64,000 nucleotides of DNA from Arenicellales bacterium (GTDB taxonomy: Bacteria > Pseudomonadota > Gammaproteobacteria > Arenicellales > JBFEOO01), in contig JBFEOO010000005.1 of NCBI GenBank assembly GCA_041550555.1, forward strand, positions 14,017-78,016, written 5' to 3'. The notes below the pieces were generated by a model. That model ran no database searches, was not told where the DNA came from, and saw nothing but the letters and a program-made list of their open reading frames with translations. Numbering within the stretch: position 1 is the first letter of the stretch; every line of letters starts with the position of its first letter. Shown here in pieces: positions 1 through 64,000 of this stretch. The position numbers were made by a program, and so were the translations under genes.

Positions 1-71
1 ACGACCGCGTGCGAAACCCACTTCTCAACCGCGGCCCTCAGGGGAGATAATGGGCAGCGGGGGGGGCTTCC

Positions 72-917
72 GTGAGTGCCTACGAGAATTATCACCAAAC
101 GTCTCCGAGCTACGACCGCACGCGCGCCCCGGTCGGCATCGAGATCATCATCGGCTGCCTGGCCGTCAACCCACGTCCGCTATTGAGCCAGCGGATACTC
201 GACGCCGGCTGCGGAACAGGCAACTATGCCATCGCATTGCTCGCGCACGTCGGCGAAGTTGTGGCAATGGACCTCAACTCGGCTATGCTCGACGTCGCCA
301 CAAGCAAGCTGACCGATGCCTCGCGACGGGCACGCCTCACCTTTCACAGAGCCAGTATCTCGGCGCTTCCTTTCGAGGACGCGAGCTTCGATGGCATCAC
401 GGTCAACCAGGTGCTGCATCATCTCCCGCGAAGCGGTCGAGACGGCCTGGCCGCGTATCGGCAGGCTTTCCGGGGGTTCGCCCGTGTGCTCAGACCGGGC
501 GGCGCGCTGATCATCAATACGTGCTCGATAGAACAGCTCGGCAGCGGCTTCTGGTACTACGACCTCATCCCAGAGGCGGCCGCCGCGATGCAGGAGCGGC
601 ACCTGCCCCTCGAGGACCTCGACCGGCTGCTGGACGAGACCGGTCTGGCCGCGGACGCCCGCTTCGTGCCGCTCGACGCGGTGCTACAGGGCGCGGCGTA
701 CTTCGACTGCGACGGGCCGCTCGACAAGCATTGGCGCGACGGCGATTCCATCTGGAGCACCGTGCCCCCCGATCGGCTCGAAGCTGTCCTCGTGCGCGTG
801 CGCGCCATGGAGCGCGACGGCACGCTCGAGGCCTATGTCGCCGATCACGACGCCGGCCGCAGGCGCATCGGTCAGATGACATTCGTCTGCAGGCGACGCC
901 GGCCGGGAGATAGCTGA
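72..917 (+). CDS. class I SAM-dependent methyltransferase
   Basis: 281-aa ORF with a GTG start. It has the Rossmann SAM-binding motif I ILDAGCGTGNYAIAL, followed by VVAMDLN. Its stop abuts the next gene (TGAATG). Confidence 0.85.
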   Translation: MSAYENYHQTSPSYDRTRAPVGIEIIIGCLAVNPRPLLSQRILDAGCGTGNYAIALLAHVGEVVAMDLNSAMLDVATSKLTDASRRARLTFHRASISALPFEDASFDGITVNQVLHHLPRSGRDGLAAYRQAFRGFARVLRPGGALIINTCSIEQLGSGFWYYDLIPEAAAAMQERHLPLEDLDRLLDETGLAADARFVPLDAVLQGAAYFDCDGPLDKHWRDGDSIWSTVPPDRLEAVLVRVRAMERDGTLEAYVADHDAGRRRIGQMTFVCRRRRPGDS

Positions 918-1667
918 ATGGCAGCGGTGACGGTGGGCGACGCCCGCTTCGACGTCGAGCTGATCGTCTTCGACAAGGACGGGACGCTCATCGACTTCCA
1001 CCACATGTGGGGGCGGCGCACCGAGACGAGCGTCTCGGTGCTGCTGCAAGCCGTCGGCGGCGACCGGCGACTCGAGCAGGCTTTGTTCCGAGGTCTCGGC
1101 TACGACCATGAGCGGCGCCGCACGATGGGCAGCGGGCCGCTGGCCACCGCGACCCTGGCCAAGATTCGCACGGTGGTGGCAACGGTGCTCTATCAACACG
1201 GCTTGAGCTGGGAGGATGCCGAACATCGGGCGGAGGCGACCTTCGCACGATGCTTCAGCCGCCTCCCCGAGGCCGAGGCCATCCGGCCGCGTGGTGACGT
1301 GGCGAGCATCTGCCGCAGGCTGCTCGCGGCGGGTCTGCACCTGGCGGTGGCCACGACCGACGACCGCGAGGCCACCAAGGCCACGTTACGTCAACTGGCC
1401 GTCGACGAGCTCATCGCCCACCTGCGCTGCGGCGATGATCCCGACGGTCCGACCAAGCCCGACCCCGATGTCTTGCACCAGCTGGCCCGAGACACGAACG
1501 TCCGACCGCAACACGTCATGATGGTGGGCGACACACCGAGCGACCTGACCATGGCCCGCCGTGCCGGGGCTGTCGCCGTAGGCGTAACCGGCGGTGCGGG
1601 GCGGCCGAGCGATCTTGCTCCCCATGCCGACGCGCTCGTCGAATCCATTGCCGCGATCGAGGTCTGA
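918..1667 (+). CDS. HAD-superfamily hydrolase (phosphatase-like)
   Basis: 249 aa. HAD motif I is VFDKDGTLIDF and motif IV is MVGDTPSDLTMARRAGA. The gene is translationally coupled to the upstream methyltransferase. Confidence 0.85.
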   Translation: MAAVTVGDARFDVELIVFDKDGTLIDFHHMWGRRTETSVSVLLQAVGGDRRLEQALFRGLGYDHERRRTMGSGPLATATLAKIRTVVATVLYQHGLSWEDAEHRAEATFARCFSRLPEAEAIRPRGDVASICRRLLAAGLHLAVATTDDREATKATLRQLAVDELIAHLRCGDDPDGPTKPDPDVLHQLARDTNVRPQHVMMVGDTPSDLTMARRAGAVAVGVTGGAGRPSDLAPHADALVESIAAIEV

Positions 1668-1876
1668 CACCTGCTCGGGTAAGCTTACCCTCGCGAGACA
1701 GCGGCCACCGCGAGCGCGCATGCCGAGACCCCTGCGGGCTCGGCCACGGGCCGCTGACCAGGCGGCTCGCCCTCGGACCGGACCGTGCTGACCGACGCCG
1801 GCGCGGAGCGCCACACACCTGTCGACTCCCCGGGCCTCGGCGCGCTATCGACGACTTGCGAGCGAGGAGCACGGCT

Positions 1877-2203
1877 ATGCAGCACTGGCTGATCCTGATC
1901 GGCGCCATTCTCTTGGAGGTGGCGGGCACGACGTCCATGAAGCTCTCGGAGGGATTTACGCGGATCGTTCCCTCCCTGCTGATCTTCGTGTTCTACGCCT
2001 TGTCCTTCGTGGCACTGACGCTGGCAATCCGCAGGATTGATCTCAGCGTGGCATACGCCATATGGGCGGGTGTCGGTACCGCAGTGATCGCCGTCATCGG
2101 CTTCGCCTATTTCCACGAGCCGGTGAACGCCGTCAAGCTGGGGAGCATCGCCCTGATCATCGTGGGCGTCGTCGGCCTCAATCTGGCCGGCACTCACGGC
2201 TGA
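1877..2203 (+). CDS. SMR-family small multidrug efflux protein (EmrE/QacE-like)
   Basis: The internal ATG at 1877 is preceded by GAGGAG. The product is 108 aa with 4 TM segments. The conserved membrane Glu lies in ILLEVAGTTSMKLSEGF, which resembles the EmrE type rather than the Gdx/SugE type. Confidence 0.85.
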   Translation: MQHWLILIGAILLEVAGTTSMKLSEGFTRIVPSLLIFVFYALSFVALTLAIRRIDLSVAYAIWAGVGTAVIAVIGFAYFHEPVNAVKLGSIALIIVGVVGLNLAGTHG

Positions 2204-2220
2204 CGGCCGATCGGCCGCAC

Positions 2221-3930
2221 TCAGCGACGTCGCCAGGCCTGCGTGCGCCGTTCGAGCAGGTGGCTGCCCGCATAGTGCAGCAGGCGCACACCCGCGCTGG
2301 TGTAGAAGATCATCATGCCCATGGCAGCCGCCGGGGCGATGTCTCCTGCATCATCCATGTTGAGCACGGCGACCGAGGCCAGCGTCGTGTCCGGCCCGTA
2401 GAGGAACACCACCGCCGACACCGTGGTCATGGCGTTGACGAACAGATAAATGCTGATGTCGAGAATCGCCGGCATGCACACGGGCACGGTGACCCGTCCA
2501 AAGGTCTTGTAGAAGGGCTGCTTGAGCGACGCCGACACGGCCTCGAACTCCCGATCCATTTGTTTCAGCGCGGTGACTGCCGTCAGATGGCCAACCGTGT
2601 AGAAATGGACGATGGTGCTGATCACCAGGATCGCCATCGAGTGGTAGAGGAAATTGAGCGGATTGTCAGGATGATTGAAGAAGAAGATATAGGAGAGCCC
2701 CAGCACGAGACCGGGCACTGCCATCGGCATCATAGCCAGAAATTGAAATAGCGCGCGCCCCTGCGCAAAGCCCCTCGCCTTCTCGACCATGTAGCCGCCG
2801 GTGAACACCACAATGGTGCCGAACAGGGCGCTGTAGAGCGCCATTCGTATTGAATTGCCGTACGACTCCCAGCCGCCGCCGTCCATGAGGTCGAACTGGT
2901 AGTTCTTCAGCGACAGGCTGAGATCGTAGGGATAGAACTTGACGAGCGCCGCGTACTGGCAGGTGGCGAGCATGCCCAGAATGAAAATGCTCACGAGACA
3001 GGTGTAGGCGAGCATGATGTTGTCGAAACGGCGTTGCGGCTTCGGCTCCAGCGTCACGGCCCGCCCCGAAAGCAATGCAACCTGCCTCCTTTGCACGATT
3101 CGATCGACCACGAACGCTATCGCCGCGGGTATCAAGAGCACGACGCTGACCACCGCCCCCATCTCGAAGTTCTGCTGTCCGATCACCTGCTTGTAAATAT
3201 CAGTAGCGAGAACATTGAAATCGCCGCCGATCACCTTTGGGGCGCCGAAATCGGTGATGGTCAGGGTAAAAACGACGAAAGCGGCGCTTATCAATCCGTA
3301 ACGCACCCCCGGGAGCGTCACGGTAAGAAAGATGCGCACTTTGCCGGCGCGCAGCGCCACGGCGGCCTCGTACAGACGAGCGTCGGCAATCGACAGGGCG
3401 GTCACTATGATGATGAGCGCGTGGGGAAAGGTGAAGAACACCTCGGCGATCACGATACCTATCGGACCGTAGATCTCGTGGCCGAAGAGCAGCCAGGAGA
3501 TCATGCCCTGTCGTCCGAACAGGTAGACGAGAGCGATGCCCGGAAGCAACGACGGCACTAGAATCGGCACCATCGCCACCGTCTTGAATAACCCCTTCAG
3601 CGGCATGCAGCTGCGCGTCAACGCGTAGGCGAACACGAAAGCCAGCGAAATCGTAATCACCGTCGTGACGACGGCGATGAAGATGCTGTTGTTGATCGAA
3701 TACGACAGCGCCGGTGTGCCGAAATACTCAAGATAATTGGCGAGCCCGACGAATTCACCGTCGTGGTTTCGGAAGCTCTTCGAGAGCATCGTGTAGAGCG
3801 GCAGCGCGAGAGCGATTACCAGGTACAGTCCCACCGCTACCATGTAGGCGCGCATGATCCAGTCGTCGCGGCTGGATTTCGCTCGCACCACCGGCGCCGC
3901 CACTGCAGCCGTCACCGCATGGTCAGCCAT
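2221..3930 (-). CDS. ABC importer permease, fused two-domain (FbpB / putative 2-aminoethylphosphonate PhnU2-like)
   Basis: 569 aa and highly hydrophobic, with a duplicated MalFG-type permease architecture. Its start overlaps the stop of the upstream ATPase gene by 8 nt. Confidence 0.85.
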   Translation of the reverse strand: MADHAVTAAVAAPVVRAKSSRDDWIMRAYMVAVGLYLVIALALPLYTMLSKSFRNHDGEFVGLANYLEYFGTPALSYSINNSIFIAVVTTVITISLAFVFAYALTRSCMPLKGLFKTVAMVPILVPSLLPGIALVYLFGRQGMISWLLFGHEIYGPIGIVIAEVFFTFPHALIIIVTALSIADARLYEAAVALRAGKVRIFLTVTLPGVRYGLISAAFVVFTLTITDFGAPKVIGGDFNVLATDIYKQVIGQQNFEMGAVVSVVLLIPAAIAFVVDRIVQRRQVALLSGRAVTLEPKPQRRFDNIMLAYTCLVSIFILGMLATCQYAALVKFYPYDLSLSLKNYQFDLMDGGGWESYGNSIRMALYSALFGTIVVFTGGYMVEKARGFAQGRALFQFLAMMPMAVPGLVLGLSYIFFFNHPDNPLNFLYHSMAILVISTIVHFYTVGHLTAVTALKQMDREFEAVSASLKQPFYKTFGRVTVPVCMPAILDISIYLFVNAMTTVSAVVFLYGPDTTLASVAVLNMDDAGDIAPAAAMGMMIFYTSAGVRLLHYAGSHLLERRTQAWRRR

Positions 3931-5044
3931 TCGACGCGGCTCCTCGGAAAACGTGGATCCGCTCGCGAGGCAGGATGACCGTCAGCGAATCGTCTTCGGC
4001 CAACGTCCGACGGCGCACAAGGCCGACCGACAAATCCGCGCGCAGCGGGTGGCCCGAGCCGAGTTGCTCGCAGCCGAGCTCGGCGCGCACGAACGAGCCG
4101 AGAAACTCCATCGCCTCGATCGTGACCGTCGCCGGGGTCCCGTCGATGCCCTCCGCATCGTGAACCACGATGTCTTCGGGGCGCACGGCAACCGTCACCC
4201 GATCGCCCACCGCAACCCCCGTCGTGTCGCAGGCGACCTCGAGCTGCCCTACGCGCACCGCGCCGTCGACGCTAACCGTGCCAGTCAAGAAATTCATCGT
4301 GCCGATGAAATCCGCAACAAAAATCGTTGCGGGCTCGCTGTAGACCTGACCCGGCGAGCCGATCTGCTCGATAACGCCATTGTTCATGACCACGATGCGG
4401 TCGGCCATGCTGAGCGCCTCTTCCTGATCGTGCGTCACCATGATCGTGGTGACGCCGAGCCGCCGCTGAAGCGCCTTGATTTCGTGGCGCAGGTGCACAC
4501 GCACCTTGGCGTCGAGGGCCGAGAGGGGCTCGTCGAGCAGCAGCAGCCCCGGCGAGGTGGCGATGGCGCGGGCGACGGCGACGCGCTGCTGCTGCCCGCC
4601 CGAGAGCTGGGCCGGATACTTGTCGGCCTGCTCGGGCAGGCCGACCAGCGCCAGCAGCTCGGAGACGCGACCGGCGATCGCCGCTTTACCGGCGTTGCGA
4701 CTGCGCAGGCCATAGGCGACGTTCTTGCGCACCGTCAGATTGGGAAACAGCGCGTATGACTGGAACACGATGCCAAAATCACGCTCGCTGGGGGGCAACG
4801 CCGAGATGTCCGCGCCGGCCTGCTCGACGGTCCCCGTCGTCTGAATGTCGAGCCCGGCGATTGCCCGCAGCAGCGTCGTCTTGCCGCAGCCCGACGGCCC
4901 CACAAAGCAGACGAACTCGCCGTCGTAGACATCCAGCGAGACATCGCGAAGCGCGACGAACTCGCCAAACTTCTTGGTGAGGTTCGCAATGCGAAGATAA
5001 GGTCTGTCGGCGGCCCGCACCGCCTCGGAGACCCGCTCAGTCAT
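3923..5044 (-). CDS. ABC transporter ATP-binding protein (FbpC/PotA-like)
   Basis: Walker A GPSGCGKTT, signature LSGGQQQR, Walker B LLLLDEP and a C-terminal TOBE-like domain are all present. I placed the start at MTERVSEA (5044) because the upstream ORF extension is Arg-rich junk. Confidence 0.9.
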   Translation of the reverse strand: MTERVSEAVRAADRPYLRIANLTKKFGEFVALRDVSLDVYDGEFVCFVGPSGCGKTTLLRAIAGLDIQTTGTVEQAGADISALPPSERDFGIVFQSYALFPNLTVRKNVAYGLRSRNAGKAAIAGRVSELLALVGLPEQADKYPAQLSGGQQQRVAVARAIATSPGLLLLDEPLSALDAKVRVHLRHEIKALQRRLGVTTIMVTHDQEEALSMADRIVVMNNGVIEQIGSPGQVYSEPATIFVADFIGTMNFLTGTVSVDGAVRVGQLEVACDTTGVAVGDRVTVAVRPEDIVVHDAEGIDGTPATVTIEAMEFLGSFVRAELGCEQLGSGHPLRADLSVGLVRRRTLAEDDSLTVILPRERIHVFRGAASNG

Positions 5045-5194
5045 GACATGTGTCCTCGGGTACCGGCGCCTCGGCAACCATAGCGCGATGCAGCGGCCGA
5101 GTCGACCTGCAGCGGCACCGCGCACCCGTCGCCAATCAACCCGGGGACACGGCGCGCAGCCCGGCCACGGCGAGCGCACTCGGCCGGAGCCAGC

Positions 5195-5228
5195 AAAAAA
5201 ACGGCCGCCCCACCGACCGGGGCGGCCG
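5195..5228 (-). terminator. Rho-independent terminator after the substrate-binding protein gene
   Basis: On the minus strand a perfect 10-bp GC stem (CGGCCGCCCC / GGGGCGGCCG, + strand 5202-5211 and 5219-5228) with a 7-nt loop is followed by a run of 7 U (+ strand A-run 5195-5201). It lies about 25 nt after the stop at 5254. Confidence 0.8.
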
Positions 5229-5253
5229 CTGCGGAAGATCTAGACGCTACGCG

Positions 5254-6297
5254 TCAGCTCTTGGGCTCGGACTTGGAGTCGTACCGCTTCTGCCACTCTG
5301 ACAGGATGCGCTTGCGATTCTGGGCCGCCCACTCGAAGTTGTTGTCGATCATCGCTTCGAGAATGCCGTCGGGAAAGTGCTCGACGGGCTTCGCCAGCGC
5401 CGGGATGGCGACCACCGCGTAGCCCTCGTTGTACATCTCGTTGGCTTTCTCGGTGATCGACCAGTCGACCAGCGTCTTTGCCGCATCGAGGTTCTTGGTG
5501 CCGTTCACGATGGCCGTCGCCTCCATGTCCCAACCGATGCCCTCGGAGGGGATGATGATCTCGAGCGGCGCACCCTCTGCTTTCGACTTGGCGCCGCGAA
5601 AGGCGAAGGAAACGCCGATGGGCACTTCACCGCGCGCCGCGTCCTTGCAAGGCTTCGAGCCGGAATGGGTGTAGTAGTTGATGTTCTCGTGAAGGCCGTC
5701 CATGAACGCCCAGCCGCCATCCTCGCCCATCAGCTGCAACCAGCTCGACACGTCGAGGAAGCCGGTGCCGGACGAGTTCGGGTTGGGCATCGCGACGTGG
5801 CCCTTGTACTCGGGCTTGGTGAGATCCTTCCACGAAGAGGGTTTTGACAGATTGTGCTTCTGCGCCTCCACCGTGTTGAAGCAGATGGCGGCGACCCACG
5901 CGTCCATGCCGACCCAAGAGGGCGGGTCCGCCGCATCCCGGAACTTCGGATCCAGCTTGTCCAGGCCCTTGGGCGCGTAGGGCATCAGCATGTCCTCGCC
6001 TTTCATCAGCAACAGGCTCGTCGCGGCCAGTCCCCAGATGACGTCCGCCTGCGGATTGTCTTTCTCCGCCAGCAGCTTCGCCGTGACGATGCCCGTCGAG
6101 TCCCGCACCCATTTGATCTCGATGTCGGGGTGGTCCTCGTTGAAGCGGGCGGCGTATTTCTTCAGGTCCTCCGCCTCGACCGCCGTGTACACCGTGAGCG
6201 TCGTCTGCGCCTGCGCGACAACCGCCGTCAGCAGAACGCCAATAAAAGCGGCGATGACCGTCCTCAAGCCGCGGAGTGATGCTGAAAATGTTCTCAT
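5254..6297 (-). CDS. periplasmic substrate-binding protein (Fe3+/2-aminoethylphosphonate PhnS2-like family)
   Basis: 347 aa with a signal peptide (LLTAVVAQAQTT). The IKWVRDSTGIVTAKLLAEK and NPNSSGTG segments are typical of the FbpA/PhnS2 class of SBPs. This family assignment is from memory only. Confidence 0.85.
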   Translation of the reverse strand: MRTFSASLRGLRTVIAAFIGVLLTAVVAQAQTTLTVYTAVEAEDLKKYAARFNEDHPDIEIKWVRDSTGIVTAKLLAEKDNPQADVIWGLAATSLLLMKGEDMLMPYAPKGLDKLDPKFRDAADPPSWVGMDAWVAAICFNTVEAQKHNLSKPSSWKDLTKPEYKGHVAMPNPNSSGTGFLDVSSWLQLMGEDGGWAFMDGLHENINYYTHSGSKPCKDAARGEVPIGVSFAFRGAKSKAEGAPLEIIIPSEGIGWDMEATAIVNGTKNLDAAKTLVDWSITEKANEMYNEGYAVVAIPALAKPVEHFPDGILEAMIDNNFEWAAQNRKRILSEWQKRYDSKSEPKS

Positions 6298-6524
6298 CTC
6301 TCGTTCATCCTCATTGTGGGTGGTGGTGCGAACCGTCCGTCCTCTCTAGGGAAGGACTGCTTACAGCGCCGACACATCGCGAGACACCCGCTGCGGATGC
6401 CACCGGAAATGCCCCGACCCTCCGGATTATTACGCAGTATCGACCGAGCCGCTACTCACCCCGGCGGCGCCCCCCCACACGGGCGTCCTCCGCGCCTCGT
6501 GCCCTGCAGCGCCGCTGCCCGAGG

Positions 6525-8549
6525 TCAGGCGCCCCCCGCACGCCGACTTCCGCGGCGCCTCGACCCCGGCCGAGATACGCCGCCGGTGAGGGGCAGACTC
6601 ACGACCCGGCCGAGTCTCGGGTACCTCTCGCGCGCGTGCGGGATGGCCATCGCATCGACGAAGTGCGCTTGGAAACGGGGCTCCACCGCCGTCTCCACCT
6701 TCTCCACGGTGCGCACCGTTCGTTCGATCTCGGTGCGGGCCCTGCGATCGAGCAGTGCGATGCGTGCGCCGGTCCCCGCGGCGTTGCCCGCCGCGGTCAC
6801 GTGCTCGAGCTCGCAGTCCGGTATCATGCCGAGAATCATCGCGTACTTGACGTCGATATGGCTGCCGAAGGCCCCGGCGAGCCGAATCCGATCGACCGCT
6901 TCGACGCCGAGCCGATCCATCAGCAGCCGCACCCCCGCGTGCAGCGCCGCCTTCGCGAGCTGGATGGCGCGCACGTCGTTCTGCGTGATGCGTATGGGAA
7001 TCTCGCCGCCATGCACGTGATAGCAGAACGTGCGCCCATCGGCCGCGATCCGGGGCGTGCGCCGGGCGAGGTCGCCGTTGATGACACCGGCGCTGCTGAT
7101 GATGCCCGTGAGGTACATCTCGGCGATCGCCTCGACGATACCCGACCCGCAGATGCCGGTAACACCGCTCGCCGCGACGGCGTCTTCGAAGCCCGCCTCG
7201 TTCGACCAGAGCTCGCAGCCGATGACTTTGAAGCGCGGCTGCAGCGTTTCGGCGTCGATGCGCAGCCGTTCGATCGCCCCGGGCGCCGCCCGCTGACCGC
7301 AGCTGATCTGAGCACCTTCGAAGGCGGGCCCCGTGGGGCTCGACGCCGCCAGCAGCCGGTTACGGTTGCCGAGAACGATCTCCGCATTGGTGCCAACGTC
7401 GACGAGCAGGGTGATCTCGTCCCGCAGATAGGGCGCCTCGGAGAGCAACACGCCTGCGGTATCCGCGCCGACGTGACCGGCGATGCAGGGAAGCACGAAC
7501 ACGCGCGCGTTGGGGTGCAGGTTCAGATCGAGCGCTCTTGCCTCGAGAGACAGCGAGCGATCCGTCGCAAGCGCGAAAGGTGCGCCCCCAAGCTCCACGG
7601 GGCTGATGCCGAGCAGCAGGTGATGCATGATCGGATTACCGACGAAAGTCGCTTCCAGAATATCCGTGACGGCAATCCCCGCCTCCTCGGCCACCTCCTC
7701 GGCGAGACGCCGTACCGCCCCGCGCACCGCATCGGTCATCGCCCCCGCCCCGCCCGGATTCATCATCACATAGGACACCCGGCTCATCAGGTCCTCGCCA
7801 AAACGGATCTGCGGGTTCATGGCGCCCGCGGCGGCGACCACCTCGCCGCTCGCCAGATCGCACAGATGGGCGGCGATCGTCGTCGAGCCCACGTCCACGG
7901 CGAGCCCGTAGGCCTTATCGCGGAACCCGGGCCACACGGCGATGATCCGGCACGCGTCGTGCACCGCCACGGTGACCTGCCACTGCCCCTCGCGCAGCGC
8001 GTGCTGCAGACCGTGCAGCACCTGCAAATCGCAACCGAGCCCCGTCAACCCCCACTCGAACTCCAGCGCCTCCTCGAGCCGCTGCAAGTCACTTTGAGGC
8101 TCGTGCAGGGTCGGCAGCGGCACCTCGACGTAGTGGAGACGCACCGCCGGATCGAGCGTTATCTCGTGCACCTCGGCGCGCTTGCGCACCACCTGGCGAT
8201 GGACCTGGCTGTCAGGGGGGACGTCGATGACGACGTCGCCCGCGATACAGGCCGCGCAGGCGAGCCGCCGCCCGGGCGCCAGCGGCGCGCCCCGGGCATA
8301 CTCACGCTCTGTTTCGCCAACGGCGGAGAGATGCTCGACCCGCGAATCGACACCGTGCTTGGCAAAACGGCCGTAGCTCGGCAGCACCTGGCAGCGCCCG
8401 CACAGACCGCGACCCCCGCACACCGAATCGACGTCGACGCCCAGCGAGCGAGCCGCCTGCAGCACGGACGTTCCGATCCGCACCCGGCCGCGCCGACCCG
8501 ACGGCGTGAACACCACCAGCGCGTCGCTTTGCTCTTGCTCGCCGCTCAC
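6525..8549 (-). CDS. RACo-like reductive activator of corrinoid proteins (N-terminal 2Fe-2S ferredoxin + ASKHA/DUF4445 ATPase)
   Basis: The N-terminus reads VVFTPSGRRGRV...CGGRGLCGRCQV, a plant-type ferredoxin Cys pattern. This is followed by a long ASKHA-like body (LAVDVGSTT, DVGTNAEIV). The start is uncertain: GTG at 8549 is chosen, and the ATG at 8726 would overlap the upstream gene by 109 nt. Confidence 0.8.
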   Translation of the reverse strand: MSGEQEQSDALVVFTPSGRRGRVRIGTSVLQAARSLGVDVDSVCGGRGLCGRCQVLPSYGRFAKHGVDSRVEHLSAVGETEREYARGAPLAPGRRLACAACIAGDVVIDVPPDSQVHRQVVRKRAEVHEITLDPAVRLHYVEVPLPTLHEPQSDLQRLEEALEFEWGLTGLGCDLQVLHGLQHALREGQWQVTVAVHDACRIIAVWPGFRDKAYGLAVDVGSTTIAAHLCDLASGEVVAAAGAMNPQIRFGEDLMSRVSYVMMNPGGAGAMTDAVRGAVRRLAEEVAEEAGIAVTDILEATFVGNPIMHHLLLGISPVELGGAPFALATDRSLSLEARALDLNLHPNARVFVLPCIAGHVGADTAGVLLSEAPYLRDEITLLVDVGTNAEIVLGNRNRLLAASSPTGPAFEGAQISCGQRAAPGAIERLRIDAETLQPRFKVIGCELWSNEAGFEDAVAASGVTGICGSGIVEAIAEMYLTGIISSAGVINGDLARRTPRIAADGRTFCYHVHGGEIPIRITQNDVRAIQLAKAALHAGVRLLMDRLGVEAVDRIRLAGAFGSHIDVKYAMILGMIPDCELEHVTAAGNAAGTGARIALLDRRARTEIERTVRTVEKVETAVEPRFQAHFVDAMAIPHARERYPRLGRVVSLPLTGGVSRPGSRRRGSRRAGGA

Positions 8550-8617
8550 GGGACTGGCTGCTCGAAACAGGGTTGCCGCCGCTCGCTCGTCACGGCGCGG
8601 GCCGGCGCCAACGCGCC

Positions 8618-9418
8618 TCAGTCGGCGCTCGGCCGGCGCCGGCGTCCACGCCGCTGGCGCCGCCCCGAGTCCTGCTCGGCGCCCGCCAGCGGCGGCTCGC
8701 GGAAGCCGGCGATCCAGCGTCGACATTCCGGGTCGTTGCCGGCCATCACGTCGGCGCCCATCACCGCCTGCACCAGCTCGGCATGCAGCGGATTGGTGAT
8801 CGCCGATGTCAGTCCGGCCCCGATCGCCATCGAAAGGAACGCCGCGTTGAGACCGTTGCGGTTCGGCAGGCCGAAGCTCACGTTCGACGCGCCGCAGGTG
8901 GTGTTGACCTTGAGCTCGTCGCGCAGCCGGCGAATGAGGTGAAAAACCTGCTTGCCGGCACTGTTGATGGCGCCTATCGGCATCACCAGGGGATCGACCA
9001 CGACATCGGCCCGGGCGATACCGTGGTCCTGCGCCCGCTCCACGATGCGCCGCGCCACCTCGAAGCGCACATCGGGGTCCTCCGAGATGCCGGTCTCGTC
9101 GTTGGAGATCGCCACCACGGCGGCGCCGTGACGCTTGACCAAGGGCAGCACGGTTTCGAGCCTCTCCTCTTCGCCCGTCACCGAGTTGACCAGCGCCTTG
9201 CCCTGATACACCGCGAGCCCGGCCTCCAGGGCGGCCACGATCGACGAGTCGATCGACAGCGGCACGTCGGTGACCGACTGCACGAGCTGCACGGCTTCAG
9301 CGAGGATGCGGGGCTCATCCGCCAGGGGAATTCCGGCATTCACGTCGAGCATGTGTGCGCCGGCCGCAACCTGCGCCAGCGCGTCCGCCTCGACCCGAGC
9401 GTAGTCGCCCGCCGCCAT
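8618..9418 (-). CDS. methyl-THF:corrinoid methyltransferase (pterin-binding, MtrH/AcsE-like)
   Basis: Pterin-binding TIM-barrel motifs are present (MLDVNAG, SIDSS, ALVNSV, TTCGASNVSFGLP). The first ATG is at 9418, but the conserved N-terminal FCIIGERINPTGRK is encoded in frame upstream (see findings), so the true 5' end probably lies between 9480 and 9550. Confidence 0.8.
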   Translation of the reverse strand: MAAGDYARVEADALAQVAAGAHMLDVNAGIPLADEPRILAEAVQLVQSVTDVPLSIDSSIVAALEAGLAVYQGKALVNSVTGEEERLETVLPLVKRHGAAVVAISNDETGISEDPDVRFEVARRIVERAQDHGIARADVVVDPLVMPIGAINSAGKQVFHLIRRLRDELKVNTTCGASNVSFGLPNRNGLNAAFLSMAIGAGLTSAITNPLHAELVQAVMGADVMAGNDPECRRWIAGFREPPLAGAEQDSGRRQRRGRRRRPSAD

Positions 9419-9531
9419 CTCCGCGGCGAGAACCTTGCGCCCGGTCGGATTGATGCGCTCGCCTATGATGCAGAATGGCCGGTCGAAACCGATGACGACC
9501 TGCTTGACCGCGGAGCTGACGATCGTGTTGG

Positions 9532-10548
9532 TTATGACACTGCCCTCAATACGTCCGGCTCACCGGCGTCTTGCGGATGCCACGGAACCCGGCCCTGCAG
9601 CACACCCGACGCGTCGATGATCTCGGCGACCGTTTCCTCTTGGCGGTACGCCATGACGTGCACGCCGTGAACGCCCCCGATCTCGCGGACCTGCTGTATG
9701 AGCTCGGTGCAGAGCTTCATGCCCTCGAGCTTGGGCTTCTGCGCTCCCTCGAGCCTGCGCACCACCTCGTCGGGGATGTGAACGCCCGGCACGTTCTCGC
9801 GCATCCAGCGCGCAGCGCGGGGAGAAGCCAGCGGACCCACCCCGACCAGCACGAACACGCGTTCGTGCAGGCCCATGTCGCGAACGCGCTCCATGTAGCG
9901 CTCAAGCATCGCAATATCGAAACAGTACTGCGTCTGCACGAACTGGGCCCCGGCCTCGATCTTTTTCCTGAGCCTGAGCGGACGGTACTCCAGCGGCGGT
10001 GCGAAGGGATTCGCCGCCGCGCCAAGAAACACGCGCGGCGGCGTCGTCAGCGTTCTGCCGCTCAGAAAACGACCCTCGTCACGCATGCGTCGCACGGCGC
10101 CGAGCAGCGACATGCAGTCGAGGTCGAACACTGGCATGGCGTCGGGATGATCCCCTGTCTGCACGCCGTCTCCGGTCAGACACAGAATGTTGGCGACACC
10201 CATGGCGCTGGCGCCCAGCACGTCACCCTGCATGGCGATACGGTTGCGATCCCGGCACGACATCTGCGCGACCATCGAGTAGCCGCGCCGCGCCAGCAAC
10301 GCGCACACGCCGATGCTCGACATGTGGCAGTTAGCGCCCGAGCCGTCGGTCGCGTTCATGGCGTCGACGTAGCCGTCGAAGATGCGCGCGCGCAGGTAGA
10401 CGTCCTCGGGGTCGGCCGAGTCCGGCGGCGAGAGCTCGGTGGTCACCGCGAAATGGCCGGCGCGCAGCACGCGCTCGAGACGTCCACCCGAGCTGTGCCC
10501 GGGCAGGATCTCGAGCGGCTCGCCGCCGCTGGTGCCCTCGACCGTCAT
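9532..10548 (-). CDS. metF: methylenetetrahydrofolate reductase, MetF-type (copy 1)
   Basis: 338 aa with MTHFR family motifs FAVTTELSPP, MSCRDRNRIAMQGDVLGA and LCLTGD. It has an ATGA start/stop overlap with the upstream MetV-like gene. Confidence 0.85.
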   Translation of the reverse strand: MTVEGTSGGEPLEILPGHSSGGRLERVLRAGHFAVTTELSPPDSADPEDVYLRARIFDGYVDAMNATDGSGANCHMSSIGVCALLARRGYSMVAQMSCRDRNRIAMQGDVLGASAMGVANILCLTGDGVQTGDHPDAMPVFDLDCMSLLGAVRRMRDEGRFLSGRTLTTPPRVFLGAAANPFAPPLEYRPLRLRKKIEAGAQFVQTQYCFDIAMLERYMERVRDMGLHERVFVLVGVGPLASPRAARWMRENVPGVHIPDEVVRRLEGAQKPKLEGMKLCTELIQQVREIGGVHGVHVMAYRQEETVAEIIDASGVLQGRVPWHPQDAGEPDVLRAVS

Positions 10549-11012
10549 CGCCCCGCGTCCGCGCCGCGTGGGAGCGCCGACTTCTCGCAAACGACGCGCA
10601 GCCACGAGGAGGCGCCGAGCAAACTCGTGTCGAGCGGTCGCTGCACCGGGTCTTCAGGGGAGCGCATGCGTGCGCGACCCTCGGCCGCCGCCACCCACAC
10701 GCAGCGCATGTGTCGATCGACCTCGCAGCTGCCGTCGTCGCGCACGCCGCCGCAGGGGCCGTTGCGAATTCGCTTCGGACAATTCATCGGGCACGACATG
10801 CCGGTCGAGTTGAGCACGCACTGCCCGCACATGCGGCAGTCGAACAGAAATCCCTTGACGGTCCTTTCCACCGCGCGCACCGGCCGCTCGAGTCGCCGGT
10901 AGCCCAGAGAGCGCCACAGCGGATGCAGGGCGACCATCACCGGCTCGAGGACCCCATACAAGGCCTCGAGTCCACGCGCGTGTCGCACCGACCATTGACG
11001 CGCCGCGTACAT
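10545..11012 (-). CDS. MTHFR C-terminal-domain protein (MetV-like Cys-rich subunit)
   Basis: 155 aa with the Cys cluster CRMCGQCVLNSTGMSCPMNCPKRIRNGPCGG, characteristic of the small partner of acetogen-type MetF. Confidence 0.8.
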   Translation of the reverse strand: MYAARQWSVRHARGLEALYGVLEPVMVALHPLWRSLGYRRLERPVRAVERTVKGFLFDCRMCGQCVLNSTGMSCPMNCPKRIRNGPCGGVRDDGSCEVDRHMRCVWVAAAEGRARMRSPEDPVQRPLDTSLLGASSWLRVVCEKSALPRGADAGR

Positions 11013-11015
11013 GGG

Positions 11016-11315
11016 CTACTCGCTCCTCATGCCCTTGGCCTTGATCAGCAGCTCGAGATCGCCGTCGGAGAATGCCTCCTCGAGCTGCGCCGCACATGCC
11101 GCCGCTGCGGCTTCGAGGTCGTCACCGCACTCGCTCTGCTGCCGACGCCACTCGCTGAGATACGCTTCGCTGCTGCCCTTGCCGGCGCGCATCGCGGCGC
11201 GGTCGATTGCCTTGTGGAAGCGATCGGAGAGCGGCACCTTGGCCGACCGGCGCCCGCTCTTGGCGATGACCTGTGCCGGAATATCACGCCAGTACACGGT
11301 GATCAGCTTGGCCAT
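11016..11315 (-). CDS. small conserved protein of the so-called virulence-factor domain family
   Basis: The N-terminus MAKLITVYWRDIPAQVIAK matches my recollection of this family, which co-occurs with MetFV/corrinoid clusters. Its function is unknown. Confidence 0.6.
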   Translation of the reverse strand: MAKLITVYWRDIPAQVIAKSGRRSAKVPLSDRFHKAIDRAAMRAGKGSSEAYLSEWRRQQSECGDDLEAAAAACAAQLEEAFSDGDLELLIKAKGMRSE

Positions 11316-11946
11316 CCGTGAGACACCTCTGCGCATGCTCTAACGCGGCGTGCAGTCCACCGTAACCCGTGTGACGATGCTCGAAAGCCAGGTTCAGACG
11401 CGCCGCCGCTTGTCTGGCGCGCTCGGCGAGCATCGCGTCGACGGTCTGGGAGAGATACACGAGCTTGCGGTAGTTGCCGAAATACAGCGGCTCGAGCTCG
11501 GGATGGCGGTCGAGTCCCAGCCCCTTCACGACGAGCCGCTCGAAATGTCTGGCCAGAAAATCGGTCAGGTAGAAGGTTCCCGGCTCGGCTTCGGAAAGCT
11601 CGCGAAACAGGCGCGTCCCTGCGAAGAATTCGTAGCAATGAGCGCCCGCAATCCGCTCCACGCCCTCCTGCTCCAGAACGCGATCGAGGGCACCACCGGT
11701 CCCACAGTCTGCGTAGGCCACGAAAATGTGACGGTAGCGGGTGCGCGCCGCGCAGATGGCCGCGCGCACGGCTTGCGGTATCTCCTCGGGTCTGTTGTGC
11801 AGCATCGCCGGAAGGCACTGCACCGCCACGGACTCCCAGCCGTTGGCGCGCACCAGCGCCGTGAGCTCGTGGGCGAGCGCACCGCAGGCGATCACCACAA
11901 GCCGTGATCCCTGCCGCGCTGCGTCGGTGCCGTCGGCTGCAGCCAC
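11284..11946 (-). CDS. DUF1638-family protein
   Basis: 220 aa. It contains VVIACGALAHEL and FVAYADCGTGGALD segments typical of DUF1638 proteins found beside corrinoid methyltransferase genes. Its 3' end overlaps the next gene by 32 nt. Confidence 0.7.
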   Translation of the reverse strand: MAAADGTDAARQGSRLVVIACGALAHELTALVRANGWESVAVQCLPAMLHNRPEEIPQAVRAAICAARTRYRHIFVAYADCGTGGALDRVLEQEGVERIAGAHCYEFFAGTRLFRELSEAEPGTFYLTDFLARHFERLVVKGLGLDRHPELEPLYFGNYRKLVYLSQTVDAMLAERARQAAARLNLAFEHRHTGYGGLHAALEHAQRCLTDGQADHRVLA

Positions 11947-11952
11947 GGGGAC

Positions 11953-12669
11953 TCAGGCGTGCGCCGCCGCTCGGTGCGCCGCCACCAGCTCCTTCGCGGT
12001 CTCGACAGCGACAGCTGCATCACGACAATAGGCGTCCGCCCCGATCGCTCTGCCGAACTCTTCGTTGAGCGGCGCTCCGCCAACCAAGATCACATAGTCG
12101 CCGCGGCGGCCCTGCTCGAGCAGCGTGTCGATCACGACCTTCATGTACGGCATGGTGGTGGTGAGCAGCGCCGACATGCCCAGTATCTCGGGCTTGTGCT
12201 GGTCGAGCGCTTCGAGGTAGCTCTCCACGGGATTGTTGATGCCAAGGTCGATCACCTCGAATCCGGCACCCTCCATCATCATCGCCACCAGATTCTTGCC
12301 GATGTCGTGAATGTCTCCCTTCACCGTTCCGATCACCATCTTGCCGATCGTCGGTGCGCCGGTCTCGGCAAGCAGCGGCCGCAGGATCTCCATTCCGCCC
12401 TTCATGGCGTTCGCGGCCATCAACACCTCGGGGACGAAGAGGATACCGTCGCGAAAGTCGATACCGACAATGCGCATGCCCTCGACCAGCGCGTCATTGA
12501 GGACCCTGTCCGGCGACCAGCCGCGGTCGAGCAGTATGCGCGTCCCCTCCTCGATCTCCTCCTTGAGACCGTCGTACAGATCGTCATGCATTTGTTCGAC
12601 CAACTCGTCGTCGGCGAGGCTCGACAGGTCGAGCTCCTCGCCGCTGTCGATTGGCTCCACGTTGGCCAT
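11953..12669 (-). CDS. corrinoid (B12-binding) protein, MtbC/MtgC/MetH-cap+Rossmann type
   Basis: It has the DxHxxG motif GDIHDIGKNLV, then SALLTTT and ILVGGAPLN. The N-terminal helical cap region reads LYDGLKEEIEEG. I set the start at MANVEP (12669). Confidence 0.9.
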   Translation of the reverse strand: MANVEPIDSGEELDLSSLADDELVEQMHDDLYDGLKEEIEEGTRILLDRGWSPDRVLNDALVEGMRIVGIDFRDGILFVPEVLMAANAMKGGMEILRPLLAETGAPTIGKMVIGTVKGDIHDIGKNLVAMMMEGAGFEVIDLGINNPVESYLEALDQHKPEILGMSALLTTTMPYMKVVIDTLLEQGRRGDYVILVGGAPLNEEFGRAIGADAYCRDAAVAVETAKELVAAHRAAAHA

Positions 12670-13247
12670 CACGTTACCCCTGTCAGAACGCCACAACACC
12701 CGTGTGACTTGCCATGCAGGCGCGCTAAGAGTAGGACTCGACCCCACGGTCTGCTGACGTCGCGGCGACGTTGGATTGCCGGAAAGCGACACGACAGCAG
12801 ACCGCGGAAACAGCGTTTATGGCTTGGCGCGGGAACCGCACGGGCACCATGCGCGGCGCCCGCGCGGTTCGCCGTGAGCGTGACTGAGCTGCCAGGCCCA
12901 CAGGCGTCGGCGGTCGACGCTCTGCCGGCGACCACCGGCATGACCGGCCACCCCCCCGCGTGCAGGCCCGGGATTGCGACGTCCGCCTCGGTAGGCCGTG
13001 GCGGGCGCCGCTTCGCCCGTGCGCGAGCAGACATGTTGGCGGCGCTCTCGGAAAAGCCGACGCCCAACGCAGGCGCAATAATTCGCCCCACGTCGCAAGG
13101 GCTCCTGCCTCGAGTTCATCCGCGCGCTCGGATCACGCGTTTTCCGCGTTCGATCTCCCCGCACAGCGATGCCCCACGAGGAGCACTGGACGGCTCAGGG
13201 GTTTGCTCATCCACAGACGCAGTACGCCGGCAAAGGAAAAACGCTTC

Positions 13248-14126
13248 ATGGGCGATATCATCGACGGCAAGACCTTCGCAGCGAACCTGCGCCTGGACAT
13301 CGGGCGCCAGGTTGAACGACTCAAGGCCCGGCACGGGATCACGCCGGGTCTCGCCGTCGTGCTCGTCGGCGACAATCCCGCCAGCCAGGTCTACGTTCGC
13401 AGCAAGGGTAAGCAGACACAGGAAGCGGGCATGGCGTCGTTCGACCACCGGCTGCCCGCCACCGTCTCCGAGTCGGAGCTGCTGTCGCTGATCGCGCGTC
13501 TGAACCAGGACGCCGCCGTGAACGGCATTCTCGTGCAACTGCCGTTGCCGCCCCAGATCGGCGCGTCGGCCGTCATCGACGCCATCGATCCCGCCAAGGA
13601 CGTGGACGGGTTTCACGTCATCAACGTCGGCAAACTCAACACCGGTGGCGACGGCATGGTGCCGTGCACCCCGCTTGGCTGTCTGATGCTGCTCAAGGAT
13701 CGCCTGCCCGAACTCGCCGGCCTGAATGCTCTGGTGCTCGGACGCTCCAACATTGTCGGCAAGCCCATGGCGGCGCTGCTGCTCAAGGAGAGCTGCACGG
13801 TGACCGTGGCGCATTCGCGGACCCGGAACCTGGCCGAAGAGTGCCGTCGCGCTGATGTACTCGTCGCCGCCGTCGGGCGCGCGAACATGGTCAGGGGCGA
13901 TTGGATAAAGCCGGGTGCGATTGTGATCGACGTCGGGATCAACCGCATCGACGCCGGCAACGGCAAGACGCGCCTGGTCGGCGACGTCGACTTCGACAAC
14001 GCGCTGCCGGTGGCCGGTGCGATCACACCCGTCCCCGGCGGTGTCGGCCCCATGACGATCGCGTGCCTTCTCCACAACACGCTCAAAGCGGCCCGTCTCC
14101 AGCACGGCATCGAACCCGCCGGCTGA
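13248..14126 (+). CDS. folD: bifunctional 5,10-methylene-THF dehydrogenase / methenyl-THF cyclohydrolase
   Basis: The product starts [15 protein letters not shown] and contains [41 protein letters not shown] and [10 protein letters not shown]. Confidence 0.95.
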
Positions 14127-14249
14127 ACAAAGCGGGATGGGCCGCCCCAGCGACCACCGCCGCATCGCGGTGCCGGGCTCGACAGTCATGGTGCGTTCAC
14201 GAGCAAGGCGGGCTAGACTTCACCCACAGCGAAGCACGGGCCGCTCCCG

Positions 14250-15092
14250 GTGACAGACACTTTCCTCACCGCCTGCGTCCAGAACTGCGCAAGCGCTGAC
14301 GTCGGCGCCAGTCTCGACGACAGCATCGCGCTCGTGCGCGAGGCGGCCCGCGCCGGTGCCCGTTTGATCTGCGTGCCGGAGTTCTTCTCCTGCTACTACG
14401 TCGACGACACAGGTCTGCGGGTGGGCCGCTACGCCGAGGACGAGCACCCCGCGCTGCCGGCCTACCGCGCCCTCGCCCGCGAGCTCGCTGTCTGGATCGT
14501 CATCGGCTCGCTCGCCGTGACGGCTGATTCGGGATCGGGGAAACTACGCAACCGCTCGTTTCTCATCGGTGCCGACGGCGCCGTCAAGGCGCGCTACGAC
14601 AAGATCCACATGTTCGACATCGAAGCGGCGAGCGGCCGGGCCAGCCGCGAGTCGGATCTCTTCGAGCCGGGCAGCGAAGCCGTGCTCGCCGACACCCCAT
14701 GGGGCCTGCTCGGCATGACGGTGTGCTACGACGTTCGTTTTCCGAGCCTGTATCGCCGCTTGGCCCAGGCGGGTGCGCACTTTTTCACCGTGCCGGCAGC
14801 CTTCCTGCGCGCCACCGGCCGGGCACACTGGCACGTGCTGCTGCGCAGCCGCGCCATCGAGACCGGCTGCTACGTGTTCGCGCCTTGTCAGTACGGCGAG
14901 CACGGCAAGTCAAAGACCTTTGGCCACTCCTTGATCGTCGATCCTTGGGGCGAGGTTGTGGCCGACGCCGGCGACGCACGCGGCTTTGCCATCGCCGAGA
15001 TCGACCCCGGCCGGGTCGCCGAGGTACGTCGCCGACTGCCGGCGCTCGGCCACGATCGCCGCTACACGGTCGTCGGCGGCGCGTCGCGGTAG
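14250..15092 (+). CDS. carbon-nitrogen hydrolase (nitrilase/omega-amidase superfamily)
   Basis: 280 aa. The catalytic triad context is CVPEFF (Glu), a Lys region, and MTVCYDVRFP (Cys). Confidence 0.85.
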   Translation: MTDTFLTACVQNCASADVGASLDDSIALVREAARAGARLICVPEFFSCYYVDDTGLRVGRYAEDEHPALPAYRALARELAVWIVIGSLAVTADSGSGKLRNRSFLIGADGAVKARYDKIHMFDIEAASGRASRESDLFEPGSEAVLADTPWGLLGMTVCYDVRFPSLYRRLAQAGAHFFTVPAAFLRATGRAHWHVLLRSRAIETGCYVFAPCQYGEHGKSKTFGHSLIVDPWGEVVADAGDARGFAIAEIDPGRVAEVRRRLPALGHDRRYTVVGGASR

Positions 15093-15197
15093 TCGTTGTC
15101 TTGGCGGAGTGTGCTGGACGGTCGCCGCGGCGCGCTCCGTCTACCGGCGCTCTTGCGGCGCGGCCGCCCGGTTCGGTGACACCTTGCCGGATGGCGG

Positions 15198-15232
15198 CCG
15201 GGACGGTACAACGTCTGCTAACTCCGTCCCGG
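15198..15232. repeat. 9-bp perfect inverted repeat (stem-loop) just upstream of the OLD-like gene
   Basis: CCGGGACGG (15198-15206) and CCGTCCCGG (15224-15232) are separated by 17 nt. No U-tract follows. Confidence 0.5.
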
Positions 15233-15265
15233 GCCTCGTGGCCGGGACATCACTCGGGATCCGCA

Positions 15266-17248
15266 ATGCAGCTCACTCACGCCGAAATCTCCGATTTCCA
15301 AAGCGTCCGCGAATCCAATCCGATCGACATCGGCGATATCACCTGCCTGGTCGGCAGCAACGAGGCCGGCAAGACCGCCTTGCTGCAGGCGTTGTACCGG
15401 CTCAATCCGATCGTCGACGGCGACGCCCAGTACAGCGTCGATGACGACTACCCCCGCGCCGACGTCGACGACTACGAGCGTCTGGTGGCGCAAGCAGCAC
15501 AGCCGCCGGCGACGGTGGTGCGCGCCATGTTTGCGCTGCAGGATGACGACCTCACCGACCTGCACCGCGATTTCGGCGAGGCGGCGTTGCGCCTCCGGCA
15601 CATCGTGGTATGGAAGGGATACGACAACAAACGCAAGTTCCGCCTGCAGACCGACGAGCGGGCAGCGGTAGCACACATGCTGACCGCCCCGGATCTGGAC
15701 GCCGACGTCCGCACGGCGCTGGCCGGCAGCGAGACGTTCGCCGACATCCTGGAACGCGCGGCCACCGTGAGCACGACGCCGGCCGTCGAACGCGTCACCG
15801 CCCTTGCCCGCTCCGCGTGTGATCTCGGCTTCGACCGCCTGCTGTATCACAGCTACCTGCTGCCGCGTTTACCCCGCTTCGTGTACTTCGACGACCTCTA
15901 TCAGTTACAGGGACGGGAGAATCTCGACGCCCTCAAGCGACGTCGCGACGCACAGCAGCTGTTACCGTCCGACCACGCTATGTTGGGCTTGATAGAGCAG
16001 GCCCGCCTCGACATCGATCAGCTGTTGCATCCCGGCCGCACTCAGGCACTGGTGAGCAAGCTCGAGAACGCCGGCATGCGCCTGAGCGACGCCGTCTCCC
16101 GCTGCTGGTCGCAGAGCCGATCTCTGCGGGTGCGATTCGACGTCCGCCCCGCCCATCCCGACGACCCCGAGGGGCTGCGGGAGGGGACCAACATCTGGGC
16201 ATGGGTCTACGACACCCGTCACAAGGTCACCACCGGGCTGCACGAGCGCTCTCGCGGCTTCCTCTGGTTTTTCTCGTTCATGGCCTGGTACTGGCAACTG
16301 CGACAGTCGGAACAGCCCCTGGTGCTGCTGCTCGACGAGCCGGGACTGTCGCTGCATGCGCAGGCACAACGGGATCTGGTGCGCTATTTCGAGGACGAAC
16401 TCAAACCCAATCACCAGCTCGTCTACACCACGCATTCGCCGTTCATGGTCAACCCTCTTCATCTTGAGCGCGTGCGCATCGTCGAGGATCTGCACGACCC
16501 GCGCAACGATGACGTCGACGGCGGATCTTCGGGCACGCGGGTGCTCACCGAGTTCATGGACGCACGCCGAGAGAGCCTGGTGCCCTTGCAGGCGGCGCTC
16601 GGCCATCGCATCGTCGACTCACTGCTACCGCGCTCGGACATTCTCGTCGTCGACGACGTCTCCGACCTGATCTACCTGAAGGTGATGTCGGAGCTGATTC
16701 AGCAGGAACGGCGTATCGGCTTGAGCCTGCGCTGGTGCCTGCTGCCGGTAGGCGGCGCGCGACGCTTGCTGGAATTCGCTGCTCTGACCGGCACCAGGGA
16801 GAACGGCGTTCTGGCGGCATTGCTCGGTATTCACGCCGACGAACGCCAGCTCGTCGACGCCGTTTATGCGCGCAAGCTGCTGCAGAAGAATCACATCGTC
16901 ACCTTCGGCGATTTTCTGGGTCGCGCGGAGGCAGATATCGAGGACATGTTCGAGCCGTCATTCTATGTGCAGCTCGTCAATCTGGCCTATCGGCAGAGCC
17001 TGAGCGAGTCGGTCACGGAGACGGCGCTCGATCCGAGAGAACAATGCATGCGGGCGCGCGTTCGGCGATTCTTCGAGCAGTATCCGCTGCGCGACGGCGA
17101 GCCGTTCGACCACTATCGGCCGGCGCGGACGCTGCTCGAGAACATCAACGGGCTCAGTGCCGATATTGCTCACATCACGCGTGAGAAATTCGCCACCATG
17201 TTCCTGTGGCTAAACTCACTGCTCGCGACCGAGATCGATCGCCGTTGA
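15266..17248 (+). CDS. OLD-family / fused-PARIS-like ABC ATPase with C-terminal Toprim-like domain (putative anti-phage or nuclease protein)
   Basis: 660 aa counted from the ATG at 15266. Motifs are Walker A GSNEAGKT, SRGFLWFFSF, Walker B LVLLLDEPG and H-loop YTTHSPF. The C-terminal ILVVDDVSDLIYLK...GIHADER...IEDMFEP resembles an OLD/DUF4435 Toprim. The upstream ORF extension to 14699 overlaps the nitrilase gene and is rejected. Confidence 0.75.
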   Translation: MQLTHAEISDFQSVRESNPIDIGDITCLVGSNEAGKTALLQALYRLNPIVDGDAQYSVDDDYPRADVDDYERLVAQAAQPPATVVRAMFALQDDDLTDLHRDFGEAALRLRHIVVWKGYDNKRKFRLQTDERAAVAHMLTAPDLDADVRTALAGSETFADILERAATVSTTPAVERVTALARSACDLGFDRLLYHSYLLPRLPRFVYFDDLYQLQGRENLDALKRRRDAQQLLPSDHAMLGLIEQARLDIDQLLHPGRTQALVSKLENAGMRLSDAVSRCWSQSRSLRVRFDVRPAHPDDPEGLREGTNIWAWVYDTRHKVTTGLHERSRGFLWFFSFMAWYWQLRQSEQPLVLLLDEPGLSLHAQAQRDLVRYFEDELKPNHQLVYTTHSPFMVNPLHLERVRIVEDLHDPRNDDVDGGSSGTRVLTEFMDARRESLVPLQAALGHRIVDSLLPRSDILVVDDVSDLIYLKVMSELIQQERRIGLSLRWCLLPVGGARRLLEFAALTGTRENGVLAALLGIHADERQLVDAVYARKLLQKNHIVTFGDFLGRAEADIEDMFEPSFYVQLVNLAYRQSLSESVTETALDPREQCMRARVRRFFEQYPLRDGEPFDHYRPARTLLENINGLSADIAHITREKFATMFLWLNSLLATEIDRR

Positions 17249-17462
17249 GTCCCCGGTGCGCACCGCGCCACGCATCAGGGAAACCTGGGCGGCGAGGCGA
17301 CCCGACATAATCCGTGAGGCGCGCGGATCGCGGTCGCAGTGCGTCGTCCAATCCGGGCAATGAGGGATCGTTGGGGCGCGGCGCGGCGCCGACACCTACG
17401 CGGGTGGGATTGTGGCGAGCATCGACGCAGAGTCTGCCGCCGCACGCGTGCCGTGGTGCCGG

Positions 17463-18719
17463 CTACGTCTCGCGATTGCGAATGCGCAGGAACACACCCG
17501 ACCGCGCCTTGGGCTCGAACCAGGTGGACTTGGGCGGCATCACCTCACCGGCGTCGGCCACGGCGATCAGCTGCTCGATCGACGTCGGGAAGCATGCGAA
17601 GCCGAGACGCCAGTCGCGCTGCCGACAGCGCTCGGCGAGCCCGCGCAAACCTGTCGTGCCGGCGACGTAGTCGAGGCGAGCATCGGAACGGGCATCGCTG
17701 ATGCCGAGAATCGGGCTCAGCACGCGTTCCTCCAGGACAACCACATCGAGGGCCCGCACCGGGTCGGCGGGCACTAAGCCGGGTCGTACCTGCAATCGGT
17801 ACCAATCCCCGTCGAGCAGCATGGCCAGCTCGCCCGGCCGCGTCGGCGTTGCGTCTTCGGCGCGAGCCACTTCGAGCGGCGTCACCTCGAAACTCTCCTC
17901 GAGCGCACTCAAGAACCGCGGCACGCTATAGCCTTCTATATCCCGCACGCAGCGGTTGTAGGCGAGAATGCGCAGCTGGTTGTGGGGAAACAGCGCTACG
18001 AGCATGTAGTTGTACGCCTCGTCGCCGCGGTGCGCGGGGCTCTTGCGGCGCTCGGCCGCGAAGCGGGACGCGGCCGCGGTCCGATGATGACCATCGGTCA
18101 GATATGAAACCGGAATCGCGGCGAACAGGTCCACCAGCAGACGTATATCCGTATCGTTCTCGACACGCCAGATCGTCTGTCGCAGACGGTCGGGAACGGC
18201 GAAGTCGAGCAAAGGTTCGCTGCGCGTCAAGCGCTCGACGCACTCATCGATGCGCGCGTCCCTGGCATAGGCCAGGGAGACGGGGCTCGAGCTCGCGCCA
18301 ACGGCCTTCTGATAGCGCGTCAGCTCGTCCTCCTTGATCGGCTGCGTGTGCTCGTGCTTCCTGATGCGGCCGCCGTCATATTCCGCAATCGGCATCTCCG
18401 CGACCACACCCGTCTGCACATGCTCGTCGGTTGCCATGCGGTACAAGTAGAGGTACTTACCGTGACTCGGCTGGAAAGCCCCTTCATCGAGGAGTTGTTG
18501 CAGCTTCGCGGCGTTGAGCTCGAGCACTTCGAGCAGCGTCGGGCGCTCCTCGGGCGGAAATTCCTCCCGCGAACGCATGACGTTTAGGAAATTGTCAGGG
18601 TGGGCGGCGGCGAAGCGAAACCGTTCCTCGGGACTCAGCGAGTCGTACGATGGAGCGACCACGTCCGCGACTCGCGCGGGGGCAACGAGATATCCACCGA
18701 AGGGGCTGATGATCGGCAC
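17463..18719 (-). CDS. DUF1015-family protein
   Basis: The GTG start at 18719 gives (M)PIISPFGGYLVAP...VVAPSYDSLSPEE, the typical DUF1015 N-terminus. The longer ATG ORF (18809) would overlap serC. Confidence 0.8.
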   Translation of the reverse strand: MPIISPFGGYLVAPARVADVVAPSYDSLSPEERFRFAAAHPDNFLNVMRSREEFPPEERPTLLEVLELNAAKLQQLLDEGAFQPSHGKYLYLYRMATDEHVQTGVVAEMPIAEYDGGRIRKHEHTQPIKEDELTRYQKAVGASSSPVSLAYARDARIDECVERLTRSEPLLDFAVPDRLRQTIWRVENDTDIRLLVDLFAAIPVSYLTDGHHRTAAASRFAAERRKSPAHRGDEAYNYMLVALFPHNQLRILAYNRCVRDIEGYSVPRFLSALEESFEVTPLEVARAEDATPTRPGELAMLLDGDWYRLQVRPGLVPADPVRALDVVVLEERVLSPILGISDARSDARLDYVAGTTGLRGLAERCRQRDWRLGFACFPTSIEQLIAVADAGEVMPPKSTWFEPKARSGVFLRIRNRET

Positions 18720-18753
18720 GGAGAACAGTCCGAGTCGCAGGAGCGGCGTGTGG

Positions 18754-19842
18754 CTACGCGGCGTTGGCGCGGCGGAATTTCTCCATGAACTCGGCCAGCG
18801 CCGCCACACCCTCGGTGGGCATGGCGTTGTAGAGGCTGGCCCGACAGCCGCCGACGCTGCGGTGGCCCTTGAGATTCAGGAGCTCCGCGTTCGACGCCTG
18901 TGCCAAAAACCGTGCTTCCAGCTCTTCGCTGGGCAGACGAAAGACGACATTCATTACCGAGCGGCTGCCGCGATCCACGGGGCAGCGGTAGTAATCGCCG
19001 CTCTCGTCGATGCAACGGTAGAGAATCGCCGCTTTGGCTTCGGCCTCTCTCTCTATCGCCGCCAGCCCGCCTTTCTGCCTCATCCACCCGAGCACCTTCC
19101 CGAGCATGTAAACGGCGAACACCGGCGGCGTATTGAACATCGACTCATTGTCCCGATGAACGTCGTAGCGGAGATAGCGCGCAATGTTGCGATTGGTGTC
19201 GGCGAGGATCGCGTCGCGCACGAACACCACTGCCAGTCCCGCCGGCCCCAGATTCTTCTGCACTCCCCCATAAACCAGATCGAACCGCTCCCAGGGAATC
19301 GGTCGCGCCATGTACTCCGACGACAGGTCTGCGACAAGGGGGACGCTCACACTGGGCCATTCCGCATAACGAATGCCGCCGATGGTCTCGTTTGAAGTCA
19401 GGTGCAGATAGCGGGTGTTTTCCTGGAGGACAATCTCGGCGGATTCCGGCATCCGCGTGTAGCCGCACTCGGCACCGTCCCAGGCCAGATAGACCTCCCC
19501 GTACTGCCGAGCGTCGTCAATGGCTCCTTTGGCCCATGATCCGGAGTGAACGTAGGCCGCGCGTTGGCCGGCCTTGAGCAGGTTCATCGGAACCATGCCG
19601 AACTGCAGGGTCGCGCCGCCCTGAATGAAAAGCACGGAGAACCCCTCCGGCACGTCGAACACCTCGAGCGCGAGCCGCATGGCCTCGTGGTGAACCTCGT
19701 CATAGTGCTTGCCTCGATGGCTCATCTCGATCAGCGACATTCCGGAGCCTTGATAGTCCACGAACTCCGCCTGCGCCTCCTGCAGTATTTCCAAGGGCAG
19801 CGTGCACGGTCCCGCGCAGAAGTTGAAAACGCGCCTCGTCAT
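18754..19842 (-). CDS. serC: 3-phosphoserine aminotransferase
   Basis: 362 aa with FNFCAGPCTLP, MSHRGK, GGATLQF and the C-terminal CRASLYNAMP motifs. Confidence 0.95.
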   Translation of the reverse strand: MTRRVFNFCAGPCTLPLEILQEAQAEFVDYQGSGMSLIEMSHRGKHYDEVHHEAMRLALEVFDVPEGFSVLFIQGGATLQFGMVPMNLLKAGQRAAYVHSGSWAKGAIDDARQYGEVYLAWDGAECGYTRMPESAEIVLQENTRYLHLTSNETIGGIRYAEWPSVSVPLVADLSSEYMARPIPWERFDLVYGGVQKNLGPAGLAVVFVRDAILADTNRNIARYLRYDVHRDNESMFNTPPVFAVYMLGKVLGWMRQKGGLAAIEREAEAKAAILYRCIDESGDYYRCPVDRGSRSVMNVVFRLPSEELEARFLAQASNAELLNLKGHRSVGGCRASLYNAMPTEGVAALAEFMEKFRRANAA

Positions 19843-19889
19843 AGCGAACTCCGATACTCCCGGTCAGTTGAGAAGCAGCCGTTTTACGG

Positions 19890-20852
19890 CTACATGTTCA
19901 CGCAGTTGAGGACGTCGCCACGACCGAAGGCGTCGACGATTTCGAGGACGCGACGGGCGACGGCTGCTTGGGCCTGGGACGTCGAGGCACCGATGTGGTG
20001 GGTGCCGTAGACGTTCGGGTGTCGGGCCAGGGCGGACTCGAACGTCGCCTGGGCACCGCCCGGCTCGTTCGCGTACACGTCCAGACCGGCGCGGATCCCC
20101 TTCTCGTCCATTGCCTTGATGAGCGCGTCCTCGTCGACGATATCGCCGCGCGACGTATTGAGGATCACGGCGCCGGGCTTGAGCCGCGCCAGCAAAGCGG
20201 CATCGACCATCTGCCTCGTGGTCGCCGTTGCAGGCACATGAAAGCTGAGAATATCGCAGCATTCGGCTAACCGTCCGATATCGTCGACGTACACCGTCCC
20301 CAGCGAATCCAATCTTGCCCGCGTGACGTCGGGACGGTCCGCCTTGCGCAGCGCATGTATCCGCAGACCAAAAGCGACGGCGCGCTCAGCCACTGCCATG
20401 CCGACCGCGCCCAGACCCACTATACCGATATTCCTGCCAAAAAGTCCGAGAGCCTCGGAGTAGCGTTTCTTGTCCCAGCGGCCGCGCCGCAGATCGAACA
20501 CGTTGTCGGCTATGTTGCGATCGATGCACAGCAGCAGCCCCATGGTCAGCTCGGCGACCGCTATGGCGTTCTGTCCCGGCACATTGCAGACACGGACGTT
20601 GCGGTCGGCAGCGGCTTGGGTGTCGATGGTATTGGTTCCGGCGCCGGCGCGGATGACCAGAGCCAGCCGGTCACTCGAGGCGATCGTCGCGGCAGTGACC
20701 CGCGTGCTGCGCACGATCAAGCAATCGTGCCCCGCTATGGCGTCCACCAACTCATCGGCCGCGAGCTCTGGGCGGTACGTGCAGCGGTGCCCACTGTCCT
20801 CGAGCTCATGCAGGCAACTCTGTGGAAGCTTGTCGGCAACCAGAATATCCAT
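19890..20852 (-). CDS. serA: D-3-phosphoglycerate dehydrogenase-like 2-hydroxyacid dehydrogenase (short form)
   Basis: NAD-binding GIVGLGAVG is present, along with the catalytic region NTSRGDIVDE...THHIGAST. It sits immediately upstream of serC. The start is taken at MDILVADK. Confidence 0.8.
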   Translation of the reverse strand: MDILVADKLPQSCLHELEDSGHRCTYRPELAADELVDAIAGHDCLIVRSTRVTAATIASSDRLALVIRAGAGTNTIDTQAAADRNVRVCNVPGQNAIAVAELTMGLLLCIDRNIADNVFDLRRGRWDKKRYSEALGLFGRNIGIVGLGAVGMAVAERAVAFGLRIHALRKADRPDVTRARLDSLGTVYVDDIGRLAECCDILSFHVPATATTRQMVDAALLARLKPGAVILNTSRGDIVDEDALIKAMDEKGIRAGLDVYANEPGGAQATFESALARHPNVYGTHHIGASTSQAQAAVARRVLEIVDAFGRGDVLNCVNM

Positions 20853-21363
20853 GAGGTCCCCCGTGCGGTGAAGCACTCGGCGATGCAAACCGAAAAAGCT
20901 ACGCCGACCGCTGGCTCCGGAGCAAGGGCGCCGGTCAAGCGCACGCTGTGGGCGGGCGAGCGCCGACCGTGCTCTACCCCTTGTCCGAGATTAAAAAGCG
21001 CTCATAGTGCATCAAGGTCGCGGTGGGCAATTGCTTGAGAACGGCGTCGAGGTGCGCAGCTGCGTCGCGACCGCGCCGACTCACGCACCGTCGGCTTCCA
21101 CCGCGGGGCGCGCTTGCCCACCGCCGTCGCCCGGCGTCGGCCGAGCGGCGGGCTCGGGCGATGAACGCGGGGCGGCTCGCTCGCCCGATGGACGCCCCTG
21201 TAGAATCGCTCGACCACCGTGACGCGTCCGCGGCGGACCGTCCACTCCCGACAGCGGGCGGTCGCGCGGACGCGCCGGCCTCCCGTCATGGCTAGTGGGT
21301 CGACTCGATCGCGGCAGGCGGCACCGTGGAACGAACCGAAGACCCGATCCAGGAGGCGTTGAC

Positions 21364-21759
21364 ATGACGGCACCGCTTTTCCACAACCTCGCTCAGGCGC
21401 CGGCCCCGGTGGCGCCGTTCAGCCACGCCGTCGAGGCCGATGGCTGGGTGCTGCTCACCGGTCAGATGCCCACCGACCCCACTGACGACACGCGGCCGCT
21501 GCCCGAGGGCATCGACGCCCAGACGCGCCGCGTGATCGACAATTTGCGTATCGTGCTCAACGGCCTCGCACTCGATCTCGAGCACGTCGTTCAGGTGCGT
21601 GCCTACCTGACCCACTTCGACGATCACTACGCTGCGTTCAATCGTGTCTACGCCTCGTATTTTCCCCACAACCGGCTCCCGGCGCGCACCTGCATCGGCG
21701 TGACCGCGCTCGCGCGCGGCGCACTGGTGGAGATCGACATGGTTGCGCGGCGACCCTAA
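21364..21759 (+). CDS. RidA/YjgF-family reactive-intermediate deaminase
   Basis: 131 aa with PFSHAVEADGWVLLTGQ, VRAYL and PARTCIGVTALARGALVEID. GGAGG lies 8 nt upstream of the ATG. Confidence 0.9.
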   Translation: MTAPLFHNLAQAPAPVAPFSHAVEADGWVLLTGQMPTDPTDDTRPLPEGIDAQTRRVIDNLRIVLNGLALDLEHVVQVRAYLTHFDDHYAAFNRVYASYFPHNRLPARTCIGVTALARGALVEIDMVARRP

Positions 21760-21880
21760 ACGGCCGACATCGCCAAGCCACCCGCCGTCCCCATCGTTTG
21801 TCAGCTTACCCGGCACAGGCTATAGTGGCGCCGCCGCGGTCCGGCGGCGTCGCCGCTCGCCATGGAAGGAGAACAGGCCC

Positions 21881-22762
21881 TTGAGCAGGTTCCGGGATCT
21901 ACTGCAGTCCGACACGTTCGTCGTCACCTGCGAGCTGACACCCCCGAAGGGCACCAATCTGGCGCCGCTGCTCGCCAACGCCGAGGCCCTGAAGTCCGTC
22001 GCCGACGCCGTCAACGTAACCGACTCGCATGCCGCGCGCATGGCCATGGATCCCACTGCGGTCGCCCATCTGCTTCTCGACCGCGGCTTAGAGCCGATCG
22101 TGCAGATGACCGGTCGCGATCGAAATCGCATCGCGATCCAGGCGGGCCTGCTGGGCGCGGCCGCGCTGGGTATCACCAACGTCGTGTTCATGGGCGGCGA
22201 TTCCCCCTCGACCGGAGACCACCCCGACGCCAAGCCGGTATTCGATCTCTATGCGGCCGATCTCATTCGCGCAGCGCGCTTGCTGGAGAGCGGCCACGAT
22301 CTGGGCGGCCACGCACTCAACGGCACGCCGAAATTCTGTGTCGGCGCGGTAGTCAATCCCGGCGCATCGGATCTGCGAGCGGAGCTCGACGCCATGCGCC
22401 GCAAGATCGATGCGGGCGCCGAGTTCTTCCAGACCCAGGCCGTCTACGATACCGCGCGTTTCGAGGAATTCATGGCGCAGGCCGGCGGTCTCGGTGCAGC
22501 AATTCTCGCCGGCGTCATTCCCATCAAGTCGCTGCGGATGGCCAACTACCTGAACAAGAACGTGCCCGGCATCTGCGTGCCCGAACCGGTGCTGCGGGAG
22601 CTCGCCGAGGCAGAGCAGCGCGGCGCCGACATCGAACGCTGCGCCATCGACATCGCGGCCCGCACACTGCACGCCCTGCGACCGCTTTGCCACGGCGCGC
22701 ACATCATGGCGATCGGCTGGGAAGACCGGATTCCCGCGATCATCGCTGCCGCCCGGGGCTGA
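21881..22762 (+). CDS. methylenetetrahydrofolate reductase, MetF-type (copy 2)
   Basis: The TTG start at 21881 is preceded by AAGGAG about 9 nt upstream. The protein has FVVTCELTPPKG, MTGRDRNRIAIQAGLLGA and VFMGGD. It is paralogous to 9532-10548 but has no MetV-like partner. Confidence 0.8.
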   Translation: MSRFRDLLQSDTFVVTCELTPPKGTNLAPLLANAEALKSVADAVNVTDSHAARMAMDPTAVAHLLLDRGLEPIVQMTGRDRNRIAIQAGLLGAAALGITNVVFMGGDSPSTGDHPDAKPVFDLYAADLIRAARLLESGHDLGGHALNGTPKFCVGAVVNPGASDLRAELDAMRRKIDAGAEFFQTQAVYDTARFEEFMAQAGGLGAAILAGVIPIKSLRMANYLNKNVPGICVPEPVLRELAEAEQRGADIERCAIDIAARTLHALRPLCHGAHIMAIGWEDRIPAIIAAARG

Positions 22763-22872
22763 TCGGCGCCGGCGGCAACCGTCGCGGCGCCACCGCGCTT
22801 CGGGGTAAGATGCGCGAGACGGCGGCCTTGCGTCCACGGCGCATCGCTTGACCTGCATCAAGCGCGTGCCCA

Positions 22873-22904
22873 GGACGAGACGTACCATGGTACCGGACGA
22901 GACG
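22873..22904. promoter_or_regulatory. candidate operator: 12-nt perfect palindrome flanked by 10-nt direct repeats
   Basis: The layout is GGACGAGACG (22873-22882), then GTACCATGGTAC (22882-22893), then GGACGAGACG (22895-22904). It lies about 90-120 nt upstream of the hpf-like ATG. Confidence 0.3.
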
Positions 22905-22991
22905 CACCGCAAAACGCGGCTGCGGCGCACAACGCCCCGTCAGGCACAGCGCCGATCCACATTGGATATCGGGTAACAGGAAAAGCACAAC

Positions 22992-23357
22992 ATGACGAAA
23001 CCGCTTCAGATCACGTGGCAGCGAATCGCTCAATCCGACGCAATCGAGGCAGCCATCCGCAAGCGCGCGGACAAGCTCAAGACCTACTACGAGCACGTCA
23101 TGGGGTGTCACGTTGTCATCGACGCGCCCCACGCCCACCAGCACAAGGGTAAGCGCTACCAGGTTCGCATAGACCTCACCGTGCCGGGGTCCGAGATCGT
23201 CGTCAACCGCGATCACGACAAGGGCGGGACCCACGAGGATATCTATGTGGCCATCCGCGACGCCTTCGACGCCGCGAAAAGACAGCTCCAGGAGTACGCC
23301 CGGCGCCAGCGCGGCGACGTCAAGACCCACGAGGAGAATGCTCCGCCCGAGTCCTGA
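22992..23357 (+). CDS. HPF/RaiA-family ribosome-associated (hibernation) protein
   Basis: 121 aa. MTKPLQITWQRIAQSDAIEAAIRKRADKL...YQVRIDLTVPGSEIVV fits the short HPF/RaiA fold pattern. Confidence 0.75.
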   Translation: MTKPLQITWQRIAQSDAIEAAIRKRADKLKTYYEHVMGCHVVIDAPHAHQHKGKRYQVRIDLTVPGSEIVVNRDHDKGGTHEDIYVAIRDAFDAAKRQLQEYARRQRGDVKTHEENAPPES

Positions 23358-23814
23358 TTCGCGACCGCATTCGGCGCCGACGCCCGCCTGCGCCCTGCGT
23401 ATCGCGCCCGATGTGTGGATCGCCGAGGACGAACTCAGCTTTCGGGCGATTCGCGCATCGGGTCCCGGCGGTCAGCGCGTCAACAAAGTCGCCACCGCGG
23501 TGCAGCTTCGCTTCGACACACGGCGTAGCCGCGGTCTGCCGGAGAGCGTGCGTGCACGGCTATGCGACCTCGCCGGGCACAGGCTCACCACCGCCGGGGT
23601 CATCGTCATCACCGCCCGGCGCTACCGCGACCAGGAGCAGAATCGGCGCGACGCGCGCGAGCGCCTGCGCTCGCTGGTCCAGCGCGCATGCGCCGCACCC
23701 AAGCCCAGAAAGAAGACCCGACCGAGCCGCGCCGCCCGCGAAAGGCGCCTCGACGCCAAGAGAGCGCGCGCCGAGATCAAGCGCTTGCGGCGCAGCGTCG
23801 CGCCCGGGGACTGA
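23338..23814 (+). CDS. arfB: alternative ribosome-rescue factor ArfB (peptidyl-tRNA hydrolase, GGQ)
   Basis: It contains AIRASGPGGQRVNKVATAVQLRF and a basic C-terminal tail (KKTRPSRAARERRLDAKRARAEIKRLRR). The ATG at 23338 is preceded by GAGGAG and overlaps the hpf 3' end by 20 nt. The start is not certain. Confidence 0.85.
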   Translation: MLRPSPDSRPHSAPTPACALRIAPDVWIAEDELSFRAIRASGPGGQRVNKVATAVQLRFDTRRSRGLPESVRARLCDLAGHRLTTAGVIVITARRYRDQEQNRRDARERLRSLVQRACAAPKPRKKTRPSRAARERRLDAKRARAEIKRLRRSVAPGD

Positions 23815-23837
23815 CTCGGCGCGCCGGCGTCTGCCGC

Positions 23838-24446
23838 TCAGTCGGGGGTCTTGACGCGGTAGCCGAACTCCGTCGACGCATCGACCACCCAGCGCCAGAG
23901 ATAATCAGCGAAACTGCGCCTGACAACGATATCAAAAACGCCTTGCGCTCGATGCACCAGCAAAAGACTTGCACGAGCGAGCACCGTCTGGGCGCAGTCG
24001 CCAACGGCGAATCGGCGATCGTGCAGATCCAGCGGGCAACCTTTCGCGAGCACATCGCGCGCACGGGCCCCTTCGAGCGTGATAACACCGAGGCCGCCGC
24101 TCACGTCGGTGATCGCCACGAATGAACCGGCAATCGCCCGGTCCAGCGCATCGATGCGTTCCGTGTCCCTTTCGTACGGCGTCGTGACCAGCCACTCGTC
24201 GGGTCCAAGCCAGCACACGGTGACACCGGGGCCGCTCACCACCGTATTCGCCTGCGTCGGCAGCTCGATGCCTAGAGAGTCCCTGACCGCGCGCCGCAGC
24301 GCGGTGTCGCGGGCATCACCGCGCAGATTGTAGTGACCGAGGAAACGGCGCTCGCCGATGACGACGCCGGCCTCGCCCGCGCCGCCGGCCGCCGGCGTGC
24401 CGGCAAGATGGGCGAGCGCGCTCTCGCGGCGAATGCCGTCAGACAC
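23838..24446 (-). CDS. soxG: sarcosine oxidase subunit gamma
   Basis: 202 aa from the GTG at 24446, which overlaps the soxA stop. Its position and size match the classical soxBDAG order. Confidence 0.85.
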   Translation of the reverse strand: MSDGIRRESALAHLAGTPAAGGAGEAGVVIGERRFLGHYNLRGDARDTALRRAVRDSLGIELPTQANTVVSGPGVTVCWLGPDEWLVTTPYERDTERIDALDRAIAGSFVAITDVSGGLGVITLEGARARDVLAKGCPLDLHDRRFAVGDCAQTVLARASLLLVHRAQGVFDIVVRRSFADYLWRWVVDASTEFGYRVKTPD

Positions 24447-27444
24447 GTTGGCGCTCCCCCTGAGGGTCGTAGAACACCGGCGAGGTGATCGTCGCACGCA
24501 GCGTACGGCCGTCCATGAGCGGCGCAAAGACGGCGCCTCCCACGCGACCGCGACCGCCCTTGACAAGGGCCAGCGCGATGGAGCGCCCGAGACATGCGCT
24601 CCAGTAGCTCGAGGTGACGTGGCCGACCATGGGCACGGGCCGCTCGTCCGTCGGCTCGTTGACGAGCTGTGCGCCTTCAGGCAGCACGTCCGCCGGATTC
24701 TCGGTCAGCAATCCGACCAGCTGCTTGCGGTTCTCACGCACACAGTCGCTTCGAGACAGCGACCGCTTGCCGATGAAATCCTTGCGCTGGGACAGGATCC
24801 AGTCCATACCGAGATCGACCGGAGTAGCCGAGCCATCGGTGTCCTGACCGACTATGACGTAGCCCTTCTCCGCCCGCAGCACGTGCATGGACTCAGTGCC
24901 GTACGCCGTGATCCCGTGCGGTGCGCCGGCCTCCATCAACGCGTCCCACAGAAAACGGCCGTAGTCGGCGCAGACATTGATCTCGTAGCCAAGCTCGCCG
25001 CTGAAGCTGATGCGGAACACCCGCGCCGGCACGCCGGCCACCGTCCCTTCGCGTACCGCCATGAAGGGAAAGGCATCGCCGGAGAAATCGATGTCGTCAC
25101 ACAGTGCGGCGATCAGCTGCCGACTCTTCGGCCCTGCGATCGAGGCGACCGCCCAGTGGTCGGTCACCGACGTGAGGTACAGGCGAAGCTCCGGCCACTC
25201 CGTTTGCAGCCAGCGCTCCATCCACGCAAACACGCGGGCGGCACCGCCCGTCGTCGTCGTCATGAAGAAGTGATCCGGCCCGAGGCGGGACGTCACCCCG
25301 TCGTCCATGACCATACCGTCTTCGCCGAGCATGACGCCGTAGCGGCAGCGCCCGATCTCCAGCCGCGACCAGCTGTTGGTGTAGATGCGGTCGAGAAACG
25401 TGGCCGCGTCGGGCCCGCGAATGTCGATCTTGCCCAGCGTGGAGGCGTCCAGTATGCCGACGCCCGCGCGCGTCGCCCTGCACTCCCGGTTGACGGCGTC
25501 CTGCATGGTCTCGCCCGAGCGTGGGTAAAACCAGGGGCGTTTCCACTGTCCGACGTTCTCGAACTCGGCGCCGTGCGCTATGTGCCATGCGTGCATGGGC
25601 GTCTGCCGCACCGGATCGAAGCGCTCGGCGCCGAGATCGCGCCCGGCGAGCGCAGCGAACGGCACCGGCGTGTAGGGTGGGCGAAAGGTAGTCGTGCCGA
25701 TCTCGGCCAGGTCCCGGCCCAGTGTCCGCGCCAGGATCGCCATGCCGTTGATGTTTCCGAGCTTGCCCTGGTCGGTACCGAACCCGAGCGCCGTGTAGCG
25801 CTTGACGTGCTCGATCGAACGGTAGCCCTCGCGTGCCGCGAGACGGATGTCGGCCGCAGTGGTGTCGTTCTGCAGGTCGACGAACTGTTTGGGTCGGCCG
25901 GCGCCAGCGCCCGTCGGCACCCACCACAGCGGCTGCAGAGGCTGCTCGTCGTGCTCCGCAACCTCCGGCGGCGCAGCAGCAGGGTCGTTGAAACCGGCCG
26001 CCTGCGCAGCGTCGATACCCGCGCGGTGACCCTCGCGCAGGCAAGCGCCCAGCGCAAAAGTGCCGTTGCACGCCCCGGCCGAGCGCTCCGCCTGCACGGG
26101 CGCGCCGGGGACGAAGCATACCCTGTCCGCGTCGAACCGCGGCCGACCCCCGGACTGCGCGTGAAGATGCACTGCCGGACTCCACCCACCTGCTACCGCC
26201 AGCAGGTCGCACGCGAGCGACCCCGCCGCACCCAGGCAGTGCGACAGATCCGGCGCCACGCGCTCGACGGCGACGCTCGACAGCGAACGCCGGCCGATCG
26301 CCCTGGTGACGACGCTGCCGGTGATGATGTCGACGCCCCGCGCGCGCACGCGCTCGGGCAGTGCGCCGGTCAGCTCGGGCCGCGGGTCCACGACGGCCGA
26401 GACGGCCAGCCCGGCGTCGAGCAGGTCGATCGCCGTTCGGTAGGCGGCGTCGTTGTTGGTGAAGAGCACGGCGCGGCGCCCCGGCGCGACGCCATAGCGC
26501 TTCAGGTAGGTCGACACGGCGGAGGCCAGCATGACGCCCGGCGTGTCGTTGTCGGTAAACACGAGCGGCCGCTCGATAGCGCCGGTAGCGAGGACCACCT
26601 CGTGCGCCCGCACATGCCACAGGCGGTGGCGCGGCAACGCGGCGGGAGCGTGTGCCAAATGGTCCGTCACCCGCTCGAGCACCGCGAGCAGGTTGTGATC
26701 GTAGTAGCCAAACAACGTGCTGCGGCGCAGCAGACGCACCTCGCCCATGCCGCCGAGCTCGTCGACGACCTCGGCGACCCAATCCATGGCGGGTCGGCCG
26801 CCGATCGGGTCGTCGCTCCGCAGCAGGCTGCCGCCGAACTCGGACTGCTCGTCCACCACCATCACGCGCGCACCCGCTTGGGCAGCCGCGCGGGCGGCCG
26901 CCAGCCCGGCCGCACCGGCGCCCACCACGAGCACGTCACAGTGGGCGTAAACCCGCTCGTAGCGATCGACATCGCCCGCAGTGGGGGCTCTGCCCAACCC
27001 AGCGGCCTTACGGATCAGCCGCTCGTAGTGCATCCAGAATCCCGGCGGCCACATGAAGGTCTTGTAGTAGAAACCCGCCGGCAGCACAGCCGAGAGCAAC
27101 CCGCTGGCGGCGAAGACGTCGCGCTCGACGCTCGGCCACCCGCCGACACTGCGCACCTGCAGTCCCTCGTAGAGCTCGATCTGGGTCGCCAGCGCGTTGG
27201 GCACCGTCGCCGCGCCGTCGCCGAGCTGCATCACGGCGTTGGGCTCGTCGGCGCCACTGCCGATGATGCCCCGCGGGCGGTGGTACTTGATGCTGCGGGC
27301 CACGGTGCGCACACCGTTGGCGAGCAGCGCGGCGGCGACGGTGTCGCCGGCGTAGCCCTGCAGGCGCCGACCGTTGAAGCTGAAAACGAGCGGTGTGTCG
27401 CGGTCGATGCGACCGCCGATTGGCAGTCTATTGTGCTGCGTCAC
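24439..27444 (-). CDS. soxA: sarcosine oxidase subunit alpha
   Basis: 1001 aa from the GTG at 27444 (GTGA overlap with the soxD stop). The N-terminal NAD/FAD fold motif is DVLVVGAGAAGLAAA, and the C-terminal half is GcvT-like and folate-binding. Confidence 0.95.
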   Translation of the reverse strand: MTQHNRLPIGGRIDRDTPLVFSFNGRRLQGYAGDTVAAALLANGVRTVARSIKYHRPRGIIGSGADEPNAVMQLGDGAATVPNALATQIELYEGLQVRSVGGWPSVERDVFAASGLLSAVLPAGFYYKTFMWPPGFWMHYERLIRKAAGLGRAPTAGDVDRYERVYAHCDVLVVGAGAAGLAAARAAAQAGARVMVVDEQSEFGGSLLRSDDPIGGRPAMDWVAEVVDELGGMGEVRLLRRSTLFGYYDHNLLAVLERVTDHLAHAPAALPRHRLWHVRAHEVVLATGAIERPLVFTDNDTPGVMLASAVSTYLKRYGVAPGRRAVLFTNNDAAYRTAIDLLDAGLAVSAVVDPRPELTGALPERVRARGVDIITGSVVTRAIGRRSLSSVAVERVAPDLSHCLGAAGSLACDLLAVAGGWSPAVHLHAQSGGRPRFDADRVCFVPGAPVQAERSAGACNGTFALGACLREGHRAGIDAAQAAGFNDPAAAPPEVAEHDEQPLQPLWWVPTGAGAGRPKQFVDLQNDTTAADIRLAAREGYRSIEHVKRYTALGFGTDQGKLGNINGMAILARTLGRDLAEIGTTTFRPPYTPVPFAALAGRDLGAERFDPVRQTPMHAWHIAHGAEFENVGQWKRPWFYPRSGETMQDAVNRECRATRAGVGILDASTLGKIDIRGPDAATFLDRIYTNSWSRLEIGRCRYGVMLGEDGMVMDDGVTSRLGPDHFFMTTTTGGAARVFAWMERWLQTEWPELRLYLTSVTDHWAVASIAGPKSRQLIAALCDDIDFSGDAFPFMAVREGTVAGVPARVFRISFSGELGYEINVCADYGRFLWDALMEAGAPHGITAYGTESMHVLRAEKGYVIVGQDTDGSATPVDLGMDWILSQRKDFIGKRSLSRSDCVRENRKQLVGLLTENPADVLPEGAQLVNEPTDERPVPMVGHVTSSYWSACLGRSIALALVKGGRGRVGGAVFAPLMDGRTLRATITSPVFYDPQGERQRV

Positions 27445-27722
27445 TCGCCGCTCTCCGGGGCGGGCTCGCCCATTTCGTAGACGGCGCTGACGCGATAGCT
27501 CACGGTATCGCGCACGGCGTTGAACCAGCGGCGACAGCCATGGGTGTGACACCACTGCTCGAGATGCCTGCCCTTGGGATTGCTGCGCATGAACAGGTAG
27601 TCCGCCCACTCGGCATCGGAGAGCCTGCCCGGATCCTCAGGCCGTACGATGTGTGCCTCACCCCCGTAGCTGAACTCGCTCTGATCCCGATACCCGCACC
27701 AGGGACACTCGATGAGCAACAT
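27441..27722 (-). CDS. soxD: sarcosine oxidase subunit delta
   Basis: 93 aa, starting MLLIECPWCGYRDQSEFSYGGEAHIVRP with a zinc-binding Cys/His pattern. Confidence 0.95.
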   Translation of the reverse strand: MLLIECPWCGYRDQSEFSYGGEAHIVRPEDPGRLSDAEWADYLFMRSNPKGRHLEQWCHTHGCRRWFNAVRDTVSYRVSAVYEMGEPAPESGE

Positions 27723-27732
27723 GCCGCACCTC

Positions 27733-28983
27733 CTAATGCGCCACGCCTGCCGCGCCGTGTTCGTCGATCAGAGCGCCGCTGGTGAAACGCTCGAGGCTGA
27801 ACGGCGCATTGAGCGGATGCGGGGACTCGCGGGCGATCGTATGTGCAAACACCCATCCGGAACCGGGCGTGGCCTTGAAGCCGCCCGTGCCCCATCCGCA
27901 GTTGAAATACAGGCCCTTCACCGGTGTGCTACCGATGATGGGACAGGCATCGGGACACACATCGACGATGCCGCCCCACTGGCGCAGCATGCGCACCCGG
28001 CTGAAGATGGGAAACAGCTCGATTATCGCCGCCGCATTGCCTTCGATGATGGACAGGCTGCCGCGCTGCCCATAGCCGGTGTACGCGTCTATGCCTGCCC
28101 CGATCACCAGCTCACCCTTGTCGGATTGGCTGATGTAGCCGTGAACCGCGTTCGACATCAAGACGGTGTGCAGCACGGGCCGCAGCGGCTCGGAGACGAA
28201 CGCCTGCAGCGGATGGCTCTCGATCGGCAGACGCAATCCGGCCATGGCCGCGATCACGCTGCTGTGACCCGCGGCCACCACGCCCACCTTGGCGGCTTCG
28301 ATGAACCCGCGCGTCGTCTCGACGCCCGCCACGGCGCCGTTGTGACGGCGTATTCCGGTCACCTCGCAATTCTGGATGATGTCCACACCCCGGGCATCGG
28401 CGCCGCGCGCGAAGCCCCAGGCCACGGCGTCGTGTCGGGCGACGCCGCCGCGGGGCTGGTACGACGCCCCCAGGATCGGATAGCGTGCCGTCGACGAGAT
28501 GTCGATGATCGGAATCTTCTCTTTGACCTGCTGAGCCGAGAGCACCTCGCTGTCGATGCCGTTGAGCCGGTTGGCGCTCGAACGACGATAGATGTCACGC
28601 ATGTCCTGAAGCGTGTGACCGAGGTTCAACACGCCGCGCTGGCTGAACATGACGTTGTAGTTGAGATCCTGGCTCAAACCCTCCCAAAGCTTGAGCGATT
28701 TTTCGTACAGATGTGCAGCCTCGTCCCACAGGTAATTGGAGCGGACGATGGTAGTGTTGCGGCCGGTGTTGCCCCCGCCGAGCCAGCCTTTCTCGAGCAC
28801 CGCCACATCCGTGATGCCGTGCTCCTTTGCGAGATAGTACGCCGTGGCCAGGCCGTGACCACCGCCGCCTACGATGATCACCTGGTAGCGGGGCTTCGGC
28901 TCGGGGCTGCGCCACGCCTGCGGCCAGTTCTCGTGATGGCTCAACGCGTTGCGCAGCAGGCTGAAGATCGAGTACGCCTTCAT
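27733..28983 (-). CDS. soxB: sarcosine oxidase subunit beta
   Basis: 416 aa. The FAD motif is [18 protein letters not shown], and the C-terminal region is [11 protein letters not shown]. Confidence 0.95.
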
Positions 28984-29043
28984 CGCGTCGACCCCCTGCG
29001 CTGCGCCGATGACGCACGAGCCGTCACGGCACGCGGCCGGCGC

Positions 29044-30336
29044 TCAAGCGGTGTGCGCCACAGCCGGTGCCTCGCCACCGATCGAGCGATAGACCGGGAA
29101 CCGGGCGCACAGGGCCAGCACCTTTTGCCTGACCTCCTCGATCACGGCGTCGTTGTCGAGATCGTCGAGCACGTCGCACATCCAGTGCGTCAGCTCGCGC
29201 ATCTCGGCTTCAGCAAATCCGCGCGTGGTGGCGGCCGGTGAGCCGATGCGCAGCCCGCTGGTCACAAAGGGCGATCGCGGGTCGTTGGGGACGCTGTTTT
29301 TGTTGACCGTGATGTTGGCGCGGCCGAGCGCGGCGTCGGCGTCCTTGCCGGTAATGCCCTTGTCGATCAGATCGAGCAGAAACAGGTGGTTGTCGGTGCC
29401 GCCGGACACGACTTTGTAGCCGCGCGCCTGAAACACCTCGGCCATGGCGCGCGCGTTGGCAACGACCTGCTCCTGATAGCGCTTGAAGGCAGGCGCCAGC
29501 GCCTCCTTGAAGGCGACCGCCTTCGCGGCGATCACGTGCATGAGCGGGCCGCCCTGCGTCCCCGGAAACACAAGCGAGTTGAGCTTCTTGGTGATCTCGT
29601 CGTTGGTGCGCGCCAGGATGAGCCCGCCCCGCGGTCCACGCAGCGTCTTGTGGGTCGTCGTGGTGACGACGTCGGCCACGGGCACGGGATTGGGATAGAC
29701 GCCGGTGGCGACCAAACCGGCCACGTGGGCCATGTCGACGAAAAGGTAGGCGCCGACCGCATCGGCGACGCTGCGAAAGCGCTGCCAGTCCATGACACGC
29801 GAGTAGGCGGAGAAGCCCGCCACGATCATGCGCGGGCGATGGGCTTCGGCAAGCCGCTCGACCTCGGCGTAATCCACTTCGCCGCTCGCCTCGTCGAGGC
29901 CATACTGCACGGCATGATAGAGCTTGCCGGAGAAGTTCACCTTGGCACCGTGGGTGAGGTGTCCGCCGTCGGCGAGGCTCATGCCGAGAATGGTCTCGCC
30001 GGGCTCCACCAGCGCCATGTAGACCGCCGCATTGGCCTGAGAACCCGAGTGCGGCTGGACGTTCGCGTAGTCGGCGCCAAACAGCTGCTTGGCGCGGTCG
30101 ATCGCCAGCTGCTCAGCGATGTCGACGTACTCGCAGCCCCCGTAGTAGCGCTTCCCGGGATAGCCCTCGGCGTATTTGTTGGTCAGCACCGAGCCCTGTG
30201 CCTCGAGCACCCGGGGGCTCGTGTAGTTCTCCGACGCAATCAGCTCGATGTGCTCCTCCTGGCGGCGTTCCTCGGCCTGGATTGCAGCCCAGAGCTCGGG
30301 ATCGAATTCGGCGATGGTCTCGGACGTGTCAAACAT
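29044..30336 (-). CDS. glyA: serine hydroxymethyltransferase
   Basis: 430 aa with [24 protein letters not shown] and the PLP-lysine region [14 protein letters not shown]. Confidence 0.97.
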
Positions 30337-30628
30337 CAGCTGGCAACCTCCACGATAACGGCCCTTTGATAGCGGGTTCGCTCAACGATACCCGTGCGGA
30401 TTCCCCGCCCCGACCCTGACCACCTGCACGAAGCGCGCCCGTCCAGGCGCCCCAACTGCAGGCCGGCGCCGACCGCGCGCGCAGCGCGGTGCCGGGTCCT
30501 GGCCGCGAACGCCGCGAGCTTAGCGGTGATCGCGATGCACGACATGCCGGCCGACGACGCCGATTTGCCCGACCACGACGGTCCCGAGCCGGCGACAGCC
30601 CGCCTGTGCTCGGCTTGCGGACAGGACG

Positions 30629-31477
30629 CTAGGCCCTGATCCCGCGCAACCGCTCCGATCGACGGCGCAAAAGCTCTACCGCCGTGAGCAGCATGATCGA
30701 GACGACCACCAGCAGCGTCGCCACGGCGAGGATGGTCGGGCTAATCTGCTCGCGAATACCGGAGAACATCTGCCAGGGGATGGTGCGCTGCTCGAAGCTG
30801 CCGACGAACAGCACGACGACCACCTCGTCGAAGGAGGTGATGAATGCGAACAGCGCCCCCGAAATGACGCCCGGCAGGATCAGCGGCACGATCACCTTGA
30901 AGAACGTTCGCACCGGTGACGCGCCGAGCATCGCCGCCGCTCTGATGAGGCTCTGGTCAAAACCGGTGAGCGTGGCCGTGACGGTTATCACCACGAACGG
31001 CGTGCCGAGCGCGGCGTGGGCCAGGATGACGCCCAGATGCGTCGAGGCCAGGCCGATCTTGGTGTAGAAGAAATACATACCGGCCGCGGAGATGATCAGC
31101 GGCACGATCATCGGGGAGATGAGCACCCCCATGACCAGCGCCTTTTTCGGCATCTCCGCCCGGCTCAGACCAAGGGCGGCGACGGTGCCCAGGGTGGTCG
31201 CAATGATCGTGGCGAACACGGCGATAAAAAAGCTGTTCCTGACGGCGCCCTGCCAGTTGAGGTTCGTGAAGAAGTCTTCGTACCACTTGAGCGAGTAGCC
31301 GGCGGGATCGAACGACAACATCTCCGGCGTAAACGTGAAGAAGGGCACCGCATTGAACGAGAGCGGAATGATGACGACGATGGGCGCGATGAGAAAGATG
31401 AAGATCAGACCGCAAATGATGCGAAAGGTGTAATACCAGACGCGTTCGAGAGGCGAGGCGTACAGCGGCGGCGCCAT
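30629..31477 (-). CDS. ABC importer permease (PotC-like)
   Basis: 282 aa with 6 TM segments. The EAA-loop region reads LIRAAAMLGASPVRTFFKVIVPL. Confidence 0.9.
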   Translation of the reverse strand: MAPPLYASPLERVWYYTFRIICGLIFIFLIAPIVVIIPLSFNAVPFFTFTPEMLSFDPAGYSLKWYEDFFTNLNWQGAVRNSFFIAVFATIIATTLGTVAALGLSRAEMPKKALVMGVLISPMIVPLIISAAGMYFFYTKIGLASTHLGVILAHAALGTPFVVITVTATLTGFDQSLIRAAAMLGASPVRTFFKVIVPLILPGVISGALFAFITSFDEVVVVLFVGSFEQRTIPWQMFSGIREQISPTILAVATLLVVVSIMLLTAVELLRRRSERLRGIRA

Positions 31478-31480
31478 GTC

Positions 31481-32752
31481 TCAGCCCAACTTCATGTTGT
31501 CGACGCCGACAATCTTGTCGTAGAGCAGATACAGCGCCAGCACGAGTCCGAGCAGGATGGTGCCCAGCGCGGCGGCAAGGCCCCAGTTGAGCGACGTCGA
31601 CATGTGGTAGGCGATGAAGTTGCTGATCAGCGTGCCGGTCGTGCCGCCGACCAGGGCCGGCGTGATGTAGTAACCGATAGCAAGAATGAAAACGAGGATG
31701 CTGCCGGCGCCGATGCCGGGAACCGTGTTCGGCAAATAGACGCGGACGAACGCTACCAGCGGGTTGGCGCCGAGCGAGCGGGCCGCGCGCAGGTAGCTCG
31801 GTGGGATCGTCTTCATTACGCTGAACAACGGCAACACCATGAACGGCAGCAGAATGTGCGTCATGGCAATGATGGTTCCGGTGCGGTTGTGGATCATGGC
31901 GAGCCGATTGTCGTCACCGATCAGGCCGACCCCGACCAAGAGATCGTTGATCACGCCCTCCTGCTGCAACAGCGCAATCCACGCCGTCGTGCGCACCAGC
32001 AGCGACGTCCAGAACGGCAGCAGCACGAGGATCAAGAGCAGGTTGCTTTTGCTGGTCGGCAGCGTCGACAGCAGATAGGAGATCGGGTAGGCCAGGATGA
32101 GGCAGACGACGGTTATCAGTGCGCTCATCCACAGTGTTCGCCAGAACAGCTTGAGGTAGATTCGCTTGTCGCTGGACAACAGCATCGGCGACCCTTCGGC
32201 GTCGTAGCCGACGTCGACGGCCGACAGGTAGTACGAGGCGGTGTACGCTCCGATCTCGCGCTTGAGCACACGCCAGTACTCGAGCGAACCCCAGTCCTTG
32301 TCCGCCTTGATGAATGCCTCCTTGTAGGGCGGCTTCATGCGCCCCGCTTTGCGACCCGTGGCGCGAAACAGCCCGGAGAAACCGCTCTTCTCGTAATTCA
32401 GCCGCAGCCCCACCTTGCCGATGGTCTTGTCTTTGTATCCCGCGACGAAATCCTCGTGCAGGGCGACGAACACCTCTTCGCTCGGCAGCTCACCGGCGCT
32501 GTCGTCCCACGCAGCGATGAGCGGCGCAGATTTCTGCAGCACTTCCCCGACCAATTGGTTCTCCACGCTGCGGAACAGCATGTCGAAGATGGGGATGAAG
32601 AACGTGACCAGGATGAACGCGAACAGCGGCGCGACGAGCATGATCGCACGCCAGCGCGCGCGCCGATTGGCGCGCGCCAGGCTGATTTTCAGCGGTGTAC
32701 CGTCCGCCGTCGTCATGGCAACGGGGACGGCCTCGCTCACTGCCTGCGCCAT
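31481..32752 (-). CDS. ABC importer permease (PotB-like, long periplasmic/N-terminal insert)
   Basis: 423 aa. The EAA loop reads YLRAARSLGANPLVAFVRVYLP. It lies 3 nt upstream of the PotC-like gene. Confidence 0.9.
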   Translation of the reverse strand: MAQAVSEAVPVAMTTADGTPLKISLARANRRARWRAIMLVAPLFAFILVTFFIPIFDMLFRSVENQLVGEVLQKSAPLIAAWDDSAGELPSEEVFVALHEDFVAGYKDKTIGKVGLRLNYEKSGFSGLFRATGRKAGRMKPPYKEAFIKADKDWGSLEYWRVLKREIGAYTASYYLSAVDVGYDAEGSPMLLSSDKRIYLKLFWRTLWMSALITVVCLILAYPISYLLSTLPTSKSNLLLILVLLPFWTSLLVRTTAWIALLQQEGVINDLLVGVGLIGDDNRLAMIHNRTGTIIAMTHILLPFMVLPLFSVMKTIPPSYLRAARSLGANPLVAFVRVYLPNTVPGIGAGSILVFILAIGYYITPALVGGTTGTLISNFIAYHMSTSLNWGLAAALGTILLGLVLALYLLYDKIVGVDNMKLG

Positions 32753-32858
32753 GGGAAGTCCGTCTGCGGAATCATCCGCGATGTGCTCCGCGCTCGCCGC
32801 TTCCGCGGCATGCTCAGCGGGGCGGCCGCCCCGGCCGCCCCGCCCTCCGAGACAGCCG

Positions 32859-33956
32859 CTACTGGGCCAGCCAGGCCTGGAACCGCTCGTTCATGTCGTC
32901 GAGGTTATCCGCCCACCACTCGAAGTTGTACAGCAGCGTGTGCTTGGCGTTGTTCGGATCCGTCGGCATGTGCGGCGCCATGTCGATGCCGAGCTCGGCG
33001 TGCTTGCCCACCATCGGCGCCGATGACTTGCGCGCCGGGCCGTAGGAGATGTACTTGGCCTGGTCCGCCAGCCGCTGGGTGTCGCTCGAGAACGTGAGAA
33101 GCTTCATGGCCTCCTCGCGATGCGGCCCCCCGGTCGGGAGAATCCAGCCGTCGAGGTCGAACACCTGCCAGTCCCACATCATGCCGATGGGCTGCTTCTC
33201 CTCCTCGATGACGGAGAACAACCGGCCGTTGTAGGTCGAGCCCATGACCACCTCGCCGTCGGCCAAGAGCTGCGGGGTCTGCGCACCCTTCTCCCACCAC
33301 ACCACCTGATCCTTGATGGTGTCAAGCTTGGCGAACGCGCGCGCGACGCCCTCCTCGGTGTCGAGCACGTCGTAGATCTCTTCGGCGGGCACGCCGTCGG
33401 CCAGCAGCGCCCACTCCATGTTGTTGATGGGGCGCCGTTCGAGCGAGCGCTTGCCGGGGATCTTCTCGAGGTCGAAGACGTCGGCAATCGACGTCGGCGG
33501 CGTTTTGACCAGATCCGTCCGGTAGCCAAAGGTCGTCGAGTACACGATCAGCGGAACGAAGCACTCCGAGACGACAAGGTCGCCGAAATCCTCCGAGGCC
33601 GACGTGCCGTCGGGGGCCGAAGGAAGCATCGCATCGTGATCGATCGGCTCGGCGAGCCCCTCGTCGCAGAGGCGGATCGCGTCGGCGGCGACCACGTCGA
33701 CCAGCGCCCAAGTCACGTTACCGGCCTCGTTCATGGCCCTGAGCTTGGCGACCGCCTCGTTCGAGGAGTCGTCGTTGATGATCTTCACGTCGGGGTGTGC
33801 CTGCATGTACGGATCGTGGTAGGCCTTCTGCTGGCTCGCCGAGTAAGCGCCGCCCCAGGACACCACCACCAAGTCGACCGCGTTGGCGACACCCGCGCCG
33901 CCTATCCCGACGGCCACCGCTGCTGCTAAGGCCGTTTTTCTAGCTGATATGCTCAT
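32859..33956 (-). CDS. periplasmic substrate-binding protein (PotD/PotF family)
   Basis: The signal peptide is MSISARKTALAAAVAVGIGGAGVANA, and the family-1 SBP fold pattern includes VVSWGGAY. Confidence 0.85.
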   Translation of the reverse strand: MSISARKTALAAAVAVGIGGAGVANAVDLVVVSWGGAYSASQQKAYHDPYMQAHPDVKIINDDSSNEAVAKLRAMNEAGNVTWALVDVVAADAIRLCDEGLAEPIDHDAMLPSAPDGTSASEDFGDLVVSECFVPLIVYSTTFGYRTDLVKTPPTSIADVFDLEKIPGKRSLERRPINNMEWALLADGVPAEEIYDVLDTEEGVARAFAKLDTIKDQVVWWEKGAQTPQLLADGEVVMGSTYNGRLFSVIEEEKQPIGMMWDWQVFDLDGWILPTGGPHREEAMKLLTFSSDTQRLADQAKYISYGPARKSSAPMVGKHAELGIDMAPHMPTDPNNAKHTLLYNFEWWADNLDDMNERFQAWLAQ

Positions 33957-34060
33957 GTCGAGAACGTCTCCTCCTGTTAAGAGCTGTAAAGAGTGTTGCA
34001 AGCCGGCCGGGCCGGCCTATATCGGCTCCGGGTCCGGTGCCGCCGCGCGTCCCATGCAGG

Positions 34061-35170
34061 CTACTGCCGCGCGGTGGAAGGCGCATCCAGGGCCCGACAG
34101 TCCTCCGCCTGCCAAGCGACGCAGATAGCTTCGCGCGGCCGCAGCCGGCCGTGCCCCGACGAGTTCGGCACCTTGACAATGAAATTCGTATCGCCCAGCA
34201 CATTGAGCCGCGTGCGGATATGGTCGCCAAGATAGATGACCTCTTCGACCATGGCCTCGAACTCGTTCGGGAAAGCTCCGGGCTCGGGGTCGATGGCGAC
34301 CCGCTCGGGGCGCAGCGACAGGGTCGTGGGCCCGCCGACCGCGCCGATATTGACCGGAAAGGCCTTCACCGTTTGCCCATTGACGTCGACGACGCACTGT
34401 GCGCCGTTGCGCTCCCGGATCTCACCGAGCAGGGTGTTGTTCTCGCCGATGAACTGGGCCACGAAGGCGTTCTGCGGCTGCTCGTAGAGAACATCGGGGG
34501 ACGCCAGCTGCTGAATGACGCCGTCGTTGAACACCGCAACGCGGTTGGACATCGTCAGCGCCTCGCTCTGGTCATGGGTCACGTAGACGACCGTCACCTC
34601 GAGATTCTCGTGGATATGCTTGATCTCGTACTGCATCTGCTCACGGAGCTGCTTGTCGAGCGCGCCCAGCGGCTCATCCATGAGCACCAGCTTGGGCTCG
34701 AAGACGAGCGCCCTGGCGACGGCCACGCGCTGCTGCTGCCCGCCGGAGAGCTGCGCCGGCCGCCGCGCACCGAAATCCGCCAGCTGGACCATCTCGAGCG
34801 CCTTGCGCACTCGCTCGGCGACCTCGCTCTGTGGCTGCTTGCGCACCTCGAGCGGAAAGGCAAGGTTCTCCGCGACCGTCATATGCGGAAACAGCGCGTA
34901 GTTCTGGAACACCATGCCGATGTCACGGCGATGCGGCGGCACGTTGTTGATGGGGCGGCCGTCAAGATAGATCTCGCCGTGGGTAGCCGGCTCGAATCCC
35001 GCGAGCATCATCAAACACGTGGTCTTGCCCGACCCGGACGGACCCAGCATGGTCAGGAACTCGCCGCGCTTGATATCGAGATTCAGCCCCTCGACAACCA
35101 GCGTCTCGCCGTCGTAGCTCTTCTGGACGTCGACGAATTGAACGTAGTGCTCTGTGCCAGTGTCTGCCAT
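34061..35170 (-). CDS. ABC transporter ATP-binding protein (PotA-like)
   Basis: Walker A GPSGSGKTT, signature LSGGQQQR and Walker B LVLMDEP are present. The start is taken at MADTGTEHYV (35170). Confidence 0.9.
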   Translation of the reverse strand: MADTGTEHYVQFVDVQKSYDGETLVVEGLNLDIKRGEFLTMLGPSGSGKTTCLMMLAGFEPATHGEIYLDGRPINNVPPHRRDIGMVFQNYALFPHMTVAENLAFPLEVRKQPQSEVAERVRKALEMVQLADFGARRPAQLSGGQQQRVAVARALVFEPKLVLMDEPLGALDKQLREQMQYEIKHIHENLEVTVVYVTHDQSEALTMSNRVAVFNDGVIQQLASPDVLYEQPQNAFVAQFIGENNTLLGEIRERNGAQCVVDVNGQTVKAFPVNIGAVGGPTTLSLRPERVAIDPEPGAFPNEFEAMVEEVIYLGDHIRTRLNVLGDTNFIVKVPNSSGHGRLRPREAICVAWQAEDCRALDAPSTARQ

Positions 35171-35988
35171 GGAAATCTGATCCGTATGCGCGACCGCAGA
35201 GGGAAACGCTCTGCTTCCCGCTCCGCCAACGCCGCGCACCCCCACCGGGTCGCAGCTTAGATTTTATTGCTCGTCAGACCAGTACTCTATCGGAATTCGC
35301 GTAGATGTTTCAAACGATAAGACACTCCTCGCGGCACGCGCCGCGCTTTGCCTCCGCGTCCAACAGCGCGCCATTTGGCGAGATCGGCCTGATCCGCGAC
35401 GCTGCCGCGAGCGGCGCCGAAGCGGGCCGAACCGACCGCGTTCGGGTCGTCACAGCCCGTGTTCCTGCAGCGCTCCATCGCCGAGCGTTGGCGATCCCGG
35501 CGACCACCGCGAGGCCCACCGAGCTACCGCGCCCACTGCCGGGCCCCGACAGAGCACCTGCAGTGCGTCTCGGCACGGGGCGCAGGCGCCGCGGAGGACG
35601 TGCAATTCGGCGTGAGTGTGCAATACTTCTAGTGATGTCCAGAAGAAGCGAGCAATCGCCGAATAAGAACATGTATGACGACGTGTCTGAGTCATCGCAG
35701 AGGTTTGAGCGGGGCGGCGCATAGCTCCTGATGAGGAGGAGCGCGTCAGGCGCTTCGTTTACTCATCGATACCGGCACCGGCATTTCCGGGTCCCGCGCG
35801 CCGCCGGCGGCGACCGGCTCATTCAGCGTCACAGCACGAGCACAAAATAACAACGGCGCAGCCGACGAAGGACATCAAAGCGCTTTACGGGACAACAGCA
35901 ACGACAATTACCGCAGCAGTTACCGCAGCGGAGAGGATGGGCCGACCCACTAACAGCGGTCGGCGGCAGTCGAGGGGATGACCGAACG

Positions 35989-38583
35989 GTGGACGGGTGC
36001 CGCGAGTTCGAGCCGCTACGCGATCACGCGCTGAAGATCGCGGCAGCTTGCGCGACCATCGGCCTGCTCTGGGTACTGGCGACGGACTTCATCTCCGCCG
36101 CGCTGCGACAGGGCGGACCCTGGTCGCAGGCCTTGATCGACTCAATGAGCACTATCTATCTGCTGACGACGACGCTCGTCGTCTACGGAATGGTCTGGTC
36201 CTATCTGCACCATCTCGGGAAGATCGGCGGTCGAGACCGTAAGACAGCCGGCTCCGACGACGATTCAACGAACTCGTCTGCGCAGACGGCGCTACGGCGT
36301 CATGCGCTGGGCATCGCCGTTGCGTACACCGTTCTCGGCTATGCGTGGATTCTGCTCCCCGATGCCGTGATCACGGCAACCGGCCTCAGCGACTGGATCG
36401 ACGTCACGGGTCGCTCTCGTCTGGCGATGTTCATACTGCTTGCCACGTGCGTCATATACCTGTGGGCACGCGCCCACGCAGCACGGGTCGGCCAGGCACA
36501 GCGGACGCTGGCCGGCCGCTTGGGCGGCCTCGGGCACATCGTCGACCTGCTGCCCCAGCAGATCTTCGTCAGGGACGCCGATGGACGCTATCTGCTCCGC
36601 AACGAGGCCTTCTTGCGCGGTCGTGGGACGGGCGTCGAGCAATCAGACGACGACCAGCCCCAGGCAGTGGCGCCGAGCCCCGCTGACGGCACTCCGCTTC
36701 TCCTCGAGGAGCGACTGCTCCTGGCAGCACCGTCGGGAGCCCTGACGACGGACGAGGTGACCGTCGATGGCCGGGGCCGTCGCCGCGTCTTGCAGACCAC
36801 ACGCGTAGCGATCACCGGTTCCGGGGTCGGCTCGCCCGTTATCCTGGGTCTCTCCATCGATGTTACCGACAGCAGGCGGACGGAGGAGGCGCTACGCCAC
36901 GAGAAAGAACGCGCCGAGGTCACGCTGCACTCGATATCCGATGCCGTCATCACCACCGGAGAGAGCGGCACCATCGACTATATCAATCCGACCGCAGAGA
37001 AGCTCACCCGATGGCCTCTCGACGAAGCCCGTGGCCGAGCGCTGCCTGATGTCCTCAACGTCATAGACGGGCAAACCCGCCGGACGGTGCCGGATTTGTT
37101 CCTCGACGCCGTCGAGGAGCGTCTCGCACATCGCCATCGCGACCGCCTTGTTCTCGTCGACCGTCGCGGTCAGGAGCACGCCATCGAGATGTCGGCCTCC
37201 GCGATTCGCGAAGCTGACGATACTGTCGGCGGCGCCGTTATCGTATTCCGAGACGTCACCGATTCGCGGCGCATGGCGCGACGCATGAGCTACCTTGCTA
37301 GCCACGATCCGCTCACCGGGTTGCTGAACCGCCGCGAGCTCGAGCGGCGCCTCAAGCGTGCCGTGCTCGACGCGCAGCACAACGATACCCGACACGTGCT
37401 GTGCTACATCGACCTCGATCAGTTCAAGCTCGTCAACGACGCTGCGGGGCACATCGCGGGAGACGCGTTGCTCAGAGAGCTCGCCACGCGACTCGGCCGC
37501 ACGCTGCCTTCACATCATGCGTTCGCGCGTCTCGGCGGCGACGAGTTCAGCCTGCTGCTGGAGAATTGCGCGCTGGAGCACGCCATCGACATCGCGCAGG
37601 GGCTGGTCGAGAGCGTGGCGGACTACCGCTTCGTGTGGGAGGGACGCAGCTTCGCGGTCAGCGCCAGCGTAGGCCTCGTTCCCATTACCGGAGCGACGCC
37701 GAACTTCGTCCAAATCCTCAGCCATGGCGACATCGCGTGCTACACCGCTAAGAACCGCGGCCGCAACCGCATCCACGTTTATCGGCCGGACGATCGGCGG
37801 CACCCGAAGCGGTTGGCGCCCAGCGCACGTTTCACCGACGCATTCAACGAGAAGCGCTTCTCGCTCCATGGGCAACCGATCTTCCGCCTTGCCGCCGGCC
37901 CGGCGACCCCCTGCATGATCGAGATACTGCTGCGGATGGTCGACGACCGCGGTGAGCTGGTCCCCGCGGGCGAGTTCCTGCCCGCCGCGGAGCGCTACGG
38001 GCTTACGCACACCATCGACAGATGGGTCATACGCACTGCGCTGCGCCGGTTCTTTCGCCATGCAGCCGAATTCAGCGGCGTCGACATATCCATCAATGTC
38101 TCGGCCGACTCCTTGAACAACGACCATCTCGCACACTTCGTCCGGAGCGAGCTGGCGCGCGGCGACATACCTGCCGAGCGCATCTGTTTCGAGATACCGG
38201 AGAAGGCGGCAGCCAACATAGATCGCGCGATCCGTTTCGCCGACATGATCAAGAACCTCGGCGCTCGCCTGGCCCTCGACGGCACGGGCAGCGCCTTGTC
38301 GTCGCTGGATCTTCTCAGGCAACTCCCTTGCGACTATCTGAAGATCGACGCGAACGTCGTCGGCGCGCTGGCGTCGGACCGGATCGACCAAGCCATCGTC
38401 GAAGCCGTCAACCACGTTGGCCACCTCATGGGCGTCGAGCTCATTGCCGAGGGCGTCGACGACGCCAGCGTCGTCGAGCGGTTGCGCGGCATCGGCTTCG
38501 ACATGGCGCAGGGAGCCTATCTCGGTGCAGTCGAGCCGCTCGAGGAGGTCGCCGCGCGTCTCGACGCTCAGCGCCCGAGCTAG
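35989..38583 (+). CDS. membrane-anchored PAS-GGDEF-EAL cyclic-di-GMP signalling protein
   Basis: 864 aa. The order is an N-terminal 4-TM region, a PAS domain (SGTIDYINPTAEKLT), GGDEF (RLGGDEFSLLL), then an EAL domain (EILLRM, DYLKID, AEGVD, QG). Confidence 0.9.
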   Translation: MDGCREFEPLRDHALKIAAACATIGLLWVLATDFISAALRQGGPWSQALIDSMSTIYLLTTTLVVYGMVWSYLHHLGKIGGRDRKTAGSDDDSTNSSAQTALRRHALGIAVAYTVLGYAWILLPDAVITATGLSDWIDVTGRSRLAMFILLATCVIYLWARAHAARVGQAQRTLAGRLGGLGHIVDLLPQQIFVRDADGRYLLRNEAFLRGRGTGVEQSDDDQPQAVAPSPADGTPLLLEERLLLAAPSGALTTDEVTVDGRGRRRVLQTTRVAITGSGVGSPVILGLSIDVTDSRRTEEALRHEKERAEVTLHSISDAVITTGESGTIDYINPTAEKLTRWPLDEARGRALPDVLNVIDGQTRRTVPDLFLDAVEERLAHRHRDRLVLVDRRGQEHAIEMSASAIREADDTVGGAVIVFRDVTDSRRMARRMSYLASHDPLTGLLNRRELERRLKRAVLDAQHNDTRHVLCYIDLDQFKLVNDAAGHIAGDALLRELATRLGRTLPSHHAFARLGGDEFSLLLENCALEHAIDIAQGLVESVADYRFVWEGRSFAVSASVGLVPITGATPNFVQILSHGDIACYTAKNRGRNRIHVYRPDDRRHPKRLAPSARFTDAFNEKRFSLHGQPIFRLAAGPATPCMIEILLRMVDDRGELVPAGEFLPAAERYGLTHTIDRWVIRTALRRFFRHAAEFSGVDISINVSADSLNNDHLAHFVRSELARGDIPAERICFEIPEKAAANIDRAIRFADMIKNLGARLALDGTGSALSSLDLLRQLPCDYLKIDANVVGALASDRIDQAIVEAVNHVGHLMGVELIAEGVDDASVVERLRGIGFDMAQGAYLGAVEPLEEVAARLDAQRPS

Positions 38584-38845
38584 GGGGGACGTCGCTCACC
38601 CGCAGAGGGCGGCTCGGCGGGCACTTGCGCCGGCACAAGCCTGGCGGCGCGTTGGCGAGCGCGGAGCGGTCGCTCTGTCCACCGCACGGCGGCCCGCTCG
38701 TGCTGCTCGCGCGCGATGGTTCGGGCGGACGGCCCGGTGCGAAGCCCCACCGTGCTCCCGGAGCCATCGCCACACGCCGTGCGACCCAAGCGGCGTGGCC
38801 GCGCAGCAACGATTCGGCGCCGCCAAGCCCGTCCGGCGACCAAAG

Positions 38846-39556
38846 TCAGGCCTGCTCGAGCGAGGCCAGCGAGCGGCGCGCGTGATAGGCAATCTGCTCG
38901 GGGGAATAGCGGTGCTCGGCGCCCACCGGGCACGCCAGGCGTGCTGCGCAGCTCGCCGCGCACGGCGACGCCGGAGCCAGCCGCTGGCGGGTGCATGCCG
39001 CGAGCCGAAATGCGCCGCCGGCGACGAGCGCCCGGCCGGGGCACGCCGCAATGCACGGCTTCTCCGCGCAGCGCTCACAGGGGGACGGTTGCCGGCGCGT
39101 CGCCGAGACCGGCAGCGCTGCGGCAACCAGAATGACCGCTCGGTAAGCGAACCACGTGCCGAACCGCGCGTGGATACCCAGCCCGAGCGGCGAGGGGTGG
39201 CTCCAACCCGCGAGCGACCCGAGCTGCTGCAACGGCAGAGGCAGCGCGGAGGGATAGAGCAGGCGAGCGGGCGGGTCGCCGAGATAGCGTCGCAGCAACG
39301 TCTCCGCGATGGCCGTGCTGAAGGTGTCGACGGGGTCGGGCCCGGCCGTCTGCGACGCCCGCAGCGCCTGCCAGAAGCGGCCGCCGCCATGCGCCATCAG
39401 CACGAGCCGCGAAAAGCGCCCCGCCTCCGGCACGCAGCGGACCAACGCCGCGGCAACGGCCCCCGGCAGAGCCGCGGTGTCGAACACGTGCGTGAGCGCA
39501 ATGCCTTGACGCTCCAGGTACCTGATCCCCGCGTGGTAGGACTGCTCCATGCTCAT
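38846..39556 (-). CDS. QueG/reductive-dehalogenase-like iron-sulfur protein (function unknown)
   Basis: 236 aa. The C-terminal Cys clusters are CERCAEKPCIAACPG and C..PC..SC....CPVG. The preceding GLGIHARFGTWFAYRAVIL resembles the QueG/RdhA core. This assignment is tentative. Confidence 0.5.
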   Translation of the reverse strand: MSMEQSYHAGIRYLERQGIALTHVFDTAALPGAVAAALVRCVPEAGRFSRLVLMAHGGGRFWQALRASQTAGPDPVDTFSTAIAETLLRRYLGDPPARLLYPSALPLPLQQLGSLAGWSHPSPLGLGIHARFGTWFAYRAVILVAAALPVSATRRQPSPCERCAEKPCIAACPGRALVAGGAFRLAACTRQRLAPASPCAASCAARLACPVGAEHRYSPEQIAYHARRSLASLEQA

Positions 39557-39724
39557 CGGCGCGTTCTCTTGCCGCACCCGGGTCGGGCACGCATCGCTCG
39601 AGGACTCGAGACGACAGGTTACCATCGGCCGGCGTCCGATGCGCGGCGCCACGGCTAACCTGGAGAGGCTTTGCGTGCGCACCGGCCGGCGCTATAGTCG
39701 CCGCCTTTGCGCACCCTTCCCGAC

Positions 39725-40654
39725 GTGGCATCGACACTCATTCAGGGCCACCGGGGCGCCCGCGGCCTGGCGCCCGAGAATTCACTGCCGGCGTTCGCCC
39801 GCGCGTTCTCGATAGGCGTGGACGCCGTCGAGCTCGACGTCGGCGTCTCGGCCGACGGCGTCGTCGTCGTCGCACACGACCGCGAGCTGAATCCGGACAT
39901 CGCCCGCCGCGCCGACGGCGCCCTGCTGACCGAGCCCACCCCGACCGTGCACGGTCTGACCCTGGAGCAGATCAAGTCGTTCACCATCGGCCGTCTGCGC
40001 CCGGGCTCGGTGTACGCACGTCGCTTCGCCGAGCAGGACCAGCTCGACGGTGTGACGATACCGACCCTCGAGGAAGTGGTCGCCCTCGCCCAGGCCGCCG
40101 CCGACGAACGCGTCCACTTCAACATCGAGATCAAGACGTCCCCTGAGCAGCCGCAGCAGACCTTGCCGCCGGAACGTTTTGCCGAGGTCGTCGTCGACGA
40201 GGTCCGCCGCTTGCGCATCGCGCGGCGCACATGGATTCAGGCATTCGATTGGGGGGTGCTGCAACACGTTCAGCGGATCGCCGCGGAGATTCCCACCGGC
40301 TACCTGAGCGCCGCGCAGAGCTGGTTCGACACCGTCCGCGCCGCCGATCCCGAGCCCTCGCCGTGGACGGCGGGTTTCAGCGTTCGCGAGTTCGGCACGC
40401 TGCCGCGAATGGTCAAGGCGGCCGGCGGCGCAATGTGGTGCCCCTACTACGAGGACGTCGAACCGGCCCGCATTGCCGAGGCCCACGCCCTCGGCCTGCG
40501 TGTCTTCGTCTGGACGGTCAACGGACCGGCCGACATGCGGCGTCTCATCGATTGGTCCATCGACGGCGTCATCTCCGACTATCCCGACCGCTTACGGCGG
40601 GTCGCCATCGAGATGGGGCGCCCGGTGCCGCCGCCCGCTCGTAACAGAAGGTGA
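39725..40654 (+). CDS. glycerophosphodiester phosphodiesterase
   Basis: GDPD motifs are IQGHRGARGLAPENSLPAF, ELDV and NIEIK. The start is uncertain: GTG at 39725 is chosen, and the longest ORF begins with TTG at 39707. Confidence 0.85.
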   Translation: MASTLIQGHRGARGLAPENSLPAFARAFSIGVDAVELDVGVSADGVVVVAHDRELNPDIARRADGALLTEPTPTVHGLTLEQIKSFTIGRLRPGSVYARRFAEQDQLDGVTIPTLEEVVALAQAAADERVHFNIEIKTSPEQPQQTLPPERFAEVVVDEVRRLRIARRTWIQAFDWGVLQHVQRIAAEIPTGYLSAAQSWFDTVRAADPEPSPWTAGFSVREFGTLPRMVKAAGGAMWCPYYEDVEPARIAEAHALGLRVFVWTVNGPADMRRLIDWSIDGVISDYPDRLRRVAIEMGRPVPPPARNRR

Positions 40655-40822
40655 ATCGGCGCAACGCCAAGGTCGGCGTGCCGCTTGCGGGCACAGCGGG
40701 GCGCCGGCGCCTGGGGCGCGAAAGGAAATTCTTGTGGGGTGCCGTTTTGCGTTACACTCGCGAGCGGTCGACCCGCCAGCGGACGACCGTGGCGGCGTCA
40801 CTATAATAATCCGAGCACTCCG

Positions 40823-42709
40823 ATGGATACCCTGCTGAGCATACGGGACCTCGAAGTCCAATTTCACATCCACGGCGGCGTGGTGGAAGCGGTCCGCGGC
40901 GTGTCGTTCGACATTCGTCAGGGTGCCACGGTGGCCCTCGTCGGCGAGTCCGGCTCGGGAAAGACCGTGACGGCGCAGGCGATCCAGGGCATCCTCCCCG
41001 AGGTGGCGCGCATCGGAGCCGGGCAGATTCTGCTGCACAATCCGAGCAAGCCCGACAGACCGATCGACATCGCCAAGCTCGAGCGCAACTCGGCGACCAT
41101 GCGCGCCATTCGCGGCGGGCGTATCTCCATGATCTTTCAGGAGCCCATGGTGTCGTTGTCGCCACTGCACACCATCGGTGACCAAATCAGCGAGGCGCTC
41201 TTCCTGCACCGCGAAGTCGGCAAACGCGAGGGCATGGCGCTGACCGTCGAGATGCTGGGCATGGTCGGCTTCCCTCACCCGGATCGGGCGCTGCGGACCT
41301 ATCCCTTCGAGCTCTCGGGCGGGCTCCGTCAGCGCGCCATGATCGCCATGGCCCTCATCTGCCATCCGGCGCTGCTCATCGCCGACGAGCCGACGACGGC
41401 GCTGGACGTGACCATCCAGGCGCAAATACTCAAGCTCATCCTCGATCTGCAGGCGGAGCTCGGGATGGCGGTGCTCATCATTACCCATGACCTCGGGGTC
41501 GTGGCGAACATCGCCGAAGAAGTCGTCGTGCTGTATCACGGCGAAGTGATGGAGAGCGGCACGGCGCAGGACATATTCGCCAACCCGGGACACCCCTACC
41601 TGCAGGCCCTGCTGCGCGCCGTGCCGCACTTCGACATGAAGGACGGTGAGCGGCTGGTGCCCGTGCGCGAGGTGCATAGCGAGGTGGGTGCGTTTCTGTC
41701 CCGGCGCGAGCCCTGGCCGGCGTCGGCCACCGATGACGGCCCGCACCTGGCGGTTCGCCACGTGAACCGCACCTTCGAGATCCGCAAGCGGGGCAGTGGC
41801 GGCGGCGGCGACGCGCGGATCAAGGCAGTCGACGACGTGGAGTTCACGATCCAGCCGGGCGAGTGTTTCGGGCTCGTCGGCGAGAGCGGCTGCGGCAAGA
41901 CGACGCTGGCCAAGATACTGATGCGGGCCATCCGTCCCGACAGCGGCGAGGTGCTCTACAACGATCGTGGCACGATCGTCGACGTGCTGGCCCTCGAGGG
42001 CGATGCCCTCTTGGAGTTCCGAAAGAGGATGCAGTTCATCTTCCAGGACCCGTTCGGCTCGCTCTCCCCCCGCATGACCGTATTCGACATTCTGCGCGAG
42101 CCGCTCATCATCCACGAGATCGGGGACGCGGCATCGCAGGCGCAGACCGCCCAGGACCTCATGCGCGTCGTGGGACTCGACCCCCGCTTCCTCAGCCGCT
42201 ACCCGCACAGCTTCTCGGGCGGACAGCGCCAGCGCATAGGTATTGCCCGCTCGCTTGCGCTTCAGCCCGACCTGCTGATCTGCGACGAGCCGGTTTCGGC
42301 GCTCGACGTCTCCATTCAGGCCCAGATTCTGAACCTGCTCAAGGATCTTCAGGAGCGGCTCGGGCTGACCTACCTCTTCATCTCTCACAACCTCGCGGTG
42401 GTGGATTACGTCGCCGACCGTATCGGGGTGATGTGCCGCGGCCGTCTTGTCGAGACGGCGCCGCGGGAGGTATTGTTTCGTAACCCCGTGCATCCGTACA
42501 CGAGGGCATTGCTGGCAGCGGTGCCATTTCCGGATCTGGACAGGCGCCTCGATTTCGAGTTAGTGATGGAGACGCGCTCCTCGGATCCCGCCGCATGGCC
42601 TGAGCCGTTCACCGTTGTCGACGAGGTTGCGACCGGCATGGTCGACCTCGGTGACGGGCACTCCGTACGCGCCGTCGCCGGGGCACAGCAAGGAGATATT
42701 CCACAATGA
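40823..42709 (+). CDS. ABC transporter ATPase with duplicated NBDs (YejF/GsiA-like, peptide/opine family)
   Basis: It has two Walker A motifs (GESGSGKT and GESGCGKT), two signatures (LSGGLRQR and FSGGQRQR) and two Walker B motifs. The start is taken at [10 protein letters not shown]. Confidence 0.9.
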
Positions 42710-44640
42710 AGCTGAAGGATTATTGCCTGACTGCGGCGGCCGCGCTCGGTCTCGCCGCCGTATCGCTCGTCGGCGCTCCTGCTCTCGCGGTCGCCGACGA
42801 GATCCCCTCGCTCGTCGAGCGGGTCAAGGCGGGCGAGCTGCCCCCGCTCAGCGAGCGCCTCCCCGAGACGCCCCACGTGACCACGCTCGACGGTTCGGAT
42901 CTGAAACCAGGCGAGTACGGCGGCGAGCTGCGCCTTCTGATGGGCAAATCGCGCGACATTCGCATGATGTCCGTGTACGGCTATGCACGTCTGGTGAGGT
43001 ACAACAAAGAGCTCGAGATCGAGCCCGACATCCTCGAGCGTATCGATGTCGAGGACGACCGCGTGTTCACGATGCACCTGCGCAAGGGACACAAGTGGTC
43101 CGACGGACATCCCTTCACCGCCGAAGACTTTCGTTACTACTGGGAGGACGTTGCCAATAACGAAACGCTGTCGCCGTTCGGTCCGGAGCGGGAGCTGTTC
43201 GTCGACGACGAGCCGCCGAAGGTGGAGTTCCTCGACGAACACACCCTGCGCTACTCCTGGTCCAAGCCCAACCCCTATTTTCTGGTGACGCTGGCCGGCG
43301 CCCTGCCCCTTTACATTTACAGGCCGGCTCACTACCTGAAACAGTTTCACGCCAAGTACACCGACGAGGCCAAGCTGGCCGAGCTCGTCGACGAGTCGGG
43401 CTCGCGCAACTGGGCGGGGCTTCACCACCGCTACGACAAGCTCTATCGCTTCGACAATCCCGATCTGCCGGTTTTGCAGCCGTGGCTGAACACCACGGCG
43501 ATGCCCTCGGAGCGCTTCGTGTTCGTGCGCAACCCGTTCTTCCATCGCGTCGATCAGCTGGGGCGCCAGCTACCCTACATAGACACCGTGGTTCTCAACA
43601 TCGCCAGCTCGTCGCTGGTGCCAGCCAAGACCGGCTCTGGAGAATCCGATCTGCAGGCACGCTACCTGAGACTCGACAACTTTCCCTTTCTCAAGGACGG
43701 CGCGGAGCGCAACGACTACGAGGTCCGCCTGTGGCGGCACGTCTCGGGATCGCAGACGGCTCTGTACCCCAACCTCAACAGCGCCGATCCGGTGTGGCGC
43801 GCGCTGGCCCGCGACCCCCGCTTGCGACGCGCGCTCTCCCTTGCCGTAGACCGCAAGGAGATCAATCAGGTGATTTATTTCGGCTCGGTGATCGAGAGCA
43901 ACAACACGGTGCTTCCCGAAAGCCCCCTGTTCAAGCCGAAGTACCAGAAGAACTTCGCGGAGTTCGACCTGGCCAAGGCCAATGCCCTGCTCGACGAGAT
44001 CGGCCTGACGGAGCGCGACGATCGCGGTGTGCGGCTGATGTCCGATGGCCGGCCGCTGGAGATCGTCGTGCAGACCGCCGGCGAGAGCACAGAGGAGAGC
44101 GACATTCTCGAACTGGTGCACGACAGCTGGCTCAAGGCCGGCATCAAGCTCTACACCAAGCCGTCGCAACGCGAGGTGTTCCGCAATCGCGTCTATGCCG
44201 GAGAGGCGATGATGTCGGTATGGAAAGGCGTCGAAAACGGCATTCCGAACGCCAACATGAGCCCGCGGGAGTTCGCCCCCACATCTCAGGAGCAGCTGCA
44301 GTGGCCGAAGTGGGGGCAGTTCTTCGAGACCAAAGGACAGACCGGCGAAGCCCCCGATATTCCGGAGGGTCAGCGTCTCGCCGAGCTGAACGCCGCCTGG
44401 CGGGAGGCCTCCACCCGCGAGCAGAAGGAGACGATCTGGCACGAAATCCTCGATCTGCACGCGGAGCAGATCTTCAGCATCGGCATCGTGTCCGGGGCCC
44501 GGCAACCGGTCGTGGTCAACAAAAATCTGAACAACGTACCCAAGGAAGGCATCTACAACTGGGAGCCTGGGGCGTATTTCGGCATCTATCGCCCGGACAC
44601 GTTCTGGTTCAGCGAACCCCGTCGGTCGTCGAGCGGCTGA
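42706..44640 (+). CDS. periplasmic substrate-binding protein, family 5 (YejA/peptide-type)
   Basis: 644 aa with a signal peptide (AAAALGLAAVSLVGAPALAVA). It has an ATGA overlap with the ATPase gene. Confidence 0.9.
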   Translation: MKLKDYCLTAAAALGLAAVSLVGAPALAVADEIPSLVERVKAGELPPLSERLPETPHVTTLDGSDLKPGEYGGELRLLMGKSRDIRMMSVYGYARLVRYNKELEIEPDILERIDVEDDRVFTMHLRKGHKWSDGHPFTAEDFRYYWEDVANNETLSPFGPERELFVDDEPPKVEFLDEHTLRYSWSKPNPYFLVTLAGALPLYIYRPAHYLKQFHAKYTDEAKLAELVDESGSRNWAGLHHRYDKLYRFDNPDLPVLQPWLNTTAMPSERFVFVRNPFFHRVDQLGRQLPYIDTVVLNIASSSLVPAKTGSGESDLQARYLRLDNFPFLKDGAERNDYEVRLWRHVSGSQTALYPNLNSADPVWRALARDPRLRRALSLAVDRKEINQVIYFGSVIESNNTVLPESPLFKPKYQKNFAEFDLAKANALLDEIGLTERDDRGVRLMSDGRPLEIVVQTAGESTEESDILELVHDSWLKAGIKLYTKPSQREVFRNRVYAGEAMMSVWKGVENGIPNANMSPREFAPTSQEQLQWPKWGQFFETKGQTGEAPDIPEGQRLAELNAAWREASTREQKETIWHEILDLHAEQIFSIGIVSGARQPVVVNKNLNNVPKEGIYNWEPGAYFGIYRPDTFWFSEPRRSSSG

Positions 44641-44673
44641 GCCGCAGGGCACACGGCGAGGGAGTCCGGCACG

Positions 44674-45678
44674 ATGGACATGTTCAGCTACGTCATTCGG
44701 CGTGTGCTGATGATGATACCGACGCTGCTGGCCATCAGCATCATCGTCTTCGTCATCATTCAATTGCCGCCCGGCGACTACCTCGAGAGCCATATCGCCG
44801 AACTGCAGAGCCAGGGTGAATCCGTCGACGAGGCGAAGATTCGATTCCTTCGGCAGCATTACGGTCTCGACAAACCGCTCTATCAGCAGTACCTGTACTG
44901 GCTGTGGGGCATGCTCCACTGGGACTTCGGCTTTTCGTTCGAGTATGACCTGCCGGTGATGGACGTCGTGGGGGACCGCATGTTCCTCACCGTCATCGTC
45001 TCCTTCGTGACCATCATCTTCACGTGGATCGTCGCCTTCCCGATCGGCGTCTACTCCGCGACGCATCAGTACAGCTGGGGCGATTACGGACTCACCTTTC
45101 TGGGCTTCATCGGTCTTGCCACACCGAACTTTCTACTCGCCCTGGTGATGCTCTACCTCGCCAACGTCTACTTCGGCACCTCCATCGGCGGTCTCATGGA
45201 TCCGTCGTACATCGACCAGCCGTGGAGCTGGGACAAGTTCTTGTCGGTCCTCGAGCACCTGTGGATTCCGGTGGTGGTCATCGGCACCTCCGGCACTGCG
45301 GGCATGATCCGTCGGCTCCGCGCCAACCTGCTCGATGAGCTGCAGAAGCAATACGTGATCACGGGGTTGGCCAAGGGGCTGCCGCGCATGAAGCTCCTGG
45401 TCAAGTACCCGCTGCGCATGGCGCTCAATTTCTTCATTGCTGACATCGGCACGATTCTGCCGAGCATCATCTCCGGCGCCGAGATCGTGGCGGTCGTGCT
45501 GTCATTGCCGACCACGGGTCCCATGCTGCTCAGCGCCTTGCAGAGCCAGGACATGTATCTGGCAGGGTCGTTCCTGATGTTCTTGGCATTCCTCACGGTC
45601 GTCGGCGTGCTGGTGTCCGATCTGCTGCTCGCCGCCCTCGATCCCCGCATTCGGCTCCAGGGAGGCGTGACACGTTGA
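44674..45678 (+). CDS. ABC permease (DppB/YejB-like)
   Basis: 334 aa. The N-terminus MFSYVIRRVLMMIPTLLAISIIVFVIIQLPPGD is typical of this family. Confidence 0.9.
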   Translation: MDMFSYVIRRVLMMIPTLLAISIIVFVIIQLPPGDYLESHIAELQSQGESVDEAKIRFLRQHYGLDKPLYQQYLYWLWGMLHWDFGFSFEYDLPVMDVVGDRMFLTVIVSFVTIIFTWIVAFPIGVYSATHQYSWGDYGLTFLGFIGLATPNFLLALVMLYLANVYFGTSIGGLMDPSYIDQPWSWDKFLSVLEHLWIPVVVIGTSGTAGMIRRLRANLLDELQKQYVITGLAKGLPRMKLLVKYPLRMALNFFIADIGTILPSIISGAEIVAVVLSLPTTGPMLLSALQSQDMYLAGSFLMFLAFLTVVGVLVSDLLLAALDPRIRLQGGVTR

Positions 45679-46844
45679 GCACTACGACACCCAAGGCGCC
45701 CCTCGAGCATTTCGTCTCGACGAAGCCCTTCGATCCGCACTCGATCGAGGCGCTGACCCGGGAGCAGGAGCGCTACTACTTCGCGTCGCAGTGGCAGCTG
45801 ATGTGGTGGAAGCTCAAGCACCATCGGCTGGCCGTGGTGTCCGGCCTGGTGCTGCTGGTGATGTACGGCGCCGCCATGCTGAGCGAAGTCGTAGCGCCTT
45901 ACGAGCTGCAGTCCCGCTTCACCGACTACATTTACGCACCGCCTCAACGTCTGCATCTGTTCCACGAGGGACAGTTCATCGGACCGTTCGTGTACGGCTT
46001 CGAGTCGACCTTCGACTTCGAGACCATGAAACGCAAGTACGCCGCGAACACCGCGGACGTGCAGCCGCTGCGGTTCTTCTGCCAAGGAGATCCCTACAAG
46101 TTCTGGGGAGCGTGGCCGGCGCGCTTTCATCTCGTTTGCCCGGCCGAGGACGGCACCTTCTTCCTGCTCGGCACCGATCGCCTCGGCCGCGACATGTTCT
46201 CACGCATCATTCACGGCTCGCGCATCTCGCTCACCATCGGCCTGGTCGGCATCGTCATCAGTTTTGCCCTGGGCGTCGTCATCGGGGGTATCGCCGGCTA
46301 CTACGGTGGGCTGGTCGACACCGTGGTTCAGCGAGTGATCGAGATTCTGCGCTCGTTCCCGGAGCTGCCGCTGTGGATGGCGCTCTCGGCCGTGCTCCCC
46401 GTCAATTGGAGCCCGCTTCTGGTTTTCTTCGGGATTACCGTGATTCTCGCGCTGCTCGACTGGACGGGGCTCGCGCGCGCGGTGCGCTCCAAGCTGCTCG
46501 CGCTCAGGGAAGAGGACTACTGCACGGCGGCGCAGCTGATGGGAGCGCGCCCCCGGCGAATCATCGGCCGCCACCTGCTGCCGGGGTTCATGAGCCACAT
46601 GATCGCCTCGGCCACGCTGTCGATTCCGGCGATGATTCTCGGCGAGACGGCACTGAGCTTTCTTGGGCTCGGCCTGCGACCTCCGATCACCAGCTGGGGT
46701 GTGCTGCTCAACGAGGCTCAGAACATCAACGTCGTTGCGGTCTACCCGTGGCTGATGCTCCCGGTGGTTCCGGTGATTATCGCCATCCTGGCGTTCAACT
46801 TCTTCGGCGACGGGCTGCGCGACGCCGCCGACCCCTACAAGTAA
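45675..46844 (+). CDS. ABC permease (DppC/YejE-like)
   Basis: 389 aa. It has a TTG start overlapping the upstream stop, and contains LLGTDRLGRDMFSRIIHGSRISL. Confidence 0.9.
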   Translation: MSTTTPKAPLEHFVSTKPFDPHSIEALTREQERYYFASQWQLMWWKLKHHRLAVVSGLVLLVMYGAAMLSEVVAPYELQSRFTDYIYAPPQRLHLFHEGQFIGPFVYGFESTFDFETMKRKYAANTADVQPLRFFCQGDPYKFWGAWPARFHLVCPAEDGTFFLLGTDRLGRDMFSRIIHGSRISLTIGLVGIVISFALGVVIGGIAGYYGGLVDTVVQRVIEILRSFPELPLWMALSAVLPVNWSPLLVFFGITVILALLDWTGLARAVRSKLLALREEDYCTAAQLMGARPRRIIGRHLLPGFMSHMIASATLSIPAMILGETALSFLGLGLRPPITSWGVLLNEAQNINVVAVYPWLMLPVVPVIIAILAFNFFGDGLRDAADPYK

Positions 46845-46851
46845 CGCCCCA

Positions 46852-49527
46852 CTACTCCACTTCCAGCAAGCGCTCGAAGCTCGAGCCCGCCCGCGTGACG
46901 TCCTCGCGCGGTCCATGCTCCGCAACCTGGCCCTTTTCGACGACCATAATCGTGTCGAAGCGATTGGCCAGCTCCGGCCTGCCCAGCACCCACAGCAGTC
47001 CCCGCCCCTGCATGTAGCCGATGAGCTGGTCGACCATCCTGTTCTCGGCCGATGGATCGAGACCACCCGTCGCATCGTTGATGATGAGCATATCGGGATC
47101 CTTGATCAGGCAGCGGCCGATGGCGATCTTCTGGCGCTGCGCCAGCGACAGCCGGGCGCCGGCAATGCCGACCTCGTAATCGAGTCCGGCGCGGATGATG
47201 TCCTCGCGCAGATCGAGGGTGTCCACCGTCTCGCGAATGAGCTCGCCTACCCGCGCCTGCGCCTGACCCTGACCGTAGGCCAGCCTGCCAAACAGGATGT
47301 TGTCCTGAATCGAGATCGTCGAGTTGAACCCCTCCGGATCGAAGAAGCGAACCGAGTCGTTGTCCTTCCCGAGCGCTGCGCCCAACGCCTCGCGGGCCTT
47401 GAGCAGCCGCGCCTGGAAGGCATCGTCGATGAGGCCCAGTCGGTGTCGTGCCGGGATGAGCTTGAAGGGCAGCGACAACAACATGTCGCGATCCTCACTG
47501 CTGAGCGCCTCGATGTCATCGGCGCTGGTACGCTTGAGCAGGCTGTGAAACGCCGGCAGGTCGTCCGAGCTGATGAAGCTGAACTGCTCGAAAAGCTCGC
47601 TGTCGGCCGGAACGTCCGCGAACAGATCGAGCATGATCTCGGCCAGCCGCCGGCCCAACTTGATGAAATCGGTGTACAGGTCCGTATCCTTGAGCACCTG
47701 CACCACCTGCGCGTTGGTGGCCAATCGCTCGACATGGAACGAGGGATCGATCGGCGTACCAAAGAGGATGTTCTCGGCAACGGTCATGTTCGTGTTGTAC
47801 TTGTCGCTGTCGAACAGCTCGACCAGCGATGCCATCTTCGGGTCCCGCACCCGGTCGCGCAGCGCCGCGCGCGCCTCCAGTATCCGTGCCGCGAGCTCCG
47901 GCCGGGCGTCGGGATCGACCGTCCCGTACAGCCCCAGGTTGTAGACGTCCTCTTCCATGCCGACCACCTTGAGGATCTTCAGGGACTTGGCGACGAGGCC
48001 CTCGAGATCGTCGACGCCCGCCGACGCGAAATCGATCCAGTTGGCGTTGACGTCGGCATCGGAGTTGGCGGAAGCCCGCGCCTCCTTGACGTAGTGGTCG
48101 CGCTGTTTGGACGCCGCGCCTTCGTAAGCGGGCGAATCCATAGCCCGATGCTTGAGGCCGTAGAAGAGGTTGTCACCCACCGAGCCCGAGAACATGTGCG
48201 CATTCTGGCCAACATAGGCGATGCGTCGACCCGTGATCGCCTCGGGCAGATCCGAGAGGTTCTTCTCGTCGACGGTGATGCGGCCGGCCGTGGGTATCAT
48301 CAGACGCCCGGCCAGCATGGCCAGCTCGCCCTTGCCGCTGCCGGCCAGCCCGACGATGCCGGTGCTGCTGCGCACGTCGCAGCGGAAATTCATGCCGTCG
48401 ATGCTCTTGACGATGTCGTCCTCGCTGTAGACGAGATTGGAGGCGACGAGAGTCCCCGACAGCGGCTCGACGCTTTCCGGGGTCTCATCGAGCAGACGCG
48501 ACGCGAACATGTTCTCCGGCTGGAACTGCTCGATGACCTGCTGGTATTTCACGCGCACGTCTTCGGAGATCTGGTAGAACTTGAGCAACTCCTTCCACGG
48601 ATCGGAGATATCCTTGTACGCCGCCAGCACCGCCACCAGCGCACCGAGAGAGAGACGGCCGTTGATGACAAAATAGCCGCCGATCGAAAAGAAGAAAAAC
48701 GGCGTGACCTGGGCCAGGAAGTTGTTGATAAACTTGATGAAGAATTTTCTCTTGTAGACCTCGTAGCGAATCTCGAAGATCGTGCCGAGCCGGCTGGCGA
48801 CGTCTGCGCGCTCGTACTGGCTCGTGTCCTGCGCATGGATCTCCGTGATACCCGATATGGATTCGCCGATGCGGTCGGCCACCTTGCGCGCCGTTCGCAC
48901 GCGCTCCTTATTGAGCGCGTTCACCCGCATCTGCAGCTTGGGAATGAGCCACATCTGCGGGGGATACAGCGCAACCGCCGCCAGCCCGAGCCAGAAGCTC
49001 TGTGAGAAGATGAAGAACATGTAGGTGATCAGCAGCCCTCCCTGAAAGGCCGGCAGCGAGTACGATTCGCCGATGAAGCCCCCGAGCGGCTCGGTTTCCG
49101 CCATGATCATGGGGATGATTTCGCCCTGGGAGGTGCGCTTGAAGTGCGGCAGCGGGAAGCGCAGGATGCGCGCGTAGAGGTCGTAACGCAGCCGGCGTAG
49201 CATGCGCTCACCGAGCACGCCGCGGTAGACGTTGAGGTAGTACTTGAAGCCGCCGTTGAGGGTGATCAGCCCGAGAAACAAAAAGCTCAGTACCAGCAGG
49301 TAGTCGATCTGGTCGACTTCAAAGCCGAGGATCGCCTCGGGGATGTCCACCCCGCCGATGGCCTTGTTGATGATCGTCTTGGGAATGTCGAGCGAGATAT
49401 AGACGAAAGGCATCGATATCACGGTCAACAACAGAAGAAATAGCTGATCCTTCAGGGTGTACTTCAGGATATAGCGATATATGTTTGGTTCGAGCTTTTC
49501 GTCTTTCATCGTTCCCTGGCCCGCCAC
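46852..49527 (-). CDS. ABC-exporter-like protein: 6-TM domain fused to an expanded, motif-degenerate nucleotide-binding domain
   Basis: 891 aa. The TMD spans about aa 20-330. The NBD motifs are Walker A GLAGSGKG, Q-loop VGQN, signature LSLAQ, Walker B MLIINDA and D-loop GGLD. About 350 aa separate the Q-loop from the signature. Confidence 0.85.
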   Translation of the reverse strand: MAGQGTMKDEKLEPNIYRYILKYTLKDQLFLLLLTVISMPFVYISLDIPKTIINKAIGGVDIPEAILGFEVDQIDYLLVLSFLFLGLITLNGGFKYYLNVYRGVLGERMLRRLRYDLYARILRFPLPHFKRTSQGEIIPMIMAETEPLGGFIGESYSLPAFQGGLLITYMFFIFSQSFWLGLAAVALYPPQMWLIPKLQMRVNALNKERVRTARKVADRIGESISGITEIHAQDTSQYERADVASRLGTIFEIRYEVYKRKFFIKFINNFLAQVTPFFFFSIGGYFVINGRLSLGALVAVLAAYKDISDPWKELLKFYQISEDVRVKYQQVIEQFQPENMFASRLLDETPESVEPLSGTLVASNLVYSEDDIVKSIDGMNFRCDVRSSTGIVGLAGSGKGELAMLAGRLMIPTAGRITVDEKNLSDLPEAITGRRIAYVGQNAHMFSGSVGDNLFYGLKHRAMDSPAYEGAASKQRDHYVKEARASANSDADVNANWIDFASAGVDDLEGLVAKSLKILKVVGMEEDVYNLGLYGTVDPDARPELAARILEARAALRDRVRDPKMASLVELFDSDKYNTNMTVAENILFGTPIDPSFHVERLATNAQVVQVLKDTDLYTDFIKLGRRLAEIMLDLFADVPADSELFEQFSFISSDDLPAFHSLLKRTSADDIEALSSEDRDMLLSLPFKLIPARHRLGLIDDAFQARLLKAREALGAALGKDNDSVRFFDPEGFNSTISIQDNILFGRLAYGQGQAQARVGELIRETVDTLDLREDIIRAGLDYEVGIAGARLSLAQRQKIAIGRCLIKDPDMLIINDATGGLDPSAENRMVDQLIGYMQGRGLLWVLGRPELANRFDTIMVVEKGQVAEHGPREDVTRAGSSFERLLEVE

Positions 49528-49681
49528 CGCATCCGCCGTGTCAGCTCCACTCGCGAGCGACCTCCGCCAGCGAGTATACTGCCTACCCGAAGCGGCGTCT
49601 CGCGTCTGATGAAACTCGCCGTCTCACGAGCGGAGGCAGACGCGGCCGCCAACCCGCCCGAGCCCGGTTCCGGGCGCGCCT

Positions 49682-50917
49682 ATGTCAAGACATCTGGCCA
49701 TCGTTGTCAAAGGGTATCCGCGACTGTCGGAAACCTTCATCGCCCAGGAGATACAGGCCCTCGAGGAACGCGGTCTCACGGCGACGATCATCTCGCTTCG
49801 GCATCCGAGCGATCGCGACGTGCACCCGGTGCATCGCGCCGTCCGTGCGCCGGTCCGCTACTTGCCGGAATACCTCCACGACGAGCCGCGGCGCGTGCTC
49901 GAGGGGTGGCGTCGGGCCCGCCGTCTTCCCGGCTACCGGCGCGCGCGAGCAGTCTGGCTCAAGGACCTGCGCCGCGACCCGACGCGCAACCGGATTCGGC
50001 GCTTCGGTCAGGCGCTCGTGCTGGCGGCCGAGCTGCAGCCGACGGTGCAGGGGCTGCATGCGCATTTTCTCCACACGCCGGCATCGGTGGCCCGTTACGC
50101 GGCGATGCTCACGGGGCTGCCTTGGTCATGCTCGGCCCACGCCAAGGACATCTGGACGACGCCGGAGTGGGAGAAGCGCGAGAAGCTGGCCGACTGTGCC
50201 TTCCTGGTCACGTGTGCGCGTGCCAATGCCGATCATCTGGGCGCACTGTCCACGCGACCGCAAACCATCGGCCTAGTCTACCACGGCGTAGACTTCCATC
50301 GGTTCCCGGCGCCCGACGACGGCCGCTCCGACGCCGATGGCAGGGACCCTGACCACCCCGTGCGGCTGCTCTCCGTCGGGCGCGCGGTGCCCAAGAAGGG
50401 CTACGGCGATCTGCTGGATGCCCTGGCGGCGCTGCCCCCAACGGTCTCCTGGCGGCTCGATCACTTCGGCGGCGGAGCGTTGCTCGACGAGCTGCGGCGT
50501 CGGGCGCAGCGGCTGGGCCTGGCCGAGCGCATCACCTGGCACGGACCGGCCACCCAGCAACGGCTGCTCGATGCCTACCGGTGCGCCGATCTGTTCGTGC
50601 TGGCATCACGCATCGCCGCCGACGGCGACCGCGATGGCTTACCCAACGTCCTGATGGAGGCGCAGAGCCAGAAATTGGTCTGCGTCGCAACCAACGTCTC
50701 GGGCGTGCCGGAGCTGGTGCACGACGGCGTGACCGGCGTGCTCGTGCCCCCGGCGGACAGCCGGGCGTTGGCCCGCGCCCTCGCGGCGCTCATCCGCGAC
50801 CCCGGGCGGCGCGCCGCGCTGGGCCACGCAGGGTTCCGCCGCGTGCGCGCTGAATTCTCGATGGCCGATGGCATCGACGCCCTGGCCGTCCGTCTCGGGC
50901 TGACGCCGCCGACGTGA
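49682..50917 (+). CDS. glycosyltransferase family 4 (GT-B, WcaL-like)
   Basis: 411 aa. It starts HLAIVVKGYPRLSETFIAQEI, and the C-terminal EX7E-type region reads PNVLMEAQSQKLVCVATNVSGVPELV. Confidence 0.85.
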   Translation: MSRHLAIVVKGYPRLSETFIAQEIQALEERGLTATIISLRHPSDRDVHPVHRAVRAPVRYLPEYLHDEPRRVLEGWRRARRLPGYRRARAVWLKDLRRDPTRNRIRRFGQALVLAAELQPTVQGLHAHFLHTPASVARYAAMLTGLPWSCSAHAKDIWTTPEWEKREKLADCAFLVTCARANADHLGALSTRPQTIGLVYHGVDFHRFPAPDDGRSDADGRDPDHPVRLLSVGRAVPKKGYGDLLDALAALPPTVSWRLDHFGGGALLDELRRRAQRLGLAERITWHGPATQQRLLDAYRCADLFVLASRIAADGDRDGLPNVLMEAQSQKLVCVATNVSGVPELVHDGVTGVLVPPADSRALARALAALIRDPGRRAALGHAGFRRVRAEFSMADGIDALAVRLGLTPPT

Positions 50918-52071
50918 ACATCGCCTTCTACGCACCACTCAAGCCGCCGCTGCATCCGAACCCCTCGGGCGACCGGCTGATGGCGCGACTGCTGATGGGC
51001 GCGCTGGCGTCGGCCGGCCACCGCGTCACGCTGGCCGCCCGCCTGCGCACCTGGGACGGCGCCGGGGACACCGTCCGGCAGCGACGCCTGCAACAGCTTG
51101 GCGCGCGCATCGCCGAGCGACTGATCAAGCGCTTTCGCTCGGCCGCCGCCGAGGCGCGGCCGGATATCTGGTTCACCTACCACCTGTACCACAAGGCCCC
51201 GGACTGGATAGGGCCGCTCGTCGCCGATGCGCTCGCCATCCCCTATGTCATCGCGGAGGCCTCCTTCGCCCCCAAGCAGGACGGCGGACGCTGGGCGTCG
51301 GGCCACCGCCAGGCGCGCGCCGCAATTGCGCGCGCCGATGCCGTTGTCGGCCTGAACCGCGCCGACAGCGACTGCCTGCTGCCCCTGCTCGCGGAGCCCG
51401 AGCGGCTCGCTCTGCTGCCCCCGTTTCTCGACACCGCAGCATGCGACCGCCTCGGCGGGGCGCTGACGCGCCGGCAGGCAGCAGCGCGTCTGGGGCTCTC
51501 CCCGGACGTGCCCTGGCTGATTGCCACGGCGCGCATGCGCGCCGGCGACAAGCTGCGCTCGTTCGTCGAGCTCGCCGACGCCCTGCGAGAGATCGTCGAC
51601 AGCGACTGGCGGCTCGTCGTGGTCGGCGATGGCGCGGCCCGGCCGCAGGTGGCGGCGGCCTTCGCCGCGCTTCCGGCCGGTCGCGTCTGCTTCGCCGGCC
51701 AACTCTCGCACGCCGACCTGTTTCCGCTGCTTCGGCAGTGCGATCTCTACGTGTGGCCGGCGGTCAACGAGGCCTACGGCATGGCGCTCATGGAAGCCCA
51801 GGCGTGCGGCTTGCCGGTCGTCGCCGGGTGCACCGGCGGCGTACCGGACGTCGTGGAGCATGACACGTCGGGGCTGCTGGTACCGGTCCACGATACCAGC
51901 CGTTTCGCCGGGGCGGTGCGCGCACTGCTCGACGATCCGCGGCGCCGCGCGCGGCTGGGCCGCCAGGCGCGCGCGCGGATCCGCGGCCGCCACGACATAC
52001 ACGCCGCCGCGGCGCGCCTCGATACCATCCTGAGCGATGCCCGGCGCGTTCACGCCGCGAGGTGCCCGTGA
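50914..52071 (+). CDS. glycosyltransferase family 4 (GT-B)
   Basis: 385 aa with a GTG start overlapping the upstream stop (GTGA). It contains GMALMEAQACGLPVVAGCTGGVPDVV. Confidence 0.85.
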   Translation: MNIAFYAPLKPPLHPNPSGDRLMARLLMGALASAGHRVTLAARLRTWDGAGDTVRQRRLQQLGARIAERLIKRFRSAAAEARPDIWFTYHLYHKAPDWIGPLVADALAIPYVIAEASFAPKQDGGRWASGHRQARAAIARADAVVGLNRADSDCLLPLLAEPERLALLPPFLDTAACDRLGGALTRRQAAARLGLSPDVPWLIATARMRAGDKLRSFVELADALREIVDSDWRLVVVGDGAARPQVAAAFAALPAGRVCFAGQLSHADLFPLLRQCDLYVWPAVNEAYGMALMEAQACGLPVVAGCTGGVPDVVEHDTSGLLVPVHDTSRFAGAVRALLDDPRRRARLGRQARARIRGRHDIHAAAARLDTILSDARRVHAARCP

Positions 52072-52114
52072 CGACGGCTGCGCTGCGCCACTCCCCGGCC
52101 GCCACGGACTGGCG

Positions 52115-52741
52115 GTGAGCTGGATCGCATTCATCCGCCACGGCCCGACGGCCTGGAACGCCGAGGGGCGCATCCAGGGCCGTACCGACGTTCCGTTGAG
52201 CCCCGAGGGACGCGACGAGGTAGCGCGTTGGCGGCTGCCGGACGAGCTCAGCGCGGCGCGCTGCCGGACGAGTCCGCTCGGCCGAGCGCGCGAGACAGCA
52301 GCGCTGCTCGGCTTACACGAGCCCCGGCCCGACGCCGCGTTGATCGAGATGGACTGGGGCACGTGGGAAGGTGCCGTGCTCGGTGAGCTCCGCGTCGCAC
52401 TCGGCGAAGCGATGGCGGCTAACGAGCAGCGCGGCCTCGACTTTCAACCGCCCGGCGGCGAGAGCCCGCGCGCCGTGCGGCGGCGCCTGCGGCGATTCGT
52501 CGCCGCGCGCGCGGCGTCGGACCAGCCGCTGGTGGCCGTTACCCACAAGGGGGTGATTCGGGCGGCATTGAGCCTGGCGACGGCATGGGACATGCGCGCA
52601 AAGCCGCCGTTCAAGCTGCGCTGGGATTGCGCGCACGTCTTCGACATGCAGAACGACGGCACGTTGCTGCTGCGGCGTTTGAACGTGTCGCTGGTGGCTG
52701 GCGGCCGGCGACGCGCGCCGCGCGGGCGCTCGCGGAGCTGA
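52115..52741 (+). CDS. histidine phosphatase family protein (PGM/CobC-like)
   Basis: The catalytic RHG motif is in IAFIRHGPTAWNAEGRIQGRTDVPLS, with a later VTHKGVIRA. The start is uncertain: GTG at 52115 is chosen, and the longest ORF begins at 52037. Confidence 0.8.
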   Translation: MSWIAFIRHGPTAWNAEGRIQGRTDVPLSPEGRDEVARWRLPDELSAARCRTSPLGRARETAALLGLHEPRPDAALIEMDWGTWEGAVLGELRVALGEAMAANEQRGLDFQPPGGESPRAVRRRLRRFVAARAASDQPLVAVTHKGVIRAALSLATAWDMRAKPPFKLRWDCAHVFDMQNDGTLLLRRLNVSLVAGGRRRAPRGRSRS

Positions 52742-52783
52742 CTCTTTCGCTCCACTTTCGGAGACGGCGTTGAAACGCGGCGG

Positions 52784-53950
52784 TCAGCGGCAGGCGAGCC
52801 GGCGAATCAGCTGGGCGCTCCTGGCGGCACCGCCGAGATCGAGGGTCATCGCGGGCCGGGGACGCGCGAGAGCGCGCTCCACCGCTCTCGCGAGGGCGTC
52901 TGCGGACAGCGTGCCCTCGTCGGCGCGCTCGGCCAGCCCCAGGGCCTCGAGACGCTGCGCGCGCAGCAGCTGCTCGGTCTCACCGGGACCCACGAAGGGA
53001 ATCAGCACGGCGCGGGTATCCGCCGCCAGCAGATCCATGACGGTGTTGTAGCCCGCCTGGGATATCGACACGGCGCAGGCCGCGAGCAGCTGTCGAAACT
53101 CGCCGCGCGAGCGGTTGCGCTCGACGATCACCCCGGCGGGCGCCGACTCGCCGAGCGACTGAAACTCCTCCCGGGCGACGTTCGGTCCGACGAGCAAGCG
53201 CCAGCGGGCCTGCCGCAGCGCGCAGCGCGGCCGAGCCGCCAGCGCGCACCGGTACAGGGCACCGCTGGCCGCACCGCCACCGGCGGAGACGATCACCTCA
53301 TCGGCGCCAAGCGCCGGCGTCACCACCGGCTGCGGGGTCGGCTCGACGACGAATCCCGTGTAGACGAGCTTGTCCGCGATCTGTACCGCCTCCGGAAACG
53401 TTTCCTCGAGGCGCGCGAAAGCCGGATCACCGTGTACCAGCACGCGGTCGAAACGCGACGCAACCAGAGCGACGATCTCCGCCCGCCGCGCCGGGTCACG
53501 CTTGATCTGCAGAATGTCGCGAACGGAGCAGGCGACGAGCGGCCGGGGTGTCATCTGCCAGACCGCGTCGAGCAATGGCAGCAGCTCGAAGCGCATCTGG
53601 CGCCGGCCGAACGGGAACATCTCGATGATCAGCACGTCCGGCCGACCGTCGCGCACCACCTCGAGCAGCCGCGCGCGGCGCGACGCGGCGTAGGCGTCGT
53701 CGACGACCTCCCCAGCGCCGGTCAGCAGGCGCGAGAAGTCCGCGCCGTCGCTGCGGATCGGCGGCAGCTGCGTTACCGCTGCGCCCCCGAAGTCGATGTC
53801 GGGCACGGCGACGCCGCCGCAGAGGACTTCGACCTTGTGGCAGGCCGCCGCGAGCGCGCGCGCCAGCACGGCGGCGCGCTGCAGATGACCGACACCGAGC
53901 AGGTGCTGCACATAGAGCATCACCCGCGTCCGCGGAGTGCGGTCGATCAC
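52784..53950 (-). CDS. predicted GT-B glycosyltransferase (GT28/COG4671-like), paralog A
   Basis: 388 aa with an N-terminal LYVQHLLGVGHLQRAAVLARAL and a C-terminal SISQAGYNTVMDLL. It is paralogous to 54146-55411. Confidence 0.7.
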   Translation of the reverse strand: MIDRTPRTRVMLYVQHLLGVGHLQRAAVLARALAAACHKVEVLCGGVAVPDIDFGGAAVTQLPPIRSDGADFSRLLTGAGEVVDDAYAASRRARLLEVVRDGRPDVLIIEMFPFGRRQMRFELLPLLDAVWQMTPRPLVACSVRDILQIKRDPARRAEIVALVASRFDRVLVHGDPAFARLEETFPEAVQIADKLVYTGFVVEPTPQPVVTPALGADEVIVSAGGGAASGALYRCALAARPRCALRQARWRLLVGPNVAREEFQSLGESAPAGVIVERNRSRGEFRQLLAACAVSISQAGYNTVMDLLAADTRAVLIPFVGPGETEQLLRAQRLEALGLAERADEGTLSADALARAVERALARPRPAMTLDLGGAARSAQLIRRLACR

Positions 53951-54145
53951 GAGCGCAGGAGCCCGCCCAGCCCCACTGCGGGGAACAAGGCGCTAGCGCG
54001 CACGGCTCAGCGAGCCATGGGCGAGATGGGCGCGGCGTGCTCGCCGGGTCGGCGTCGTCGCCGGGAGCCGCGCCGCGCAACCGCTGCCCGCCGCACCGCC
54101 GGCGCCGCAAGTGTGGCGAGGATCACACCCCGCGCTCATTGCCCG

Positions 54146-55411
54146 TCACGACAACGCGGTGGCCGAGCTCGGCAGAGATGTCTGTCCGCTGACGCGCGAG
54201 TAGACACGATGATCAATCGCCGGCAGGCCGTCGAGCAGACCGCCGACACGCGCTGCGGAAGGACGCGACTGCGACGGCAGGCTGCGCAGCGCGCGCGCCA
54301 TGACGCCGGCGTCGCGGCCACCGTCGGCGCGCAGCATGCGCACCAGCCCGAGCGCCTCGCCGCGCCGGGCGCGCAGCAGCTGCTCCTGGCGAGGCGTCTC
54401 GCGGGGCACGAGAATGGCCGGCTTGTCGAACGAGATGATCTCGCAGAAGGTGTTGTAGCCACCCATGGCGACCACCCCCGCGGCGTTCGCCACCAGGCTC
54501 TCCATATGGCTGTCGAAGGTGATGGCCTGCACGGCGGGCAGCGCCGCGACGCGGGCGCGGAACTCCTCCTGCAGACCGGCGGCGAGGAAGGGCCCGAAGA
54601 CCACGAGCGCGGGGTACGGAATGTCATCGTGCTGCTCGTAGGCGCGCAGCACCCAGTCGATCACCAGCTCACCGTCGCCACCGCCTCCGGGCGTCACCAG
54701 GAGATACGGCTCCGCGATGCTCACCTCCGGATGCGGCAGCGCTTCGCGTGGGGCGTCGCGCCGCAGATAGCCCGTAAAATGGGTCTTGGCCAGCACCGCA
54801 GCGGGCGCGTCCACGTCGCGCAGCGGGTCGCCCATCTGCGCGATACCGTACACCCAGATCTCGTCGTACAGATCCCGCAGCGCGGGCATGACCTCCTTGT
54901 CCCGCCACTCGCGGCGCAACAGCCGCGGCTCGTCCATGACGTCGCGCAGCCCGAGCACGTTGGTCGTGCCGCGCGACTTGAGCAGCGCGAGCGTTTCGGC
55001 AACCTCTCCCCGCAGGCCCAGCGGCTCCTTGTCGACCAAAAACAGGTGAGGCGCGAATGTCTCGGCCGTGTGCCGAATGATGGAGGTGCGCATGGCCAGC
55101 GTCTGATCCAGGTCGATGTGCAATGCGAGTGACGTGTACTCGCCGTTGTGCAGCTTGATCACGCCGGGAACGCGCACGAAGTCCACGCGCGCCTTGAAAT
55201 CGAAACTGCCTATGATCGGGGAACCGGAGAGAATGAGAACGCTCAATCCTTTGTAGACGTCGACGAGATGGTGAGCAATGGTCCGGCACCGGCGCAGATG
55301 GCCTAGACCAAAGCTGTCATGGCTGTAGACCAGCACCCGCGTGCCGTCCAGGCGATCGATCGCTCCCACCTTAGCCCGCCTCGCGTCCTCGTCAGCGCTC
55401 AGGGTACACAC
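54146..55411 (-). CDS. predicted GT-B glycosyltransferase (GT28/COG4671-like), paralog B
   Basis: 421 aa with VYSHDSFGLGHLRRCRTIAHHL and VVAMGGYNTFCEII. Confidence 0.7.
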   Translation of the reverse strand: MCTLSADEDARRAKVGAIDRLDGTRVLVYSHDSFGLGHLRRCRTIAHHLVDVYKGLSVLILSGSPIIGSFDFKARVDFVRVPGVIKLHNGEYTSLALHIDLDQTLAMRTSIIRHTAETFAPHLFLVDKEPLGLRGEVAETLALLKSRGTTNVLGLRDVMDEPRLLRREWRDKEVMPALRDLYDEIWVYGIAQMGDPLRDVDAPAAVLAKTHFTGYLRRDAPREALPHPEVSIAEPYLLVTPGGGGDGELVIDWVLRAYEQHDDIPYPALVVFGPFLAAGLQEEFRARVAALPAVQAITFDSHMESLVANAAGVVAMGGYNTFCEIISFDKPAILVPRETPRQEQLLRARRGEALGLVRMLRADGGRDAGVMARALRSLPSQSRPSAARVGGLLDGLPAIDHRVYSRVSGQTSLPSSATALS

Positions 55412-55620
55412 TACGCCGGCGGCGGGGCAACCGCCGCTTTGCCCGTGCGTCGCGGGTCACCTCTGGCTCCATTTGTGGGTTACATTGCGGGTCGCCCTGG
55501 CGACAGCGGACCGGCACGTCCCGTCGGGGGCGCGGCGGCCCCGCGGGGAACGTGAAACGTCGGCAACCGGCCGCGCACGGGCCGGCCGGCGGCCGCTCAA
55601 CCGCGAGGAGGCGCAACATC

Positions 55621-57015
55621 GTGCGTTTGGCAGATCTCGTCCGCAGCCGAAAGCGCCGGGTCGGCGGCCAGCCCGATTACCAACGGCTGCCCGCGCGTGT
55701 GCGCGAGCGCATTACCCGTCAGCAGCAGGACAGCGAGATCCTGATCGGCTGGATCCAGCTCGGCGTGCTGCTCACGTTCACCGCGCTCTATGCCGTCTCA
55801 CCGAAGACGTTTCCCGAGCAGGCCCGCTTCGAGCCGGTGCCGTGGGCGCTGGGCGCCTATTTCACCTTCACCATCGTACGGCTGGTGCTCGCCTATCGGC
55901 GCGCCCTGCCGTACTGGATGCTCGTTGTGTCGGTCATCGCCGACATGACCCTCTTGCTGGGCCTGATATGGAGCTTTCACTTGCAGTACGAGCAGCCGCC
56001 GGCGTTCTACCTCAAGGCTCCGACGTTGCTCTACGTGTTCATCTTCATCGCCCTTCGCGCGCTGCGCTTCGAGGTCGGCTTCGTCGTCCTGGCCGACATC
56101 GCCGCCTCGTTGGGATGGATGTTTCTCGCCCTGTATGCCATCGACTTCAGCGTCGAAGACATGCCGGTCACGCGCGACTACATCGAGTACATGACGTCGA
56201 GCAAGGTGCTGATCGGTGCAGAGTTCGACAAGATCATCTCCGTGCTGATGGTGACGGCCATCCTGGCCGTGGCCATCGCCCGCGCCCATCGCCTGCTGGT
56301 GCGGTCCGTGGTGGAGGCCTCCGCCGCGCACGACCTCTCCCGCTTCGTCCCCGATGAGATCGTCGAGCGAATTACCCGCGCCGACCAACCGGCGCAGGCC
56401 GGGCAGGGCGAGACCGGGGAAGCCACCATTCTGTTCGTCGATCTCGAGGGGTTCACCGCCATCGGCGAATCACTGACGCCGGAAGCGCTGGTCACCACCC
56501 TCAACGACTACTTCGCCGCCGTGGCCGAGCCCATCCGCCGCCACCACGGCGTCATCTGCCAGTTCCAGGGCGACGCCATACTCGCCAGCTTCAACATGCC
56601 GAAGCTGCAGCCCGATCACGCCGCTCACGCCATCGACACCGCCGTCGAGATACAGCGGCTGCTGGCGCGGCGTACGTTCGGTGAAGGCATTCGGCTCAAA
56701 GCGCGCGTCGGGATTGCCACGGGCGAGGTAGTGGGCGGTCTGGTCGGCACACCGGAGAGGCTGGGCTACACCGTGCACGGCGACGACGTCAACCTCGCGG
56801 CACGGCTCGAGAAGGCGAACAAAGAGCACGGCACCCGCGTGCTGATCTCGGAGCGCACTCAGGCGTTGGCCGCCTCGGAGCGCTTCTCGTTCCGCCCGAT
56901 CGGCACTCTCACGGTGCGCGGTCGCAGGGGACCCGTGGGCATCTACACGCTCGCTGCGGGGGACGAGAACGGGCCCGCGGGAGCAGCATCGCTCAACAAC
57001 GGCTCAGCCCGCTGA
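55621..57015 (+). CDS. membrane-bound class III adenylate/guanylate cyclase
   Basis: About 6 TM helices are followed by a catalytic domain (ATILFVDLEGFTAIGESL, FQGDAILASFN, GIATGEVVGGLVG, TVHGDDVNLAARLE). The GTG at 55621 is preceded by GAGGAGG, and the longest ORF begins at 55552. Confidence 0.85.
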   Translation: MRLADLVRSRKRRVGGQPDYQRLPARVRERITRQQQDSEILIGWIQLGVLLTFTALYAVSPKTFPEQARFEPVPWALGAYFTFTIVRLVLAYRRALPYWMLVVSVIADMTLLLGLIWSFHLQYEQPPAFYLKAPTLLYVFIFIALRALRFEVGFVVLADIAASLGWMFLALYAIDFSVEDMPVTRDYIEYMTSSKVLIGAEFDKIISVLMVTAILAVAIARAHRLLVRSVVEASAAHDLSRFVPDEIVERITRADQPAQAGQGETGEATILFVDLEGFTAIGESLTPEALVTTLNDYFAAVAEPIRRHHGVICQFQGDAILASFNMPKLQPDHAAHAIDTAVEIQRLLARRTFGEGIRLKARVGIATGEVVGGLVGTPERLGYTVHGDDVNLAARLEKANKEHGTRVLISERTQALAASERFSFRPIGTLTVRGRRGPVGIYTLAAGDENGPAGAASLNNGSAR

Positions 57016-57046
57016 CGCCATTCGTCTCCCCCGCCGGCGGGCTCCC

Positions 57047-57688
57047 TCAGACCACGTCTCGCAGACCTCGTAACGACGCCAGCAGTCGCGCGATGTTCTC
57101 TCGCGCCTGGGTTTCGTAGCGCCGATAGAAGACCTCCGTGGCGTAGATGCGGCTGCGCTCGAGCAGCGACTGCAGAAAGCGGCAGTGGTTCGACGCGAAC
57201 GCGCCGTCGGACAGATGCGGGTACTCCGCGCGCACCTTTTCGCTGTCGCGCTGGAAATCTGGCCAAGCGAGCCCAAAGCTCGCTAGATCCACGTCCGCGA
57301 CGTACCGCTCGTCATCGCTACGCGGTCGGCGGTTGCCGTGATCGGTGATCATGATGAGTCGCTGGACGTCGGCCACGAACTGCGGCGCCAGGTCGTCGTC
57401 GGCGTGGTCGCTGAACAGCTCGGCGCTGCGGTGCTCGTTGTCGCTCGCCTTGGGATCGTAGACGGCGTCGTGGTACCAGAGCGCCATCTCCGCGGCGTCG
57501 TCGTTGGGCACCGCGCCGCGCACGCGATCGAGCTCGGTCAGGCAATGCTCGATGTGCAGCGCGGTGTGGTAGCGACGATGGCCCTCGCCGTAGCGCTCGA
57601 CCAGCTCGCGAAACAGCGCCTGCGGTTCGCCACCGCCCTCGCCACGTCGGTGGCGTGTCCACAGCTCGACGAATCGCTCCCGAATCAT
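57047..57688 (-). CDS. HD-superfamily metal-dependent phosphohydrolase (COG4339-like)
   Basis: It contains YHTALHIEHCL and ALWYHDAVYDP (His/Asp metal ligands). The start is taken at MIRERF, and an upstream ATG at 57790 is possible. Confidence 0.65.
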   Translation of the reverse strand: MIRERFVELWTRHRRGEGGGEPQALFRELVERYGEGHRRYHTALHIEHCLTELDRVRGAVPNDDAAEMALWYHDAVYDPKASDNEHRSAELFSDHADDDLAPQFVADVQRLIMITDHGNRRPRSDDERYVADVDLASFGLAWPDFQRDSEKVRAEYPHLSDGAFASNHCRFLQSLLERSRIYATEVFYRRYETQARENIARLLASLRGLRDVV

Positions 57689-58106
57689 GCGCACGGCGGC
57701 CTCGGGAGCAGTGCCGCTCTGCCGCTCGTGGCGGGCATCCGCGCGGCCGTCTCCGTCACCCGCGACCGCTGCACGCTGCTGTTTCCGCACGAGCAGGCGC
57801 CCGCGGCGTGGCGCTGCGACACACCAGGCAGCGGGGCGTTCGTGCAGAGCGGGTCAGCGGCAAAGCGGGCACGAACGAGTCGTCAAGAAAACGAAGTCAG
57901 CACCGAACTCGAGCCGGAAATCGGTTGTGACCCCGTTTTGCCCAGCCTGCCGGTGCGGCGCGGCCGAGCGTTGTCGGCGGTGTCGAGTTCGACGCGGCAG
58001 TGTCCCCAGCCGAGAGATGACGTGCGCCGCGGCCGCACCGCAATGCGGGGCGCAATGGCCGGTGCCCACCCGTGAGTCCGGGATCCGGCCTCCCTTGCCG
58101 GGAAGA

Positions 58107-58577
58107 TCACTCGCCCTCGTAATGCTGCAGGCGGGACTGGAGCGCCTCGACCTGGGCGTGGGAGCGGGCAAGCTTGTCGCTCAGCTGGCGCATGACGTCG
58201 AGGGCGATATCGCCGTTCTCGGAGACCAGCTTGAGAAAGGCGTCATTCGAGATGCGCAGTGTCGTCACCTCACCTTTCGCCCGCAGCGTTGCCGATCGCG
58301 GTGCGTTGCTCAACACCGCCATCTCGCCGATCAGCTCATTGCGACCTCGCGTCACCACCGGCACCAGCTCACCGCCCTCGGCCTCGGCGAGAATCTCGAC
58401 CTCGCCGTCCATGATCACGTAGGCCGAATCGGAGGGATCGTTGACGTGGAACAGCACTTCGCCGTCCTGGAAGGTGACCGATTCGCTTGTAAAGGCAAGC
58501 AGCTTCAGCTTCGAAGCATCGAGCTTCGCGAACATCGGCACCTGTTTAAGCTGCTCAGCCTCTTGGAAGACGTCCAA
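58107..58577 (-). CDS. stand-alone cyclic-nucleotide-binding domain protein
   Basis: 156 aa. The CNB beta-barrel has the phosphate-binding cassette IGEMAVLSNAPRSATLRA, followed by a C-terminal helical tail. Confidence 0.85.
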   Translation of the reverse strand: MDVFQEAEQLKQVPMFAKLDASKLKLLAFTSESVTFQDGEVLFHVNDPSDSAYVIMDGEVEILAEAEGGELVPVVTRGRNELIGEMAVLSNAPRSATLRAKGEVTTLRISNDAFLKLVSENGDIALDVMRQLSDKLARSHAQVEALQSRLQHYEGE

Positions 58578-58770
58578 GCTTGACTACCTCCGCGTACCCC
58601 AACCGCGCCTGGGATATGCCGTCCAGCACATGGCGCATCGACTGCGGGCACCTCGATCGCCGCGCATCTCTCGAACCGGCGCGTCACGATAGACTCCCGC
58701 TACGCAAAAGAGTCGCACGCCGACGCCCCCAAATCAAGACCAGCCGCCGGGCGGCGTGCAGGCGCTGAAG

Positions 58771-59310
58771 CTAGGCGTCCCCCGGCTCGCCCGGTCGGGC
58801 CGGCAGGAAGCGCGCGCAGACGAAATCGGCAATTGCCGCGACGTCGTTGAGGTCGAGCTGGGGTACGCCGATTGCCTCCGCAAGCGGCCGGTCCGTGGCG
58901 ACGGCGATAATCGTGTCATCGTCCTCACAGAGCAGCGGCACGCCCGTGCGCGGCCGGTGCAGCTCGATCTTGGGTAGATCCGCGTCCTTGAAGCCCTCCA
59001 CCAGAATGAGATCGAGCGCGCCGTCGTCGAGCAGCGGAATCAGCTCGTCCACCCGAGGCTCATCACGCTCGGGCGTTTCCGCGATGTACGCCCAGCGCCG
59101 GCGCGACGCCACCACGATCCTGTCGGCGCCCGCCTTGCGGAGCTCAAAGCTGTCCTTGCCCGGGGTATCGATCTCGAACGTGTGATGGGCGTGCTTGATG
59201 AGACCCACCTGCAGCCCGCGTCCCTTGAGCAGCGGTATCAGCTTGCGCAGCAACGTGGTCTTGCCGGTGCCGCTGTAGGCGGCGAAGCCGACGACGGGGG
59301 TACGTGTCAC
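58771..59310 (-). CDS. mobB: molybdopterin-guanine dinucleotide biosynthesis adaptor protein
   Basis: It has the P-loop GFAAYSGTGKTTLL and LIKHAHH. The GTG start at 59310 overlaps the mobA stop (GTGA). Confidence 0.85.
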   Translation of the reverse strand: MTRTPVVGFAAYSGTGKTTLLRKLIPLLKGRGLQVGLIKHAHHTFEIDTPGKDSFELRKAGADRIVVASRRRWAYIAETPERDEPRVDELIPLLDDGALDLILVEGFKDADLPKIELHRPRTGVPLLCEDDDTIIAVATDRPLAEAIGVPQLDLNDVAAIADFVCARFLPARPGEPGDA

Positions 59311-59933
59311 CGGTCTGCCTCCGCCAGCCTCGACTCGACGGCCGCGCGATCCTCGGGGGTATTGACGTTGACAAAGGTCTCCGGATGGTCGGAGAAATCC
59401 ACCAGGCTGTGCGGGTGCCGCGCATACCAGCGATCGATCTTGCGCTCGCCGGACGCGAGCCACGCCCGCAGGTCCTCGAGCAGCTCCGTACGCAGCAGGC
59501 TGAACACCGGCTGCATCCGCTCGCCATCGTGGGCCACGGCGATCACGGCGTCGCGCCCCAGACCGGCGCACAGTCGCGCAACGAGGTCCCCGGGCAGCAG
59601 CGGCGAGTCGCACGGCACGGTCACCACCAGCGGCGTCCGCGCCGCCTGCAGGGCGCTGGCCATGCCCGCGAGCGGGCCATGATAGCCGGCCACGACGTCA
59701 CTCACCACCGGGTAACCGAGCGCAGCGTAGCGGGGAAGGTTGCGGTTCGCGTTGATCAGCACGGCGCTCACCTGGGGCGCGAGCCGCTCCGCCACCCGAC
59801 GCACCATGGGCGCCCCGCCGACCTCGATCAGCCCCTTGTCGCGTCCACCCATGCGCCGCGCGCGTCCCCCGGCGAGTATCACGCCGGTCACGCGCGTGGC
59901 GCAGCGCGGCAGCGTTGGCTGGTCAGTGTCCAC
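59307..59933 (-). CDS. mobA: molybdenum cofactor guanylyltransferase
   Basis: 208 aa with GVILAGGRARRMGGRDKGL and PCDSPLLP. Confidence 0.9.
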   Translation of the reverse strand: MDTDQPTLPRCATRVTGVILAGGRARRMGGRDKGLIEVGGAPMVRRVAERLAPQVSAVLINANRNLPRYAALGYPVVSDVVAGYHGPLAGMASALQAARTPLVVTVPCDSPLLPGDLVARLCAGLGRDAVIAVAHDGERMQPVFSLLRTELLEDLRAWLASGERKIDRWYARHPHSLVDFSDHPETFVNVNTPEDRAAVESRLAEADR

Positions 59934-59960
59934 GGAGCCCGCCTCGAGCCGTCCCGGTCG

Positions 59961-60341
59961 TCAGTCGCCGCTGCACTCCGCGACCGCGGTCAGCTGCAGG
60001 CCGCCGCGAACATTCTGCGTCAGTGTCACCCTGCAGTGATGCGGGGACAGCGCCTTGAACACATCGCGGGCGATAGTGTCGGCGAGCTGCTCGGCGAACA
60101 TGCGCTGCTCCCGAAAGGTCCACAGGTACAGCTTGAGACTCTTGCCCTCCAGACACAGCGTGCGCGGCCGGTACTCGATGAGCACGGTGGCGAAATCCGG
60201 CTGCCCCGTCACCGGACACAGGCTGGTCAGCTCGGCGCTCTGGAAGCTGACCGAGGTGACGTGGGGCGGCCGGGCGAAGGTGTCCAGCTCCGCACTCGGG
60301 CCCTGGGCCGGCCGCCCTAGATGTCTGAATTCGCTATCCAT
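59961..60341 (-). CDS. queF: NADPH-dependent 7-cyano-7-deazaguanine reductase (unimodular type)
   Basis: 126 aa from the ATG at 60341. The catalytic Cys lies in SLCPVTGQPDF, and the QueF motif is EGKSLKLYLWTFR. Confidence 0.9.
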   Translation of the reverse strand: MDSEFRHLGRPAQGPSAELDTFARPPHVTSVSFQSAELTSLCPVTGQPDFATVLIEYRPRTLCLEGKSLKLYLWTFREQRMFAEQLADTIARDVFKALSPHHCRVTLTQNVRGGLQLTAVAECSGD

Positions 60342-60703
60342 CGCGCTGCTCTCAATGGAAGATCGGGAGCGGGTGTACGCGAGCGTCGGCTGCGCTGCGC
60401 CCCGCGCTGGGGCGCATTCGATACATCCGCCGCCGGCGCTGCACCCCCCGGCAATGTTACCACTGCGGGCCCGGCACCGGGTCGCGGCGACACCGCTACC
60501 CCCCGGCGGAGGAGCGGATTTTGTATAATCCCCGCCCGTGCCCGGCGCGGCCCAGGGCCGCATGGATTCGAGGGAACGCGTAACGAGGGTGTGGAATTGA
60601 CCGCAGATCCGCAGTGCGCCGACCGTCGAGCCGGGTCGTCAGCTTGCACGCGACCGAACCGTGCTTTGCCACACGCGTCCACCGCCCCAGAGGTTCGACG
60701 AAC

Positions 60704-61840
60704 ATGAAACGCAGTATCCGAGTTCGGTGCTCCACGCGCTACGGGCCGGCGCTCGCCGCGTGGGCACTGGCGCTTGGCCTCGTCGGCTGTAACACCAACG
60801 CGCCCTCCTACAAGGGGGCCAGCGTCAGCCGCCCGCTCGAAGTGCCACCCGACCTGACCGGCGTACGTTCGAGCGAGAGCATGAGCATTCCCGGCAGCGA
60901 GCCCACACCAAGCAGCTCGAAGGAGCTCGAAGAGTTCGAAAAGTTCCGCAAGTTCGAGGAATGGGCGGAGTTCGAGGAGTTCCTCGCCTGGCGGCAGCAG
61001 CGCGGCGGTAGCGACGCCGGTGACTTCGAGGCATTCCGCGCCGCCAAGTACGGAACCACGTCGTCGCTGGCCGGTCGCGTGATGATGGAGCCCAGCGGCA
61101 CGGGCTACCAGCGGCTGCGCGTGTACGGTGATCTCGAGCCGACGTGGAACAACGTCGGGGAGTCGTTCGCGCGCATGGAGGTGCGCGTCAAGAAGACCAA
61201 GAAAGACGACGGCTACTATCTCATCGAGGATACCCGACCGGAGCAGGCACGCCGAAGCGGCTTGGCGTTCTGGAAAAAATCGGGCGAGCAGTACCGGGTC
61301 GCGCTCGCCGACGAGGGCAGCAGCGTCGTCGTCACGGTGCGCGACAGGAAGGGCGGCGTCATCGCCAACGAGGCTGCCAACGGCATCCTCAACCAGCTCT
61401 ATGGCGAGCTCGAATCGTATGCGCGCCTCGCCGGGCCACTCGAGCCCGTGCCGGGGCCTGCGGCCGCGCGTCAGGACGCGCGCCTCGAGCAGACCGGCGA
61501 CGGCCACATGGTGATGATGCTGTCCGACGACTTCCCGCGGGCGTGGCGGCGGGTGGGTGTGACCTTGGCCCGCGTCGGTTTCACCGTCGAGGACCGCGAC
61601 CGCAACGACGGTGTCTACGTCGTGCGCTACGTCGAGGACGTCGAGCGCAAGAAGCAGGGCCTCGGCAAGCTTGCTTTCTGGAAGCAGGGCAAGATCGATA
61701 TGGGCGACACCCTCTACCACGTCAAGGTCGCCACGGAAACGGACGAGACGGCGGTGCGGGTCCAGGACGCGGCGGGCCAGGCGAGCGACACCGGCGACCG
61801 CATACTGGCGCTGCTCTACGAGGTGATCGCGCCGCAGTAG
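60704..61840 (+). CDS. bamC: outer-membrane protein assembly factor BamC (lipoprotein)
   Basis: The lipobox is LGLVGC. The conserved LEVPPDLT follows shortly after the lipid-modified Cys, and two helix-grip-like C-terminal domains are present. The start is taken at MKRSIR. Confidence 0.8.
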   Translation: MKRSIRVRCSTRYGPALAAWALALGLVGCNTNAPSYKGASVSRPLEVPPDLTGVRSSESMSIPGSEPTPSSSKELEEFEKFRKFEEWAEFEEFLAWRQQRGGSDAGDFEAFRAAKYGTTSSLAGRVMMEPSGTGYQRLRVYGDLEPTWNNVGESFARMEVRVKKTKKDDGYYLIEDTRPEQARRSGLAFWKKSGEQYRVALADEGSSVVVTVRDRKGGVIANEAANGILNQLYGELESYARLAGPLEPVPGPAAARQDARLEQTGDGHMVMMLSDDFPRAWRRVGVTLARVGFTVEDRDRNDGVYVVRYVEDVERKKQGLGKLAFWKQGKIDMGDTLYHVKVATETDETAVRVQDAAGQASDTGDRILALLYEVIAPQ

Positions 61841-61991
61841 CAGCCGCCCCAGCGAGACACCACAGCGGCGGCGCGTCGCAGCACGAGCGGCGCCGCCGCA
61901 GCAGATCCACGAGCATCGCGCCCGAAGGCAGCGTGAAGCGCGGGCACCGACGCCCGCAACGCTTTCGCCGTGATCGTCCGTGCCGGACGGG

Positions 61992-62348
61992 CTACTCGGG
62001 AGCGGTGGTCGGCGCGTTGCCGGCGGCTGCGCCGCTCGCCCCCTGCTCGCGCTTCCACTCCTGGTAGTCGCGGAAGTCCTGCCAGGCCTTCCAGTCGAGA
62101 TACTCCTGGTACTCGGGATCGTCGACGGTGGTGGCGCGCTCGGGGACGTCCTCGCGGGGCGAGCGTCCGAAGAAGGGACCGAGCTGGAAGCCAGGTGGAT
62201 CGGCAGTCTTCTCGTAGTCCGCCCACCACTCTTCGTTCGTCTCGGGAACGGCATCGGGCTTGAACAACCCGCAGCCCGACAGCCCGAGCGCAGCCACCGC
62301 CGGCACCAGCATAGCGCGCCGAAAGCGATCCAATCGGGCAAGCATCAT
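61992..62348 (-). CDS. small acidic/aromatic-rich lipoprotein, unknown function
   Basis: 118 aa with signal peptide and lipobox AALGLSGC. I recognise no family for it. It is convergent with bamC. Confidence 0.6.
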   Translation of the reverse strand: MMLARLDRFRRAMLVPAVAALGLSGCGLFKPDAVPETNEEWWADYEKTADPPGFQLGPFFGRSPREDVPERATTVDDPEYQEYLDWKAWQDFRDYQEWKREQGASGAAAGNAPTTAPE

Positions 62349-62740
62349 GTCATGTAGGTTCCCGCGCAGGGACGTCTGGAGTCGGCCGTGCTATATACCA
62401 CGACCCGCGCGGGTCCTCAACGCAGCCGCCCCCGGCCACCCCCAGCAGCGAAAGCAGCGGTCGTGGCTGCGGCTGCGCGTTCTTCGCCGGCACCTGTCGG
62501 CTTCGGCGCGCGCTGCGCCCGGCCCCGCGGGACACTCCGGCGGGGGGCGGCCGCACGCGGCGACGTCGGCGCCTGGCCTTTTGTTGCATATTTACAACAC
62601 TCGTCAGTCTCAAACGTGATATGTCCGCCAATGTTGTGGTTTTTGTGACAAACGGGTGTTGCATTTTCGCCAACGAACGGTCAGACTACGCGACGCTCGT
62701 ATACGTGTGAAGTCATGACTCTCTCAAGGAGAACACTGCA

Positions 62741-63712
62741 ATGAACAAGAAATTGCTCGCGGTGGCCGTGGCCGGCACGCTGGTGCCCATCGGCTCCCAA
62801 TCGATCGTGTCCGCGCAGGAAGAGGCCGTGCCGAACGTGAGTGTCTACGGCTTGGTGCGCTTCAGCCTCAACTTCAATGACGACGGCGTCGACAACCGGA
62901 CCAATCTATCGGATGAGGGCACGCGTTTCGGTTTTAAAGCGGACGTCGACGTCGGCAACGGCCGCTCGGTGTTCGGCCGCTGGGAGCTCGGCATCGACAC
63001 GGATCAGGGGGCCAACCAAGCCACGCGTTTGGCGTACGTCGGTATCGCCGGGCCGTTCGGCTCGATTTCCGGGGGCTCGCAGTCGGATGCCTTCGACAAC
63101 AACGTCGGCGCCCACTTCCTGCCCTGGAACGCGTCGACGTCCAACGCTTACGCGGCTGCCAACGACGGCGGCACCAGCCGTTTCGCGCGCATGATCAAGT
63201 ACGCCAACGACTGGGGCGGCTTGCATGTCGAGCTCGATGCGCAGTTCGACGGGAGTGTAGACGCCTCGGAGAGCGGCGCCGATCACTGGGCCGCCGCCGC
63301 CACCTACAATGCCGAGAACTGGCTGATCGGCGGCGGCTTCAAGCAGCGCAAGGAAGGCGGCGTGACACCGTCGGACGACCGCGACACGTGGGGTGCGGCA
63401 TTCCAGTTCCGTCCCGCGGACTGGCGGTTGGCCATCGGCTACAACCAGGAAGACGACGGCAGCTCCGACGACATCCAGGCGGTCACTCTGCTGGCCGGAA
63501 CGCGCAAGGGGCCGCACCAGTTCGATGTCGGTTGGGACTACAGCAAGGACGACGACGACCCCGCCGTCGACAAGCGCAACACCTACAACGTCGAGTACGA
63601 CTACCACTTCAACCGCAACGCGCGTCTTTACTTCGCGGCGGTGTACGCGGATCCGGACTCGGGCGATGCGACCTGGAACATCTGGGCGCCCGGTTTGCGT
63701 ATCGACTTCTGA
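62741..63712 (+). CDS. outer-membrane porin (general Gram-negative porin family)
   Basis: It has a signal peptide ending SAQ and alternating beta-strand patterns. The first strand is VSVYGLVRFSL. The C-terminus ends in Phe (LRIDF). AAGGAG precedes the ATG. Confidence 0.85.
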   Translation: MNKKLLAVAVAGTLVPIGSQSIVSAQEEAVPNVSVYGLVRFSLNFNDDGVDNRTNLSDEGTRFGFKADVDVGNGRSVFGRWELGIDTDQGANQATRLAYVGIAGPFGSISGGSQSDAFDNNVGAHFLPWNASTSNAYAAANDGGTSRFARMIKYANDWGGLHVELDAQFDGSVDASESGADHWAAAATYNAENWLIGGGFKQRKEGGVTPSDDRDTWGAAFQFRPADWRLAIGYNQEDDGSSDDIQAVTLLAGTRKGPHQFDVGWDYSKDDDDPAVDKRNTYNVEYDYHFNRNARLYFAAVYADPDSGDATWNIWAPGLRIDF

Positions 63713-63736
63713 GGCGGTTCCAGCAAGGCACTTCCC

Positions 63737-63766
63737 GAAGGGCGCCCACGGGCGCCCTTCGTTTTT
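63737..63766 (+). terminator. Rho-independent terminator after the porin gene
   Basis: GAAGGGCGCC (63737-63746) pairs with GGCGCCCTTC (63751-63760) across the loop CACG. This is followed by GTTTTT. Confidence 0.85.
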
Positions 63767-63770
63767 GCGC

Positions 63771-64000
63771 TCACGGCGCGCCCAGCGCCTCCCGCAGCGG
63801 CTGCAGGTGGCGCTCGTAGTGCCGCCACCGCGCCAGCGCGCGTCGATACACGGGCTCCCGCACCTGCCACATGCTGGCCGTGCGCACCACGCGGCGGCTG
63901 CGCTCGAACGCGAGGCAGGCGTCGTCCCAGGGCAGCTCCAGGTAATCGATCAGCGCGCGCGCCTGGCGCTCGGTGTCCGCCACCACGTCTTCGTAAACCA
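63771..64000 (-). CDS. sulfotransferase-family protein, C-terminal fragment (gene continues beyond the window)
   Basis: The C-terminal sequence RVVRTASMWQVREPVYRRALARWRHYERHL resembles the conserved tail of bacterial sulfotransferase-family proteins. The reading frame stays open to the window edge. Confidence 0.55.
   Translation of the reverse strand, partial: VYEDVVADTERQARALIDYLELPWDDACLAFERSRRVVRTASMWQVREPVYRRALARWRHYERHLQPLREALGAP

Follow-up and report, generated by a model that had tools for sequence, protein, structure and literature searches.

Genes at the locus

The window analysed here is a stretch of 64,000 nt from an Arenicellales bacterium (assembly GCA_041550555.1, contig JBFEOO010000005.1). 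The first-pass annotation had singled out six genes in it (46852–55411) as an uncharacterised glycoconjugate cluster; the open reading frames match that description exactly and the Pfam domains agree with it. These six genes are the centre of a larger cluster that occurs in hundreds of proteobacterial species and numbers ~13 genes here and as many as ~14 in other loci:

40685–42709, plus strand: OppF, fused double ABC ATPase of an Opp/Gsi/Yej-type importer (Pfam: two ABC_tran and oligo_HPY)
42706–44640, plus strand: periplasmic substrate-binding protein, 644 aa (Pfam SBP_bac_5, E 8e-57)
44674–45678, plus strand: importer permease 1 (Pfam BPD_transp_1)
45675–46844, plus strand: importer permease 2 (Pfam OppC_N and BPD_transp_1)
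46852–49527, minus strand: ABC-exporter-fold ('ABC-like') protein with a degenerate NBD (Pfam ABC_membrane and a split ABC_tran)
49682–50917, plus strand: GT4a, core GT4 transferase (Pfam, NCBIfam)
50914–52071, plus strand: GT4b, accessory GT4 transferase (Pfam)
52037–52741, plus strand: histidine phosphatase, branch 1, accessory (Pfam His_Phos_1, E 3e-38)
52784–53950, minus strand: GT28B, core GT-B transferase, paralogue of GT28A (Pfam Glyco_tran_28_C above the gathering score)
54146–55411, minus strand: GT28A, core GT-B transferase (Pfam Glyco_tran_28_C above the gathering score)
55552–57015, plus strand: membrane-anchored class III nucleotidyl cyclase (Pfam Guanylate_cyc, E 3e-26)
57047–57790, minus strand: hyp24, conserved hypothetical protein with H..HD..D motifs
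58107–58577, minus strand: stand-alone CNB-domain protein without a DNA-binding domain (Pfam cNMP_binding, E 7e-20)

GT4a and GT4b overlap at the GTGA stop/start described earlier, and the ABC-like gene is indeed divergent from GT4a, with ~155–170 bp between them. Two proteins probably start later than listed: the ABC-like protein at the ATG at 49509, and GT28A at ~55369, the latter because its homologues are ~406 aa long. The start of the phosphatase, which had been called uncertain, may be either the ATG at 52037, overlapping GT4b by 35 nt, or the GTG at 52115, giving 208 aa (homologues have 189–200 aa); the translation carries the RHG and second-His motifs.

The transferases have the GT-B fold and carry neither a signal peptide nor a transmembrane segment. 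GT28A and GT28B are paralogues, as had been claimed, and match over their full length (26% identical, E 6e-15). The AF2 model of GT28A (pLDDT 82) has a generic GT1/GT28 GT-B fold, with TM-scores to any solved structure of just 0.5–0.6; a profile search gave no solved relative at E below 0.2, and homologues are labelled 'predicted glycosyltransferase' in IMG. GT28A shares the fold and the C-terminal nucleotide-sugar-binding domain (PF04101) with MurG and with GT1 small-molecule transferases, while the two GT28-like proteins reach just 21 and 16 bits with the MurG equivalog model, far below its cut-off of 250. Among solved structures, GT4b comes nearest to PimB', an SPS-like protein, MshA and BshA. 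Neither donor nor acceptor specificity can be deduced from the sequence.

The importer belongs to the peptide/opine/nickel family. The best NCBIfam match of OppF is GsiA (below the cut-off), the substrate-binding protein carries a Sec-type signal peptide, and permease 1 is 65–82% identical across classes; the binding protein and permease 2 are both syntenic in other loci.

Extent and conservation of the cluster

GT28A is the best conserved of the cluster's proteins and is encoded in at least 598 species genomes. It has >8000 homologues, and the best 120 of them listed are 61–96% identical (mostly 61–67%); identity is ~60–69% in the 80 best loci. Synteny was surveyed with a tblastn table (83 loci) and an HMM-based table, and presence frequencies were computed over the 40 loci with enough flanking DNA. 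In these, GT4a (97%), GT28B (95%) and the ABC-like protein (80%) form with GT28A the core set that travels together, accompanied by OppF of the Opp/Gsi-like importer (85%) and the CNB protein (72%). This synteny recurs in dozens of alpha-, beta- and gammaproteobacterial genomes, so that the grouping is far beyond chance. The genes are kept as one unit, and the co-conservation that the first-pass annotation had asked to see checked is borne out; the limits given to that unit were too narrow, since it had been drawn as six genes with the importer outside, while the actual unit also holds the importer and a cyclic-nucleotide module (CNB protein and cyclase).

Lineage-variable additions are GT4b, the histidine phosphatase, methyltransferase-like proteins, the cyclase and putative phosphodiesterases. 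Three genes that many other loci carry (X, Y and the methyltransferase-like Z) are missing from the window, so its chemistry may differ from that of the canonical form. The ABC-like gene is frameshifted in Sinorhizobium meliloti 1021, and probably also in strain Ak57; the system is therefore dispensable in at least one host.

Among the 56 spanning loci, GT4b is present in 48 and the phosphatase lies within the cluster in 41; both occur together in 38 loci, GT4b only in 10 and the phosphatase only in three. Both are missing from the short form of the cluster (Rhizobium, Sinorhizobium and Methyloligellaceae). The first-pass view that the phosphatase belongs with the transferases is upheld insofar as the enzyme sits inside the cluster, but as an accessory and not as a core member. 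These counts bear on the suggested analogy with two-step syntheses (GpgS/GpgP for glucosylglycerate, SPS/SPP for sucrose, MshA and a phosphatase for mycothiol), in which a retaining GT-B enzyme likewise adjoins a phosphatase. GpgP is a histidine-phosphatase-superfamily enzyme, and the nearest solved relatives of GT4b include MshA, BshA and SPS-like enzymes. The cluster differs from these systems in adding two GT1/GT28-like transferases, the ABC-like protein and the importer. It contains no GT81 (GpgS-type) enzyme, and by sequence comparison its phosphatase is closer to the small phosphatases of CobC type (E 4e-19) than to GpgP (E 1.5e-7). Since both GT4b and the phosphatase are accessories, and either can occur alone, a two-step reaction by this pair cannot be the core chemistry.

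The ABC-like protein and the cyclic-nucleotide module

The AF2 model of the ABC-like protein (pLDDT 81) is matched by Foldseek to type IV exporters, and the best NCBIfam matches are MsbA, HepA and PglK-type exporters, all far below the family cut-offs. Transmembrane fold, architecture and glycan gene contexts are those of type IV exporters (MsbA, PglK, NdvA/ChvA, HepA). In contrast to these, its ABC_tran match is split (aa 377–485 and 739–889), its NBD contains a helical insert of ~275 aa that originated by internal duplication, and it has a CNB partner or fusion. Alignment to ABCB4 gives GSGKGE for Walker A and IINDA for Walker B, with the H-loop His replaced by Gly; the Walker A Ser/Thr, the Walker B Asp, the catalytic Glu and the H-loop His are all replaced. 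The window's protein shares this NBD degeneration with the rest of the family, in which the transmembrane domain is the best-conserved part. Judging from the alignment, the NBD would lack the residues needed for ATP hydrolysis, with ATP binding, or hydrolysis by unusual residues, being possible.

In 39 of 51 loci the ABC-like gene has a CNB homologue next to it or joined to it: in four (L002, L007, L080 and L081) the homologue is fused to the ABC C-terminus, and in 35 it lies immediately downstream of the gene. Six more of the 51 have it at another position within the locus. In the window's CNB protein the phosphate-binding cassette (GEMAVLSNAPRSATLRA) is intact. This protein matches TIGR03896 ('bacteriocin-type transport-associated') weakly (E 2e-8, 34 bits, below the cut-off of 161), a family that likewise consists of CNB-domain proteins in the genome context of ABC exporters. 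Members of TIGR03896 have two CNB domains and accompany peptidase-containing bacteriocin exporters, whereas the cluster has a single CNB domain and a glycosyltransferase context.

The cyclase adjoins GT28A in nine further loci whose gene order is that of the window or related to it (L001, L003, L004, L005, L006, L032, L040, L048 and L075, where L006 repeats L001); the Rhizobium etli and S. meliloti loci also hold a cyclase. The product of hyp24, which follows the CNB gene in nine loci, is possibly an HD-type phosphohydrolase and a candidate phosphodiesterase; it has neither a Pfam nor a PDB match, and the assignment is thus one by motifs. The R. etli candidate phosphodiesterase is a Metallophos protein.

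A very different account of these genes would make the phosphatase a CobC-type housekeeping enzyme; the cyclase and CNB protein would form an anti-phage module resembling Pycsar and would just happen to lie beside the transferases. Alpha-ribazole phosphatase is indeed the family that the phosphatase matches best, and the cyclase and the CNB protein match the PADLOC models for PycC and a Pycsar effector. Yet the CobC equivalog score is 102 bits against a cut-off of 162.9, no cob genes are seen in the surveyed stretch (35989–61840), and Rfam finds no riboswitch, the cobalamin riboswitch included. The PADLOC models match at the level of generic domains and less strongly than Pfam matches the cyclase, and a TIR or transmembrane effector is missing. 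Dozens of genomes have the phosphatase gene between GT4b and GT28B, four have the CNB domain fused onto the ABC-like protein, and the surroundings are stable housekeeping synteny (FtsK, LolA, XthA) and not a defence island. Synteny thus largely refutes this account, which we regard as extremely improbable.

Nature of the product and proposed mechanism

The usual polysaccharide machinery had been reported missing, and a Pfam survey of 35989–61840 agrees, with no Wzx/Wzy, Wza/Wzc, priming phosphoglycosyltransferase or nucleotide-sugar genes. No characterised locus matching the cluster was found, in line with the earlier failure to recognise a named pathway: it is an uncharacterised gene cluster without a counterpart among characterised loci. 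The S. meliloti msbA2 operon (SMb21188–SMb21191) combines glycosyltransferases with an MsbA-like ABC exporter and makes a polysaccharide of undescribed identity (PMC3687685, PMC12239276). It too lacks Wzx/Wzy and Wza/Wzc, and in S. meliloti it shares the replicon pSymB with the cluster described here. The two are different loci (~938 kb versus 830–845 kb): the msbA2 region has no homologues of GT28A, GT28B, GT4a or GT4b and generic NBD similarity only, and a linked importer or CNB partner is not reported for it.

The msbA2 operon is a precedent for a non-classical exopolysaccharide or capsule-like polymer, which the GT-B enzymes would polymerise and the ABC-like protein export, with the importer taking up breakdown oligosaccharides. 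A UDP-sugar dehydrogenase is present in the S. meliloti and R. etli loci, and in S. meliloti a PF14099 polysaccharide lyase lies directly upstream of the importer genes; dehydrogenase and lyase hint at a uronic-acid polymer in these species and make a polymer possible at the S. meliloti locus. Among 87 loci, however, both are confined to Rhizobiaceae, apart from a weaker dehydrogenase match (40% identity) in L065, and they are absent from the window. A processive GT2 synthase is missing, no form of the cluster surveyed has an outer-membrane or periplasmic export partner, and the degenerate NBD would supply no energy for polymer export. We consider a polymer unlikely.

A lipid-linked glycan or glycolipid is somewhat easier to accommodate, though still rather doubtful. 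Here the MurG-like and WcaL/EpsE-like transferases would decorate a membrane lipid (a polyprenyl-phosphate-linked sugar whose priming enzyme is encoded elsewhere, or diacylglycerol), the ABC-like protein would be an MsbA/PglK-type flippase, and the importer would recycle head groups or be a mere conserved neighbour. The type IV exporter fold and the best family matches of the ABC-like protein point this way, a translocator that does not hydrolyse ATP would suit lipid scrambling, MurG has the same GT28 C-terminal domain, and GT4a aligns over its whole length with the EpsE and WcaL models (below cut-off). EpsE and WcaL act on undecaprenyl-linked acceptors. On the other hand, all the family matches are far below cut-offs, PF03033 (the N-terminal GT28 domain) is not detected, the cluster has no priming transferase, ligase or polymerase, and the near-universal linkage to a binding-protein importer is left unexplained.

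That linkage is taken up by a scheme in which the Opp/Gsi-like importer brings in a peptide or another small molecule, which receives its sugars from the transferases in the cytoplasm and leaves as a conjugate through the ABC-like protein, for detoxification or signal processing. An importer of this family and an exporter-like protein linked with cytoplasmic transferases would suit it, as would the GT1/GT28-like fold typical of small-molecule glycosyltransferases. Against this, neither a precursor peptide gene nor a peptide-modifying enzyme is seen, and three or four transferases are a large number for a detoxifying tag; we hold the scheme to be decidedly improbable.

The first-pass interpretation is supported in part; the small glycoside or glycolipid that it preferred to an exopolysaccharide is an inference. 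With about even confidence, we propose that the six genes lie at the heart of a single conserved functional module, which would make a small glycoconjugate, translocate it and take it up again under cyclic-nucleotide control. The cytoplasmic transferases, two from inverting families and one or two from a retaining family, would join two to four sugars into a short glycan or glycoside on an acceptor that the cluster does not encode; in loci with both GT4b and the phosphatase, one of the steps may proceed via a phosphorylated intermediate that is then dephosphorylated. The ABC-like protein would carry the product across the inner membrane or into its outer leaflet. An NBD devoid of hydrolysis residues, together with the CNB partner or fusion, suggests that this translocation is gated by cAMP or cGMP from the neighbouring cyclase and not driven by ATP turnover. 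As an outer-membrane export component is absent, the product would be periplasmic or bound to the membrane, or else small enough to leave by diffusion. By conjecture, the importer with its binding protein would then bring the product, or a derivative, back into the cell; it might instead supply the acceptor.

Gene content and conservation of the cluster

The first-pass annotation had proposed a glycoconjugate cluster of six genes at this site. All six ORFs are real and backed by domain searches; they are listed here with the neighboring genes that enter the analysis.

Features of the cluster and its surroundings
40685-46844, upstream of the ABC-like gene: Opp/Gsi/Yej-type importer, four genes
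46852-49527, minus strand: ABC-like protein, 891 aa; ABC_membrane, and an ABC_tran match split between residues 377-485 and 739-889
49682-50917, plus strand: GT4a, a GT4 glycosyltransferase, 411 aa
50914-52071, plus strand: GT4b, a GT4 glycosyltransferase, 385 aa
52037-52741, plus strand: histidine phosphatase (HisP); His_Phos_1, E-value 3e-38
52784-53950, minus strand: GT28B; Glyco_tran_28_C, exceeding the gathering score
54146-55411, minus strand: GT28A; Glyco_tran_28_C, exceeding the gathering score
55552-57015, plus strand: membrane-anchored class III cyclase (Cyc), right of GT28A
57047-57790, minus strand: hyp24, a conserved protein of 210-250 aa with H..HD..D motifs
58107-58577, minus strand: stand-alone cyclic-nucleotide-binding protein (CNB), 156 aa; PF00027, E-value 7e-20

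Six-frame ORF lists are full of shadow ORFs because the G+C content of the window is 61-72%. Several details of the first-pass annotation were borne out: the GTGA stop/start overlap of GT4a and GT4b can be read in the sequence, and the phosphatase start is indeed uncertain, being either ATG at 52037 (a 35-nt overlap with GT4b) or GTG at 52115, which would give 208 aa versus 189-200 aa in homologues. The two GT28-like proteins, described as tandem paralogues, are alike over their full length (26% identity, E-value 6e-15); the resemblance of GT4a to GT4b is confined to the C-terminal domain. The usual polysaccharide machinery is missing as had been claimed, with no Wzx/Wzy, Wza/Wzc, priming phosphoglycosyltransferase or nucleotide-sugar enzyme recognized in 35989-61840. 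Rfam and promoter/terminator scans yielded nothing informative.

GT28A is exceptionally well conserved. A search with it returned >8000 relatives, of which the best 120 listed (61-96% identity, mostly 61-67%) belong to MAGs and genomes whose annotations place them in the Alpha-, Beta- and Gammaproteobacteria. In a scan of one genome per GTDB species, GT28A was present in at least 598 species. We compared 80 loci with 10-kb flanks, three loci from exact-protein look-ups and annotated plasmid regions of Rhizobium, Sinorhizobium and Azospirillum, mapping every window protein onto them by tblastn and then by family HMMs. The exact-sequence look-up with GT28A of the window gave no match, probably because the called start differs. 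Three gene layouts recur across the loci.

Recurrent gene layouts (arrowheads give gene direction; X, Y and Z are genes common elsewhere, Z being methyltransferase-like)
Long form: <Z <CNB <ABC, then GT28A> GT4a> GT4b> HisP> GT28B> X> Y> OppF> OppA> OppB> OppC>
Form of the window: OppFABC> <ABC GT4a> GT4b> HisP> <GT28B <GT28A Cyc> <hyp24 <CNB
Short form: OppFABC> GT28A> GT4a> GT28B> ... ABC, then CNB

Most Alphaproteobacteria (Azospirillum, Inquilinus, Marivibrio, Dongiaceae, Stellaceae and others) and some Burkholderiales have the long form. The form of the window is common to six loci (L001, L003, L005, L032, L048 and L075) and is carried by Arenicellales and other gammaproteobacterial MAGs, and by one relative that is 96% identical. 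The short form occurs in Methyloligellaceae (L002), in loci L007 and L080, on plasmid pA of R. etli and on pSymB of S. meliloti.

Gene frequencies were taken from the 40 loci having at least 7 kb upstream and at least 9 kb downstream of GT28A: GT4a is present in 97% of them, GT28B in 95%, the fused importer ATPase OppF in 85%, the ABC-like gene in 80%, CNB and GT4b in 72% each and gene X in 65%. GT4b and the phosphatase occur together in 38 of the 56 loci that span GT28A, GT4a and GT28B; 10 of these 56 have GT4b only, three the phosphatase only and five neither. The core is GT28A, GT4a, GT28B, the ABC-like protein, CNB and the importer, and the gene set is one evolutionary unit. Co-conservation, on which the first-pass annotation had staked its proposal beforehand, was thus observed, and the description of an unnamed, co-conserved, non-classical glycoconjugate cluster was right. 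Its boundary and its choice of core genes have to be redrawn: the unit also takes in the importer and CNB, while GT4b and the phosphatase are accessories, though common ones.

HMM or tblastn searches of the whole window found none of the canonical genes X, Y and Z, and the window also lacks the methyltransferase-like gene that lies 3′ of GT28B in other loci; the product of the window variant may therefore be a simpler version. Gene X, located between GT28B and the importer genes, encodes a family of ∼255 aa (L010 15350-16147, L024 15330-16097 and ∼45 others) with invariant WWRDDD, HG..H.N, PPWNR and H.D.IDW motifs and without a signal peptide. It has no match in Pfam, NCBIfam or PDB; its motifs resemble those of CE4 deacetylases, a putative assignment at the level of a motif-based guess.

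A glycerophosphodiester phosphodiesterase (GDPD) gene (39707-40654, plus strand) precedes the importer ATPase gene with a gap of 30 bp and in the same orientation. It was rejected as a cluster member, as it adjoins the cluster in none of the ∼87 other loci, and is probably a local neighbor. A PAS-GGDEF-EAL protein (35989-38583, plus strand), of the kind involved in c-di-GMP turnover, is encoded ∼2 kb upstream of the importer operon. Complete clusters of the proteobacterial type were also seen in MAGs labeled Acidimicrobiia and Verrucomicrobiia (L023 and L055), and two loci (L030 and L057) are labeled Enterobacteriaceae; these four are probably mis-binned contigs and not true occurrences outside the usual lineages.

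A degenerate ABC-like protein linked to cyclic-nucleotide binding

The motifs of the nucleotide-binding domain (NBD) of the ABC-like protein were read by alignment to ABCB4 and across ∼50 family members. A catalytically competent MsbA-like exporter has Walker A GxxGxGK[ST], Walker B hhhhDE, an H-loop His and the signature LSGGQ; the ABC-like protein agrees with it in transmembrane domain and fold and departs from it in the NBD. In the window protein Walker A is GSGKGE, with the Ser/Thr lost (the P-loop is variable across the family), Walker B is IINDA (the family consensus has NEA in place of DE), Gly takes the place of the H-loop His and the signature motif reads LSLAQ. Judged by these motifs, the NBD is without the canonical catalytic residues. 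Conservation is highest in the transmembrane domain. In one rival reading the ABC-like protein flips a lipid-linked glycan or glycolipid.

In the AlphaFold model (mean pLDDT 81) the Q-loop and the signature motif are separated by an insert of ∼275 residues (465-735) that is mostly helical and predicted with confidence. The Foldseek matches are ordinary type IV exporters of ∼570 residues (the PCAT1 core, TM287/288, Atm1, TmrAB and MsbA); none of them has the insert, which no solved ABC structure shows either. HHalign aligns residues 565-625 with 722-781 at a probability of 97%; the insert originated in an internal duplication of the segment comprising the Q-loop and the helical subdomain. Within residues ∼436-790 of the NBD there are three strand/loop/'[ST][IV]x[DE]N[IL]xFG' helix units, at 449, 582 and 738. 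In L003, a near-identical relative of the window, the gene calls divide the ABC-like gene into two, of 439 and 447 aa, a split that may be an assembly error.

The CNB protein scores 71.2 bits against PF00027 (cut-off 27.5) and its phosphate-binding cassette, GEMAVLSNAPRSATLRA, is intact, with the expected Glu and Arg. Its 156 aa align to CRP residues 16-139 only, and it thus has no HTH DNA-binding domain. The long form has CNB immediately downstream of the ABC-like gene, and in four genomes (L002, L007, L080 and L081) CNB is fused to the C-terminus of the ABC-like protein, at residues ∼900-1040. Where the ABC-like gene is present and the locus evaluable (51 loci), CNB adjoins it or is fused to it in 39, lies at another place in the locus in six and was not found in six. 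CNB is a hallmark of the module and is, in some genomes, physically linked to the ABC-like protein.

The clusters of R. etli and S. meliloti likewise have a cyclase, placed at the cluster edge, and CNB after the ABC-like gene; that of R. etli continues with a Metallophos phosphoesterase. The hyp24 family (the window and eight other loci) has YHT..H, WFHD..Y.P and D.DL..FG motifs, always follows CNB in loci of the window type and has no match in Pfam, NCBIfam or PDB; from its motifs and neighbors we guess that it is possibly an HD-type cyclic-nucleotide phosphodiesterase. The specificity positions of class III cyclases are usually Lys/Asp for ATP and Glu/Cys for GTP. In the cyclase of the window they are, by eye, Gln (in FQGD) and Thr (in YTVHGD), so that its nucleotide specificity may be unusual. 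A Pycsar anti-phage system was considered and rejected: the PADLOC matches are at the level of generic cyclase and CNB domains, no effector domain (TIR or transmembrane) is present, and the cluster sits in conserved housekeeping synteny, which argues against a Pycsar defense context.

Transferases, phosphatase and known loci

GT4a and GT4b score 103.2 and 101.2 bits against Glycos_transf_1 (CAZy GT4; cut-off 26.4) and have the GT-B two-domain layout; their N-terminal matches to Glyco_transf_4 are weak, at 24 and 23 bits versus a cut-off of 28.5. Over its whole length GT4a can be aligned with the EpsE and WcaL models, and it falls far below both NCBIfam equivalog cut-offs (154 bits versus 400 and 79 versus 538). 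The nearest solved relatives of GT4b are PimB', an SPS-like protein, MshA, BshA and PglA. The GT28 proteins differ from MurG, also a GT28 enzyme, for which TIGR01133 gives them 21.2 and 15.8 bits versus a cut-off of 250; they match PF04101 in the C-terminal domain only, the N-terminal Glyco_transf_28 being undetected. As to COG4671 ('predicted glycosyl transferase'), to which the first-pass annotation had likened them, IMG names homologues 'predicted glycosyltransferase'. The GT28A model has the GT-B fold (pLDDT 82) and a generic likeness in Foldseek (TM 0.5-0.6) to GT1 UGTs, natural-product glycosyltransferases, MurG, MshA and UDP-GlcNAc 2-epimerase; a profile search of PDB sequences found no solved relative at E-value <0.2. 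The transferases are soluble GT-B enzymes.

The phosphatase belongs to histidine phosphatase branch 1 (131.8 bits versus a cut-off of 21.7), and its translation carries FIRHGPTAWN and VTHKGVIRA, that is, the RHG motif and the second catalytic His. Its nearest match is a small alpha-ribazole-phosphate phosphatase from Thermus (E-value 4e-19). Assignment as a CobC alpha-ribazole phosphatase was rejected: TIGR03162 gives 102.4 bits, less than 162.9, Rfam has no match to a cobalamin riboswitch, and in 41 loci the neighbors of the phosphatase are glycosyltransferases, in agreement with its earlier placement in the cluster. GpgP (4pz9) is a more distant match (E-value 1.5e-7) and no cluster gene has a GT81 domain, so the analogy drawn earlier with the GpgS/GpgP pathway is without specific support, the phosphatase being nearer to the CobC type. 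These sequence and structure matches fix no donor or acceptor.

Of the four importer genes, the first encodes a double ATPase fused into one protein, the second an SBP_bac_5 binding protein of 644 aa and the last two the permeases, an order like that of Gsi. The binding protein carries a clear Sec signal peptide and is exported. In another rival reading, an imported substrate is glycosylated.

As the first-pass annotation had supposed, no characterized locus matches the cluster. On pSymB of S. meliloti the msbA2 operon is located at 938 kb (PMC3687685), and the S. meliloti copy of the present cluster at 830-845 kb. The operon (SMb21188-21191) was rejected as a counterpart, since the coordinates differ and it has no homologous transferases: tblastn of all cluster proteins against pSymB 935-947 kb gave generic NBD similarity only and none of the four transferases. 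The msbA2 operon is comparable in its logic but unrelated. Another S. meliloti locus, the Clr/cAMP-regulated polysaccharide cluster nodP2-smb21248, is also distinct from the present one. Nothing relevant came from literature searches on COG4671, on redA/redB, on cyclic-nucleotide-binding ABC with glycosyltransferase or on Clr with oligopeptide. Within reach of our searches the module is uncharacterized, with no explaining paper, curated family or solved structure found.

The Rhizobiaceae copies have features of their own. On plasmid pA of R. etli CIAT 652 (L084, 11965-14454) the GT28A homologue is annotated as 'redA: membrane-anchored protein' and the GT4a homologue as 'redB: glycosyltransferase'. 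On pSymB of S. meliloti 1021 (L086, 825153-850298) the ABC-like gene, at 16565-19253 of the locus, is in two frames, split near 16975; in strain Ak57 (L087) it maps as two ORFs with no CDS listed, and PLSDB omits pseudogenes. In S. meliloti the ABC-like gene is probably a pseudogene. In the Rhizobiaceae short form the flanking DNA (L087 548-4640, L084 2589-4088) encodes a UDP-sugar 6-dehydrogenase and, in S. meliloti, also a PF14099 polysaccharide lyase directly upstream of the importer. Such a dehydrogenase in S. meliloti and R. etli, together with the lyase, has suggested a non-classical polymer as the product, but both genes are essentially restricted to Rhizobiaceae and are absent from the window. 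The genes for glucuronan (poly-beta-1,4-GlcA) synthesis in S. meliloti were stated as unknown in 2023 (PMC10180729), and the S. meliloti locus is, speculatively, a candidate; the lyase, searched against PDB sequences as a possible glucuronan lyase, had no match.

A possible release-and-recapture circuit

In the mechanism that we propose, the transferases would build a short cytoplasmic glycan or glycoside, in some cases by way of a phosphorylated intermediate from which the histidine phosphatase would remove the phosphate. Through CNB, which would sense it, cAMP or cGMP would control how the ABC-fold protein translocates the product, and the importer would recapture the product. The cluster contains no outer-membrane export component. 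Specifically, the ABC-fold protein, without ATP hydrolysis, and CNB might form a cyclic-nucleotide-gated translocator or release valve for a cytoplasmic glycoside, paired with high-affinity re-uptake; we offer this tentatively and consider it, as stated, rather unlikely to hold.

Clusters combining glycosyltransferases with an ABC transporter are of a known kind; the unusual element is the degenerate ABC-fold protein coupled to cyclic-nucleotide sensing. Through gene fusion in four genomes, cAMP/cGMP signaling is physically tied to glycan synthesis and an ABC-fold membrane protein. At least about 600 species-level genomes of three proteobacterial classes carry the module, among them those of genetically tractable plant-associated models (Azospirillum, plasmids of Rhizobium etli and leguminosarum, and S. 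meliloti pSymB); the coupling and the occurrence in such models make it worth experimental follow-up. If true, a gated valve with re-uptake would amount to a 'release and recapture' circuit controlled by a second messenger, undescribed for ABC proteins and widespread in Proteobacteria, including rhizobia and Azospirillum. Confirmation of the link between cAMP/cGMP signaling and the ABC-fold protein would give a new output for bacterial cyclic mononucleotide signaling and a new functional class of degenerate ABC proteins, and knowing the product could bring to light a new glycoconjugate, periplasmic or secreted, with a bearing on plant-microbe interactions.
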